A DNA stretch of 64,000 nt from Naegleria gruberi (GCA_000004985.1 GG738848.1); one strand, 5' to 3'; shown: positions 1 to 64,000, counted from the stretch's first letter. Notes: generated by a model from the sequence alone, not told the origin. A program made the numbers and translations.

Positions 1-1004
1 AACATACAATATCCAAATGTACTAATTTCCTTTTATGAAAAAATACCAAACTTCTAGTTATATCAATCATCCAATTTAATTTTAATTCACCACTAATAAA
101 TTCATTTCCATAACTATTTGAAAAATTTAAAATAACATCTTCTAAACTTCCCAAATCACAACATGCCATTACAATAGATAATGCATATTCAATTTCACCT
201 TTTAAATTATTTTTATATTCCTTATAGAATATATCATAGTGTGGTACTATACGAACTACTACTTGTTTATTGGAAGATGATGAAGATGATGAAGCATATG
301 AAGATGAGGATGATGAAGCATATGATGCATATGATGAATTAAATTGATGATTAAATGTTGATTCAACATTACAAACTTGTAATATTAATTTAATTTGTTG
401 TTCCAAATCACTTAAATTACTAATAGTTATACGTTTAATTGCTAAATTTATATTATTATTTTCATCCGTGGATCCATCATTATGTTGTTGTTGTTCTTGT
501 TGTTGTTGATTTATACTTGCAAGGAACTATTCAACAACAGTTAATAATAAATTTAATATATTAAAAACAATCAGTTGATGATTTAAAACCTACCACTTGA
601 CCTTCAATTCCACCTCCTAACTTTTTAATAATTTTATAATCATATTTTGGATTTGTAAATTTAGTTAAATCTAAGGGATGATGTTTTAAACAGACATCAA
701 TCATTGTTTTATATAAATGTGATCTCGATGATGATATTGGTATTAATGTATTATTACTATTTTCTAATGTTACTAAATTATTCATCGTTGAAGGAGATGA
801 AGGTGAATGTTGTTGAACATTATTTCTATCAATGGTTAGAAAATTTAATTGTGGTGATGTTGATAGTTTATTATTATTATTGACATTTAATGATGATGAA
901 GAAGAAGAGGATGATGGTGTTGATGATGATGATGAATTGATTCTTGTTCTTGATAATTGTTGTTGTTGTTGTTGTTTCGAATTATTATCATCATCCGCTA
1001 ACAT
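1..1004 (-). CDS. Protein kinase-like protein, 5' part only; the gene runs off the window start. Proposed exons 594..1004 (Ser/Asn-rich N-terminus ending in the Gly-loop-like 'KLGGGIEGQV') and 1..526 (continues with 'AIKRI', 'GSLEDV', 'KLVHLDI'), joined across intron 527..593 (GTAGGT..TAG).
   Basis: ORF 561..1004 ends in a stop immediately after a GTAGGT donor. Splicing to the AG at 527/528 restores a long open frame carrying protein-kinase subdomain I-VIb-like motifs (VAIK-like 'LAIKRI', catalytic-loop-like 'HLDI'). Confidence 0.5.
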
Positions 1005-1074
1005 TTTTTATCAGTGATGGTTGTGTTTGATTGATGACATTAGAAAATTATTATTTATTTAAAATTAGCATCAC

Positions 1075-3597
1075 TTATTCGTTTCTGGGTGATGAAACAT
1101 CTTCTTCCTCTTCATCATCATCATCATCATCAGAGGACATGTATTCATCATTAAAATTATGTTGTGTTTGTTGTTGATTAAATTCATTAACCATTCTTTC
1201 ATCATCACTTTCTTCAACAACATAATCAAAAGAAGTGGATAATTCATTATTATTTAAATCATGATTAACCATTTCATCATCAAGATATTGTTCATTTAAA
1301 TGTTTTTCTCTCTTTGATAATTCTTCTTCCTCTTCTTCATCATTCTGTTGTGGACTATCTAATATAATAGCTTCATTATTAGGTGCATCAATTTTGGCAA
1401 TACTTGTTCTTGGTATTATTTCTGCAAGTATTTGTTTAGGTGATGCTGGTTGAAGTCTCATAAATTGAGATTTAGATCTAGTTCTAGGTGTTTGAGCTGT
1501 TAATGATGATGGTGATGATGGACTATTAACATTTAGCAATCCATTATTAGTACTATTATTGTTGTAATTATTATTGATGATACCTCCACCACCAGTTCCA
1601 CTCACTGTATTATTGTTATTACTACTATTATTATTAAATACATATCCACTTGTTGATGGAATTGATAAACTTATGTTTGGTCCAATTGAAACTCCAGAAT
1701 TACGAGAATTATTTGATAATGTTAAATCATCATTAACACTTAATGAATCATTGGATAATTTTGAAATGTGAGATCTCTGATCAAATGATGATGATAATGG
1801 AACTGTTAAGGTATTTGGTGTTTGTTGAGAGGATTGAGTTAAATTATTCATTCTTTGAGAATTTAAAATTTCATGAAGTTCCTTTCTTAAATTTTCCTTC
1901 TCATTATGTACATTATTTCTATCATTTTGAACAATACTTAAATATCTCTTAGTTTCTTCTAATTGTCTTTGTAATTTTCTAATAGATTCAGTTAAAACTC
2001 TATTTTCTTTTTGAGTTTTTCTTTCAGATTCTTCAACATCTGATTTTGATTTTTGTAAAAATTGTTGAGATTTTCTTAAATTATTAATATCATCTTCTAA
2101 TCTTTTAGTTTGTGATTTTTGATTTTCAATTTCATTATTTAATTTTTCAACTTGTTGTACATGTTTCAAAGATAATTCCCTTTCTGTAAATTTAACTTTT
2201 TGTTGTAAATCTTGTAATTGTTGTTCAAATTTAGAAGATCTTTCTTCAAACATTATTGATCTTGATTTTTCTTCTTCTAATTTAACTTCTAATGCATGTG
2301 ATTGATCTGTTATTAATTGTAATTCAGCTATTGATCTACTTCTTTCTTCAATTAGAGTTTTCATTTCATTAACAATAACTTCAGTTTGTGAATTTTCAAT
2401 TGATAAAAGTGATCTTGAAAAGTTTTGAGCATCCCTAACTTGTTGTGATAAATTTGAATATCTATCTTTAACATTTACCATTGATGAACATATTTCTCTC
2501 AATTCATTTTGAACATCTCCAAGATATTTATAATGAATTGTCTTTAAAGATGAGTATTCTTGTGATAATTGTTTAAATTGTTTCATTAAATGATCATATT
2601 CTTCATTATTCTTTCTTAATTTTTCATTATGTGAAATGGTTTGTGATTCAAATTGTGTTTCCATTTCATAAACTTTCTTTTCTGTTAAATCTTTTTCAAA
2701 TAAAATTCGATCTCTTTCTTTATCACTTATTGAAAGTTCACGTTTTAATTTTTCAATATCTTCTGTTAATCTTTGAATATCATTCATAAAATCTTCTCTT
2801 TCTTGATCATATTGTTTTTGTAAATCTATATATTGATTCTTTTCATTTACAATTTGATTTGTATACTCATCCAATTGAAAATGTAAATTTGTAATTTCTT
2901 CTTCACATTTTTCACATTTATCTCTTAACATTTCTAATTCATGTTCTAAATCTTTTGTATGTGAATTTCTATCTGATAATTGTTGTGTTGAAACATCTAA
3001 TTTATCCAATGTTTCTTTAACTTCATTTTGAAGATCTTGATTCTTTCTTTTAGAATTTTCCAATTGATCTTTAACTGCTGAATTTTCATTCTCTAATCTA
3101 TCAACTATAAATTGTGCATTATATAATTCACCTTGTAATTTATCATTCTTATTTTGAAGAGAGAATTTCTCTTGTGATGAATTACGAAGTTCTTGATCTT
3201 TTAAACTTAATTCCTTATTTAAATCTTGAACTTTTCTTTCCATTGTTTGTAATTCTTTTAATAGGGCATTATTATATTCAATTTGACTTGCAAGTTCTTC
3301 TGAGAGATCTACTCTAGATCCACTCATTGGAGCCATTGATGAGAAGGAATAATCCTTTGATGGTGAAGATGTATTATTATTAGTATTCATCATCATGTAT
3401 TGTTGTTTTTCTGTATCGGGTGTAAGATAGGAATTTAATTTACTTGAATAGGATGTATTGTTGTTAGAAGTAGTATTTCTTGATGGAGGCGTATTTTGAT
3501 AATTTGATGGTTCATAGTAAGAGCTTGTTTGAGGTTGATGAAGGCTTGTGTTAGAGAATGCCTTAGAAGATGAGTTAGGCTTTAATTCCCTTTTCAT
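1075..3597 (-). CDS. Long coiled-coil protein (840 aa) with Asn/Ser/Thr-rich N-terminus and acidic C-terminus; function unknown.
   Basis: Uninterrupted 840-aa ORF. ATG lies in an A-rich context (aaaATGAAAAGG). The central ~550 aa are heptad-like, rich in E/K/L/Q (e.g. 'LQNEVKETLDKLDVSTQQL'), as expected for coiled coil. Low-complexity N and D/E runs at the ends. Confidence 0.6.
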   Translation of the reverse strand: MKRELKPNSSSKAFSNTSLHQPQTSSYYEPSNYQNTPPSRNTTSNNNTSYSSKLNSYLTPDTEKQQYMMMNTNNNTSSPSKDYSFSSMAPMSGSRVDLSEELASQIEYNNALLKELQTMERKVQDLNKELSLKDQELRNSSQEKFSLQNKNDKLQGELYNAQFIVDRLENENSAVKDQLENSKRKNQDLQNEVKETLDKLDVSTQQLSDRNSHTKDLEHELEMLRDKCEKCEEEITNLHFQLDEYTNQIVNEKNQYIDLQKQYDQEREDFMNDIQRLTEDIEKLKRELSISDKERDRILFEKDLTEKKVYEMETQFESQTISHNEKLRKNNEEYDHLMKQFKQLSQEYSSLKTIHYKYLGDVQNELREICSSMVNVKDRYSNLSQQVRDAQNFSRSLLSIENSQTEVIVNEMKTLIEERSRSIAELQLITDQSHALEVKLEEEKSRSIMFEERSSKFEQQLQDLQQKVKFTERELSLKHVQQVEKLNNEIENQKSQTKRLEDDINNLRKSQQFLQKSKSDVEESERKTQKENRVLTESIRKLQRQLEETKRYLSIVQNDRNNVHNEKENLRKELHEILNSQRMNNLTQSSQQTPNTLTVPLSSSFDQRSHISKLSNDSLSVNDDLTLSNNSRNSGVSIGPNISLSIPSTSGYVFNNNSSNNNNTVSGTGGGGIINNNYNNNSTNNGLLNVNSPSSPSSLTAQTPRTRSKSQFMRLQPASPKQILAEIIPRTSIAKIDAPNNEAIILDSPQQNDEEEEEELSKREKHLNEQYLDDEMVNHDLNNNELSTSFDYVVEESDDERMVNEFNQQQTQHNFNDEYMSSDDDDDDEEEEDVSSPRNE

Positions 3598-3752
3598 TTT
3601 TTTAAAATCCTTAAACGTTTACTTTTTTACTGTTAAAATATTGGCGGTAAAGTTATTAATAGTATTGATGATGTAATTTAAAACAAAAGAATTTATAAAA
3701 AAATTATTTGAATCTACCACAGTTGGATGGAACACACTTTTCTGAAAATTTC

Positions 3753-4013
3753 ATGTCTTCGGAATCAACTTCATATGGAACTAGATTTGTAAATAAATTT
3801 AAAAATCAAAATGTGTGTCTATTGTTAACTTTATCCATTATTTTACTCTGTATCATTTTCATGTGTTTACAAATAGTTTATCAACAAGATCAAAAACAAG
3901 CAACATTACAATCATTTGAAACTAATCCATTGAGAGATTATGAAGCCATTAGACATGATTTAATTAAAACAGGTGATAATAATGCACCACCAACATTATT
4001 ACCCAATATTTAA
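3753..4013 (+). CDS. Hypothetical small single-pass membrane protein (~86 aa).
   Basis: ORF between two minus-strand genes, starting at the first in-frame ATG (aatttcATGTCT). It has one hydrophobic segment 'VCLLLTLSIILLCIIFMCL' and codon usage similar to neighbouring genes. No homology recognised. Confidence 0.25.
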   Translation: MSSESTSYGTRFVNKFKNQNVCLLLTLSIILLCIIFMCLQIVYQQDQKQATLQSFETNPLRDYEAIRHDLIKTGDNNAPPTLLPNI

Positions 4014-4055
4014 AAACAAGTAATAATTGAAAATAAATTTTTTTAATAAATAAAA

Positions 4056-5921
4056 TTAACAAGAAAGCAAAGCTTCATCAGCAAAGAATTTCACATCTGG
4101 ATCATTATCATCATGGAGAATTTGCAAAACTGGTTTGATTCTTTCTTGGACAATCTTAGCTTCAACACGTGGAATAATTATGCCCAAAGTCTTAGCAACA
4201 TTGAAACGAATATTTGGTACAGGATCTTTTGACATTTCAATAACTACATCAAGTAAATGAGATGCAATATTTTCTTCTGTCATAACTTGAGACAAAACAC
4301 CAATAGCAAAAAGTGTTGTCATTCTATATAAATAATTAGAATCCTTTGACATTTCAACAACTTTTGGTAATAAATGTTCAACAGCCCAAGCAGGACCAAA
4401 AGTTTCAGTCAATTTCTTCAAGTTATTTGTAGCAGCTTCACGAATTGAATAAACAGAGTCTGATAACCATGTCATACACAAATCGTTCAACCTTTCATTG
4501 AAGAATTTAACACCTAATTGACTTGATAACAATGGAATATGTTCAATAATAGCAGCTCTAACTCTCCATTGTTTATCTTCTGCTAATTCCACAATAGCTG
4601 GTAAAAGTGATTGTGCCAATAAATCAACACCAATAACATCATTAACAGATTCCAATCTAGAAATAATATTTAAACGAACTTCTGGTGATTCATCCTTCAA
4701 TAATTGTAAAAATAAAGGTAAAAGAGCATCAATAGTATGTTCTCTTCCTAAAATTGGAGCCAATCCCATAATTTCAGATGCCAAAGCAGATCGTACATGT
4801 TCAGATTTGTCTGAAACTAAATTCTTAATACTTGGTAAAACTTCTGAAACAATCAATTCTTTTGGAACCAAAGAACAAACATCAGCAACTCTCAAAGAAG
4901 CAGCTGTTCTAACTTCAGCTTCAGAGTCTGTGCATAATTTCACGTAAGAGTGTAACAATTCATTTGTTAAAATTTCTTGACCCATTCCTTCACAAATAGA
5001 TTTAAAGTGATCAGCGGCCATATATCTTACTCTCCATGATTTATCAGTACAACAACTCTTAATTGCTGGAAGAATATGTGTAACAGCTTCTTTTGGTGAA
5101 AGTAACTTTGAGAATGCAACACAATTTTCAACAGTCAACAATCGTACAGAATCTTGATCATCTTGATGTAAGTTAAGAAACATTGGTACCATTTCACTAA
5201 CAATAAATTCCTTTTCAACTTTAGCAGCAAAATCACCTAAATTTGTACAAGCAGCTCTTCTAACCATTGGTGTTTCATCTTTGCACAATTTGGCATAAGT
5301 TTGTCTCAGTTCAGCTCTAATATCTTTACCAACAACAGAATATAAAACTGAGAATAAGCCACATGATGACGATCTACTTGTAAACCAATCTCCGGAAGAT
5401 AACTTTCTAACTAGTGGTAAAATGTATTGTTCAGTATGTTGCAAAGCCTTCATTTCATTGGCAATCTTGCAGAGAGATTTTACAGCCTTTTCTCTAACAG
5501 AATTTTCCTCAACATTACATAATGTTTCGAGTGGTAAAATCAGACAATGAGCATGTTCTGCACCACCAACATATTGTACAAAATTACCTAACTCTTCGGC
5601 AAGAGCAAGAAGAACTTCATCTTCATCATCAATACATGATTCGTTGAGGAATGGTATTAATTCATAACGTGTTCTATCCGCGCCAAGAGCATTAGCAATT
5701 GTTCCTAATCGTTTTATAGAATTTAAACGTAATTGTACGTCTTCATTCTTTAGTTCATCAATAAGAATAGCAATTGGATAAAGTGATTCTTCGTTTTCGT
5801 CAGCAACTAATTTTAATCATCAATATAATAAAAACAATAAATAATAATAATAATATATCAATAATAGTCATCATCGTCAACACACTTGCCGCCATCAAAC
5901 AATATAAAATAACCTACCCAT
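4056..5921 (-). CDS. pppA: Protein phosphatase 2A 65-kDa scaffold (A/PR65) subunit with HEAT repeats. Exons 5918..5921 (ATGG) and 4056..5806; intron 5807..5917.
   Basis: The translation aligns along its whole length to PR65/PP2A-A. The N-terminus '[42 protein letters not shown]' matches human '[34 protein letters not shown]'. Internal matches include '[19 protein letters not shown]', '[14 protein letters not shown]' and '[15 protein letters not shown]'. The 4-nt first exon is joined through GTAGGT..TTAG. Total 584 codons versus 589 in human. Confidence 0.9.
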
Positions 5922-6541
5922 TTTTTAAACAAGAAGGTGACGAGTTTTTAAAAAGATAATTTTTTTAAAAAGATTTTCAAAAAAGCAAAGCCTTGAAATT
6001 TAAGAGCCAATAGACCGGATCATCATTATAACATTCGCAAAGACAATTACCAATTTGAATGACATTGAACTACAACATGGTGTTTGTTGGTCAACATTTA
6101 TTGAAATATTTTAATATTATTATTGTGTCTGCTAGCACTTTGAAGATGAAATGAAATTTTTGATCTTGTCTGTAAATAGATAACACGTTCATTAATTGGG
6201 GTGATTGAGAAAATTTTTCCCTATTAATTGTACGGTTGGTTTCATGTCATCATCTCTTTCAATTAATTCATATTATTCAATTAGAAAACCTCAATATTTT
6301 AATAATTTGATGGTCCTAATTGGTGACAGGCAATTTTCCTTCCTAAATCCCAACGGAAATTTAAAAAAAATTGAAAAGAAGGGAATTGAAGAGAATTTGT
6401 TTTTATCTTTGTTTTTCTTCTCAATTGACTTATTGTATCATCACCACCATCATCATTATTGTATCATTTATCATTGTAACCTTTCATAATATTATTATTA
6501 CCCGAAAAGCCTAATAATCCTCAAACCGCCAAAAAATTACA

Positions 6542-9107
6542 ATGAATCATTTGGAAGTAAAATCTCCATCATCATTAACTCCTTCTTCATCTACTACAAG
6601 TAATACATTAAATACAAGTACTACTACTATTACATCTACACCATCATCATCTTCATTAAAAAAGCCTTCTTCTGTATTTATTGCTCAACCTCATTCAATT
6701 AAAATGAAAAATCAATCAAATCAAAATCATTACCAAAATAGTAAAGATGATGATTTATTAAATAATAATACATCTAATACATTAAATAATACTAATAATA
6801 CATTAAATAATACATCATATAATAATACATCAAATACATCAAATAATAATACATCAATTAATTTTATTCATGAAATTTCATCACCAAATATATCATCCAA
6901 TAATACAAATAATTTAACAACAGCTAATTTTATACCACATAATGTAGAACAAGAAATAGGAGAAGATGTTTTATTTGGCTATACTGATTTAACTAGAATA
7001 GAATTACCACCCTTATCTAAAAGACCATTTTACAAAAAAGGAATATTTAAAATATTTTATTTATTTTATTATTTATTTAAAATGATAATATTTTTATTTA
7101 AATTTTTAATTTCATATATTGGATTAATTAATCATCAAAGTAAACAAAAAAAACATTGTAAAATATTATTAGAAGAAAAAGTAGAAAATTATAAAGAATA
7201 TAAAGAAATTTCACTATATTTAGATCAATTAGAAGGATTTGATTTATGGAAAGCAGAAAATGAATCAAAATATTATAATTATGAACAAATTGAATCTATA
7301 AATTATCAATTAATTGCCATGTTAAGAAAAAAAGATATACACGGATTACAATGGTTATTAAGAGCACAATTACATCGAAATATTGCTGGAATTTCACATG
7401 TTAAATTATATGAATGTCATACTGGAACTAAACAATTAATTGAAGAATATATTGAATTGGTTTCAAAGGCTTTAATTTTCATTAAGGAATCAACAATGCA
7501 ATTATCATTGGAAGATAAATTAAAATTCTTCAGAGATACTTCACATGCCTATGGAAGAAGTGCTCTATTATTGAGTGGAGGTGGTGGTTTATCAATGTAT
7601 CATTTGGGTGTTATTAAATCTTTATATGATGCAAAAGTTGTAGGTTTTAACTTTGAAATATATATATATCTAACTTTAATTTATTCATTTAATTTATAAT
7701 TAATATATAATATATTCATATAATATTTAATTGATATATCTATTCATATAATATTCATATAATTGATATAATATAATATATTATTGAATAGTTACCTAAT
7801 ATAATAAGTGGATCAAGTGCAGGATCAATATTAGCATCCGTTCTAGCAACTAGAAAAGATGAAGATATTGCCAAATGTTTTGAAAGTGATGGATTTAAAT
7901 TGGATGCATTTGGTGGTAGTTCAGATACACCAGAGAGAAGTGCCATGAGAAAATTGAATAGATTTCTAAATAATGGAGTAATAATGGATGTTAACAAATT
8001 AGCACAATGTATTAGAGAGAATATTGGTGATTTAACATTTGAAGAGGCTTACAAAATAAGTGGAAGAGTTTTAAATATAACTGTTAGTGGATTGGGCGGC
8101 TATCAGACACATGAGGGTTTATTAAATTATTTAACTGCTCCAAATGTTTTAATTTGGTCTGCTGCATGTGCTAGTAGTTGTATACCAGGTGTATGTTGTT
8201 TTTATTATTTTATATTAATATTTAATACTTTACAATGATATTTAATATATTTAATAATATTTAAAAATAATAGTTTTATAAAGCAGTACCATTAATGGCT
8301 AAAGATAGAGATGGTAATATAATACCTTATCATAATTTTCCAAATCAAAAATATCAAGATGGAACATTATTTAATGATTTACCAATAACAAGACTTGCAG
8401 AATTATTTAATGTTAATTTTTATATTGCAAGTCAAGTTAATCCACATGTGTTACCATTTATAACATCATCATCTTCATCACAAAATAATGGATCAATTAT
8501 TTCAAATATTATAAATTTATGTTTATCTGAAATTAAATATAGAATTGGACAATTATATAATTATGGATTAATACCTGAAAGATTTAGATGGTTTGAATTG
8601 GTTTTATCACAACCTTATCAAGCAGATATTACCATTGTACCAACTAAATTAAATTTAGATAATTTTAAAAAGATTTTATCAAATCCAACTGCTGAATATA
8701 TTAAATCTGCAATTAATCAAGGTTTGAGAAAAACCTATCCACACATGAATAGAATTGAAAATATGTTAAAAATTGAATTTACACTTGATAGATGTTTAAG
8801 AGAGGTCAGAAGAGATTTATTTAAAAATAGTCCAAATGTTGCAATGAGATTATCAAAATCTTCATCTTTATTCGATTTGGAATCTGAAGATTTTATTCAA
8901 CAAGATGAAGATGAAGAAAATGATGGAAATGGATATGGAAATATTCATTCTTCTAATCATACTTCTACTACTAATTTTAATAATGGAATGATGACGACGA
9001 TGATGGATGAAGAAGGATCATCGCTTGTATCAACCAGCAATACAACAGTAAGAAGAAATTTATTACACGAAGTAAATCCATATACTATTACTAGAAAATT
9101 TCAATAA
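6542..9107 (+). CDS. Patatin-like triacylglycerol lipase (yeast Tgl4/Tgl5, plant SDP1 family). Exons 6542..7639, 7792..8190, 8274..9107.
   Basis: Exon 1 carries the DUF3336-like region ('LLRAQLHRNIAGISHVKLYECHTGTKQLIEEY', 'LLLSGGGGLSMYHLGV'). Exon 2 begins with the nucleophile elbow 'LPNIISGSSAGSILAS' (GxSxG). Exon 3 has 'LMAKDRDGNIIPYH', matching SDP1 'LMAKDRSGEIVPYH'. Introns are GTAGGT..AATAG and GTATGT..AATAG, both phase 0 and in frame. Confidence 0.8.
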
Positions 9108-9169
9108 TAATAATAATAAAATTCAACAATATTATTAATTTATAATTTTATGAATTAAAAATATTTTGA

Positions 9170-11407
9170 TTAAACATCTCTATCTTTTGGTTCTTTAAAT
9201 GGTATTCCAATAAAATTAAAAATATCATTTTCAGTTTTACAATTAATTTTAGTACCATCATGAATTCTATTTGATTTTGAATCTCTAATAGTATTTATAC
9301 ATAATGATTTATCACTTAGAGAATAACCCTTCTTTCTACATAATAAACGTAATGATCTATTAAAATGATCTGAACCTGTAAAATATAATAATGCAAATGC
9401 AAAATGTTCTCTCCTATAAACTTTAATATCAATTCTTCTGTGAATTCCAATTTGTGGTAAATAATAAACTCCCATAAATGTATCATTTTCATCTTGATTT
9501 AAATGTATTTTACATGAAATTGATAATGTATCAGTTATTATTTTCATTTCTTCAAGTTTTGTTACTATTTTTTGTAATAATCCATCAATTATTATTTTTT
9601 CATTATTATTATTATGATTATTATTAATATGATTATTATTATTATTATTATTATTATTAATATTATTAATAGTTATCAATTCATTTGATTCAATTGATGA
9701 TGATTCATTTGATGATAATTCAATTGATGAAAATTGATTATCATTTTCATCTTGTTTTAGAGTAATTAAAATGTCAACATCACCTGAATCTTGTTTACCT
9801 CTTCTATATGAACCACATACTTGACATACTATAAATGGATTAATTTCATAACAAACTTGATTAATTAAATTATAAATTTGTTCAACTTCCATTCTTGGAA
9901 TTCTTTGTTGAAATTCATAAAAATATTTTAATCCAATTAATTGTTGTGAATTTAATTTAGATTTATCAATTTCATTTATATTTCTATATCCATATGAATA
10001 TAATTGGAAAGCTGTTTTTTGTCCAACTCCCCAAATTTTTGTAAATTCTTGAATTATTTGATTTTGATATGAAGATGAAATTCCTTCAACTCTTTTCATT
10101 TTACCAAATTTTAAATATTCTTTAATTTTATCTTTAACTTTATCTCCAATTCCTTTTATGGTATTTACTTGTTCTATTTTAGTAATTTTAAAATTTAATT
10201 TTTTTATTATTGTTATTGATTTTTTATAGGCTAATGATCTAAATATATCATTATTATCAGAATAATGTTTATATAATTTATTAAATAATTCAATTAATTC
10301 TTCATTATTATTAGAATTATTTCCATTTATATCATTTATATTATTAGAAGAAGAATTATTATTATTAGAATTATTATTAGAATTATTATTATTGGATGAA
10401 CTTCCACTAACACATACAAATGAATTTAAAAATCTTTCTTGTCTTTCTTTTTTAATTTCCATAATTGATTTATTATTACTATTTATATTATTATTATTAT
10501 TAGAAATAATAGAATCATTTAAATTATTATTATTAGAAATATTATTAACATCTTGTTGTTGTGGTTGTTGTGAAGAATTTAATTCTTGTTGAGAATTATT
10601 TAATAAATTAATTTCATAATTACTAAATTTAGTAATTAATTTATCATATTTAATACAATCTATTATATATTTACATTTTAATAATTTACAATTTAAATAA
10701 TTTGGATAAATTTCTTTAATTTTTTCAATATTTTCATTTCCACAAATAATAAAATCAAATAAAATATTAAAATTATTAAATTTATAAATTTCACAAATTC
10801 CACCTTTTTTTCTAATATTATTTAAATGAATATTTGCTTGTTGATTTGACATGTTTTTACCACAAATTAATAATATTTTAATTCCTTCAAATATTTTATT
10901 TTGTTGTGAATTTTTATTTTCTATAAATGTATTATTATTACTTTCCATATATGTATTATTATTAATATTTATATAACTATTATCTATATATGTATTATTA
11001 TTTATATCATCATTAGATGTATCCATTAAATTATTACTATTATTAGAAATATTATTAACATCCATATTTGTAATATTATTTTCTATTAAATTTTCAGGTA
11101 ATGAAAATAATTGATTATTTTTAAATCTAATATCATATTTATTTTGAATTAAATTATTTAATTTTGTATAATTAAATTTTAATTCCTTTTCTATTGGATT
11201 TAATTTTGAATATAAATTATATAAATGATTAACTACTTGTTCCGAATTATTATTATTAGAATTATTATTAGAATTATTAGAATTATTAGAAATGTTAGAA
11301 TTATTTAATTGATGATTGTTATATTCCAAATCTTCCTTTTCTAAATCGATTAGATAATTTTCAATATGAGAGAAGAAGGCTTGATAATTTTCTGATGTCA
11401 TTTTCAT
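9170..11407 (-). CDS. Family X DNA polymerase (Pol lambda/Pol beta-like) with an N-terminal BRCT domain; 745 aa including large Asn-rich insertions.
   Basis: Helix-hairpin-helix motifs 'IKGIGDKVKDKIKEY' and 'IWGVGQKTAFQLYSYG'. Catalytic palm 'CGSYRRGKQDSGDVDILIT' (DxD). C-terminal 'HFAFALLYFTGSDHFNRSLRLLCRKKGYSLSDKSL' is typical of Pol X thumb/C-terminus. The BRCT-like block is 'ILLICGKNMS...YIIDCIKYDKLI'. Confidence 0.8.
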   Translation of the reverse strand: MKMTSENYQAFFSHIENYLIDLEKEDLEYNNHQLNNSNISNNSNNSNNNSNNNNSEQVVNHLYNLYSKLNPIEKELKFNYTKLNNLIQNKYDIRFKNNQLFSLPENLIENNITNMDVNNISNNSNNLMDTSNDDINNNTYIDNSYININNNTYMESNNNTFIENKNSQQNKIFEGIKILLICGKNMSNQQANIHLNNIRKKGGICEIYKFNNFNILFDFIICGNENIEKIKEIYPNYLNCKLLKCKYIIDCIKYDKLITKFSNYEINLLNNSQQELNSSQQPQQQDVNNISNNNNLNDSIISNNNNNINSNNKSIMEIKKERQERFLNSFVCVSGSSSNNNNSNNNSNNNNSSSNNINDINGNNSNNNEELIELFNKLYKHYSDNNDIFRSLAYKKSITIIKKLNFKITKIEQVNTIKGIGDKVKDKIKEYLKFGKMKRVEGISSSYQNQIIQEFTKIWGVGQKTAFQLYSYGYRNINEIDKSKLNSQQLIGLKYFYEFQQRIPRMEVEQIYNLINQVCYEINPFIVCQVCGSYRRGKQDSGDVDILITLKQDENDNQFSSIELSSNESSSIESNELITINNINNNNNNNNNHINNNHNNNNEKIIIDGLLQKIVTKLEEMKIITDTLSISCKIHLNQDENDTFMGVYYLPQIGIHRRIDIKVYRREHFAFALLYFTGSDHFNRSLRLLCRKKGYSLSDKSLCINTIRDSKSNRIHDGTKINCKTENDIFNFIGIPFKEPKDRDV

Positions 11408-11575
11408 TCATTTTTTTTAGGCGGGAAATTCATCTCTCCCATTATTCTTTTTGATATCATCATAACAATAACTGATGATGATTCCGAGTAACGAATATTT
11501 ATTCATGTCCATCACACAAATATTTGTGAAGATGAAATAATAAAAATAAATGATGACATTTAAAAATCAAAAAAA

Positions 11576-12049
11576 ATGGCTTATAACGTTGAAAAGGAAA
11601 TTGAACATCTTGTTCATGAAATGAAGAGAAGTATGTGTGATAAATTGATATAAATATTGAAAGATGATGATGGTGTTGATGGTTAAATTTTACTAGTTGG
11701 TGATTCTGAAGGTACTTGTACTTTCGGTCAAATCTTCCATGACGATAAGATTCAAAACTTGTTGGAAAGTTTAGGTACGATTATTATTATTTAAATGTCA
11801 TATATTAATGTCATATATTAATGATGATAAATTATAATTTACTAAAATTGTTATTTACAAAGTTGGTACAATGAAAGGTAAGTTAATCACCATTTTGATC
11901 AAAATATCTAACTAATTAATCAATGCAACAATGAAATAGCTGCCAAGAAGCGTAAAATTATTGATTTCCAAGGTGAATTACTTTTGCAAGGTGTTCATGA
12001 TAAAGTTGTTGTTACACTCTTGCAACCTGACTACAAGGCTTCTCAATAA
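11576..12049 (+). CDS. Small Roadblock/LC7-fold protein (~85 aa), LAMTOR5/HBXIP-like. Proposed exons 11576..11630, 11697..11774, 11863..11877, 11940..12049.
   Basis: Four short exons joined by canonical GTATGT, GTACGA and GTAAGT donors and AG acceptors, giving '[85 protein letters not shown]'. The N-terminal '[12 protein letters not shown]' and C-terminal '[14 protein letters not shown]' resemble LAMTOR5 'LEQHLEDTMK' and 'IMIQKHDGITVAV'. Identity is tentative. Confidence 0.35.
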
Positions 12050-12528
12050 AAGTCTAATAATTCTACGTCAAATATAATGGTTTTATCTCCTTTGAAAAGA
12101 CCTGGAAATCCTGTTGATCCATAGGCTACATCTGGTGTCATTCTTACTTTAGCTCTTTCTCCTAAACTCATCTTTATATTCCAATATTTGAAATGGAAAT
12201 TCAATAATCATCATCATCGTAATTAAATATATAAATATTAATTAATAATTGAAGGATTGAAAAACAAACCTGACCAACACCTTCATCCCATCCTTTAATT
12301 ACTTCTCCAACTCCTAATTTAAATTTGAATGGTTTTCCTCTCTTTCTACTACTATCAAATTCAACTCCTTCATCTGATCCATTATCTGAGGCAATCTAAA
12401 TTGTATTTTAATTCCACAACATTCATCCTTAAACTTACAAATCCTGTGTAGTGTACACTCACTGTTTGTCCTGGTTTTGGTACATTCTTTCCATCTCCCT
12501 TAACAATAATTTCCAAAGTAACACCCAT
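12043..12528 (-). CDS. FKBP12-type peptidyl-prolyl cis-trans isomerase (114 aa). Exons 12439..12528, 12270..12395, 12043..12171.
   Basis: Spliced translation '[30 protein letters not shown]|[42 protein letters not shown]|[42 protein letters not shown]' aligns with human FKBP12 ('[85 protein letters not shown]'). Donors GTAAGT and GTTTGT; exon lengths sum in frame. Confidence 0.85.
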
Positions 12529-12703
12529 TTTCTTATTCCGATTTAATCAATTGAACTATTTTTGACTTCAAGTACTACTATTATTCAATATTGAATGCAA
12601 ATGAATACAAAAAAAGGCTTTGATGTGTTTTTTTTTTGTAGTTATTTACAGTTTTTATGATGGGGATGATTATTTGAAAATGATTAAAATTTTGGAGGGA
12701 AAT

Positions 12704-13456
12704 TTATTCCTTCTTCTTTGCTTGAGAAGCGACACTATTAATCTTTTGTTGAATAGCTTCTTGATCACCCAAATAGTAATGTTTGATTGGTTTCAAATTT
12801 TCATCTAATTCATAAACCAAAGGAACACCAGTTGGAATATTCAATTCAACAATTTCTTCATTTGGAATGTTATCTAAATATTTAACCAAAGCACGAAGAG
12901 AATTACCATGAGCAGCAACGAGAACTTTCTTTCCTTCCTTAACAGATGGAGCAATAACATCATTCCAATATGGAATAACTCTATCAACAGTTAAAGCAAG
13001 TGATTCAGTCTTTGGTAATTCTTCTTCAGTCAATGATGAGTATTTTCTTTCATGTCCTGGATATCTTTCATCAGAAACTTCAAGTGCTGGTGGTGGAATA
13101 TCGTAGGATCTTCTCCAAACTTTAACTTGTTCTTCACCATGTTTTTCAGCTGTTTGAGCCTTGTTTAATCCTTGAAGAGCACCATAATGTCTTTCATTCA
13201 ATCTCCAACTCTTACTAACTGGTAAATACATCATATCCATAGTTTCCAATACAATCCACAATGTCTTGATGGCACGTTTTAATAAACTTGTATAACAAAC
13301 ATCAAATTGATAGCCTTCTTTGCTCAAAATTTGACCAGCTTCTACAGCTTCCTTCAATCCTGTTTCACTCAAACCACAATCATACCAACCAGTAAATCTA
13401 TTTTCCTTGTTCCATTCTGATTCACCGTGTCTAATTAATACAATTTTATAAACCAT
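12704..13456 (-). CDS. gpmA: 2,3-bisphosphoglycerate-dependent phosphoglycerate mutase, single exon, 250 aa.
   Basis: Catalytic signature '[18 protein letters not shown]' (RHGE, phospho-His), followed by '[15 protein letters not shown]' and '[18 protein letters not shown]'; full-length colinear with dPGM. Confidence 0.9.
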
Positions 13457-13895
13457 TTTATAATGTGTTGTTGTGGGTATATCTAGTTGTTGTCTTGTTT
13501 TTTTTAATTGTGTTTGATCGGAACCGAAAAAGGTACTGTGGATAGGCTTGATTATTTGTTATTAGATAAATTTCCTTAGGCTGGATGGTATAGACTTGAG
13601 AGTAAGCTAGATAATTAATGGATAACAAAGTTAATCAAGTTGAATAATCCATTTAAAGATTTCTTTACAAATCAATATAATTTCTCATTTTAATATAAAT
13701 TGAAATCTTTTCAATCATTTTAAGCTCCAAAGGATTTAATTATTATTCAATAAAAAACTTTTTCAGCTGATTCATTGAATATATGATCACCACCAATATG
13801 AATTAACAACACTATGAATTCTCTCTTCCCGCCAATGATATCCTACAATATTTTCATCACCAGTAATAAATTTTTATTATTCAGCCTTTAAAAAA

Positions 13896-15392
13896 ATGTC
13901 ATCATCTAGTACAATGACTCCATCACCTCATCATCATCATTCTAGTAGTGGTGGTGGTATTGGTGGTGATAGTATTGATGATCATCATACTAATAATAAT
14001 AATAATAATAACAAATCAAATATTAATATTTTCTTCCAACAATTAACAAGTAAACAATCACTATTTTATATATCTATAATAGCAATATTATTTGAAATAT
14101 TATTTAATATAATAATAATTAAAAAAGTATCATATACAGAAATTGATTGGATTGCATATATGGAAGAAGTTAAAGGTTTTTTAAATGGAGATTGGGATTA
14201 TTCACATTTACATGGTCAAACAGGACCACTTGTATATCCTGCTTTATTTGTTTATATTTATTCTATTTTAAATATAATTACTTTAGATGGAAGTGTAATA
14301 ATTGGACAATATATTTTTGTATTAATTTATATTTTTATTTTTATTATAGTAATTACATTATATTTAAATTATAGTAAATTTAATAATAATAAATATATTT
14401 GGATAATAATAATGTTAATGTTAAGTAAAAGAATACATTCTATATTTGTATTAAGAATGTTTAATGATTGTATTGCAATGATGTTTCTATATTTAGCAAT
14501 ATTATGTTTTTGTAAAGATTATTATAAATTTGGATTATTTTTCTATAGTTGTGCATTAGGAATTAAAATGAATATTTTATTATTTTTACCAGCAGTTGGA
14601 ATTTTAATTGTTCAAAGATTTGGATTTACATTTAAATCAATTTTAAAATTAATTATTTTTATATTTGGATTACAAATATTATTTGCAATTCCATTTATTT
14701 ATGGAAATATGTTTGAATATTTTAATTATGCATTTGATTTTGGAAGAGAATTTACATTTAAATGGACTGTTAATTTTAGATTTTTAAATGAAGAATTTTT
14801 TAAATCAAAATTATTAGCAAAATTATTATTATTATTACATGTTTTATTTTTATTAATTTTTATTTTTACAAAATGGTGTAATGGTAAATTATTTAAAAAT
14901 CCATTTCATTTATTATTTAAATATAAAAATAACAAACCATTAGATACACAACATGTCATTTATTTAATGTTTACAAGTAATTTTATTGGTTTTATTTTTG
15001 CTAGAAGTTTACATTATCAATTCTATGTTTGGTATTTTCATACCATTCCATTCATGTTAATGTTCATTCCTTATTTTAAATTTAATTTTATTAGATTGGT
15101 TATTTTATTAGCAATTGAATATGTTTGGAATGTTTATCCATCCACTTCATTCTCATCTGCTCTTTTACATTTGTGTCATTTCATTATTTTATTAGGTTTA
15201 TTATTCACTCCATCACCTGCTTCTAAAATGAATGAAAATGGAACTATTATTAATCAAAATAATGATAATAATAATATTAATGATATGAACAATACAACAA
15301 CACCAACACCAACAACTATTAATCAAAGTAATATTGTTGATAATGTTAGTGTTTGTAACAATGATGATGATACAAAGAAGAAGAATAATTAA
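13896..15392 (+). CDS. alg3: ALG3-type dolichyl-P-Man:Man5GlcNAc2-PP-dolichol alpha-1,3-mannosyltransferase, multi-pass membrane protein with an Asn/Thr-rich C-terminal tail.
   Basis: 'TEIDWIAYMEEVKGFLNGDWDYSHLHGQTGPLVYPALFVYIYSIL' matches the conserved ALG3 N-terminal block (TEIDW..Y..GxTGPLVYPAGHV). The protein has ~10 hydrophobic helices, and the start sits in an A-rich context (aaaaaaATGTCA). Confidence 0.8.
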   Translation: MSSSSTMTPSPHHHHSSSGGGIGGDSIDDHHTNNNNNNNKSNINIFFQQLTSKQSLFYISIIAILFEILFNIIIIKKVSYTEIDWIAYMEEVKGFLNGDWDYSHLHGQTGPLVYPALFVYIYSILNIITLDGSVIIGQYIFVLIYIFIFIIVITLYLNYSKFNNNKYIWIIIMLMLSKRIHSIFVLRMFNDCIAMMFLYLAILCFCKDYYKFGLFFYSCALGIKMNILLFLPAVGILIVQRFGFTFKSILKLIIFIFGLQILFAIPFIYGNMFEYFNYAFDFGREFTFKWTVNFRFLNEEFFKSKLLAKLLLLLHVLFLLIFIFTKWCNGKLFKNPFHLLFKYKNNKPLDTQHVIYLMFTSNFIGFIFARSLHYQFYVWYFHTIPFMLMFIPYFKFNFIRLVILLAIEYVWNVYPSTSFSSALLHLCHFIILLGLLFTPSPASKMNENGTIINQNNDNNNINDMNNTTTPTPTTINQSNIVDNVSVCNNDDDTKKKNN

Positions 15393-15447
15393 AAATGAAT
15401 CCATTAATTAATATCATCAATATTGTGAGAGAAGAATAAATGATTTA

Positions 15448-16257
15448 TTAACCACCTTTTAATGCACAAACAATTTGAAAAATACAATTATTTTCAATTC
15501 CAATAATTTCACATAATCTTAGCGTATTTACATTAGATTGAGTTGGTATTATTCTTCCTTTTAAAACAATTCTTTGTTTTGGAATTGGAATTCCGAGTTG
15601 TTCATTAATTATTTGTTGTAAATCAAATAATGTACTCGATTCTATATCAACTTGACTGAATGAAATGGTTTGACCACTTAATCCTTTCACTTGAAAATTA
15701 ATTATACTATTCTTTCTATTCAATTCTTGATTTATAACTGTTGCACGTAAATATTCTACATGTTGTAAATGTTTTCTATATATATAAGAATCATGAATAT
15801 TAGATGATGATGATGGTGATAATATTTGATCATCTTCCATTATTGAATTATCTTGATGCATATTATTATTATTACTGTGTTGATTAATAGATAGATCAAA
15901 GCCTATCGTTGATTGTATGTACAAGGAGGAGGAGGGTTGTTGGTGATGAGTTTGGTGATAGAAGGGAGTGTCATGATGATGATGATGTTGATGATGTGGT
16001 GATGGTTGAATGGTGGTAGGAGTATTAGTAGTGATGGTAGTGACATTATGAGAAGTGTTATTATTGAATGAAAAAAGGCTTTGTGAAGGAGGATCAAATC
16101 TCTTCTTTTTTAAACTTGATTCATAATAATTTAAATGTACATGATCCGAATCATAAAAGATAGTTTGGTGATGTGGTAGAAAAGCCTGTAGGGAAAAATC
16201 AGGCTCACACAAATGATCATCTTCATATGAATATTCTTCATAGGTACGTTTACTCAT
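15448..16257 (-). CDS. Protein with C-terminal ubiquitin-like domain and His/Gln-rich N-terminal half; unknown function.
   Basis: First in-frame ATG (aaaaaaaATGAGTAAACG) at 16257; the listed ORF starts upstream at a non-ATG codon. C-terminus 'INFQVKGLSGQTISFSQVDIESSTLFDLQQIINEQLGIPIPKQRIVLKGRII' has the beta-grasp ubiquitin pattern (compare '[52 protein letters not shown]'). Confidence 0.5.
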   Translation of the reverse strand: MSKRTYEEYSYEDDHLCEPDFSLQAFLPHHQTIFYDSDHVHLNYYESSLKKKRFDPPSQSLFSFNNNTSHNVTTITTNTPTTIQPSPHHQHHHHHDTPFYHQTHHQQPSSSLYIQSTIGFDLSINQHSNNNNMHQDNSIMEDDQILSPSSSSNIHDSYIYRKHLQHVEYLRATVINQELNRKNSIINFQVKGLSGQTISFSQVDIESSTLFDLQQIINEQLGIPIPKQRIVLKGRIIPTQSNVNTLRLCEIIGIENNCIFQIVCALKGG

Positions 16258-17882
16258 TTTTTTTGATTTGTTTTCCAGCCTCACTTGGAATATTTTTGAA
16301 ACAAAATTTGTTACCTAAATTTTTGGCGCCAAACAAACTTTCTGGATTTTGTAATACTTTATGAATTTGAAAGAATAGTCTGCAAATAAGTAGATTGTTC
16401 CAGTTCCATTAAGGTATTTGGCTACACCCAATGAAAGGCACCACCAAAGCAACCATTTTCCAAACATCCAAAATCAAGAAATTGTAATATTTACAATGTG
16501 CAAAAATACTAATCAGGAATAATTTCACACATTGTAAATACAACATAGATACTATTATTAAATTAATTAATTGTAAAGACTTCATATTTCGAATTCAAGC
16601 TATTAGAAGGATAGTTAAGAAGAGTGGTCTGTTATTCCTTCGCTATTGGGTTACCGTATATTTATGCTTTGAGATAACCATCAAATCTTTTAATCTAACA
16701 AATACATCTCATTTAAATACAATACACAACTTTCACTGGTCACTTTGCGGGAAAGTTAAATAGCTTTGCAACCTACGAAACGCAGCAAATTTTATGTTCT
16801 AATATCCATACACAACAACATATGGTAACGATGCTTCATTTGTTGTCAAACAACTGAAACACTTAGAATTTATGAATCACTAACTACCATACAGAAGTGT
16901 ATATGTAAATTGAGATAACTACTTTGCACCATACAATAACTGATCATCATCTGTGGTTGTTCATTGATTACCACCGTTTGAGCAACAATCATATTTCCCA
17001 ACGGATGAGCCCAACTAAGATCAAGGATAACAACTTAGGCTAACCAAAAATACTTATAATATTATGTCTATTACGTAATTATACATACTGTAGATCAACA
17101 AACATATCTGAAAGCCCTTTCAATTGCGGTAACTGTTCAGTACTCTTTTCGTTTCACATTTTACGGATGTTTGTCTCAAGAATGGTCAATACATTGTTTA
17201 TTTTTATTTTTTTTACGTATAGTGCTCAAAGCGATTTTAGTTTTTACAGCATATAATATTTGATTGTTTCAACAGCAGATTTTGTTTCTAATTTAAGTAA
17301 TAAACTAAGGTCTCTATTTCTATTATCCAATTTGGTAACCAGTTCATAAAGTGGTCATGTTTTGCACGTTTTACACACATTTAAAGCAAGTTCGTAGTAC
17401 TTCATCTTAATAAAAGAATTGATTTCATGAAAAGTATCCTCAATTTCACCAGTTCACAAAATAATCACTCAAGTCAAAAACCATTTCAACCAATTCAACA
17501 ACCTTCACCTAGTTTGAAGACAGCAACTGGATAAACACTCCAAGAAAACATTTAAAATACTCTTTTTATTAATTCTGCTGGAAGATATTATTCAAATTAA
17601 TCATTAATTATTTTGTATTCCGCAAAAACTGATATTACTACTGGTACTTGCAGCTTGCTATTTGTTTTTATGTTTCAAGAAGGTGAGTTGGAACAAAAGT
17701 TGGACTGTAAGAGAGACGACAAAGGATCTTCAATTGTATTGATTGAGGAATGCAACAACAAAGGTACTTCTCTTTTAGATCCGTTTCCATGGCTAAATAT
17801 GTTCATGACAGTAAAAAAGCGCCGTCACACATTTATGCAATTTGAACCTTTTATCATGCATTTGAGCAATAAAAAAAAGAAA

Positions 17883-20800
17883 ATGGCAGTACGTTAGAGA
17901 TTCTTTAAGATTTTTTAATAGTAAAATTTATCTCTCATATTTTCTCATTGTTTTTGATTGTTATTAATTGTTATTGTTGTTACTGATTGTTTGTTATTAA
18001 AAAGACTTTGAATCAATTCACTATTGCTCATAGTAATAATAGTAGTACTAATAGTAGTACAAATACTGAAAATGATCCAACAAAGAATTGGCAAAGTACA
18101 ATTTTATTCTATGTGAACGGAGAACGTCATGAAATTACAAAACCAAATCCAAACACAACACTTGCAAATTATCTTCGTAAAAAGTTACATTTAACCGGTA
18201 CAAAGGGTATGTTGTTTTAATGTCGTTAAATTATATATTTAAATATATTTTAAATATATTTTAATAATAATAATAATAATACTAAATATTAAACAGTTGC
18301 TTGTGGTGAAGGTGGATGCGGAGCATGTACAGTTGTATGTATTATTCTTTAACAATATTTAATAATAACAATTTAATAATAATATTTAATATTTAATAAT
18401 ATTTAATAATATTTAATAATAGCTTGTATCACATTATGATCATTTAACAAATTTTGTAGTGAATAGAAGTGTTAATGCATGTTTATTTCCATTAATTCAA
18501 ATAGATGGATGTGCTATTGTAACAGTTGAAGGTATTGGTAATAATCATTCAGAAGATGTATTACATTTAATTCAACAACGTTTTAGAGAATTTGGTGCAT
18601 CACAATGTGGTTTTTGTACTCCTGGTTTTGTTATGGCTTTATATTCTTTATTGAGAAATAATCCTCATCCATCTCTTGAGGAAATTTCAAGAGCATTTGA
18701 TGGTAATTTATGTAGATGTACTGGTTATAGATCGTATGTATTATTATATTATTGTTGTTGTTTAATAATAATTATAATAATTATAATAATATTGATTGTT
18801 GTTTAAATGATGACTATGAAATGCATTACCTTAAATATGATACTATTTATGTATGATGATATGATACTATTTATATATGTGATGATATGATACTATTAAA
18901 TATGTTTGGTGATGGTGATTGAATATGATTAGCATTTTTGAGGCAGCTGCTACATTTGCACGTGTTCATGAAGATTCTGAATATCATCCAGCAAAAAGTG
19001 TTTGTAGTATGGGTGATAATTGTTGTAAAAAGACAGGTGAATCTTCTAATGATTGTGGTGGTGGTAATAGTAATAATAATACTAGTAATAATAATGGTTG
19101 TGGTAAGAATGATTGTTGTAAAAAATCACCAACACATGAAAATGATCAACATTCAAGAAGTAATGTAATTGGTAAACATTTATATAATCTAGTTGGACAA
19201 AAACATCCATTATTTCCACATGAATTGAGAAGATATAATCCAAATGAAAGATCACTTTGTGTTGAATCACCTGTACAATCAGGATCAGATAGACATGAAA
19301 CTAAAACTATTTATTATAGACCTTCTAATTTAAATGAATTTTTATATTTAAGAAAGAAATATGAACATGAAAAACATTTACGTATCATTTGTGGTAATAC
19401 TGAACTTGGTATTGAAACTAAATTTAAAAAATTTGATCATTATAGATATTATATTGAAGCTGTTAGAATTCCTGAATTACTTGTTAAAAAAGTTAATTAT
19501 ATTGATATTAATAATACTATTAATAATAACAATGATACTATTAATAACAATGATGATACTATTAATAACAATGATAATGATAATAATAATAGAATTGCTA
19601 AAAGTATTGAAATTGGAGCATCATTAACATTAACAAATTTATATAATTATTTAAAAAGTTTAATAGATGAATTACCAGAATATCAAATTCAAGGTATTAA
19701 AGCAGTATGTGAACAAATTGAAAGATTTGCATCAAATTCAGTTAGAAATGCAGCATCATTAGGTGGTAATATTGTAACTGCATCTCCTATTTCTGATTTA
19801 AATCCATTATGGTTAGCAATGGATTGTTCTTTAAATATTATGAATTCAAATGGTAATATTAGAATTGTACCTTTTAATCAATTCTTTTTAGGTTATAGAA
19901 AAGTTAATTTATTAGATGATGAAATTGTTATTTCAATTAATATTCCTTTATTTAATCATTTTAATACATTATCTTATAATAATATTAATAATATTGATAA
20001 TATTAATAATAATAATACTATTACTAATAATAACAATTTAATTGAAATAGTACATTCATATAAACAATCTAAAAGAAGAGAAGATGATATTGCTATAGTA
20101 ACATCAGGTATGAGAATGATTATAGATAAAAGTAATGGTATTATTAGAGAATGTAAAATATCATTTGGTGGAATGTCATTTAAAACATTATTAGCAGATG
20201 AAACAAGTAAATATTTAATTGGAAAGGAATTGAATGAACAAGTATTTTTACAATCATTAGAATTATTAAAACAAGATGTACCATTAAAAGAGAATGCACC
20301 TGGTGGTATGATTGAATATAGATGTTCATTAACATTATCATTTTTATATAAATTTTATATAAGTGTTTTAAAAGAATCAAAATTGAGAGAATTAACAATT
20401 GATGAAGAATCAGTATTAGAATCACAATTTATTAAACCCTATCCAAGAGGTGAACAAGTATATAGACCATTAAAAGAACAAGGTACAAGTGTAGGTAAAC
20501 CTATACCACATAATTATAGTCATTTACAAGTAACAGGTGAAGCAACCTATGTACAAGATATACCACCTCAATCAAGAGAAGCCTATGCATATCCTGTTTT
20601 ATCAACTAAACCATTTGCTATTATTAAAAAAGTAGATTATAATAGAGCATTAACATTTGAAGGTGTTATTACATGGGTTGATTATAAAGATGTTAAAGGT
20701 TCAAATAGATGTGGTGCTGTTATACATGATGAAGAAGAATTATTTTTAACAAGTGAAACTACTAGTTGTGGTCAATTAATTGGTTTTATTATTGCTGATT

Positions 20801-23495
20801 CTCATTTAAAAGCAATGACTGCTGCTAAATCTGTACATGTTGAATATGAAGAATATCAAAATCCTATTTTATCTATTCAAGATGCTTTACAATTTAATGC
20901 TCCTTCTTTAATTGATAGAAGAATATTTAGAGGTGATGCTATTAATAGATTAAATGAAATTAAACAATTAATTAATAATGATAATTCAAATAATAATAAT
21001 AATAATAATAACAATGATAATAATGATAACAATGATAATACTACTAGTGATAATTCTAATTCTAATAGTAATGAAGAATATGAAATAATTGAAGGTGATT
21101 TAAATATTGGAGGACAAGAACATTTTTATTTTGAAACACAATCATGTTTAATATTACCAGGTAGATATGGAATGTCAGGAGATGAAGGAGAATATGTTGT
21201 ATTTTCATCTACACAATCACCTACACATACTCAATCTATTGTTGCAAGTGCATTAGGTATACCAGATCATAAAGTTATTTCAAAATTAAAAAGATTAGGT
21301 GGTGGTTTTGGTGGTAAAGAAAGTAGAAGTTGTATTTTAGCAGGTATGTTTTTAATTTTTTAATTTTATTTTTAATTTTAATTTAATTTTAATTAAATTA
21401 TTAAATTATATTTAATTATAATAATATATTATTATTATATTTATAATTTAATATAGGAGCTGTTGCAGTTGCAGCACAAAAGACTAATAGACCAGTTAGA
21501 TGTATATTAGATAGAGATGTAGATATGCAATCATCTGGTCAAAGACATCCATTTTATTCTAAATATAAAATAGTAATTAATAAGAAGACATTAAAATTTG
21601 AAACAGTACTTGTTGATACATATGCAAATGGAGGATATTCATTAGATTATTCTAAAGGAGTATTAGAAAGAGCATTATATAGTTTTGATAATGTTTATTA
21701 TTTTCCACATATTGATTTGAAAGGTAAAGCTTTAAAAACTAATTTACCTACAAATACTGCTTTTAGAGGTTTTGGTGGTCCACAAGGTTTAATGATTTGT
21801 GAACATATTATTGAACATGTTTCACATTATTTATCTGTTAAATATCCAAATTTAATTAATCAATTCATTTTAAATCATTTAAATCAATATAATATTTTAA
21901 AGAATGTTATTTTACCTTCTATTCATTTGAATGATAATATTAATGATACAACTATTAATAATATTAATGATACTATTAATAATACAAATAATACAAATAA
22001 TATTAATAATAATACTATTAATATAAATACAAATAATAATAATAATATACAATTAAGTCATTTAATTAGACAAGTTAACATGTATGAAAAAGAGAATGCT
22101 ATAACACCATATAAAATGCCAATTGGTGATGTTCATAGAATTATATTAATGTGGGATAGAATTATTGAAATTACAAAATATCAAGAAAGATTACAACAAG
22201 TGAATGAATTTAATAGTAAAAATAAGTATCAAAAGAGAGGATTATCTTTAATTCCAACTAAATTTGCAATTTCATTTGGAGTTTCATTTTTAAATCAAGC
22301 AAGTGCATTAATTAATATATATAGTCATGATGGTAGTGTATATGTATCACATGCAGGTACAGAAATGGGACAAGGTGTTTCAATTAAAGTTGCACAATGT
22401 GTTGCTTCTTCATTAGGTATTCCAATTGAATTAATTCATATTGGTGAAACTTCAACTGATAAAGTACCAAATACATCTGCTACTGCTGCTTCTGTTGGTT
22501 CTGATTTAAATGGTTTTGCTGCAAAGAATGCATGTGAAAAAATTAATCAACAATTATCATCTTTAAAACAATCTTTATTTCCACATTTATTTAAGAAGAA
22601 TTATTCAAATGAATCTAATACTCAATCTAATGATAATACTCAATCTAATCAATCAAATCAATCAAATGATAATACTCAATCTAATCAATCAAATAATATT
22701 CAAACAAATCAAACAAATGGTGAAAATAATAATAATATAACAACACCTCAATTAAGTATTGAAGAATGGAAGAAATTAGTTAAAGAAGCCTATATGAAAT
22801 GTATACCATTAACAGCTACAGGATATTATAACACACCTAATTTATATATGGATTGGGATAAAAGTGAAGGTACACCATTTTCATATTTTACATATGGAGT
22901 AGCATGTAGTGAAGTACAAATTGATACATTAACTGGTGATTGGACATGTTTAAAAACAGATATTGTAATGGATGTAGGTGATAGTTTAAATCCTACTATT
23001 GATATTGGTCAAATTGAAGGAGCATTTATACAAGGAATGGGATATTATACAATGGAAGAATTAATATTTGGAGATAAAGAACATCCATGGGTACAACCAG
23101 GTCATTTATTTACTAAAGGACCAGGTAATTATAAAATACCATCTGGTAATGATATTCCAAATGAATTTAATGTACATTTATTAAGAGATGAACAAAATAG
23201 ACAATTTCCATCATCTGTATTTTCATCTAAGGGTGTTGGTGAACCTCCTTTATTCTTGGCTTCATCTGTTTTATTTGCTATTAGAAATGCTATTGCTGAT
23301 TTTAGATCTAGAAATTGTAATAATCCTTCTTATTTCATTTTAGATTCACCATGTACATGTGAAAGAATTAGAATGTTATGTGAAGATGATTTTACAAGAC
23401 ATTTTTATAATAAGAATATTAATGATATGGAAAATAATGAAAATAATAATGAACATGTTGAAAATGTTGCATTTAGAGCAAAGGGTAGTTTTTAA
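17883..23495 (+). CDS. xdh: Xanthine dehydrogenase/oxidase (2Fe-2S, FAD and molybdopterin domains). Proposed exons 17883..17888 (ATGGCA, tentative), 18005..18206, 18297..18338, 18460..18733, 18933..21343, 21457..23495.
   Basis: Conserved XDH blocks in order: 'ILFYVNGERHEI..TLANYLRKKLHLTGTK', 'VACGEGGCGACTVVL', 'NACLFPLIQIDGCAIVTVEGIG', 'GASQCGFCTPGFVMALYSLL', 'GNLCRCTGYR', FAD domain 'LRIICGNTELGIETKFK', Mo domain 'KRLGGGFGGKESRS' / 'NTAFRGFGGPQGLMI' / 'GTEMGQGV' / 'GVGEPPLFLASSV'. Splice junctions were derived from phase bookkeeping (donors GTATGT, GTATTA, GTATGT, GTATGT; acceptors all AG). There is no in-frame ATG upstream of the ferredoxin block in exon 2, hence the inferred 6-nt first exon. 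Confidence 0.85.
22610..22705 (+). repeat. In-frame tandem oligonucleotide repeats inside xanthine dehydrogenase, encoding 'NTQSNDNTQSNQSNQSNDNTQSNQSN'.
   Basis: 'aatactcaatctaatgataatactcaatctaatcaatcaaatcaatcaaatgataatactcaatctaatcaatcaaat'. A low-complexity insertion between conserved Mo-cofactor domain blocks. Confidence 0.8.
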
Positions 23496-23883
23496 AAGTA
23501 ATTGATTGATTGAAAATTTGAAAATAAATTTTTATCCCACACATGCCTCTATTTGTTCATATCATTCCACTTTGTGTTAATCTTGGAATTACTTTCACAT
23601 GCTCTAATACATTTAAAACCCAAATAAATTTGTAATTTTAATTCTTTCATTAAAAGATTCAGTCATGCCTTAAATGAACAATTCCAATAACACCGATTTA
23701 TTATTAAGATTAGAATCTCAACAATTAATCCTACAATGTTATAATGGAAGTAGTAACGATATGAGAGAAAATGTAACAATGAATGGGTAAAGAAATCAAA
23801 CGGACTTTTTAGTGTTACCAATCACCACTATTTATCATCCATTTAAGGATTCATTTTGAAACTAATTTAACACTTTAAAAAAA

Positions 23884-25710
23884 ATGTTACGAAACACTAA
23901 CATTATATTGATGATGAGTTGTGTAATGATACTGATGATGATCATTCACTCAACTCTATCAACACTCACTCCAACAAGTAAATTCATGATATGGCCAGAT
24001 CCAATCACAACAGAATCAAAAGTATTATTATGGGAGAATGGAACTGTTGTAACTAGAACATTGTCTCTATATGATGTTGGTAAATCTGCATGGAATGATG
24101 TTAATGCTGTTACTTCAAGTATTAGAGATACTATTGCAAGTGGTCAAGTTGTATTTGTGTATGTAAATTCAGTTAGTTATATATTTATATAGTAAATATA
24201 TTTGAAATTAGAGATTCATATCATTTTGGTGATACAGGTTGGAGAAATTTATCAGAATGTCCAACAGTTATTGCCTTTGATCAACAAGTAGCTAAAGCTA
24301 TTGGATCTAATTTTGCCATAATTAATATTGAATCAGAGTGGGATGTTGGAGTTGTTTTATCACTCTTTCAAACCAATGAAGGAATTCAATGTTTTCAAAA
24401 TAGAATTCTACAATATAATACCTATGCACCAAATGCATTGATTACATCTGCACCTGGATTATGGAATTCCTATTCAACTTATAATTTCTTTCAACCTGTT
24501 GAAAAAATGTTAAATTTAAGATCACTTAATATTAATGCTGTAAATTCAGGTAATACTACATGTTCGAGAGTATATGATGGATCTTATTGGACAAGTGGTC
24601 AAATGAATTTAAATGAAGCTAAACAATATATTGATGATAAAATTGTTGGTGATTTAACTAAAATGAATAATGCATGGGGTCAAAGTCAAAATAATCAATT
24701 TTTAGCTTTTAGTGCTGTTACTTCATGTGGATGGGGTTTTGATGGTCAGGCTGAAATTTTATCAACTCTTATTAATGTATGTTTTTTTACTATATTTTGT
24801 TGTAATAATTATTGTAATGATTATTGTAATATAGAATTTAGATTGTTTATATGAAAATGGATTTCGTGGATTTAATTTAAGAAATTCAGGACCTGCAGCA
24901 GAATATTGTGCTACAGGTATTAATAATGAACAAATGTATACCTATTCAACATCAGTTAAAAGTGTAGCAGTGTTAAATGAAGGTTGGTTGAGAGTTAGAT
25001 CACTATTTTCTGGAAATGTTAAACCTAATTGTACACTTCCAACATTGGATAATGTTAATATTCAAATATTAAGTGGAAGTGATTCATGGTGGTTAAAATT
25101 ACAAGTTAATCCATCTATATATGTATATGGTAATGTTAATATTACATGTAATGGTGTTACAACAAGTCTTAGTCAAACAAGTTGGTCAACTATACAATAT
25201 ACAAATAGTTTAAATGCTAATTGTCCAAATAATTCAATTGCTATTGTTTCATTACAACCTGTTCCAAATATTGGTACTATTACTATTAAACAATTTACTA
25301 TTAATTATTTTGTTGGAAGTATTGGTGTTCCAATTATTACAATTATTAATAATACTAATACTAATAATTCAAATAATAGTTCAAATAATACTATTATATC
25401 AAATAATTCAACTATAACTAATGGAACTGTAATTAATAATTCAACTATAACAAATGGAACTGTAATTAATAATTCAACAATTATTACAAATGGTACTATT
25501 ATTAATAATAATAGTACTAATAATAGTAATAATACTAACAATGGTAACAATAATAATTCAAATAATAATAATAATAGTAGTAATACTACTAATGCAACAC
25601 CATCTACTATTAATCGTTTGAATAGTTACCATCTTTCAATGTCAAATCATTCTTTTACAATGAATATTATATTACTTATTAGTATTACTATGTTAATTTC
25701 CTTAATGTAG
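23884..25710 (+). CDS. Secreted, probably GPI-anchored, heavily N-glycosylated protein (571 aa). Exons 23884..24158, 24212..24776, 24835..25710.
   Basis: N-terminal signal peptide 'MLRNTNIILMMSCVMILMMIIHS', a C-terminal hydrophobic tail 'NIILLISITMLISLM' after a Ser/Asn-rich stalk, and many NxS/T sites. Introns are 53 and 58 nt (GTATGT..TTAG; GTATGT..ATAG), phase-consistent. The catalytic family is not recognised; it contains 'INIESEWD' and 'CGWGFDGQAE' blocks. Confidence 0.55.
25380..25500 (+). repeat. In-frame 33-nt tandem repeat (2.5 copies) inside the secreted-protein stalk, encoding 'NSTITNGTVIN'.
   Basis: 'aattcaactataactaatggaactgtaattaat' / 'aattcaactataacaaatggaactgtaattaat' / 'aattcaacaattattacaaatggtactattatt', seen directly in the sequence. 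Confidence 0.8.
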
Positions 25711-25900
25711 TAAATGAAAACAAAATAATCAAATTCAAATTAAATAAATTTTATTTTAACATGTTGATTATAATAAAATAATCATTTTCAATATTAACTA
25801 TATTGTGTTCTTCTTTTGTGTTTCACTTGTTCTGCTCTTCTTCTTATCAATAATACTATTAATAATAATACTATTAATAATATTATTATTGTAATGTCTA

Positions 25901-26143
25901 TTATGGAGTCATTACAAGTCTAAGATTTTGAAAATTATTTAATAATTCACTATCTAAAATGGTATCATCTGATAAAAAATTACATTTTGAAATAAATGTT
26001 AATTTTTCCTTTCTAATTCCTTCATTTTGTTGTTCAATTTCATTCTTTAATTCACCAATTGTTAATTGATTATTTTTATATTTTTCAGTATTGTAGTCAA
26101 CTGTAATAACTGGTCCAAGTGCTATTCTTAATAATAATTGCAT
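25901..26143 (-). CDS. Small ubiquitin-like-fold protein (~80 aa), hypothetical.
   Basis: First ATG in A-rich context (agaagaataATGCAA). 'LTIGELKNEIEQQNEGIRKEKLTFISKCNFLSDDTILDSELLNNFQNLRLV' resembles the ubiquitin-fold pattern '[49 protein letters not shown]'. There is no C-terminal GG. Confidence 0.35.
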   Translation of the reverse strand: MQLLLRIALGPVITVDYNTEKYKNNQLTIGELKNEIEQQNEGIRKEKLTFISKCNFLSDDTILDSELLNNFQNLRLVMTP

Positions 26144-26878
26144 TATTCTTCTAATATTATTATTATTTGTTACTAATATGAAGATGATGAGAGAAGAAGG
26201 CAATGAATTGCTGTTGAATTGTTTTTTTAATTTCTATTATTGAGTCAACTGTTGTTCAACAAGTTTAAATTGCATTCGGACAGTCGGTGATGGAATGGTT
26301 TTTAATTGATTTCCAACAAAAATCAATACAAGTGAGAACAAGAGAGTAGTACGTGCGTAGGTGAGTAAGGACAATGGAAAGCATCTCCACAAGAATGTGC
26401 GTAGTAGCAGCTATTGAGTGAAGAAGTAGAGTAATAAAAGGTCATAGCCTAGGTAAGGACAATAGGTGTTGATGTTGTTCTAATAAGAACTCAAAAATAT
26501 TTCTATTTATCGCTCTTTTACAATGAATTCTAAATCGTACTTGAACATATTCCTTATACTTTCAAATTAATTATCCTATTCATTGTTAGTGATGCCATAT
26601 ATGAAATTAGATAATACGTTTGAGATGAAATGTAAATATCTTGTCAGAAGATTATTATGGAGGATATTTGTCAAGCCTTTACAGTTTTTTAAAATTACAA
26701 AATTTTAATCATGATGTACTGTTAATTATTTTTCTTGTAGTTCTATTCCTCTCCTATTTAAAAAGTTAAAAGTAAATATTCATAATTAAATATTAATTTT
26801 CAATCATAAAAAATTGACAAGATTATCATAATCATTTTACATTTTTTTAAAATAATAAATCATCAACAATCTATCGGA

Positions 26879-27601
26879 ATGGATCAATCGTCATCATCTC
26901 ATAATACTAATAATAATATTAATAATTTAATATATAATTATACAATTAATAATAGTATAAATAATGACAATAATAATTTATCATATACATCATTAGAAAC
27001 ATTTAATAGAATGAAATGTTTAGATGATATATCTTCTCTAATAACAGAATATACACAATTAGAATTATTATTTAAAAATAATCAACAATCTAATACAAAT
27101 AATACTGATAATAATAATAATAATACAACAACAACATCTATAATATCATCACAATCATCATCATCATCTATTGATAAAGAAATAAATGAATTAAAAAAAT
27201 CATGTCTTGATAAATTAAATTTATATTCATATAATACAAGTATATTATTATCATCACTAAGTGAAGAATATGATGAACAATTAAATGAAATTGAAAATAG
27301 ATTAAATAATTTTAAAAATGAAATTAATCAATTTAAAAATATTAAAATACCAAATTTAAATAATCAATTACAAATTGAAAAGAAACAAAAACAATTTAAT
27401 GAAGAATATAATTTAATTTCTGAATTAATTTTAAAAAAACAATCTACTAATCAATTACAACATGAAAAGAATTTGCATCAATTGGAATTAAATAAAATTA
27501 AAGAAGAAACAAATCAAAAAAATCAAAAAATTAAATTTTATGAAAAACAATTACAATTATTATTTATTGCTGCAAATGATTTATTAAATAATTTTAAATA
27601 A
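26879..27601 (+). CDS. Asn-rich coiled-coil protein (240 aa), unknown function.
   Basis: Single ORF with an Asn/Ser low-complexity N-terminal half and heptad-like E/K/L/Q C-terminal half ('LNEIENRLNNFKNEINQFKN', 'LQHEKNLHQLELNKIKEETNQKNQKIKFYEKQLQLL'). Confidence 0.5.
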   Translation: MDQSSSSHNTNNNINNLIYNYTINNSINNDNNNLSYTSLETFNRMKCLDDISSLITEYTQLELLFKNNQQSNTNNTDNNNNNTTTTSIISSQSSSSSIDKEINELKKSCLDKLNLYSYNTSILLSSLSEEYDEQLNEIENRLNNFKNEINQFKNIKIPNLNNQLQIEKKQKQFNEEYNLISELILKKQSTNQLQHEKNLHQLELNKIKEETNQKNQKIKFYEKQLQLLFIAANDLLNNFK

Positions 27602-28289
27602 ATATTTTAAATACATTGTAAATTTTTAATTTAAATTGTTAAAATATATCTCCAATAATAACAACATAACCAGCAATAGAATTCATTCCTTTTTCACACA
27701 GTTTTGAAATTTCAAGAATCATGATTCTAAGAGTTTTGAATCGTCATTTTCATTCATCCACCCACTCTTCACGCGCTCAATAATTGATGCTGAAGCTTAA
27801 TCTTCAAAAACTTCTCAACAAATCATGAAAATCTAAAGTTTCTCTTCTCACTGAGCAGTGAACGTTTCACTAATTTTGAACCTTCGTTATTTTAACCAAA
27901 ACCGTAAACCCCGTTTTCTGTGCGCTGTTTTGATTGAAGAGTGTTATTGGTGTAAATAAAGCGAGTTTACCGTTTGTGTCTGAGTGAGGGAGAAGAACCT
28001 TCCTTCATCCTCATAAATGTTTTGATACTTCTTGGAACTTTCAACGTATTCTTGCCTCCAATTTTTCAACCCGAAGAAAAAAAAGTTTTTTCTCATCATA
28101 CTGGTGTAACAGAAAGCACATTTCACACACCTCATAAATTAATATTACTAAACTCTAGTTGTGTCTCTATATTACACATACAACAATACAACATTATCTT
28201 TTAACTTGGTATGTATTTTCGGGTGGTGTTATTTTAAAAAAGCCTTTGGCGCCAATTTTCTTTGGTTATTGATAACAAAAACAAATTTC

Positions 28290-28450
28290 TCTACACCAAC
28301 AATAATAACAATAACAACAACAATAACAAATAACAACAATTATCTACTCCTAATCATACAACAACAACAATATTCTACAATAACAACAATAACAACAATA
28401 ACAACAATAACAACAAATACAACAATAACAACAACAATAGAAAGAAAAAC
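28290..28450. repeat. (CAA/TAA)n-type degenerate microsatellite tract in the 5' region of acetyl-CoA synthetase.
   Basis: 'caacaataacaacaataacaacaataacaacaaatacaacaataacaacaacaat' and similar units read directly in the sequence. They lie immediately upstream of the ATG at 28459. Confidence 0.8.
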
Positions 28451-28458
28451 ACAAAAGA

Positions 28459-30810
28459 ATGGATAATCAAAGTTTTACACCACTTCCACATGTTCAACAA
28501 CGTGCTTGGATTCAATCCTATGAACAATATTTAGGAATGTATAGAGAAAGTGTTGAAAAGCCTTATGATTTTTGGTATAAGGTAGCCAATGAAAATTATC
28601 ATTGGAAGGAAAAGAATTTTAGTTTAGAAGAACCTAAAAGTATTCTAGATTATAATTTTGATTTGAGTAAAGGACCAATTCATATTGAATGGTTTAAGAA
28701 TAGTTTAACAAATATTTGTTATAATGCATTGGATAGACATGTAGAAAATGGAAATGGAGATCGTGTAGCCTTTTATTATGAAGGAAATGATATTAATGAT
28801 AATCATTCAACAATTACATATAAGGAATTATTGAAACAAGTTTGTAAATTTGGTAATGTATTAAGAAAATTAGGAGTTAAAAAAGGTGATCGTGTTGCAA
28901 TGTACATGCCAATGGTAATGGAATTAATTATAGCAGTATTAGCTTGTGCACGTATAGGTGCAATTCACTCTGTTGTATTTGGAGGATTTAGTGCTGAAGC
29001 CTTAGCAAGTCGTTTAATTGATTCACATTCTAAAATTATTGTTACATCTGATTATGGTATTCGTGGTGATAAATTAATTGCTTTAAAACAAGCAGTTGAT
29101 GAAGCAATTGATCATCATTGTCAAGATACTGGTTTTACTTGTGAAAAGGTAATTGTTGTTAATAGAATGAATTCAAAAATTGTATCAATGGATACAAAAC
29201 CAAGTCATTCAATTTCATCTCCACAAATTCATTGGTATGAAAAACGTGATGTTTTTTATAATGATTTAATGAATGATGAAACAATAAGTGAAGAATGTCA
29301 AGTTGAATGGGTTAAAGGTGAAGATGGTTTATTCATGTTATATACAAGTGGTAGTACAGGTAAACCAAAAGGTTTATTACATACTACTGCTGGTTATATG
29401 ATTTATACTTCAACTACATTTAAATATGTTTTTGATTATCATGAAAATGATGTTTATTGGTGTGGTGCTGATATTGGTTGGATTACTGGTCACTCTTATG
29501 TTATTTATGGTCCTTTAATTTGTGGTGCAACAAGTGTTATATTTGAAGGTATTCCAACTTATCCAACTCCATCTAGATATTGGCAAATTATTGACAAGTA
29601 TAAGGTTAATCAATTTTATACTGCTCCAACTTTAATTCGTACTTTGATGAAAATTGGTGATGAACATGTTAAAAATGGTTCAACACGTGATTCACTTCGT
29701 ATTTTGGGTTCAGTTGGTGAACCAATTAATCCAGAAGCATGGTTATGGTATCATAATGTTATTGGTAATGGTAAATGTGCTATAGTTGATACTTTTTGGC
29801 AAACTGAATCAGGTGGTCATTTAATTACTCCAATTCCAGGTTGTATTACAACTAAACCAGGTTCTGCTACTTTCCCATTCTTTGGTGTTCAACCTGCTGT
29901 TTTACCACCAACTATAGAACCTCAAACACCTGCTGTTATTAATTCCAATGTTACTTCTGTTTTTAATTCATCTGATGCTGCTGTTGTTGTTAACAATGGA
30001 ACTACTACTACTAGTAAGGCAAGTGAAGAATTGGAAGGTGATTGTGAAGGTTATTTGGCAATTAAATTCCCATGGCCTGGTATTGCTAGAACAATCTTTG
30101 GTGATCATGATCGTTATGAAAAGACATACTTTGGTATTGTTAATGGTTACTATATGACTGGTGATGGTTGTAGAAGAGATTCAGATGGTTATATTTGGTT
30201 GACTGGACGTGTTGATGATGTTTTGAATGTTAGTGGACATCGTTTAGGTACTGCTGAATTGGAATCTGCATTTGTTGCTCACTCTTCTGTTGCTGAAGCT
30301 GCTGTAGTTCCATGTCCTCATGATATTAAGGGTCACGGTATTTATTGTTATGTTGTTTTGAAGGATCATGTTGATATTTCTGAACAAAAGAAACGTGATG
30401 AATTATCTCATGCTTTGAAACAATGGATTAGACATGAAATTGGTCCAGTTGCTACTCCTGATTTTATTCATTTTGCTTTTAAGANNNNNNNNNNNNNNNN
30501 NNNNNNNNNNNNNNNNNNNNNNNNNNNNNNNNNNNNNNNNNNNNNNNNNNNNNNNNNNNNNNNNNNNNNNNNNNNNNNNNNNNNNNNNNNNNNNNNNNNN
30601 NNNNNNNNNNNNNNNNNNNNNNNNNNNNNNNNNNNNNNNNNNNNNNNNNNNNNNNNNNNNNNNNNNNNNNNNNNNNNNNNNNNNNNNNNNNNNNNNNNNN
30701 NNNNNTTTGAGAAAGATTGCTGAAGGTAGTGAATCATCTTTGGGTGATGTTCTACTTTGGCTGATCCATCTGTTGTTGACGATTTGATTGCTACTCGTGT
30801 TGTTAAATAA
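28459..30810 (+). CDS. acsA: Acetyl-CoA synthetase (AMP-forming). The CDS is interrupted by the assembly gap 30485..30705 and carries an apparent -1 frameshift near 30749-30752 before the true stop at 30808..30810.
   Basis: Colinear with ACS: 'YEQYLGMYRESVEKPYDFW', 'DRVAFYYEGND', 'VAMYMPMVMELIIAVLACARIGAIHSVVFGGFS', 'LYTSGSTGKPKG', 'WITGHSYVIYGPLICGATSVIFEGIPTYP', 'YYMTGDGCRRDSDGYIWLTGRVDDVLNVSGHRLGTAE'. After the gap, 'LRKIAEGSESSLGD' resumes the conserved C-terminus. The conserved ending '..STLADPSVVDDLIATRVVK*' is only read if one T is inserted into 'gatgttctactttgg'. Confidence 0.85.
30485..30705. other. Assembly/scaffold gap (221 N) inside the acetyl-CoA synthetase coding region.
   Basis: Run of n characters seen directly in the sequence. 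Confidence 1.
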
Positions 30811-30879
30811 ATTTTACAAGCACCAATCATTCTAATTGAAATGATGATTAAGCAAATTCAAAAGGAGTTAAATCTTTTA

Positions 30880-33853
30880 TTAACATTGTTCGAAACAGCT
30901 TTCATCCATAAGCAAGTCAGCATTAGAAGCAAAGATTGTATCAAGCTCTTCATTAGTTAAGAATGGATCCAACAGATCAGCAATAGTTTCATTATTTTCC
31001 AAGGTAAAAGTGAGATCTTGTTGATTTCCATCATCTTCAAAGAGTGAAGCTTCTTCTTGATCCTCTTCCAATAGTAAAGGTTCACCTCCTTCTACAATGA
31101 AGGATGGTGGAGATGTTACTGTCTTTATACTGGTAGGAAGTGTACTTTGATGTAGCAGTGTTGGTTGTTGAGTGGTAATTGAAGAAGTTTGAGGTATCAT
31201 TGAAGTAAATGATTGTTGTTGTATTGGAGGTGTAATAAATTGATTAGTATTACTGCTATTCATTTGATTATTCATCATTGAGGTAAGAGTTTGTTGAGGT
31301 TGTTGAACTCGATTAATAATATTATTATAAATAGATTGAATTGGTTCTTGTTGTGGTTGTGTTACACCAATATTATTAGGTTGACTATTCATTTGACTAT
31401 TCATTATTTGATTCATTAATTGTTGTTGTTGATATTGTTGATTATTTAATTGATTCATATTCATATTATTATTATTAATTAATTGATTATTTAAATAGCT
31501 AGTTGTAATATTATTATTGGATTGATTTGAAATATTAGAATTAGTAGTGAAAGAATTTTGAATTATTGGTTGTTGTTGTTGATTCATTAAAATACCATTA
31601 TTCAAATTATTCATATTATTATTATTCATATTCATGTTATTATTCATATTACTATTCATATTCATATTATTCATATTATTCATATTATTCATATTATTCA
31701 TATTATCAGAATGTTGTTGTAGTTGTTGTTGATGATCTGATTGATTTCCTCCTCTTAAAGTATTTTTAAACATCATTGATTGAGGTAATTTACTAATAAC
31801 TTCAATGTTATTTAATTTTCCTTCATAAATTTCACTTGCTGGAGCTTGATAAACATTTTTATCATCAAAAAATGTTATTGAAGTTTCATGAATTTTTAAA
31901 ATATTACTTGTTGAATGTTTTAAAGTATTAGAATTATTTAAAGTATTATTATATTGATTTAAATAAAGTAAATCTTCAATTTCCTTAATAAAATTACCAT
32001 AAATTAAAGTAACTCTTTTATAACGTGATTCTAATAATTTCAAAGCTCTTAAATCTCTTTTTAAAATATCAAAATAATCTATATTTGTATAATTACCATT
32101 TATATCCAATCCAATTTGATTATTTAAACGTTGTGAATTTAAAATTTGTTTTACAATTTGTAAATGAATTCTAGTAGCAACAATAATATAAGTTATCATA
32201 TTAGGTGGAAATAATGAAAATGCATCAACTTGTGTACAATATGTTATTTTTAATGCACTTTCTTCAATCATTTGTTTACCACAATTAACTTTAGATAATA
32301 TTCCAATTCTTAATCCATTTACAATTATTGTAAATGATGTATCACATAAATTATATCCACGTGTTTGAATAAATTCTTTAGGTACTGTTTCACGAAGTGA
32401 TTTATGAGCTGTACCTGAAATTGCTTCAGCTGCACGTAATTGTTTTGTAAAATTTTGACTTGTAATGTCTATTTTATATTAAATATTATTGTAATGTTAT
32501 AATAGTAGTATTGTAATGTTATAATAATAATAATATTAAATATATTAAATGTAAAAAATAAATAACAAACCTTCTCCAAATATTAAAAAATTCCATTCAT
32601 TTGGTAAAATTTTACCAGTTGCCATATAAAACATGTGTGGTAATTCCTTTAACATACTTGAAATATCAAAATCAGTTGAATGTTGTGCAGCATATTCATT
32701 ATTACATAAAAAACTGACAAAAATTCTAATTTTTGCCAAAGTAATTTCATCTTGATTTAAATTAGCATCACCTCCCTTTTCAGAAAAGTAAAAATTAGAA
32801 TTATGTAAATAATATCTTGCATTTCTATATCTTCCATTTGAAGATTCAAATAATGCTAAATAAACATATGTACATGCAACATAAAAATTTGTATGAAAAT
32901 CAAATATTTTTGATAATAAATTTCTTGATTTGTTTGCACTCTTTTCAGATAATTCTGTAAATCCACATCTTTGTTCACATAATGCTTGAATTGAATAAAA
33001 TAAACATGTAATTTCCTTTTCATTTTCTAAATTTCCATTAATAGAATTATTATTAGTAGTAGCATTTAAAATAACATCTTCTAATAATTGACGTTTAATA
33101 ATTGGATTTCCATAACAAATGACAAGAAAATATAAATCAATAACATTTCTTTTAGATAAATGATTATTATTAATTTGATTATTATTTAAACTATTTAAAA
33201 GTGGATTATTAAGTAAATTTGTATTAATATTTTGATTAATTAATTGAATATTATTTATATTACTAATATTATTATTTAATTCCATATTCTTTTTCTTATT
33301 AACTGGTTCTGAATATTTACATTCAATTCCTTTTAATTGACATTGTGAACATGATGGTAATTGTTTTGAACACTTTTATATTGTTATTGATATTAATATG
33401 TTGATGATAATATATTAATATGTTGGAATACAGATGATATACATTTTGATGTTGGACATGTTGATGATGATGAAAATATTTAAATGATGAATGTTCATTT
33501 ATGAAATGATGAGAGGAGTTAAAATGCATTAATTATTATTATTAAATACCAACCTTTTTATGAAGCCTTTTACAATTTAAACAACTAATTGGATGATATT
33601 GAATTGTTTCTTCTTCCTCTTCATTACTATGACTTATATTTCCATTACTACTACTATTATTACTACTACCACCACTTGATGATGATGAGGATGAAGGAGT
33701 TGATAATGGTCCACTATCTTGATGATGAATATTATTATTATTAAATAAATCATCTTCATTAGATGGTGATGGTGATGATGAATTAATGACTACTTGATCA
33801 TTTTGTTGTTGTTGTCTTTGCAGTGTTGATGTGTTGGTGGTAATTTTAGGCAT
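30880..33853 (-). CDS. Zn(II)2Cys6 (fungal-type binuclear cluster) transcription-factor-like protein, ~897 aa, Gln/Asn-rich. Exons 33554..33853, 32568..33372, 30880..32468.
   Basis: The Cys6 motif is split by intron 1: '..ISCLNCKRLHKK|CSKQLPSCSQCQLKGIECKY' = C-x2-C-x6-C-x6-C-x2-C-x6-C. Introns GTTGGT..AAAAG (181 nt) and GTTTGT..AATAG (99 nt); phase sums to 898 codons including the stop. The middle region resembles fungal TF 'middle homology' (long leucine/aromatic-rich stretch). The C-terminal third is poly-Q/N with MNN tandem repeats and an acidic tail. Confidence 0.7.
31560..31700 (-). repeat. (attcatatt)n / 'MNN' codon tandem repeat inside the Zn2Cys6 factor's Q/N-rich region.
   Basis: 'attcatattattcatattattcatattattcatattattcatattatc' on the plus strand, which translates on the minus strand to 'NMNNMNNMNNMNNMNMN'. 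Confidence 0.8.
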
Positions 33854-34489
33854 TTTTTAGTGTTGTTGTTTGTTTTTAAATTAGTGTTGGAGAGTTGATG
33901 GAAAGTTGTTGGTGTGGTGTTTGTTGATTGAGAGACTTGGATATTGTTGAAAATTGAAAGTTGTGACAAATAAGCAAAATTATTGTAGTTGAAGGCATTG
34001 TAAAGGGTTCAAATTTTAGTTAGTGCTTCCTCATTTCTTATCATCGCTGTCCATTTACAAAAATAATTCTGTCACAATATCCAATTAGTCAAGATTGAAC
34101 AGTTATTGTGTTGGCTAATGCAAATGATAAAGGTCTAGAAAGACAAACTGTTCGTTGGTCATGTTCAAATCAATTCAGTTAGACGGTTTTTTGATTTATC
34201 TCCCGCTCAAACTGAACGTTTTACAGTTATTTCAAAGTTGAAAAAAAATGTTTGGAATCACATCAATGGGAGCTCCCAATTACTTTCATCAATGTAAGGG
34301 AATTTACGATGAGTTGGAAGTGGATGAAAGCCTTCAAGAAGAAGAAGAAGAAGAAATTGTTGAATATGAAGTATTTAAATTAAGTAACCTCAATCAACAT
34401 TAAGTGCAGAATTACGTTCCATCAATCATAATAATACAACATCTTATAATAATAATAATAGTATCAATAATAATAATAATAATATTAAT

Positions 34490-34969
34490 ATGAATACAAC
34501 AACTAGTACGGGACATACAAGACAACCACAAAGTACAATCGCCAACAAGTACATTTCACCATTATATCTCTCAGCAATATCTAAAAAACCAAACAAGGCT
34601 CCACCTGTAAAGGAAATACCCAAACATAAAGTTGATTCATTCTTACAATCAACTATTGAAGTTAAATCAATAACACATTTAAAAGATCAACAATCTAAAC
34701 ATGTTCGATATAATTTAGATCCTAGAGAGAAGTATAAATATCCAGTTACAAGTAATCAAGAATTTGGTTGGCTCACTTCAACTCCATCAACTACATTAAA
34801 TAAGGAGAATGAAAAATTTGAACAAACTTTTAATAACATGTCGCATTCTACTAGAGAAGCAAAATATAATCAATCTAATGTGAGAGAAAATAGAAAGTTT
34901 AATTTTCCATGCAGTCATACTGATATTGTAAAATATAGAAATAACATGATTTTAAATAATCATTTTTAA
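34490..34969 (+). CDS. Hypothetical protein (159 aa), possibly with a short upstream exon near 34248..34303.
   Basis: ORF with neighbour-like codon usage and no recognised domain. A possible 5' exon 'ATGTTTGGAATCACATCAATGGGAGCTCCCAATTACTTTCATCAAT|GTAAGG' lies upstream, but I could not join it in frame. Confidence 0.3.
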   Translation: MNTTTSTGHTRQPQSTIANKYISPLYLSAISKKPNKAPPVKEIPKHKVDSFLQSTIEVKSITHLKDQQSKHVRYNLDPREKYKYPVTSNQEFGWLTSTPSTTLNKENEKFEQTFNNMSHSTREAKYNQSNVRENRKFNFPCSHTDIVKYRNNMILNNHF

Positions 34970-35345
34970 ATATAAGTTGAATTAGTAAAATGTAAATAAA
35001 TTGTTTTTAAACAAGTAAAAGAACATGATTCCAAACGTGAATATATAACAAATTAGTATTATAAATTAAGTAAAACATGGAAGAGAACTTTCAGGACCTG
35101 ATTTCACAATCCTTGGAATATGAAATTGTTGGAATTGATTAGTTCCATATCTAGCATTTATTATAGGAATAAGTTTATTTACTACGGCTGGTTGTATTTG
35201 ATTTGACATTGCCACAATCTCTTGACATTGCTCGTCGATTTTCAATCCAGATGGATTTGGTTTTGATCCTTACAGTTAATTTGTTTCTTGGGAGAGAATT
35301 CTAGAAAGAAACGAGAAAGTTTGTTTTGTTGCATTTCAAAAAAAA

Positions 35346-37520
35346 ATGACAACATTTATTATTGCATTAATTTTATTTATTCTACTTTCTACTTGTTTAG
35401 TTTTATATTTGTGGTTTAGACCAGATGAAGATGATGATCATTATATTCCTAATACCAGAAGAACTACTAGAACCACAACTAAAACAAAATCATCAACAGG
35501 ATCATTAAAGTCTTCATCACCAATTAACTCCGATTCAATCATTAAACAAGAAGAAGAAAAACAACAATTAATTAATGATAACAATGATGATGATATTATG
35601 ATTGATGATTTTGTTTATATTAAAAATTCATTCAACAATGGAAAATATAATATTAATAATAGTAATAGTAATAATAATAATACAACAACAATAACAATAT
35701 TTAATAATAGTATTAATAATATTGTAAATTTTAAAAATAGTAAAATGGAAGATTCAAATTTAATATTAAAAAAATTACATTTACGTAATTTAAATAATAT
35801 TGAAAATATTAAATTTGAAACTGATAATATTCCATTAATAGAAACTTTTAAAAATATTGAAAAGTCAACTGGTGATGAAATTAAAAATAACAAATTATTA
35901 ATATTTGAAACTATTATTAGAGGTTATTTAATTAGAAATAGATTTAAAAATATTAATTTATTACATTCCAAAATTAGAAATTATTTATGTAAAAAATATT
36001 TTAATTATAATTTAAATTTAATTAAAAATGTTCAAAGTAAATGTTTTACTAAACATGTTAAAAATAATTTTATAAATCAATTGGAAAATATTAAAAATAT
36101 TCAAAGTGCTTTAAATGGAAATTTAGAAAGAATTAAATTTAATGAAAAAATTGAAAAATCTAAAAATTTAATTTGCAAATTAAAATCAATTAATTTTAAA
36201 AATAATTTAAAAATTGATTTAAATAGAATTATCAACTTGCAATCTATAATTAAAACTTATTTACAAAATAAGAAAAAGAATAATTTAATTAAATCTATTG
36301 AAATGATTCAAAATTATATTAATTGTAACAAAATTAGAAATAATTCTAAAATGGAAATTATAAATATTGAAAATAATTTACCATTTATTATTTCTATATT
36401 TGAATCAAATCAAATTAGAAAAGATTTTAATAATCAAAAATATAAAATTAAAATAATTCAAAATTTATTAAAATCTTTCAAAAATAGAAATGAATTTAAA
36501 TTTAAAATTGAAAATATAAAAATAATTCAAGGATTAATTGAATCTGTCAAAAATAGAAATGAATTTAAACATGAAATTGAAAATACTTTAATTATTCAAT
36601 CAATTATTAGAACATTTTTAGCAAATTCACAAAAATTAGAATTAAATAATAATTTTAATAATTTGATTAAAAATATTAAAATAATTAAAGAATCAAATGA
36701 AATTAGAAATAATTTTAAAAATAATTTAATTAATGTTAAATTGATACAATATTTTTTAAAATCTAAAATTGAAAGAAACAATTTTAATCAAGATTTATTA
36801 AAAATTATAAATTTACAATCTTTAATTCGTAAACATTCCCAAATTAGGGAATATAACAAATCAATTCAAAAAATATTAACATTACAATCTAAAATTAGAA
36901 ACTTTGAATTTAAAAGAGATCATTTTGAAGAAATTGAAACATTTAAAATTCCAAATATGGAATTTGAATTAAATTTTTATTCCAATTATCCTAATATGGA
37001 AATTTACATATTTGCACTATCTAAAATTAAAAAACATTTCGATTGTGAAATTTCCTTAGAAAAAGGTCATAAATTAAAAGGATTTTCAGAAATTAAATTT
37101 AATGGAATTGAAAATGGATTAAAAATTAATTTAAATGAATTTAAATGTGATGAAATTTTTATTTGTACAAAATTTTATTGTAATTTAATGAAAATGAAAA
37201 TTGAAAATCAAGATTTTAAATATATTCCATTTAAGGAACTTTTAAAATTACATTCAAATCATGTTTATATTTATAAAAATGATGAAAATGAATGGAATAT
37301 GAAAATATTAAATTATAATACTAGTAAGAGATTTAATTTAACATCTATTCAATATTATAAACAATTTAAATTATTACAAAATAGTAATAATAATTTAATA
37401 GTTAATAATAGTACTAATACTACTAATACTACCAATGAAACAACATCAGAAGAAGCAACACCAGTAATTGAAAGTGATACTACTACCATCAATCAAGAAG
37501 AAAATACAAATGATGAATAA
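35346..37520 (+). CDS. Membrane-anchored IQ-motif repeat protein (724 aa): N-terminal transmembrane helix followed by at least 10 IQ calmodulin-binding-like motifs.
   Basis: 'MTTFIIALILFILLSTCLVLYLWF' TM segment. Repeated IQxxxRGxxxR-like units: 'IIRGYLIRNRFKN', 'IQSALNGNLERIKF', 'LQSIIKTYLQNKKK', 'IQNLLKSFKNRNEFK', 'IQGLIESVKNRNEFK', 'IQSIIRTFLANSQK', 'IQYFLKSKIERNNF', 'LQSLIRKHSQIREY', 'LQSKIRNFEFKRDHF'. A-rich start aaaaaaaATGACA. Confidence 0.65.
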   Translation: MTTFIIALILFILLSTCLVLYLWFRPDEDDDHYIPNTRRTTRTTTKTKSSTGSLKSSSPINSDSIIKQEEEKQQLINDNNDDDIMIDDFVYIKNSFNNGKYNINNSNSNNNNTTTITIFNNSINNIVNFKNSKMEDSNLILKKLHLRNLNNIENIKFETDNIPLIETFKNIEKSTGDEIKNNKLLIFETIIRGYLIRNRFKNINLLHSKIRNYLCKKYFNYNLNLIKNVQSKCFTKHVKNNFINQLENIKNIQSALNGNLERIKFNEKIEKSKNLICKLKSINFKNNLKIDLNRIINLQSIIKTYLQNKKKNNLIKSIEMIQNYINCNKIRNNSKMEIINIENNLPFIISIFESNQIRKDFNNQKYKIKIIQNLLKSFKNRNEFKFKIENIKIIQGLIESVKNRNEFKHEIENTLIIQSIIRTFLANSQKLELNNNFNNLIKNIKIIKESNEIRNNFKNNLINVKLIQYFLKSKIERNNFNQDLLKIINLQSLIRKHSQIREYNKSIQKILTLQSKIRNFEFKRDHFEEIETFKIPNMEFELNFYSNYPNMEIYIFALSKIKKHFDCEISLEKGHKLKGFSEIKFNGIENGLKINLNEFKCDEIFICTKFYCNLMKMKIENQDFKYIPFKELLKLHSNHVYIYKNDENEWNMKILNYNTSKRFNLTSIQYYKQFKLLQNSNNNLIVNNSTNTTNTTNETTSEEATPVIESDTTTINQEENTNDE

Positions 37521-37750
37521 AAAGCATTGCTACCAAATAATATTAAGATCATCATGCTGTTGATAAAGGTCAAGGCTTGTTGAAAAATTATTGTGTGTAT
37601 TGGGTTGATGCTTGATCTTAAGAAGTTGACGAGTTTGAAAGACAAGTCATCACCTGTTTGACGAAGGCTTTGAAAAATCAAACTTCTTTCACAATTTTTT
37701 TAATTTTTTTTAAAAAAAACCTTCAAATCTTCATCATTGTACCATAAAAC

Positions 37751-39454
37751 ATGTCCCAACAACAATTGGAAACACTTGTATCTCGTTTGGAAAGTGCCGT
37801 CTCCAAATTGGAACACTTAAAGTTCAGTGGTGCTTCTTCATCATCTGATGATTCTGCTACTGGTGAAGCTCCATCTGTTGGTGCTTTCAAGGAATACTTG
37901 AATACCAATGTTAAGCCTCTCGTTGATACTTGTACTACAATCGGTGCTGAATGTGCTAAGGGTGTAAGTAGTTTGTTATTATTATCAACAGATGTTCTAA
38001 ATAGTAATTTATTATTAATTTGTTAATACATATCATTATTTGAAAATTGATGATAAAATTGATCTTTATTTGATCACTATTTATTATTACAATATGCATC
38101 ATCATCATCATCTCAACTAATATTAAATCTTGATGATCAATAACATGTTAAAAACAATAATAACATCTTATAATAATAGGGTGAATTTATTAACAATGCT
38201 TTCAATGAAATGTTAAAAATCGTCACATTGGCTAGTAATAATAAGAAGCCATCTGATGAAGAATTTGGTAAGATTTTGAGTGGTTTGGCCAAGATTTTGA
38301 AAGATTCTGGAGATTATCGTTTCAAGAATAACAAATCTGAATTCTACAATCACTTGTATTCTATTGAAGAAGGTTTGAAGTGTTTGGTTTGGCCAACAGT
38401 TCCTGCTCCTGTTTCTTATGTTAAGGAAACTGTCAATTCTGCTCAATTCTACAATAATAAGATTTTGATGGGTTATAAGAATACTGATAAGGTTGAATTG
38501 CACAGAGGTTTTGTTAGTCAATTCAAGACTGCTATTGAAGAATTATCTGTCTATGTTAAGGAATATCACATGACTGGTTTATCTTGGAATGCTAAGGCAA
38601 CCACTGTTGCTACTGCTGCTGCTTTGAATGGTCAAGTAGCAACTCCAACTGCTACTCCATCTGTTCCTTCAACTCCATCAGTTGGTGGTGGTGTTCCTCC
38701 TCCTCCATCAAAGATTATTCCAGTTAGTGAAGATTTGATTAAGAGTACTTCTAGTGCTAAGCAAGATTCATCAAGTGGTAGTGCTGGTGCTTTGTTCGCT
38801 GAAATTGCTGCTAGAAAGGATAATGCTAGTGTTGGTTTGAAGCACGTCACTAAGGACATGAAGACTAAGAATCAAACTGATAAGCCACCTGCAATCGTTC
38901 CAGGTTCTACTACTGCTACTCCAAAGTCTGGTGTTGTTGGTGGATCAACTGCTCAAAAGAAGGGTACTCCAAAGTTTGAAAAGGATGGTTCTGGTAAGAA
39001 ATGGCAAGTTGAATGGCAATCAGGTGCTCATGATTTGAAGATTACTGATACTGCTTTGAATCAATCTGTTTACATGTACCAATGTAACGATACTATGCTT
39101 GAAGTTTCTGGTAAGGTCAATAACATTGTTCTTGACAAATGTACAAAGACTTGTCTCATTCTTGACAATGTTGTCAGTGGTATTGAATTGGTCAACTGTA
39201 AGAGTTGTCAAGTTCAAATTAGAGGTGCTGCTCCAATCCTCTCCATTGATAAGACTGATGGTATCATTGTTTACTTGTCTAAGGAAGCTATCAACTGTAG
39301 AGTTGTTTCTGCCAAGTCCTCTGAAATGAACATTTGTGTTCCTGATTTGGATACTGAAGATGATGTAATTGAAATTCCACTCCCAGAACAATTCGTTCAC
39401 ACTTTCGATCCAAAGACCAAGAAGTTCAATACTGATATGATGAAGCACGAATAA
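37751..39454 (+). CDS. cap: Adenylyl cyclase-associated protein (CAP/Srv2), actin-monomer binding. Exons 37751..37963 and 38180..39454.
   Basis: N-terminal 'LETLVSRLESAVSKLE' (CAP oligomerisation helix), poly-Pro 'GGGVPPPPSK', WH2-like 'ALFAEIAARK'. The C-terminal CARP beta-helix '[82 protein letters not shown]' aligns to human CAP1 '[80 protein letters not shown]'. Intron GTAAGT..AATAG (216 nt), phase 0. Confidence 0.85.
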
Positions 39455-39456
39455 AT

Positions 39457-42400
39457 TTATTCCATGTCAATTGATTCTCTCAAATAGTCATATAATTTCT
39501 TTGCATTCTCTTTCGATTGCATAATATCACTCAAATCTGAAACACTCATATCTGCCAACTCGTATAAATTCGTAACAGAATTAATAATTCTTGGCATATT
39601 TTCAACTGTTACACCTGGCAGACGAGCAAGAAATTCAATAGCTTGATTAGAGCTTTCATTTTCCTCCACATGCTCACTCGTACCAATAGCCTGAGCTAAA
39701 GAAACATCAGGTTCATAATCTTCCTCATTCTCTTCCATATCATAGTCATTATATTGTAAAACTTGATGTTTCATCATGTAGAAGAATTTACCAGTTGCTG
39801 CTGGTGTTCTTGAATAAGCAATTTTCAATTTTGGAAAATGGAGTGCTGTTAAGACAAGTTTTGTCATTATTGATTTTTCTTCAATTTTACCATCCTCATA
39901 TGAATAAAATCCAGAGTAAGGATCAGGTAACACAAATGCTTCATCTTGTTCAAATTGAATTAAAAGAACAGCATGTTTGTAATATTTGATCATTTTCTCT
40001 GATTGTTGAAATAATCGTCCCGAATTTAAACTTTGCCACAAATCTGTTGTGCTCTTTCTTTCTACACAACAATGTTTTGATACAATATAATCTCCCACCG
40101 ATATTTGAATTGGAATTACTTTATATCCACTAGAGTTCAATAAAGATGGTAAAGTAGATCTAAATTCTCTTGCATCAATAACAATCTTGGATTTGTTTGA
40201 GTCATTACTTGGTGCAGATGGATTCAATGCAAAATTAAATTCACTAAAATTAACTTGTTGTGAATTACTAATTGCCATATTACCACCTGCTCTTCTTGTA
40301 TCTGAAAATGCTTTTGGTACTAATTTTGAACTTTCCGATTGAATGACTCTTTCTCTTAAATAAATATCTGAAATTAAGGTTTCAATTGTTGGTACTGTTA
40401 AACGTCCATAAGAAACAATTAATTTCTTAAATGCTTCCTTTTCTCTTTCAACTGTTGCTTGATATTGTTTATATTCTACACTATTTCTATCATATGATAA
40501 TAAATAGACATGAAGTGGTATGTATGGATATTTACATTGATAATGTTCAATTCTTCTAATAAATGATAAATCATTTTCATATAAAATTACAAAAGATGGC
40601 ATTAAATCATCTAATATTGTACTTGTATCATATAGTGAATGAATTAAAAGTTGCATTTCTTTTGGTTCATTCAATTTTTTAACAACCTTATCTGGAATTA
40701 TTTCAAAATATTCATCAATTGGATGTTTTTTTAGATTCATAATCACATCATTATCAAGATCATGATTGGAATTATCATCATTGCTATCTACTGATGGAGG
40801 TGGTTTAAAATCTTCAAATTTTTCATCCTCATCTTCGTTTTGAACTTTTTCATCATCACTATCAATTTCATAAACAAGAATTGATTCTTCCAATTTACTC
40901 TTTTCAATTTCCTCTTGATTTTCTTCAAAATTTGAAACATGTTGACTTAATAAATCCAATTCACTATTTTGTAATGATTTTCTTTTAACTCCCTTCTTTT
41001 TCTTTGATTCTCCAAGTTTTTCTTCTTTCTGTTTATCAATTTTTCGTTGTTGTTTCCTAATTTGTGGACCAATTAATTTATGAATTAATCTATTTAATAG
41101 AGTTTTACCACCTAATTCTAAGTAAGTTCTTATTTGTGAACAAGTTTTTTCATTAGAAGCTAAAATTAAAACTCTTCCATTAATATTTGGATTGTTATTA
41201 TTTTGAATAGTTTCATATATACTTTCAATAGTATTTTCTAATTGTTTCCATTTTGGATTTTCTTCTAAATGAAATTGAATGGAATCAACTGATACATATG
41301 GATCTATTGTTCTATTACTTTCCATTTGAGTTAGAGTTTTTTGTTTTTTTAGAGGTGATTTAACCTTATTTGATGAAACTGTATATATTCTATCTTTGGC
41401 ATATTGATAAATATCAGATGCAGTATCAGTTGTTAACCATGTTGAAGATGGTATTCCACTTTTACCATCTGATAATCTTAATGTTTCTAAATAATCATAA
41501 AATGTAACACAATCATAATTTAACAAGTAAAATAGTAAACTTCTCATTACTTTTAAATCTTCAATATGTTTCTTTGATTGGTGTCCAATTCTATTCCAAA
41601 TTGGTTTTAATTGATGTGTTATAATTTTATGAAAACTCTTAAAATAACAATCTTCTATTTTAATTTCACTCAAATCCAACTGAATATATGATTCAATGGT
41701 TAATATTTTCAATTATTTCATATTAATAACATACAGATGGATTATTCTTTTTTAAAGAATTAATTGCAGTTGTAATAATATCAATAATAGCATTTTCAAT
41801 TAATCTCATTTTTTGTGACATGGGTACAATAATTTCCTTTACAATTGGTTGATATTTCATTAGAGATTGTGAAACTTCCAAATCAAAACGTGGTTTAAAT
41901 TCAACTCTATCAATAAATAATAATCTCATTAATTGTTCCATTCTTGAAAAACCTTTTGTTAATTCTTCAGCATTTTCAGTAAAAGCTTTAACAAAAGCAT
42001 CCATTGAATTTGATAATCTAAAAACACGTAATATAAATGATTCAGTTGATTTATCAGTAATTTCATGTGCATTTAACACTACAATTCCACTAACATGTTT
42101 AATTGGTACTTTATCATTCAATAAATCAACAATTAAAATTCTACTCGTAATAAATAAACATCCACCTTGATTATATAATTCAACTCTTTCATTAATTGTA
42201 AAAGTTGATGTAATTGATTTTGGTAAATTTTCAATTTTAATTAAACCACTCTCTAATAATAATTGTTTAATTAATTCTTCTTCATAGGGTTTAGAATTAA
42301 TAATTAAAACTAATTGTGATGGATCACAAAATTTCCTAAGAAAATGTGTTATCATAATTTCAATTCCTAATCCTTTAGCCATTAATAAAAGTAAATTCTT

Positions 42401-42592
42401 ATTCTCCTCTGAAAATAATTTTAATAATAAATTACTTTGATAATTATTTAATATATTTATAGAATTAATAGAATTAGTAAATCGTTTTTGATTATTGCTT
42501 GTTGTATCATTGTTGGGTGTTATTTGTTCAATAATTAAATTATTCCGATCCATTGATGGTGATGAAATGGAACGGTTGTTTGATTGTTGCAT
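39457..42592 (-). CDS. ercc4: XPF/ERCC4 (Rad1) structure-specific DNA repair endonuclease. Exons 41735..42592 and 39457..41679, joined across a 55-nt intron 41680..41734.
   Basis: N-terminal helicase-like 'LLMAKGLGIEIMITHFLRKFCDPSQLVLIINSKPYEEE' (human '[37 protein letters not shown]'). Nuclease domain 'IVIDAREFRSTLPSLLNSSGYKVIPIQISVGDYIVSKHCCVERKSTTDLWQSLNSGRLFQQ' (human '[61 protein letters not shown]'). Terminal HhH2 'LARLPGVTVENMPRIIN'. The two listed ORFs are offset by 1 nt. The GTATGT donor after '..KKNNPS' and the TTCAG acceptor before 'LDLSEIKIEDCYF' restore alignment to human '[20 protein letters not shown]'. Confidence 0.85.
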
Positions 42593-42678
42593 TTTTTTTT
42601 GAGTTCGATCAAGTGCTGGAATTGAAGATGGTGAAGTACATTGCTTCCAACTGAGTAGAGTGAATAATTATTTGTTGT

Positions 42679-44826
42679 TTATTGTTTCTTCTTATTGAGT
42701 CTTCTTCGCACTAGGAATCCTCTAACTTCTTTTTGGATAACAACTGCTGCATGATTTTTACAAGTATTAACAGCTATTGTGAGTGCATCTTGTGAGGCTA
42801 ATCTTTTAGAAGGAATTGGATCAAGCCCTCGGGAAAGAAGATCTATCAGAGGTTCAACAAAGTGGTGATTACACTTCTTTTTACCATGTTTGGCAATACG
42901 AGAAAAGTGATGGTTTTCTTTAAGGTTTTCTTCCCATAATTTTTCAAATTCTTCTTTCGATGTTATCTTGGCTTGAAGATTGATTTTCTTTTTGCTTAAA
43001 ACTTCGAATAATGAATAACAAATACTGTAAACATCAATAGTATTTGAAGCTGGTTGGCCTTCATTGTGTTCTGGAGGAAGATATCTCATAGTACCCCCAA
43101 TCACAGGATCATTAACCTTTACAGAGAACCCAAAATCAGCCAATCTAATTCCATCTTGTGATATTAAAATGTTTTGTGGTTTTACATCTGAATGAACGTA
43201 TCCAGTTGAATGAACAAGATGCATTGCATTCAGTAAATCAACTACTAATTTCAAATATTTGAGTGGTTTCATATATTTGACCTTCTTTCCTTTTGTACCA
43301 ACAAAACTAATTTGTTGAGTAAAAAGATCTCCATATTTACAATATTCCATTACTAGTACATTACAAAGAGATTTCTTGTTTGAATCATCTACTTCCTCAT
43401 AAGAAAAATAGTCCAACATTTGAATAATATTCTTATGTTTGAACAGTTTTAGACATTCCACTTCTCTATCAAAATCTCTTTGGGCTCCATCTTTGTATTT
43501 TTTAAGCACGCAAATCTCATTAGTTTCCTTTTTAGTGGCAAGAAAAACAATAGCTGAAGCGCCATCACTCAGTCTCGTTGTTACTTGATAGGAATCCTTC
43601 TTTTTCAAACCCTCCTCAAGATCCTTACTATTCTTCTTTGTAAACAGTGCTGTAAATGGTTTGATGAGAGCCTTCCAAGACCTTGATTTCTTCTCACTGG
43701 TGGATGTTGAACTACTTGACGAAGTTGTTGAGCTTGACGTACTGGTTTCTCTTTTACCAATAGAAAAAGCTCTTGTTGTTTTGGTTTTCTTTTGTGCTTG
43801 TCTTGGCATCAAATCTTCCTCGTCACTTTCTATTAATCCTAACCTTTCTCGGCATTTATCTAAAACTGAAATAATTTCTTCAATATTTGGTCTCTTTTCT
43901 GGTTCAACTGAAATACATTGCAGAGCAAGATTCAACAGTTTTTGAATAGTTACTTCAATAGTAATATCAATTGATGATAAATCAGTTAGAGCTCTTTGAG
44001 CCTTGTCTTTCACAAATTGTAATTCGTTTTTCCAATTTTGAGGGTCCAACATTTTGGCATCTATTTCTTCATTACACAAAATACTCAAAATCATAGTACC
44101 AAGCATATGAACATCGTTCGATGGTTCAAAATCATTATCACTTTCATATGCTTCCCTTGAGTAATAAGTGACATGTTCATCATTCAAAGTCTCCTTAATG
44201 GTTTCAATTCCAAAACTTGGAATTTGAAGTAAAACCTCTCCATCATACATTCCTTCAATACTCTTAGCAAGAATTAAAATGTTCTTTGGAAGAATGCTGT
44301 TGTGGCTAATGTTTGCATCGTGCAATTCTTGTACTGACATACACAAGTCAAAGAAAGTTCTTGTGACGAATTGGGCTTTGGATTTTTTAGTTTTAAGATA
44401 TTGGTTATTGTACATAATACTTTCCAAGCTGATGATTGGTCCATCCCAAGTTTGTAAAGTTGAAGTTTTGATGTTACATTTAGCATCTTTTGCTGAAGTA
44501 AAGTACAAATTTCTCGTCAATCCTCCGTTTGTAATTTTTTCGAAAACACCATCAATTTGGATGTTGTATTGCGATCTTAAACTTGCTTGAATATACCTTA
44601 AGAGTTTTTCCTCTAGTTTGGCACTCTTTTCAATCCTGGAATCCAATATAGATTGAGAAAAAACAAAAACATTTTTCGAAATCTTATCATCACTAAAAAC
44701 CGGAACATGAACATTGGTTGGATAGGAATCTTGATAGATAAGATCTAAACCAATTTTATCATCGCCCATCAACAATTTCTGAATCATTACTTCATAGGAT
44801 TGTATAGTCCCATTATTTGATTCCAT
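42679..44826 (-). CDS. Tandem pseudokinase / Ser-Thr protein kinase with C-terminal IQ motif (715 aa).
   Basis: C-terminal domain has 'ICVLKKY' (beta3 Lys), 'VHSDVKPQNILI' (catalytic loop, non-RD), 'LADFGFS', 'YLPPEH'. N-terminal domain is kinase-like but degenerate: 'ISHNSILPKNILILAKS' (HRD replaced by HNS, catalytic Asp lost), 'DVHMLGTMILSIL', 'EPEKRPNIEEII'. C-terminal 'AVVIQKEVRGFLVRRRL' is an IQ motif. A Ser/Thr-rich linker separates the two domains. Confidence 0.75.
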   Translation of the reverse strand: MESNNGTIQSYEVMIQKLLMGDDKIGLDLIYQDSYPTNVHVPVFSDDKISKNVFVFSQSILDSRIEKSAKLEEKLLRYIQASLRSQYNIQIDGVFEKITNGGLTRNLYFTSAKDAKCNIKTSTLQTWDGPIISLESIMYNNQYLKTKKSKAQFVTRTFFDLCMSVQELHDANISHNSILPKNILILAKSIEGMYDGEVLLQIPSFGIETIKETLNDEHVTYYSREAYESDNDFEPSNDVHMLGTMILSILCNEEIDAKMLDPQNWKNELQFVKDKAQRALTDLSSIDITIEVTIQKLLNLALQCISVEPEKRPNIEEIISVLDKCRERLGLIESDEEDLMPRQAQKKTKTTRAFSIGKRETSTSSSTTSSSSSTSTSEKKSRSWKALIKPFTALFTKKNSKDLEEGLKKKDSYQVTTRLSDGASAIVFLATKKETNEICVLKKYKDGAQRDFDREVECLKLFKHKNIIQMLDYFSYEEVDDSNKKSLCNVLVMEYCKYGDLFTQQISFVGTKGKKVKYMKPLKYLKLVVDLLNAMHLVHSTGYVHSDVKPQNILISQDGIRLADFGFSVKVNDPVIGGTMRYLPPEHNEGQPASNTIDVYSICYSLFEVLSKKKINLQAKITSKEEFEKLWEENLKENHHFSRIAKHGKKKCNHHFVEPLIDLLSRGLDPIPSKRLASQDALTIAVNTCKNHAAVVIQKEVRGFLVRRRLNKKKQ

Positions 44827-45295
44827 CTTGTTTAAAGCAGTAGTGAAATAAAGAAACTTGGCAGATAGGTAACTGACTATATAAAACCAACAACAATAAA
44901 AACAACGCCCCTTATAATGATGAGGTTATTTTTTAAGGATGAAAAAATTGTTCTCTTCAGTTTGACTTGGCACTAACCATCTGCCCTACCATCAAAGCCT
45001 TTTATTTTTCCCGCTCTCTTAGAGCCCTTGGAGAGATGAACACGAACTATGAAGTGGAGCTGAATAAAATTCTTTCTTCGCAATTAAGGTCTCATGACCA
45101 TTGAACCTCTTTTTAAGGTTTCATCTATGTTGGAATATTGCATAATGATCTGGGAACTCTCAACGAAATTCAACGTTTTTCAACTTTAATTCTAAATTCA
45201 TTGATTTTAATATTTGAATGTTAATACTTGATTTACAAAATATTTCATCATTAATATCATTATTATTAATAAATTTAATAATATTATAAAATTTA

Positions 45296-46720
45296 TTAAG
45301 CATGATTCTTTGTATGTAAACCCTCTTTTAAAATTGTCATTTTCACATCATCAAAAACATGTCTAACATTATCAGTATCAGTGGCACATGTAACATGAGT
45401 ATAAAGTCTATTGGGTTCACCTTCTCGTACTAATTTTTTAAATTTTCCAGTAATAAATTCAACTGATTCATCAAAATTATTTCCATCTCCTTTAAAATCG
45501 GGAAAATAGGTTGAAATTGGATTCTTTTGAATTTTCTTCTCAAATAAATCTCTCTTATTGAAAAATAACAGTATTGATGTATGTTTAAAGTATTGATTAT
45601 TGGCAATTTCTTCAAAAATAGCAAGTGATTCTTGCATTCTATTGGTTTTATCATCTTCATAACATGTTTGATCATATTCTGATAGAGCTACAACAAAAAG
45701 TAGACATGTTACACTCTCAAAACAATGTATCCATTTTTTACGTTCTATATTTGGTAATTATTATTATAATATAATGATGATGATGATGATGATGATGAAA
45801 TTATTATGATGATCAATTGTGATCAATTATGCACATGTGAATGTTTATAATTATTGATAATATTATGATCAAATATTAAATATTAAATATTATTGAATAA
45901 TATATGATTAAATATTCAATTTTTTTCAATAATATAATTAACATACCATTTCTTTGACCTCCAACATCTAATAATCTGAAATATAAATTATCAATTTCAA
46001 ATTTACATTCCACAATACCCGTCGTTTTAACTCTACATTTTACAATATCTTCATAGGTTGGTATATATTCACGAGCACTTATACGTTCAATATTTTCAAA
46101 GAAATATTCAGCAGAATCAAATATTTGAAATTCATTTCTTCTATCATAGGCCTATATATATAAAAAAATGTGTGTAAATAGTTAATAGTTTGTGTAATAT
46201 ATTGTAAAGTATTTAAAGTATTGTAAATAGTATTGTAAACTTACAGTCCTTATACCAGAATCATTCCATAATTTTTTAATTGCATCTCCAATATGAGGAT
46301 TAGTATCAAATTCTCTAGCAGCAATTGCTAAATTTGGATCAAGTGATTTAATTTTCTCAGCAATTTTCATATTTTCTTCATTATCAAATTTAATTTGAAA
46401 TCGTGAAGTTCCATCAATTAATCTTAAACAATTTAAAATGACATTTCCTCTGACAAGTGGCACATATGATTCAACTTCCTCACTTGTAAACCCATTCAAA
46501 TGAATAATTTTAATTTGTTCTAGATAATAAATTAAATTAATTTTAGATGTAATATTAATTACATACTAAATAATGTTGACTTTCCCGATTCTCCACTTCC
46601 GAGAAGAAGTAATTTAATTTCCTTGTTTTGTAAGAGAGCTTGGTTTCGAATATCTTCAGCAATTTTCTTGTTTTTAGCTCTTGCTAGACTTGGATCTTCA
46701 TTCTTTCCACCACAAACCAT
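45296..46720 (-). CDS. Heterotrimeric G-protein alpha subunit (360 aa). Exons 46567..46720, 46245..46519, 45947..46151, 45296..45744.
   Basis: All G-alpha boxes are intact: G1 'LLGSGESGKSTLFKQIKIIH', switch I 'RVKTTGI', G3 'DVGGQRNERKKWIHCFE', G4 'FFNKRDLFEKKI', G5 'THVTCATDTDNVRHVFDDV'. Splice sites are GTATGT/GTAAGT..AG with phases 1/0/1 and a total of 361 codons. The N-terminus 'MVCGG' lacks the usual MG(C) myristoylation start. Confidence 0.85.
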
Positions 46721-47258
46721 TTCAATTTATGTTTTATTGTTGTTGTTGTTGTATGATGATGACACAAAATGATGATGATGATGAAATTCTTATTGTTGTT
46801 GTATCCAAACTGAAGATGATGGATAAAAGAGAAATGACAATTTTTTTTAAACAGGTGACATGATGTGCTCGAGAGGGAGATTTTGCTGTTGATCTTTGAA
46901 GGGTTTCTCTTCAATATGTTTCCTTTCATCGCGTTTTAATCATAGATGACAAGAGAGTAGTCGCATTTCAATGCAATTGATAATTATGGTAAGGATTTAA
47001 AAACAGTGATGGTTCAAACCTTGTTATTATTATGAAATGTTGATTTGTTTATTTTCAATGAACCATACGATTGGTTTTTATGGATATCACTTCTATTATC
47101 ATGTTGGTTCAGTTTGATTTGTGGGCTCTAATTTGTTATTGAGAATTATTCGGTTTGCCTAAAGCATTAACAAGAACATCCAAAAACCATTTTGGATGTT
47201 CAAATAGTGTGGTATGGCTTTTAAGGGATAGATGCATGTTGTTAAGAGGTTTGTAAAA

Positions 47259-50200
47259 TTACTTCAATTCATCATCATTGGATGAAATATTATCAGCATT
47301 GGAAACAGCAACTATTGGAACATAATCAAGAATTGAAATTGCCTTCTTGTTCAATTCTGCAAACAAGTTTGCAACAGAAACGAGTGAAGAGTTTGATGAA
47401 AATAATTGTAACAAATCTTCACAAATATCCATTACAACTTTGTAGTCATTACAAAGAATTGAAAGGAATTTGTGGAAATTTTGTAAATTCTTTGGATTGA
47501 GAGGTTTTTCAAGTTTAACACGTTTAGCGACCTCTCTAAATAAGTTTGTACTTGTTGGAAGATATTGTCTGAGTGAGTTAAAATATTCCAAATCTCCTTT
47601 CTTTACACAGTTATTGTAAATTGGTTCAATCCAATCAGACATGGTGTTAATATCATAAGCATTGGCTATTATCAATGATTCCTCAAAGTCTGCATGATTT
47701 TGAATAAAGGTTCTTGCTTCCTTCAATCCAAGTTCAACAATTATTGGCAAATTTTGGAGCTTCTTCTTATTTGGGAGCTCATTGTAAAACTTCAGTTGAA
47801 GTTTGACGAGAGCAGCCAAGTTAGTTGACTTGACAGCAGTTTGACAACAATCTTCTTTGGCTAATGATGATGCTGCAGATTCAAAATTTTCACAAACAAT
47901 CTTCATAACATGTTCTAGTGGTACATGTTCATCTAAATGTGTAATTGATTGATTACTAGAGACACTTGTTGAAGAATCGTCCTTGTCTGTTAATCTCTTA
48001 TGAATTACCTTGATTCCTTTACATCCTCTATTATACAAATAGGTTCCATATTCTTTTAACATGTTAAATCTCAAGTAAACCATTGCTAACTTTTCATTTT
48101 GTTCAGGGAATTTAGTTTGCACGTACGATGATAAGGCCATTTTCAATTGGTTGTTATTATCATGGTCTGTGTTCTTGTTCTTTTTGAGAATAAGCTCAAA
48201 CTGTTCATTTTCTATTAAGATATCAAAAAGGAACGTAAGTTCTGAAAAGTCAGGAATGGAAACAAGCAACCTGACAATAAGTGAAAAGTCGTGATCATCT
48301 AAAATTTCTTGAATAATTGGTCCTTTGATTCTCTTTAAAATTGACTCTATCCCTTCAAAACTTGAAGACATATGATAACAATGATAAGCTCTAATAATAA
48401 TTTCAACTTTGCATTTCAAGTTCAAAATACCTCTGGATTTCTTCTTGTGTGGGCTATCGTCATTTGTTTCATCATCAGAGTCTATTAATTTGATTAATTG
48501 ACGAGCAATAGATGATGGATCTTTTGCAATATTGGCAAATTCTGCAAATTCATCCATGGTGCATTTGACTAGATCGAATTGTTTTTGTGACTCTTTGAGA
48601 GTTTTGATTGGCTTACTCTTAAGTTGTTGGTTAAATTGTTTAAAGAATGTTGAAGTTTGCACACTTGCTGTATAGGAGCTAGAAAAATCAAAGCTTGAAA
48701 ATGAGCTACCAGAACTTGTTGATAATCTATCATCAAAATCTTCGGTACTTGAGGTACTGTCATTTGCTCCACTGTTATTATTATTGGCAGATGAGGATTG
48801 GAAATAATCTTCAATTAGAATTTCACCTCCTCCCTCTTCTTGATTTTTGAATATGGAAACATCCTCGTTTCTATAATACTCAACATAGGTAGAATAGAGA
48901 TAATTAGCACAAACTTTAGAAGCTCTATCGCTATCAAGATTACGAAGTTGAATGAAGGAAGAACAAACTTTAAGCTTTTCCTTTCCAAACATCATTAGCA
49001 AGAGTTTTAAAACTTCAAAATCATCCTTTGTAATAACACTATCATAACTTAATTGGAGAATTCTTCCAATTTTGTGATTGAGGGCAATAACTTTGAGGAA
49101 GTGTTTGGAACCTTTCATCTTATAACCAAAAGATAAAAGAGACATCTTATCTAATATTTGTTGAATATCGTCAAATTCATCAATATTGAGGACCATATCT
49201 TTAAGAGCAGAATAAATATTTGATGGAAGCGTTTTGGCAGCAAAGCTATTATTTCTCTGATCAGAATCTTGATACATTGTCTTGATTTGTAATTCATAAC
49301 CTTTTGCCAATGTAAGAGCAACTTCAATAATTTGTAAAATATTACTATTATATGAATAGTAATTAGCAAGCTTCTTTGCTTCTTTGTACTGTTCTTTTAG
49401 TAATAAATTATCAATGACCTTATCTAATAATTCATCCATATTGTTGATATTGGTTGGTATATTTGGTTGGTTTGATCGTTTTGAGGAATTTTGAGTATTT
49501 TCAATAAATCTGGCCTCTAATGGAGCTAAAACTATTGAGGCGCCACTTGTAAAAAAGTTATCTGCAGAGTTGGAAAGTAAAACAATACTCTGTACAAGAT
49601 AGTCAATATCTTTTTGATTTCTACATGGAGTTGGATTTGTTTTTGTCATTTCAATACTACCTCTCTTTTTGGTTATATTATAGGTTCCTTCATACCAAGA
49701 CAGTGCAAGATTCAACAAATGTAAAACGCTGGTAGAAGAATATTCTGATTGGTAGAGTATTGCTTGTTCTAAGAAGAATTTAGCACCACTCTCTTGCGGA
49801 TATCTGTGCTTGATGAAAAGATCATTCACTTTTGAATAGGCAGTAATGATATCTGTGGTATTAGTAACATAGAGTGAACGAACTTTTTGAATCTTGTAAA
49901 GAGCTTGAGAGTATGTAACCTTATCATTTGAATAGGTAATCTTCTTTCTATACATGACAATAACTTGTCTTGCCTCTTTGAAACAGTTATTTTCTATCAG
50001 AGATTCAATAAAATGATTTGGATTTCCTGTAAAGACATTGAGGTGATCGATTTCTTGTACTTCTCCAGACTTGAAAACTCTTTCAAATAATGAATTTACA
50101 CTGTACATATTTTCAAACTCATTGGTAACATCAACAATTAACGAGAATTGTGTCTGATGAAGTAACTGGAGATAATTGGTACGTTTGTATTGCGTGTTCA

Positions 50201-53200
50201 AAGACCTGGATAGTTGTTGTGCTAGAGCTGTTGAAGTGGAGACAACCCATGTTAAATCGCCAAAGTTAAAGTTTGGAGCAACCCCACTATTCAAATCCTT
50301 TACAACTTTAACAAATGTCTTCATTTCATCTGTTGCCTTTCCAATATTTTCATGAACATATGATTCATAGAATTGTAAGAATGAAATAATTGGATTATTA
50401 ACATCAAACAATTCAAATGATTGTGTAATATAGTGAACACCGCTTTGTTTTTCATCTTTCAGGAAATTATTTGAACAAAAATCTTGAATATATCTATCAA
50501 TACTTTCTGTCAACTTTCTCATATTTTGTTTCTTAATAGATATGGTTTCATTCTTTTTCATTTCGGTATTTGTTAACTTTTGCTTTAAAGATTGCAAATA
50601 ACATTTCATACAAGTGAAAAGTTCAGACATTGTATAATCTTTAGGGAGATAACAAGTGGCAACTATTGCAAGTAAAGGTTCACTAAGAGCAAGTGATCTA
50701 TTTAACAAATACTCAACAACTTCATCATTTTTCAAGTTGAATTCTTCAGCTCTCATAATTTCTAGGAATGCCTTGAATATAATATCATTTTCTTGATTTA
50801 AATCCGTAAGAATATCGTTATTATTATTCTCTATTGATAACTTAGTTTGAATATGGTCACGTTTTGATTTCATATCTCTCAGAACAATAATTAAAAATTG
50901 TTTGATGACATCAGGCATGAATTCTTCTACAATACTCATAACTGTCTCAATAGGAGCATTAATATCTTGAGCATGATAAAGGAATGAAATCCATTGTCCT
51001 TTCTTGGCAGTAGATTTTAATTGATTTACAAATGGTGGTAGACCATGTAATTCAGAAAACACAGATAAGAGCTTCCAAGGAGAAACATAAATCTTGTGTC
51101 CACTATTTCTCATACCATCTAAAATTTGAACTTGTGATGGATCAGTGGAATTCTTAGAGTTATACTCCTTCTCTAAAAATTCTTTGACTGAAATGTCAAC
51201 AATTAGCATGCTTTCAGTTGCTTCTTCCAACATTTTAAGAATTTTGAATTGAGGATGGGATAAATAATGTTCGTAAACGGAACTTGTAGATTTTGATACG
51301 GAAATTTGTAAAAATTCTTCGACGAGCTTCTTAGAAGGACTATCAACATGTTGTGGTTGATCAACTTGAGCAACAAAAGATGGATGAAAATCAAAAATTC
51401 TTCTAGCTACTTTTGTTTCAACAAGGATGACCTTGGCATACTTATCAGAATACTCTTCAAAATTGCAAAGGTCTATGAACATTTTACATGAGGAAGTGAT
51501 AGCTTGATTAGAAAAATTATTCAATGCAATTTCTCTGACTCTATCACAAAGATTCAATTGGGATTCCTTGTCCATATAATTTGAAAGGGGAAGTTGTTCG
51601 TTCTTTCCTCCATACAGATAAGGTGAGTAAGCATCATCTATTAAATCTTTCAATTCATTATCCTTGGTAGAATTGACTTCACTGAGTAACTCCTTGTAAG
51701 CTTCCAAAGGTCTTTGATTCATCAAATAGTAGGAAATATCAAGAACCTCCTTGATACTTGATTCATATGTCGAAAAGTTGAATAAGTCATCTCTATTGTT
51801 AATCTTAAATTGAGTAGGGGTTAATAAATTAAACTCTCCTTGATTAATTTCGTTACCTTCGTCCATCATTAAAATTTCATCAATAGACATATCAATATGT
51901 GTATGTTTAAGCATATCAAATAGAGAAATATCTTTTTGGCATGAAACAATGTTACCTCTTGCAATTTCGTTATTGCAAAGGTTGATAGTTTCATTTTCAG
52001 ATTGACTCTCCTTTGATAGGGTTGGGTTTTCAGAATGCTTTGTACTTTTTTCATTAAAAAGTGCAGAATGGAAGGTTGGATATGGCTGAAGCGCTTTGGA
52101 TAAGTAAGAACTGTTCAAGTAATGCTCACTTGTAATTGGTTCTTCCAAAGATTCATGAAGAGTTTTTGGAGAATACATTTGTGTGGAGAGAGCCATGATT
52201 GGATTTTCATTAAGAATGCTATTCAAATTAATCTTTTGATTATCATTATTTCTAAGTTTAGATTGGGCGTTAATGAATGATAAATTAAACATATCCTTCT
52301 TATTGGAGAGTAAGAACATATTTAACCATGATGGTCTCTTATCTTCAGTGAAGGATTTATCTAATGCATCCCAAATATTAAACTTGTCAATATACCTAAA
52401 GCAAATACTAGGAATATTTTTCTCAATACAGAAAGAAATAAAGTCTTTGTGGAATTTGCTCATTTCTCCCACTGGATGTAAATAAGTTGTGTTGATTGGG
52501 TTGGAAACAATATCCTTATCAGAATCGAACATATTGGTAGGATCACATTCAATAGACAAAGTTTCTATTAAATTAGATGGAATATCATTTGAAAAAAGTT
52601 GATAGGTTGCACAAAATCTTTGCAACAAGGAAATAAAATCCTTTGTATCTTCTCTAATGAATATTCCTCTGAATGCAAGACTATTCAACAATAGCTCTTT
52701 CATCATTGGACTACAAAATTGTAATTGTTCTCTGACAATGTTGATAACTTCTTGACAACTTTCAACAACCTGTTGCATCTTGGAAGAGTAACCTTCAGGA
52801 ACATAGAGAATATCTCCATCTTCTGTTTGATAACATTTCACACTTTCATTCTTCTTTTTCAAGTTTCCGTAGTATTTAATTGCACTCTTTGACCATCTCA
52901 CCAGTCCAACAAAATCATGATGAGCAATACAAAAGGCAAGCTTTGATTTGTTGGACTCATTATCGTGATAATCTTTTTCAAGTAGAATTCTCTCTCTTGT
53001 ATGTTTATCCCATCTCAATAACCAACTCAATTTAGATACAAAGTAAGAGGACTTTGACTTTGATAGTGCTAAAATTTTCTTGTTAGTGCTAGATATTGAA
53101 GCACTTCTCATTCTTGATTGAATAGACACTTTACGTTTAAAAACTAGGCTATCTGAACTATCTGAAGATACTGGTGATTCAACAACAACACTACTTGTAA

Positions 53201-56200
53201 TGTGGTGGAGTGGCGTAAGTTGTGCATCATCAGAAATATCTCCAATAACAATGTTTTTTTCCACTTGATCAAAATCTTCATCTGTGAAAGGATTATACTG
53301 TCCGTATGGAAGCACCTTTTCAAGTACTTTTTGAATGGATGTATCAGGATAAAGTTCTTCCAAAAGTTGAAGAAATTCTATTACATCTTGTTCCTCTTCT
53401 GAAAGCTTCTTCATTCTCTTCAATTCCTTAATTAAATGGTTTCTAATATTCTTGTCGATCGTATTAAAAGCCAATTCTCTTAAATGTTCTGTAACATCTT
53501 CTCCCAAGTTTTCTAGCATTTTAATAGCAAGATTATATTCACCAGAAACTAAATGTTCATATATTACAATAAAGGAAAGTTGTTGAAAGCTTTCAAAATC
53601 TTCAATTTCGAAAAAGTTGTTAGTATTGTCTTCATCCTCACTATCACATTCAGCTGCAGACTTGTGCTTTACGGTTCTATTTTTCAAGAATGAGTAACCA
53701 AGCGAAACAAGACCCTTAGTCAAACAATCAACAATTATGGACTTATTTTCCATATTCTTCCACTTGTGATAAAGTTCTTCATTGCCTCTCATTAAAATTT
53801 TGTCAAACATTTCCATTTCATTCTTTTCGTCTGCATCAGAAATTTCATTCTCCTCGGCATCATAATTATACATATCTTCTTCATTGTTAATCGATACACC
53901 TGTCTTCATTTCGGAACCGAAGAAGGATAAATCATTAAAATTATCACCTCCAGAAAAAGACTTTGTTAAAATTAAGTTAAATCCTGTTGTATAAATTATC
54001 TAACTTACCAAATCCAGGTCTATTCTCTTCTCTGAACGAAGAGTTTCACTTCTCTTGCTTTGAGAATTGAATGAACTAAGTAAATCTGCTGCTATTGGTT
54101 CATTTACTTCTTCTTCCTCTTGATTATTATATATCAAATATGATCTCAATAGAGAAATGATACTAGATAAAAGCAAAACTTCTTCTGGTTTTGACAAAAC
54201 TTGCTTGGAACTCATGATATCCTCAATGATTGAAATAGTGTTAGAAGATGGATTATTAATAATGTCATTTGAAGCACTTGTAATTTCATCAATTTCAGAA
54301 ATGGTTTGACTTTCCATAAACTTGTCTAACTTTTTGGCATTCTTAATCTCCAACTTTTTAATCACAGAATCAGTACTTTCAATCTTAATAGGTACTCTCT
54401 TATCTTTGAATATAAATATAGAATCAAAAGTATTTGGCTCTTCTTCACCCAAATTATATTCATTCTTTGAACCCAGCTCTAAAATTCGTTTTTCAATCAA
54501 TGAGAGAATGTAAGATATGGCTGTAGTGATAGTATGAATTTTAAATTCACTATCTTTTGAAAATTTAGTGTCTTGAATAAACTTGGCAATTATATAGCAA
54601 ACATTTAACTCTTGCTCCGGATCAAGATGTTGCAAAGTATCTTGTACAACAGCAAGTTCTCTATTTCTCAAACCAAGCTCTATAGCATGAACTGCTAATG
54701 ATTTTCTGTCCCAGCCATTAAGATCACATAACCTCTCAGCTAATCTTTGTCTTTCGTACTTGATAAGATTATTCAAAAGAATGCTCTTGTTGGTGTTTAC
54801 ATTAATAAAGAAAACTCCATGTTTGTGGGCATCCTCTGTTATGTAAAAGCAATGTACATCTGAGCAGTAAATTTGGGAAATGAAATTACCCTTTTCCAAA
54901 CATATTGCTGTGGTTTTTCCTGAAAGCATGTCATAAACTTGAAGGAGTCTTATATCAGCCTCCAACAAGTCAAAAATGATGTAGCACTTGTTATTTGTTA
55001 TGATATAGTCATGAATTTTAGAATTCTTTTCAACTGCATGAATAACAGTAATGCCTTCATCAATGTGGCTGATATTTTCATCTTTCCTAGGAGAAAGCAT
55101 AAAGTTGTGACTTGATGTTCTCGAAATTAAAGAGTCTTTTCTCGAAAATGACTCTAAATTACTATCTAAACTACCAATTGATCCTCTTTTGATTAACAGT
55201 GAATCCCTCATTATGGTTTCCTTTCGTTGTTTGTTTGCAACTACAAATGGATAATTGCTCTTTGTATCTTTCTCAGTACCAAAATCATCACCTGAATCGA
55301 TGAGAACACTAGTAGATCTCTTTTGAGGTTCTGTATTATCAAACCAGTGAGATTGATAAAAATTCTCTGAGGTGTAACAGAAAGGTAAAAGTGATTCTAT
55401 TGGCTCAATAGTATCCGTTTTCTTTTCACTTTGATTGAGCAGTTCATTGAAGGAAAGTTCTTCGTCCTCCTCATCACCTTCAATATCTTCCTCTTCTTCT
55501 TCATCGCCTTCAGTATCATCTTCTTCATCAAAATCTTCTTCTGTTCGTTGAACATGCTCTTCTTCTTTAACATTTTCCGTTTTTAAATCCAAATCTATAA
55601 TATATACATCATTGTCACATGTTGCTGTTAAAAGTAATCCGTTATTCGATAATTTAAAGTTACATAAATTTACAATATCACAATTTACAAATCCAACTTT
55701 CTTCTTTTTAGAGATATCCCAAATATCAACTTTGTTTAGCATTTCAGAAGGGCTGGAAGAAAGTGAGCAAAAAAGAAACTGTTGATATGCCAATAATTCT
55801 CTATATGTATGATCCTTTGGAGCTTGTATTGTAAAATTACTACAAATTTGCAATAAAAAGTTCTGTAGAGAAACTTCACAAACATGATTGTTATCGAATA
55901 ATATTAAAAAGTGACGATCTTCAAGAATTGGAAGTATTGCTTTCATGGAGACCTCTTCTCCAAAATTAGCATTCTTGATGGAGTTTGTAATTTTTGAGAA
56001 TGATATTGTGAATTTTTTGACAATCCATGTTACTCTTTCATTCTTGAATTTAAATATTGTTTCCGAATCGTCTGTTAAGAAATTAATTAAAATTTTCTCA
56101 TTCCTTTCTGATGGACTAAACGTCTCATCTTGGTCACTTTTAGAAAAGAATATAATTTCCAAAGTATCATCCCTAGCAACAAGACAATAACACGAGAATT

Positions 56201-56651
56201 TAGACTGAATGCCTCCTGTTGTGTGTGACCTCATCCAATTAATCCTAATTTGAAATTAAAATACTATATTATCATTCAATACATACGATTTAATATTTCC
56301 ACAATTATTGATGGTAATAAATTCTCGCAAAAATTCAAATGTTGCATTATCGTACTGTGTACTTTCCTCCAAAAAAAAGAATTGTAACTTGTCATTAGTT
56401 CTATCCAATAAATAAATAATTTCATTATTCGGAGAATAATATGATTCAATATTGTTCGAGCATTGATGAATTGGCAAACCGGAAGATATTTTCACAGCCA
56501 AAACTGATGCCAAAGAAATTGAACTTGGTGGCATCATAAAAAAAGGTTGATGATATTCCTCCTTACTAATTTTAAAATCATCATCATCCTGATCAAAGTT
56601 TGTTGGAGTCATCGGAGATGATAACTCTGAGATGACGAGGTGATTTGGCAT
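47259..56651 (-). CDS. Very large protein (~3,100 aa) of unknown function. Proposed exons 56287..56651, 54009..56244, 47259..53960 joined by 42-nt and 48-nt introns. The N-terminal third has beta-rich repeats and an acidic E/D block; the C-terminal ~2,200 aa are largely alpha-helical.
   Basis: Three long same-strand ORFs of 131, 744 and 2216 aa are separated only by 22- and 90-nt spacers. The 744-aa ORF ends 'DLDL' immediately before GTAAGT, and the AG at 53961/53962 resumes the downstream frame ('SFSGGDNFNDLSFFGSEMKTG..'). The 131-aa ORF ends 'NIKS' at a GTATGT donor, and the TTAG acceptor resumes at 'INWMRSHTTGG'. No catalytic motif recognised. Whether it is a spatacsin/solenoid-type trafficking scaffold is untested. 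Confidence 0.55.
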
Positions 56652-56829
56652 TTTTTCAAAAGATTCTTTTTATTCAAAGGCTTTAAAGATTTTTAATTAC
56701 TATTTAATATTTAATAATATTATTAAAATTTATTATTTTCTTGATAGAAAACATTACTATCGTGTATTATTGATAATTATCGTAATAATTTGAAAATGAT
56801 GGTTTAATATTGTACATTATTTACAGTCA

Positions 56830-57189
56830 TTATTGTTCTTTAACCAAATCGATGGCCAAATAAAACTTCTTCTCGTTCATAAAGGCAATACCAATTGCTT
56901 CTCTTTCACAATCGGCGCAAGTCAGATATTTAATTTCCTGTGCAGTACCACTCTTGTTTTTCGTAAATCCAATATTTTCAAAATCAAACATGTCTTTTAA
57001 TTGATACCATCTGTTGTATGATTTGGTATCGGTAATATCCTTCACAGGTAATTCAAAGGTTGTATCCTCCACGAGCAATCCCATATTTTCCCTGAGAATT
57101 TTAGAATTGCAATGTGGGCAATTGATGACTGTTGGATTTCTAATTATTGATGTAACAATTTCCGAGGATGATGAAGCTGCTGATTCCAT
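56830..57189 (-). CDS. mss4: Mss4/RABIF-like Rab guanine-nucleotide exchange factor and chaperone (119 aa).
   Basis: Two zinc-knuckle pairs 'CPHCNSKIL' and 'CADCE', plus 'WYQLKDMFDFENIGFTKNKSGTAQEIKYLTCADCEREAIGIAFMNEKKFYLAIDLVKEQ' colinear with human Mss4 'WLVEDMFIFENVGFTKDVGNIKFLVCADCEIGPIGWHCLDDKNSFYVALERVSHE'. Confidence 0.75.
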   Translation of the reverse strand: MESAASSSSEIVTSIIRNPTVINCPHCNSKILRENMGLLVEDTTFELPVKDITDTKSYNRWYQLKDMFDFENIGFTKNKSGTAQEIKYLTCADCEREAIGIAFMNEKKFYLAIDLVKEQ

Positions 57190-57334
57190 TTTTTAATTTG
57201 ATTTTAATTTTAAGAAGTTCCTTAAGCTAATATTGGAACATTAAAATCGTCTTCGGTCAGTAGATCAAAATAATATAGACGAGAATAACTAATTGTGTAA
57301 GCATGATATATTGTGTAGACTATCAAGTTAGATT

Positions 57335-59308
57335 TTATTCATTTCCCAAAATATGGGTTTTAAATTTCCATGAAAGATTTGGTTTAGTTTGATTGTGTGC
57401 AAACATTGGATAAATAGTGGATGTAATAATTTCCATTAATTGTTTGAATTGAATAGTATCAAGTGCATTCATGTAAAATGTGAATATTCTTTTTGGATTA
57501 TGATTATCTTTTGCTTTAAATTTAGATTCAATAAAAGAAAGAGTTTTCAAAACTTTCTGTGAAATTTGTACTTCCTTGTCGAGAAGATACCTTTGTGGAT
57601 TATTGTTAGGGTTAAGTTGACTCGAAGTATTGGTGAAAAAGTTATTTTGATCAGGAACTGGGTATTGATTAAAATCTGGAAACAAGTCAAAAAGTGATTT
57701 GTCATCGCTAATGGTTTCACTCAAAATATCAATCTTTGTGAAAATGAGGAAAATTGGTGAATATTTGAGTGGTCCATTACATTGTTCTTCAAATAAGTTA
57801 ATACTTTCTATCATCCTATTTGAAAAATCATCTTCATAACAAGTCTTTCTAAAGTCAATCAGTGAAGTGGTATATAAAACGCCTGTCAATCCAGCATAAA
57901 TATTATTATACTTCTTTCTTTCTGTTCTGGCACCACCAACATCATAAACTCTAAATGGCATACCTAGATAATCATAATCTAGACATGTAATACCTGTTGT
58001 TTTACAACGACAACCAATAATGTCTTCAACTGATGGCTCATATTCGCTCAGTTTCTTAAACATTCGTTTCACAGCGCTCGTATCACCATGATCCCTTAAA
58101 TAATAATCCATGCCATCTGTCATTGAGTCTGTTAACGCATAACGATTTAAAACCTTTCTAACATCTGTATCCTCCCACATGGAAACAACAAATTCCTTCT
58201 GTGGTAATTTAGAAATATCAAAAAGTGTATATCTAGATTGTAATGAAGTAACTCTAGAATCAAACTCTTTAAACTTTTCGTATAAAGTTTCATCTAACAT
58301 GAAACGATTTTCTCTCGTAACCTTAGTTGTACCATTCTTAATAGCATCAACTTCATTCAAATAAAGTGAAACTCCTAATGAAAAACTTTGTAGTAAATTG
58401 GTAATAATATACATTCTCATTCTCTCAATTTCAGACCTATTGAAACCTTCTTGAAAAACAAGTCTGAATTGTCTGAAAAGTGTAGTTTTACCAGAACCTA
58501 AAGTGCCTGAAAGCATTAGAGTATAAACAGAGGGTGATTCGTATTTGGATTTCTGAACTTTTTTAGTTTTGGCAACATGTTGTGCGTTGGACGACGTTGC
58601 CTTATTCATTTCCTTTCTATGGGATGGAGCATTGGAACTAAAATGGCCATTGGTTGTAACATTCATATTCTTGGATATATGATTCGAGAGATGATAAAGT
58701 TGATTGTTGGTATTGGCAGGAGATACGTCATGGATATCTATTGTTGTTGTTGTTGAACTAGAGGATTGTTGGTGATGATTCACTGCTGTTGACAATGTTG
58801 AAGGAGTTGTGGTGGGGGTGGTGGTGGATAAATTACTCATCATCATTGGAGTGGTTGTTGTGGTTGACAAATTACTTGTTACTGATGGAGATGGACTTGT
58901 GAGAGATGATGATGCAGTTGTTGTCTCATTGCTGTTAACAACTTCATCTCCACTCATGTACAAGGGTATTGGTTTATCGAATGGAACTGTAGAAAGTGGA
59001 ATGATTTGATTTTGTCCAATGGTTGACTTTAACTTTTTGTACAATTGTTGTGTAGCTGTTGTTTCAGAATCAGATTCATGTCCATTGTTTTCCTGTGTGG
59101 TTACAGTAGCTGTGGCTTGATTGGCCATTGGAATCATCATGTTTGGTTCTAATTTGTGTTGCTGCTGTTGACCAGGTGGAACATCTCCAAAGGCTTTCTT
59201 CTTTTTTAAATATCTATTCATCATTTCCTTCTTCATTCGTTCATGTTCATTACTTTCCCTGATAACACTTGTTATGGATGGAAAGAAGAATGAAAGTAGA
59301 CTTTCCAT
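57335..59308 (-). CDS. Divergent G-alpha-like protein (657 aa) with ~240-aa Ser/Thr-rich N-terminal extension. Predicted GTPase-impaired: catalytic Gln replaced by Ala, NKxD replaced by TKID, TCATDT replaced by NALDT.
   Basis: Colinear with G-alpha from residue ~245: P-loop 'LSGTLGSGKTTLFRQFRLVFQEGF' (GAGESGKST), helical-domain region, switch I 'CRCKTTGI' (Arg finger and Mg-Thr retained), switch II 'YDVGGARTERKKY' (canonical DVGGQRSERKKW), G4 'LIFTKIDILSE', G5 'FTFYMNALDTIQF'. Single uninterrupted ORF; A-rich start aacaaATGGAA. Confidence 0.7.
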   Translation of the reverse strand: MESLLSFFFPSITSVIRESNEHERMKKEMMNRYLKKKKAFGDVPPGQQQQHKLEPNMMIPMANQATATVTTQENNGHESDSETTATQQLYKKLKSTIGQNQIIPLSTVPFDKPIPLYMSGDEVVNSNETTTASSSLTSPSPSVTSNLSTTTTTPMMMSNLSTTTPTTTPSTLSTAVNHHQQSSSSTTTTIDIHDVSPANTNNQLYHLSNHISKNMNVTTNGHFSSNAPSHRKEMNKATSSNAQHVAKTKKVQKSKYESPSVYTLMLSGTLGSGKTTLFRQFRLVFQEGFNRSEIERMRMYIITNLLQSFSLGVSLYLNEVDAIKNGTTKVTRENRFMLDETLYEKFKEFDSRVTSLQSRYTLFDISKLPQKEFVVSMWEDTDVRKVLNRYALTDSMTDGMDYYLRDHGDTSAVKRMFKKLSEYEPSVEDIIGCRCKTTGITCLDYDYLGMPFRVYDVGGARTERKKYNNIYAGLTGVLYTTSLIDFRKTCYEDDFSNRMIESINLFEEQCNGPLKYSPIFLIFTKIDILSETISDDKSLFDLFPDFNQYPVPDQNNFFTNTSSQLNPNNNPQRYLLDKEVQISQKVLKTLSFIESKFKAKDNHNPKRIFTFYMNALDTIQFKQLMEIITSTIYPMFAHNQTKPNLSWKFKTHILGNE

Positions 59309-60528
59309 TTGTTGCTATTTAAACTGTTTTTTGTATATATATTGTATGTGTTGTGTTGTTTTTGTAATCCTACTATTAATAATAATAATATATCAAGTGT
59401 TTAATCCACTCAACCCTAGAGTTGGGCGATAATTCTCTACAACTATTAACTGTTGTTGCTGATTTGATGATATTAAATTCTTCTTCTTCTTGGTTGAAAT
59501 ATTCTTGTTGTTGTTGATGTTGAAGGAGAATAATCATTGAAACAATTTCAGAGTTAATAATATCTATATATTATATCAATCAGTGTCTTTTCAAAGAGTA
59601 GTGAAACTAACTATTGTTCCTAAACTCTGATGAAATTATGGCGCAAAAAGTTATTATTGTTGTGCACACAAATAATTTCTTAGTGTTTTGAAAAATGATG
59701 AGAAGAAGGCTGGAGGAGCGATAGAGAGAAAACTCTCACAGAAGCAAAACTCAAGTTGTTGTTTTTTGTTCTCTGATGATGCACAGCAATGTTATCACGT
59801 CTTGATGCCTACTTTACTTTTTTTTGGAGAGGCAATCAAAATAAGGAATAGACAATTGACACGTTCAGATGAAAATATTTTGAGTCAAATTCACCTCTTC
59901 AAAGCATTTTGGTTGCAAAAGAGGAAAGGTACTTGAAACCAATGTTTTGGCCAAAGGACATGTCTCATAAAACATGTTTGGCTATGGTTTCGAATAATTA
60001 ATAACGAAAGCAAGTGAATAAATAAAAGTATTTTGTGAAACTGCTGTAAGCCTCAAAAAAGCAATCATCAACTTGTCCTTTTTTGTATTGTTATTTACAT
60101 AAAGAAAACAATAAAAAGTTTACAAAATTTTTCTTGACTTTTGAAGATGAAGTGTTAAATCGTCCAAATACAAAACTTCATCAATGATAAATGAACTACT
60201 GTACTTTGTTAAAAAATCAAAAACAAAATTGTAAAAGAATAATTACAATGTAACGCTTTTTTAATTCAAAGACAAAAGAAGATTTTAAAGAATTGAATTT
60301 TTAAGCTAAATGTAAGGAATCCTATTTGGTTGTGAAATTAGGCCTTTACCCTTGAAGAGCAATATACTTTTATGCTACTTTTCAACAATTTTTGGATAAA
60401 CCTACGGGAACTTTGAATCTAAAGTGGGAGAAGAAACATAAATTTCAAGATGCAATAAAGAGCAGAGTAAATATTGTAAAATAAACAATTCCTCAACTAC
60501 TGATAATGTAAGGACTACAGTTGCTAGT

Positions 60529-61979
60529 TTATTTTAGAGAAGCGAAATGTTTTAACAGGACACTGGTAGTAAAGGCATCATAAACTGGCTGTGCAAGAAT
60601 AATATCGATAGGTGTGAGTCCAAGATTAATCTTTTGTGTTCTCCATGCAGTACATTTAACAGCCAGCTTAAGCATGGACATGATGTAGAGATCGGTGTGA
60701 CTCATGTCATAAAATATCATGTGTAATAAGTTATCTCCCTTCTCATTCACTTTAAAGTATTCTTCAATATTTTCAATTCGTAATAGAAAATCAAACATTA
60801 AATTTTTTGGTAATGGGACTTGTATAATCGCAATGCAAAGGGGAAGGAAACAATTAGTAATCAGAGGAGTATAATCTATTCAAACTGATATTGGAAAAGT
60901 CGATAACAGAGAACATATTTTCAGATGCCATGAAATAAAATTCAAATAGTTGCTGTCTAAAATCCATAAACCACAACTCGCTCAATATTAGAACTTTGAA
61001 AAATAGTGACGTTTTTGATAGAGCTAATTCTACCTCCTTGATAGGTATTACATAAGTAAATTAAATATTGAAACCAATTATCTGGCGAAATATTGTCAAA
61101 AATTTCCATTGGAAATGCATGCTTTTTGAAGAAAAAATTTAGCATTTCTTTTACATAAGGGGCAGACATTTCATTCAATTTGAATAAACTGTCACACAAG
61201 GGTTGGCTTGGTAAGATGGAGTGTGGTTTTAGAACATGTTTAAATAAATATTCAAGTATTGAAGGACCAAAAATAGAGAGCTCAGTATTGAACAATTCTA
61301 AAAATTTGTAAAGGGGTTTGCTGTTTGGTCTGATATTTGGGTCCTGGAAATTCAGCATAATTTGTAATATTGGGATTGTAAGTATTGGTATCATTCATGT
61401 CATTAATAAGAATGACTTTCTTTGAATATTGAGAAGGAATGTCAAATCCACAACTTTGACAAAATATAACAAGTTTTTCCAATCCTTTCAAACATGATGT
61501 TAGGGAATTGTAACAATTTGAATTTGATAAATTATTCAAAATTATTACAATTTTTTTGGCTGTGTGGTTATCACCAATGTATTCCTCAATATTTACATAG
61601 TTGATTGATTCTTCTTTTGTTTCAAAATTGTATTTACCTTTAAGAATATCATATTCATCAACAAGATCTGTATCAAGTGTTGAATAGTAATAATTGGTTG
61701 ATCAGGTCTTAACTCATTAACTCTATTAGTGACTTTTGGCATTCCGTGCCGTTCGTAATGTGCATCAACCTCTCTGATAGATTTCCATTTTGCATAGGTT
61801 GGAATAAATTCAATAATTTCATACTTGATCATTGTATCTAAATGAGGAAGAAATGATAAATCCATTGGTGTTTCGGCATCGGTTGTTGTAGTTTTAGAAT
61901 TTTCTTTTTGATCCTCGTTGATCCATTCTTTAACTATTGGACACATCATGTGATAAGGATCTTTTTCTAATATTTCCAA
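60529..61979 (-). CDS. Hypothetical multi-exon gene (several same-strand ORFs 60529..60798, 60957..61539, 61593..61979); possible ankyrin-like repeat at the C-terminus. Exon structure not resolved.
   Basis: Four co-oriented ORFs with coding-like composition separated by short AT-rich spacers. 'NEKGDNLLHMIFY..GLTPIDIILAQ' resembles an ankyrin repeat. No junctions were verified. Confidence 0.3.
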
Positions 61980-62285
61980 AAATTCGCATTGTTTTCTCGT
62001 TGGTTTTATAAATTGTTAGTGCCAAGCTTGGCAGCAACAATATTATTACAATAGTAGGAATAACATCAGAGTGGGTTGATCAATTATCGACTTTTTTTTA
62101 AAGAAGAGCCTTTACATGTTAAACTTTGATAATTTTGGTGAAGATTTCCAGTCCCTTAGATGGCTTAATTTGTCTGCAATTGAACTTCTTTCTTATGGAA
62201 TGTAAATTACCTTTGAAATCTCCAATTGTATTAAACATTTCCAAACTTTTCTTGCGATCTGAGCATCATCTAGATGTTTGAAAGT

Positions 62286-63155
62286 TTACAAATCCTCATC
62301 CTCTTCAGGTATGTACAACAAGAAAGCGTCAAATTCCTTCTCCCAAACACCTATTGTCGAGAATAGTTGTGTTGTTTCTTGCGCATCAAATTGTTGTAAT
62401 TTCACAACAGGTTCAATTTTCATATTCAAATCATAAATCTTTCTAATTAAATATTCTACAGATTTCAATACATTGTAATTTACAATTGAGCTCAAGTCAA
62501 AATAACCAATATTTTTCTTTCTGTGGAATGTAATTTGTTTTGGTTTGACTTTTCTATCCTTTTCATCTACTTTTGTACCACAAAGCACCATTCTATTTGA
62601 TGATGTTAGATTTCTCTTATCCAATGCATAATTTCCCATCCTAAACCACAACGGAGTATTCTTATAAGTCATTCTAGAAAGAGAGTTAAACATGATCATG
62701 AAACAATCTGCATCTTTGAGGAATATACAATCATCACTTAATAATAAATCATTCACAAGTGATGGATTAATTTCAGTGTGTGGATCATTTGAACACAACT
62801 CCCAAATTTCCAAGTAAAAGAGTGGAATTAGGAATTTAACTGATGTAATAGTTGCATAATAATAATCATTCAACTGTAAATTCCTCACCATTTTAGATTG
62901 AAATCTACTTGTAAAAGTTGATTTACCAACATTACTATCACCTAATAAAACTAATTTAATTCTTCTCGGAGGTGAATTAATTTTATATTTCAAGCCTGGT
63001 AATGTTGATTCATTCATTCCGATAAAAGAATCATCAAGAATAATTTTGGTTAATTCTTCTTCTTCTTGTATATTATTTGGAGTAGAATTTGTAACCTCAT
63101 GTTTGCATCGTTTATTGTCGATTGTGGTGACAATATGTTGTTGATCTCTTTTCAT
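62286..63155 (-). CDS. Ran-like small GTPase paralogue (289 aa) with degenerate nucleotide-binding motifs (probable pseudo-GTPase) and a ~75-aa N-terminal extension.
   Basis: Aligns to Ran over ~210 aa: 'KLVLLGDSNVGKSTF' (Ran 'KLVLVGDGGTGKTTF'), 'DCFMIMFNSLSRMTYKNTPLWFRMGNY' (Ran '[25 protein letters not shown]'), 'VLCGTKVDEKDRKVKPKQITFHRKKNIGYFDLSSIVNYN' (Ran '[39 protein letters not shown]'), and C-terminal 'PEEDEDL' (Ran 'DEDDDL'). Switch II 'WDTAGQE' is replaced by 'WELCSND' plus an insertion, and NKVD is replaced by TKVD. Confidence 0.7.
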   Translation of the reverse strand: MKRDQQHIVTTIDNKRCKHEVTNSTPNNIQEEEELTKIILDDSFIGMNESTLPGLKYKINSPPRRIKLVLLGDSNVGKSTFTSRFQSKMVRNLQLNDYYYATITSVKFLIPLFYLEIWELCSNDPHTEINPSLVNDLLLSDDCIFLKDADCFMIMFNSLSRMTYKNTPLWFRMGNYALDKRNLTSSNRMVLCGTKVDEKDRKVKPKQITFHRKKNIGYFDLSSIVNYNVLKSVEYLIRKIYDLNMKIEPVVKLQQFDAQETTQLFSTIGVWEKEFDAFLLYIPEEDEDL

Positions 63156-63304
63156 TTTTTTTACTATTCAATAAATTTTATTTAATTTTTAATTGTTGTA
63201 ACGGTAATATTATCCCAATATTCGCATCAAGAATTTTCAAAATAACAATTGTTTCATAGTATGTATTATTATTACAATTTAAATTCAATTTTAATTTCAA
63301 AAAA

Positions 63305-64000
63305 ATGGCATCAAAGGAAATAAGAGGCTCCTATCATGTTGATGAAGAATTAGAACAACAGGGCAAAGGACTTGATGATTTGATAGGTAAAGGAATTATT
63401 AATAGAAATAACAGAAATTATTTGGAATCTAGGTTAAAAACAAATATTAGACCATTGACAGAAAGTGATGATTATGAAGTTTATTTTAGTGGTAAATCAA
63501 TAAATGGTTCATTATTGACTGGATCATTGGAGGCTAAGAAATTGGATGGATTTGAAAAGTTTACAAAATATGGAGGTGGTGATGCAAAGAAAATATTAAT
63601 TCCGAAAGGTCAAGCTTTGAAATTTATTGATATTGGATTACAATTTACAGTGATAATGACAAATTTAAATGAAGCTTTTTTATATGGAGATTTTGTATAT
63701 GGATCAAGTTCGGCTGATATTAATCCTCTTGGAAGACAATTATCAATTCTAATGACACCAGAAGTTAAAATCAATAATTTCCCATATGAACCTGTTGCCA
63801 TGTTGTGTGGAGAACAATTTGTTGCAGTATTGGATAGCTGTAATAGATTGTGGTATTGTGGTATTGAAACTCACATTGGAACTGCTAGTAATAATTGTAC
63901 TTATGATTTTGTGGAAATTGGATTGAAAAAGTATTTGGAGACTGAATTTAATGATGAAACTACACATATCACTCACTTTAGAGTTGGAGGAAGACACTTG
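63305..64000 (+). CDS. Hypothetical protein, 5' part only; the ORF runs off the window end, with 232 codons visible.
   Basis: Open frame from aaaaATGGCATCAAAG to the last base with coding-like composition. No domain recognised. The two minus-strand ORFs inside it (63610..63801, 63749..63997) are likely antisense artefacts. Confidence 0.4.
   Translation, partial: MASKEIRGSYHVDEELEQQGKGLDDLIGKGIINRNNRNYLESRLKTNIRPLTESDDYEVYFSGKSINGSLLTGSLEAKKLDGFEKFTKYGGGDAKKILIPKGQALKFIDIGLQFTVIMTNLNEAFLYGDFVYGSSSADINPLGRQLSILMTPEVKINNFPYEPVAMLCGEQFVAVLDSCNRLWYCGIETHIGTASNNCTYDFVEIGLKKYLETEFNDETTHITHFRVGGRHL

Follow-up and report, generated by a model that had tools for sequence, protein, structure and literature searches.

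Can a G-protein alpha subunit that has lost key residues of its GTPase timer be maintained as a working gene, and in what state would it be held? A timed GTPase cycle is what defines G-alpha signalling, and most known mutations that break the timer, at Gly42 and Gln204, come from oncogenes or were made in the laboratory. The question is raised by a gene on the minus strand of a 64,000-nucleotide stretch of Naegleria gruberi DNA (GCA_000004985.1, GG738848.1; the window), in which a first-pass annotation had recognized a G-alpha with alanine in place of the catalytic glutamine.

Identity and architecture of the protein

The coding sequence is a complete single exon (Table 1). Its product matched N. 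gruberi XP_002682131.1 (EFC49387.1; UniProt D2V1X4) at 100% identity and coverage in an NCBI protein comparison, and that record is annotated as "guanine nucleotide binding protein alpha subunit". A dictyostelid origin, assumed in the first-pass annotation, is wrong, as the match is to a heterolobosean. No paper on the XP_002682131.1 protein turned up in literature searches that used accessions and concepts. The gene lies between an Mss4-like gene and a spatacsin-like gene, the latter downstream. On the plus strand inside the coding interval the only ORFs are of 61-66 aa, which were taken as chance, and the only DNA repeats in the gene are two trivial trinucleotide runs, both in the part that encodes the linker.

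Table 1. Features of the G-alpha gene, with positions counted from the first nucleotide of the window
Feature	Coordinates	Strand	Basis
Atypical G-alpha CDS, single exon, complete (657 aa + stop)	57335..59308	-	ORF call
Predicted N-terminal helix, aa 1-39 (MESLLSFFFPSITSVIRESNEHERMKKEMMNRYLKKKKA)	59192..59308	-	AlphaFold full-length model
Disordered linker, Ser/Thr/Asn/Gln-rich (aa 46-244)	58577..59173	-	pLDDT <50 (AlphaFold), composition
PIPLY (aa 113-117), motif PIP[LI][YF]	58958..58972	-	Three-species alignment
G-alpha domain, Ras-like + helical (aa 241-632)	57413..58588	-	Pfam PF00503, AlphaFold, Foldseek
P-loop GTLGSGKTT (aa 268-276)	58481..58507	-	Alignments, codons
All-helical domain between P-loop and switch I (aa ~291-432)	58013..58438	-	DSSP helices in AlphaFold models; full Pfam coverage
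Switch I RCKTTGIT (aa 434-441)	57986..58009	-	Alignments
G3 / switch II DVGGARTERKKY (aa 456-467)	57908..57943	-	Alignments, codons
G4 TKID (aa 524-527)	57728..57739	-	Alignments
Clade-specific insertion, ~45 aa, αG to α4 (aa 546-590)	57539..57673	-	Alignments
G5 MNALDT (aa 613-618), opposite TCATDT	57455..57472	-	Alignments

The domain is that of a G-alpha and includes the helical domain, as the first-pass annotation had it. Pfam PF00503 was matched with E=3.4e-69 and 234 bits (gathering cutoff 48.8) over profile positions 3-333 of 333, and an HMM of our own, built from canonical G-alphas only, matched the protein with E=7.9e-70. In the AlphaFold model of this domain (pLDDT 85.7, pTM 0.86) the Ras-like and helical domains are both present, with helices across residues 291-432. 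The matches listed by Foldseek against the PDB are all G-alphas (among them 1azt, E=1.3e-21), with target-normalised TM-scores of 0.75-0.86. The best PDB sequence match found with HMMER was N. fowleri Gα7 (PDB 6NE6; E=5.7e-31). The insertion before α4 differs in length among species and is predicted partly at low confidence (pLDDT down to 49-59).

Ahead of β1 stand ~260 residues, 29% of them Ser or Thr, with no Cys in aa 1-260. The protein begins MESLLSFFFP and has neither Gly2 nor a Cys lipidation site, which agrees with the earlier remark that the usual lipidated start is gone; an MG start was found in 91 of the 154 retrieved proteins. The same annotation had described a ~240-aa Ser/Thr-rich extension. 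The Ser/Thr bias stood, but uniform low complexity did not, as residues 1-39, hydrophobic and then basic, are predicted to form helices (2-8 and 10-39, pLDDT 79-93). The helix is kept in N. fowleri, based on alignment. No αN helix leading into β1 is predicted by AlphaFold at aa 245-261, and prolines lie just upstream of β1. In canonical G-alphas the lipidated start and this helix serve to anchor Gβγ and the membrane.

Residue mapping of the G boxes and their conservation

The G boxes were mapped with four independent alignments, namely HMMER to PDB G-alphas, MAFFT against human GNAI1 (whose sequence was verified against the PDB), a 51-sequence alignment and a canonical-only profile. All four agree on Gly42 to Leu, Glu43 to Gly, Gln204 to Ala and Asn269 to Thr (Gαi1 positions), with the binding ligands kept. 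In the P-loop, Ala41 is replaced by Thr, Gly42 by Leu (codon TTA, 58499-58501) and Glu43 by Gly, while Gly40, Ser44, Gly45, Lys46, Ser47 (as Thr) and Thr48 are retained, leaving GxxxxGK[ST] intact and the stricter GxGxxGKS/T broken at Gly42. A Glu-to-Leu change had been reported here from a register that was off by one, as GAGESGKST set against GTLGSGKTT gives Gly42 to Leu and Glu43 to Gly. Loss of Gly42, the equivalent of Ras Gly12, is mechanistically weightier than a Glu-to-Leu change.

Elsewhere in the active site the first-pass residue calls held. In switch I, the RCKTTGI sequence carries both the Arg finger (Arg434, equivalent to Arg178) and the Mg2+ ligand (Thr437, equivalent to Thr181), and both are invariant across three orthologues. 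In switch II, every alignment, the profile alignment included, sets Ala460 (codon GCC, 57929-57931) opposite Gln204 (DVGGARTERKK vs DVGGQRTERKK); Q204, R178 and T181 of Gαi1 map to Ala460, Arg434 and Thr437, respectively. The RTERKKY flank aligns with RTERKK of the PDB G-alphas, and Trp211 is replaced by Tyr. Sequencing error is an unlikely source of Ala460 or Leu270 because GCC and TTA are each at least two nucleotide changes from Gln and Gly codons, respectively.

The G4 and G5 boxes carry the residues first reported, TKID and NALDT, but not the weight placed on them as signs of degeneracy, since both variants occur in otherwise normal G-alphas. TKID replaces Asn269 with Thr and keeps Lys270 and Asp272; TKxD is a tolerated variant, because it is present in four otherwise canonical, Gln-containing G-alphas among the matches. 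MNALDT keeps the guanine-contacting Ala326 as well as Asp328 and Thr329, and in the PDB alignment an xxALD box is also seen in Gα7 of N. fowleri, a protein with measured nucleotide cycling (PMC9283941). TKID and ALD are weak evidence for degeneracy.

In order to separate shared changes from retained positions, columns conserved at 80% or more in 48 other G-alphas were scanned. The active-site changes common to the three orthologues are Gly42, Gln204 and Asn269, whereas Gly40, Gly45, Lys46, Thr48, Arg178, Thr181, DVGG, Arg205, Glu207, Arg208, Lys210, Lys270, Asp272 and Ala326 are unchanged. The kept phosphate, Mg2+ and guanine ligands comprise Lys46, Ser/Thr47, Thr181, Asp200, Gly203, Lys270, Asp272 and Ala326, together with Arg178. 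Nucleotide-free pseudoGTPases are recognized by loss of the P-loop Lys, the NKxD Asp or both, along with other binding ligands; here all three species have the binding ligands unchanged. Among the best 150 representatives, Gln occupies position 204 in 138, and Ala occurs only in the proteins of N. gruberi, N. fowleri and Willaertia magna.

These three proteins are monophyletic in a neighbour-joining tree, where the N. gruberi protein sits on a long branch. The N. fowleri orthologue, FDP41_009257, shares synteny with the downstream spatacsin-like gene. The W. magna orthologue, ABK040_005128 (E=3.9e-92), was recovered by an exhaustive HMMER search; a word-index protein search gave the N. gruberi and N. 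fowleri proteins and two weak fragments. A metagenome scan for more members of the clade found none and gave one distant environmental G-alpha exon. The N. lovaniensis orthologue, which was not retrieved, was probably folded into the N. fowleri 50%-identity cluster. Bosch et al. (PMC9283941) reported 13 N. fowleri G-alphas as transcribed, with a switch II Trp universal among the 13. FDP41_009257 may lie outside that set, because it has Tyr in place of this supposedly universal Trp.

Both N. fowleri and W. magna carry Leu, Gly, Ala and Thr at positions 42, 43, 204 and 269, as N. gruberi does; the Gln-to-Ala change is conserved across the three. The Ala codons are GCC, GCT and GCT and the Leu codons TTA, TTG and TTA in the three orthologues; the codons differ synonymously and the residues have therefore been held despite drift. 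Nucleotide-contact positions, listed by hand after the Gαi1·GTPγS structure, are invariant across the three orthologues at 20 of 29, against 84 of 281 elsewhere in the domain (Fisher p=4.6e-5). The ORFs are intact and stop-free in all three species (657, 570 and 599 aa). Between species the G-domain dN is 0.39-0.60 with dS saturated or undefined, so that the comparison can be read only qualitatively, as dN far below dS. The linker evolves faster than the G domain (dN 0.85-1.23), although PIP[LI][YF] is kept within it in all three species, with P113, I114 and P115 invariant. In a second N. gruberi-like contig the G domain shows two synonymous and no non-synonymous differences, and the only amino-acid differences within the species (P165S, S170P and an added T) fall in the linker.

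Proposed mechanism and alternative explanations

Mutation at Gly42 (Ras Gly12) or Gln204 (Ras Gln61) renders Ras and G-alpha GTPase-deficient, and Glu43, the acidic P-loop residue, pairs with the Arg finger across the nucleotide. We consider it somewhat probable that the product is an atypical G-alpha, functional and kept by selection in N. gruberi, N. fowleri and W. magna, that binds guanine nucleotide and Mg2+ and hydrolyses GTP very poorly. The N. gruberi protein would then probably stay "on" instead of cycling. With Gln204 gone, the attacking water would have no orienting residue, and position 42 would present a bulky Leu where the transition state accommodates Gly alone; very little hydrolysis, whether intrinsic or stimulated by RGS proteins, is expected as a result. 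Without the lid formed by Glu43 and Arg178, nucleotide may exchange faster, and at cellular GTP:GDP ratios the protein would be largely GTP-bound, as a constitutively "on" or very slow-cycling subunit. How strongly it signals would depend on its abundance, localisation or modification, and not on a GTPase cycle timed by receptor and RGS. Candidate control elements are the N-terminal helix, the disordered, Ser/Thr-rich linker of ~200 aa and the PIPxF/Y motif. The small Ala204 is possibly co-adapted, giving space to Leu42.

Published experiments speak for this reading. The Thr-Ala-Gln P-loop of N. fowleri Gα1, when transplanted, gave slower hydrolysis and faster activation and abolished RGS acceleration (PMC9283941), and the side chain of G42V prevents proper positioning of Gln204 (bioRxiv 10.1101/795088). 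Gαi1 G42R, on the other hand, is unable to reach the active conformation (PMC9283941), and Leu42, which is bulkier than Val, may by analogy fail to support a canonical active state or good GTP binding. Asn269 to Thr and Glu43 to Gly could also reduce nucleotide affinity, and an Arg finger held by selection could signal residual or GAP-assisted hydrolysis.

As for the first-pass reading of a GTPase-dead or locked G-alpha, the idea of impaired hydrolysis is strengthened at the level of predicted function because Gly42 is lost besides Gln204 and all changes are conserved in N. fowleri and W. magna. The nucleotide-independent form that was offered with it is less favoured. The residues lean towards a locked or slow-cycling nucleotide binder because every phosphate, Mg2+ and guanine ligand except Asn269 is kept and the pocket is conserved above the rest of the protein.

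That nucleotide-independent form, a pseudo-G-alpha or scaffold, supposes that Leu42 fills the γ-phosphate site, that loss of Glu43 and Asn269 empties the pocket in vivo, and that the protein works by protein-protein contacts, as has been proposed for Arabidopsis XLG2; we regard it as unlikely. The pocket positions Gly42, Glu43 and Asn269 are indeed all altered together, although TKxD is found in otherwise canonical G-alphas and substitutions at the P-loop Gly turn Ras constitutively active, not nucleotide-free (PMC9283941). The surface near the Gβγ/effector face has changed in the three orthologues (Glu186 to Cys/Tyr, Asp231 to Arg/Thr and Lys277 to Thr/Cys), and the absence of a helix running straight into β1, with prolines in its place just upstream, would also suit a scaffold. 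There is a precedent in XLG2, whose binding of GTPγS is 100-1000 times weaker than that of canonical G-alphas, yet which binds RGS1 and Gβγ (bioRxiv 10.1101/795088). However, the residues that XLG2 has lost (Lys46, DVGG, the Arg finger and Ala326) are retained and invariant in the Naegleria and Willaertia orthologues, and an unused pocket would not be expected to be conserved significantly above the remainder of the domain, as this one is.

Equally improbable, in our judgement, is a cycling GTPase with non-canonical catalysis, either slow and by means of Arg178 alone, or completed by a dedicated GAP from which the water-orienting residue would come in trans. Rap, which lacks Gln61 and uses the Asn thumb of RapGAP instead, offers an analogy for catalysis in trans, but we know of no RGS domain that substitutes for the G-alpha Gln. 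The Arg finger, Thr181, Thr182, Gly183, Glu207 and Lys210, which form the catalytic and RGS-contact surface, are conserved in the clade. Potential partners are plentiful in N. fowleri, with 28 seven-transmembrane RGS proteins and 79 other RGS-domain proteins, more than 100 in total (PMC9283941), and RGS4 places an Asn beside the catalytic Gln (bioRxiv 10.1101/795088). Nevertheless, a bulky Leu42 should impede any transition-state geometry, the milder Thr-Ala-Gln P-loop in N. fowleri Gα2 already ended RGS acceleration (PMC9283941), and no candidate partner gene was found adjoining, where the neighbours are the Mss4-like and spatacsin-like genes.

A more speculative proposal, which we offer as a long shot, is that a clade of vahlkampfiid amoebae keeps a GTP-binding G-alpha that has moved beyond hydrolysis, a natural "G12V+Q61L", which would be controlled outside the cycle or turned off only by a GAP in trans. 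Abundance, a phospho-regulated disordered linker and targeting by the N-terminal helix would be candidate controls outside the cycle. In either case the protein would be the first natural G-alpha described as GTPase-dead and still nucleotide-binding, and would bring a new regulatory logic to the family.

A decaying pseudogene or annotation artefact, at which the loss of a hallmark catalytic residue and the long low-complexity region could hint, is effectively refuted and was rejected, given ORFs intact in three species, identical substitutions fixed with synonymous codon variation, synteny in N. fowleri, a G-domain dN well under a saturated dS, a G domain whose protein sequence is unchanged in the second N. 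gruberi-like contig despite synonymous differences, and a confidently predicted fold.

If the preferred reading of a maintained nucleotide binder with very poor hydrolysis is true, it would show that evolution can turn a G protein of the heterotrimeric type into a signal that does not cycle, as has happened with Rnd and RhoH among small GTPases. The clade is also a natural test of structural co-adaptation between Leu42 and Ala204. FDP41_009257 is an uncharacterised, pathogen-conserved addition to the Naegleria G-protein repertoire that has been proposed as drug-target space. The immediate impact would be moderate, since the gene is already annotated in N. gruberi and the claim of lost catalysis is drawn from its sequence.

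Comparison with known systems

The protein shares with canonical G-alphas (N. fowleri Gα7, human Gαi1) the two-domain fold, GxxxxGK[ST], RxKTTGI with the Arg finger, DVGG, ERKK, (N/T)KxD and the G5 Ala. It differs from them in the replacement of Gly42 by Leu, Glu43 by Gly, Gln204 by Ala and Asn269 by Thr, in having no Gly2/Cys start and no αN contiguous with β1, and in the added ~260 residues before β1 and ~45 residues before α4. A close natural parallel in the P-loop is Gα1 of N. fowleri, in which Ala-Gly-Glu is likewise replaced at all three positions, by Thr-Ala-Gln; the N. gruberi protein has Thr-Leu-Gly there (Bosch, Jeck and Siderovski 2022, PMC9283941). Gα1 has Ala at 42 and still hydrolyses GTP slowly (PMC9283941), whereas the N. 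gruberi protein also lacks the catalytic Gln and is therefore more extreme.

GTPase-deficient mutants (Gαi1 G42V/Q204L, Gαs Q227L, Gαq Q209L and Ras G12V/Q61L) are replaced at the same two positions. Those with Gln replaced by Leu (Q204L, Q227L and Q209L) are GTP-bound, hydrolyse very slowly and are constitutively active, and the same is reported of G42V-type mutants (PMC9283941; bioRxiv 10.1101/795088). The mutants are laboratory or somatic and carry Val and Leu, whereas the changes in the N. gruberi clade are germline, combined and shared across genera, with Leu and Ala.

Two other vahlkampfiid G-alpha-like paralogues, at 28-31% identity to the N. gruberi clade or its members, are altered in the same boxes. 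Willaertia ABK040_002026 (GTLQSGKST, DVGGMR, TKVD) is weakly sister to the clade and has Met at 204. N. lovaniensis C9374_005365 (GCCGSGKST, DVGGNR, an ALD G5 box and a Ser/Pro-rich N-terminus) has Asn at 204, and looks truly degenerate because the Arg finger (QKTTGV) and the NKxD Lys (TNVD) are lost as well.

Plant XLG1-3 likewise have an extended N-terminal region ahead of an atypical G-alpha domain, in which the altered G boxes include Gly42 and the catalytic Gln. The N-terminal region is Cys-rich and NLS-bearing in XLGs, whereas in N. gruberi it has no cysteines. Essentially nucleotide-free, XLG2 also lacks Lys46, DVGG, the Arg finger and Ala326 (bioRxiv 10.1101/795088); the N. gruberi protein keeps Lys46, DVGG, Arg178 and Ala326, which sets it outside the XLG type. 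Plants and Heterolobosea are unrelated, and the likeness is convergent at most.

Rnd1-3 and RhoH carry substitutions that prevent hydrolysis, are constitutively GTP-bound, and are controlled by expression and phosphorylation, not by GEFs and GAPs (PMC4974793; PMC3690454). The analogy is functional only, as these are small Rho GTPases without a helical domain and homology is limited to the GTPase core. The N. gruberi protein has the sequence pattern of this functional class, with the Gly12 and Gln61 equivalents replaced and the nucleotide-binding motifs kept, and is a candidate member of it. On our best reading, its logic would be like that of Rnd and RhoH and its chemistry like that of a natural G42V+Q204L mutant, and plant XLG2, which is nucleotide-free, would resemble it less.

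Identity and fold of the atypical G-alpha gene

A single uninterrupted ORF, whose ends coincide exactly with those proposed in the first-pass annotation, encodes an atypical G-alpha protein. Its translation is 100% identical over the full length to XP_002682131.1 / EFC49387.1 / UniProt D2V1X4, the annotated model being the same single exon; the dictyostelid setting initially assumed is thereby corrected to Naegleria gruberi (Heterolobosea). The Pfam G-alpha profile (PF00503) aligned to aa 241-632 (E=3.4e-69; profile positions 3-333 of 333), and the closest relative of solved structure by sequence was N. fowleri Gα7 (6NE6; E=5.7e-31). An AlphaFold2 model of aa 241-657, built from a 51-sequence alignment, had a mean pLDDT of 85.7 and a pTM of 0.86 and contained both the Ras-like and helical domains. 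When this model was compared with the PDB using Foldseek, the top matches were all G-alpha chains (target-normalised TM-scores 0.75-0.86), with Gsα·GTPγS (1azt) first (E=1.3e-21). By homology and fold, the protein is a member of the G-alpha superfamily from which three features of canonical members are missing: Gly42, the catalytic Gln and a lipidated αN start.

Coordinates of the gene, its neighbors and related loci
Feature	Sequence	Position	Strand	Description
Atypical G-alpha gene	window	57335..59308	-	657 aa
PIP[LI][YF] motif	window	58958-58972	-	aa 113-117
Mss4-family gene (Rab GEF/chaperone)	window	56830-57189	-	119 aa; Pfam Mss4 E=7.9e-21; 145 bp separate its start from the upstream G-alpha stop codon
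Probable spatacsin-like gene	window	47259-56651	-	large ORFs of 2216, 744 and 131 aa
Canonical G-alpha gene	window	45296-46720	-	several exons; ~11 kb downstream; GSGESGKST, DVGGQRN, FNKRD, TCATDT
ORF adjoining canonical G-alpha gene	window	42679-44826	-	715 aa
Second G-alpha gene	Willaertia locus (L004)	20048-21376	-	~8 kb from the orthologue
G-alpha exon	JGI metagenome contig Ga0172367_10275107 (L006)	262-966		NVGGARNERKKW, intact NKVD; Asp200→Asn, Gln204→Ala

The G-alpha gene at 45296-46720, on the same strand, is fully canonical and so gives a contrast to the atypical one within the window. The 2216-, 744- and 131-aa ORFs are probably one multi-exon spatacsin-like gene; Pfam Spatacsin_C is present in its counterpart from N. 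fowleri, and both Naegleria species have kept the order downstream of G-alpha. The Mss4 gene is absent from the corresponding position in N. fowleri and Willaertia, so its adjacency to the G-alpha gene is probably incidental. By eye, the 715-aa translation looks like two kinase-like halves with a C-terminal IQ-like basic tail.

Active-site residues and their conservation

Residues were numbered after a copy of human GNAI1 (Gαi1) identical to the PDB over residues 1-354. Four independent alignments (HMMER against PDB chains, MAFFT with GNAI1, a 51-sequence MAFFT alignment, and a profile HMM from canonical G-alphas only) agreed on the mapping of the G boxes.

G-box motifs in canonical G-alphas and in the atypical protein
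Element	Canonical	Atypical	Replaced	Kept
P-loop	GAGESGKST	GTLGSGKTT	Ala41→Thr, Gly42→Leu, Glu43→Gly, Ser47→Thr	Gly40, Ser44, Gly45, Lys46, Thr48
Switch I	RVKTTGI	RCKTTGI	no notable change	Arg178, Thr181
Switch II	DVGGQRSERKKW	DVGGARTERKKY	Gln204→Ala, Trp211→Tyr	Asp200, Gly203, Arg205, Glu207, Arg208, Lys210
G4	NKKD	TKID	Asn269→Thr	Lys270, Asp272
G5	TCATDT	MNALDT	Thr324→Met, Cys325→Asn, Thr327→Leu	Ala326, Asp328, Thr329

All four placed Ala opposite Gln204, upholding the Gln-to-Ala replacement first noted; the profile alignment suggested at that stage also recovered Arg178 and Thr181 intact. The P-loop had been read as Glu to Leu, which is off by one in register: Leu replaces the second Gly (Gly42, the Ras Gly12 equivalent) and Gly replaces Glu43. 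TKID and NALDT, also singled out initially, are present but carry little weight: among the search matches, four G-alphas that have the Gln and are canonical in other respects also show TKxD, and G5 is xxALD in N. fowleri Gα7, for which nucleotide cycling has been measured (PMC9283941). Two substitutions or more separate the Ala204 codon (GCC) from every Gln codon, and likewise the Leu42 codon (TTA) from every Gly codon, making sequencing error unlikely. Within a G-alpha fold, both hydrolysis-critical positions are replaced and the nucleotide-binding ligands are kept.

HMMER was run exhaustively against 1.84 billion cluster representatives and found 5216 G-alpha-like proteins at E≤0.001. Only three were close matches: the query itself, FDP41_009257 of N. 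fowleri (570 aa) and ABK040_005128 of Willaertia magna (599 aa, E=3.9e-92). The match ranked after these had E=3e-40. These orthologues were monophyletic and long-branched in a neighbor-joining tree, and FDP41_009257 is a positional orthologue, followed by the same three spatacsin-like ORFs as in the window. Leu42, Gly43, Ala204 and Thr269 are common to all three, with synonymous codon differences at Ala204 (GCC/GCT/GCT) and Leu42 (TTA/TTG/TTA). Of the 150 top-ranking representatives, Gln fills the catalytic position in 138, and these three alone have Ala. An unbiased scan of the alignment columns whose conservation across 48 other G-alphas reaches at least 80% identified Gly42, Gln204 and Asn269 as the active-site positions altered in all three orthologues, along with surface positions Glu186, Asp231, Lys277 and Thr324; the remaining nucleotide and Mg2+ ligands were unchanged. 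Positions taken as nucleotide contacts in the Gαi1·GTPγS structure were invariant among the three orthologues at 20 of 29, versus 84 of 281 in the rest of the domain (Fisher p=4.6e-5).

The ORF is intact in all three orthologues, G-domain dN is 0.39-0.60 with saturated dS, and evolution of the N-terminal region is about two times faster than that of the G domain. A metagenome contig of an N. gruberi-like strain (L005; ENA ERZ929261; 98.4% nucleotide identity) carries the same G-alpha gene followed by the same Mss4 gene. Its coding sequence differs by four synonymous changes, two non-synonymous ones and an inserted codon. Each of the three differences that alter the protein falls within the disordered linker; in the G domain, two differences are synonymous and none is non-synonymous. 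Judged from these comparisons, the whole pattern of replaced hydrolysis positions and kept binding ligands is under purifying selection.

Predicted nucleotide state and N-terminal region

As the protein has no Gln to orient the water and carries a bulky Leu at 42, hydrolysis would be expected to be minimal, whether intrinsic or stimulated by RGS proteins. The side chain introduced by G42V is a steric block to the positioning of Gln204 (bioRxiv 10.1101/795088); here, Leu42 may be accommodated by the small Ala204. N. fowleri Gα1 has a milder natural change, a Thr-Ala-Gln P-loop, that slows hydrolysis and, transplanted into Gα2, accelerates activation and abolishes RGS acceleration (PMC9283941). 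Loss of the Glu43-Arg178 lid may make nucleotide exchange fast, which together with minimal hydrolysis would leave the protein largely GTP-bound in cells, its output set by abundance, localization or modification of the N-terminal helix and linker. We lean towards a protein that binds nucleotide, hydrolyzes GTP minimally and is mostly GTP-bound. The "on" state envisaged in the first-pass annotation would fit this pattern, and its nucleotide-independent alternative is disfavored by the kept binding ligands.

A still-cycling GTPase, either slow or given its catalytic residue in trans by a GAP, is consistent with the retained Arg finger and RGS-contact residues and with the more than 100 RGS proteins of Naegleria, but we regard it as unlikely. 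A nucleotide-free scaffold like plant XLG2 is similarly doubtful, because XLG2 additionally lost Lys46, DVGG, the Arg finger and Ala326 (bioRxiv 10.1101/795088), whereas the pocket is the best-conserved part of this protein. That the gene is a pseudogene is highly improbable and was rejected on its intact ORFs, substitution rates, conserved residues and unchanged G-domain protein sequence in ERZ929261.

Outside the G domain, the full-length AlphaFold model predicts a helix at aa 1-39 (pLDDT 79-93; MESLLSFFFP… then a basic stretch), disorder at aa 46-244 (pLDDT below 50) and no helix running straight into β1, which in each of the three orthologues is closely preceded by prolines. The aa 1-39 helix, whose prediction draws on just two aligned sequences, may be a displaced αN helix. 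The Ser/Thr-rich extension described initially was borne out: the region before β1 is 29% Ser+Thr with no Cys, and the protein has no Gly2 or Cys lipidation signal. PIP[LI][YF], the sole invariant island before β1 across the orthologues, is a candidate short linear interaction motif in an otherwise unalignable disordered linker. A clade-specific insertion of ~45 aa separates αG from α4, and the tail after α5 is not conserved.

Eroded relatives and comparison with known systems

Willaertia magna ABK040_002026 (392 aa; GTLQSGKST, DVGGMR, DVGGMRNERRKW, TKVD; Leu42, Met204, Thr269) groups weakly as the sister of the Gln→Ala clade in the neighbor-joining tree. Its P-loop is similar to that of N. 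fowleri Gα1 (Thr-Ala-Gln), and the protein may represent an intermediate lineage. C9374_005365 of N. lovaniensis (463 aa; GCCGSGKST, QKTTGV with the Arg finger lost, DVGGNR, TNVD; Ser/Pro-rich N-terminus) is much more heavily degenerate than the N. gruberi protein and is a candidate true pseudo-G-alpha in Naegleria. It therefore appears that the G-alphas of vahlkampfiid amoebae include a graded series in which the catalytic machinery is eroded. The exon on L006, very AT-rich and from an environmental eukaryote, shares ~40% identity with the query; its Gln204→Ala change looks like a natural loss that arose independently.

Our literature search found no paper on this protein or on natural Gly42/Gln204 double loss in a G-alpha, and the main Naegleria G-protein paper, which characterizes Gα1-3 and Gα5-7, does not remark on a Gln-less member (PMC9283941). 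An annotation of the gene exists, but neither the atypical catalytic state of its product nor the conservation of that state appears to have been described; they would offer a clear prediction that can be tested, and a pathogen (N. fowleri) has a conserved counterpart of the protein. The protein is not an XLG: its lineage is a different one, it lacks a Cys-rich region and its binding residues are kept. The proposed control logic would be the same as that of the Rho GTPases Rnd1-3 and RhoH (PMC4974793).
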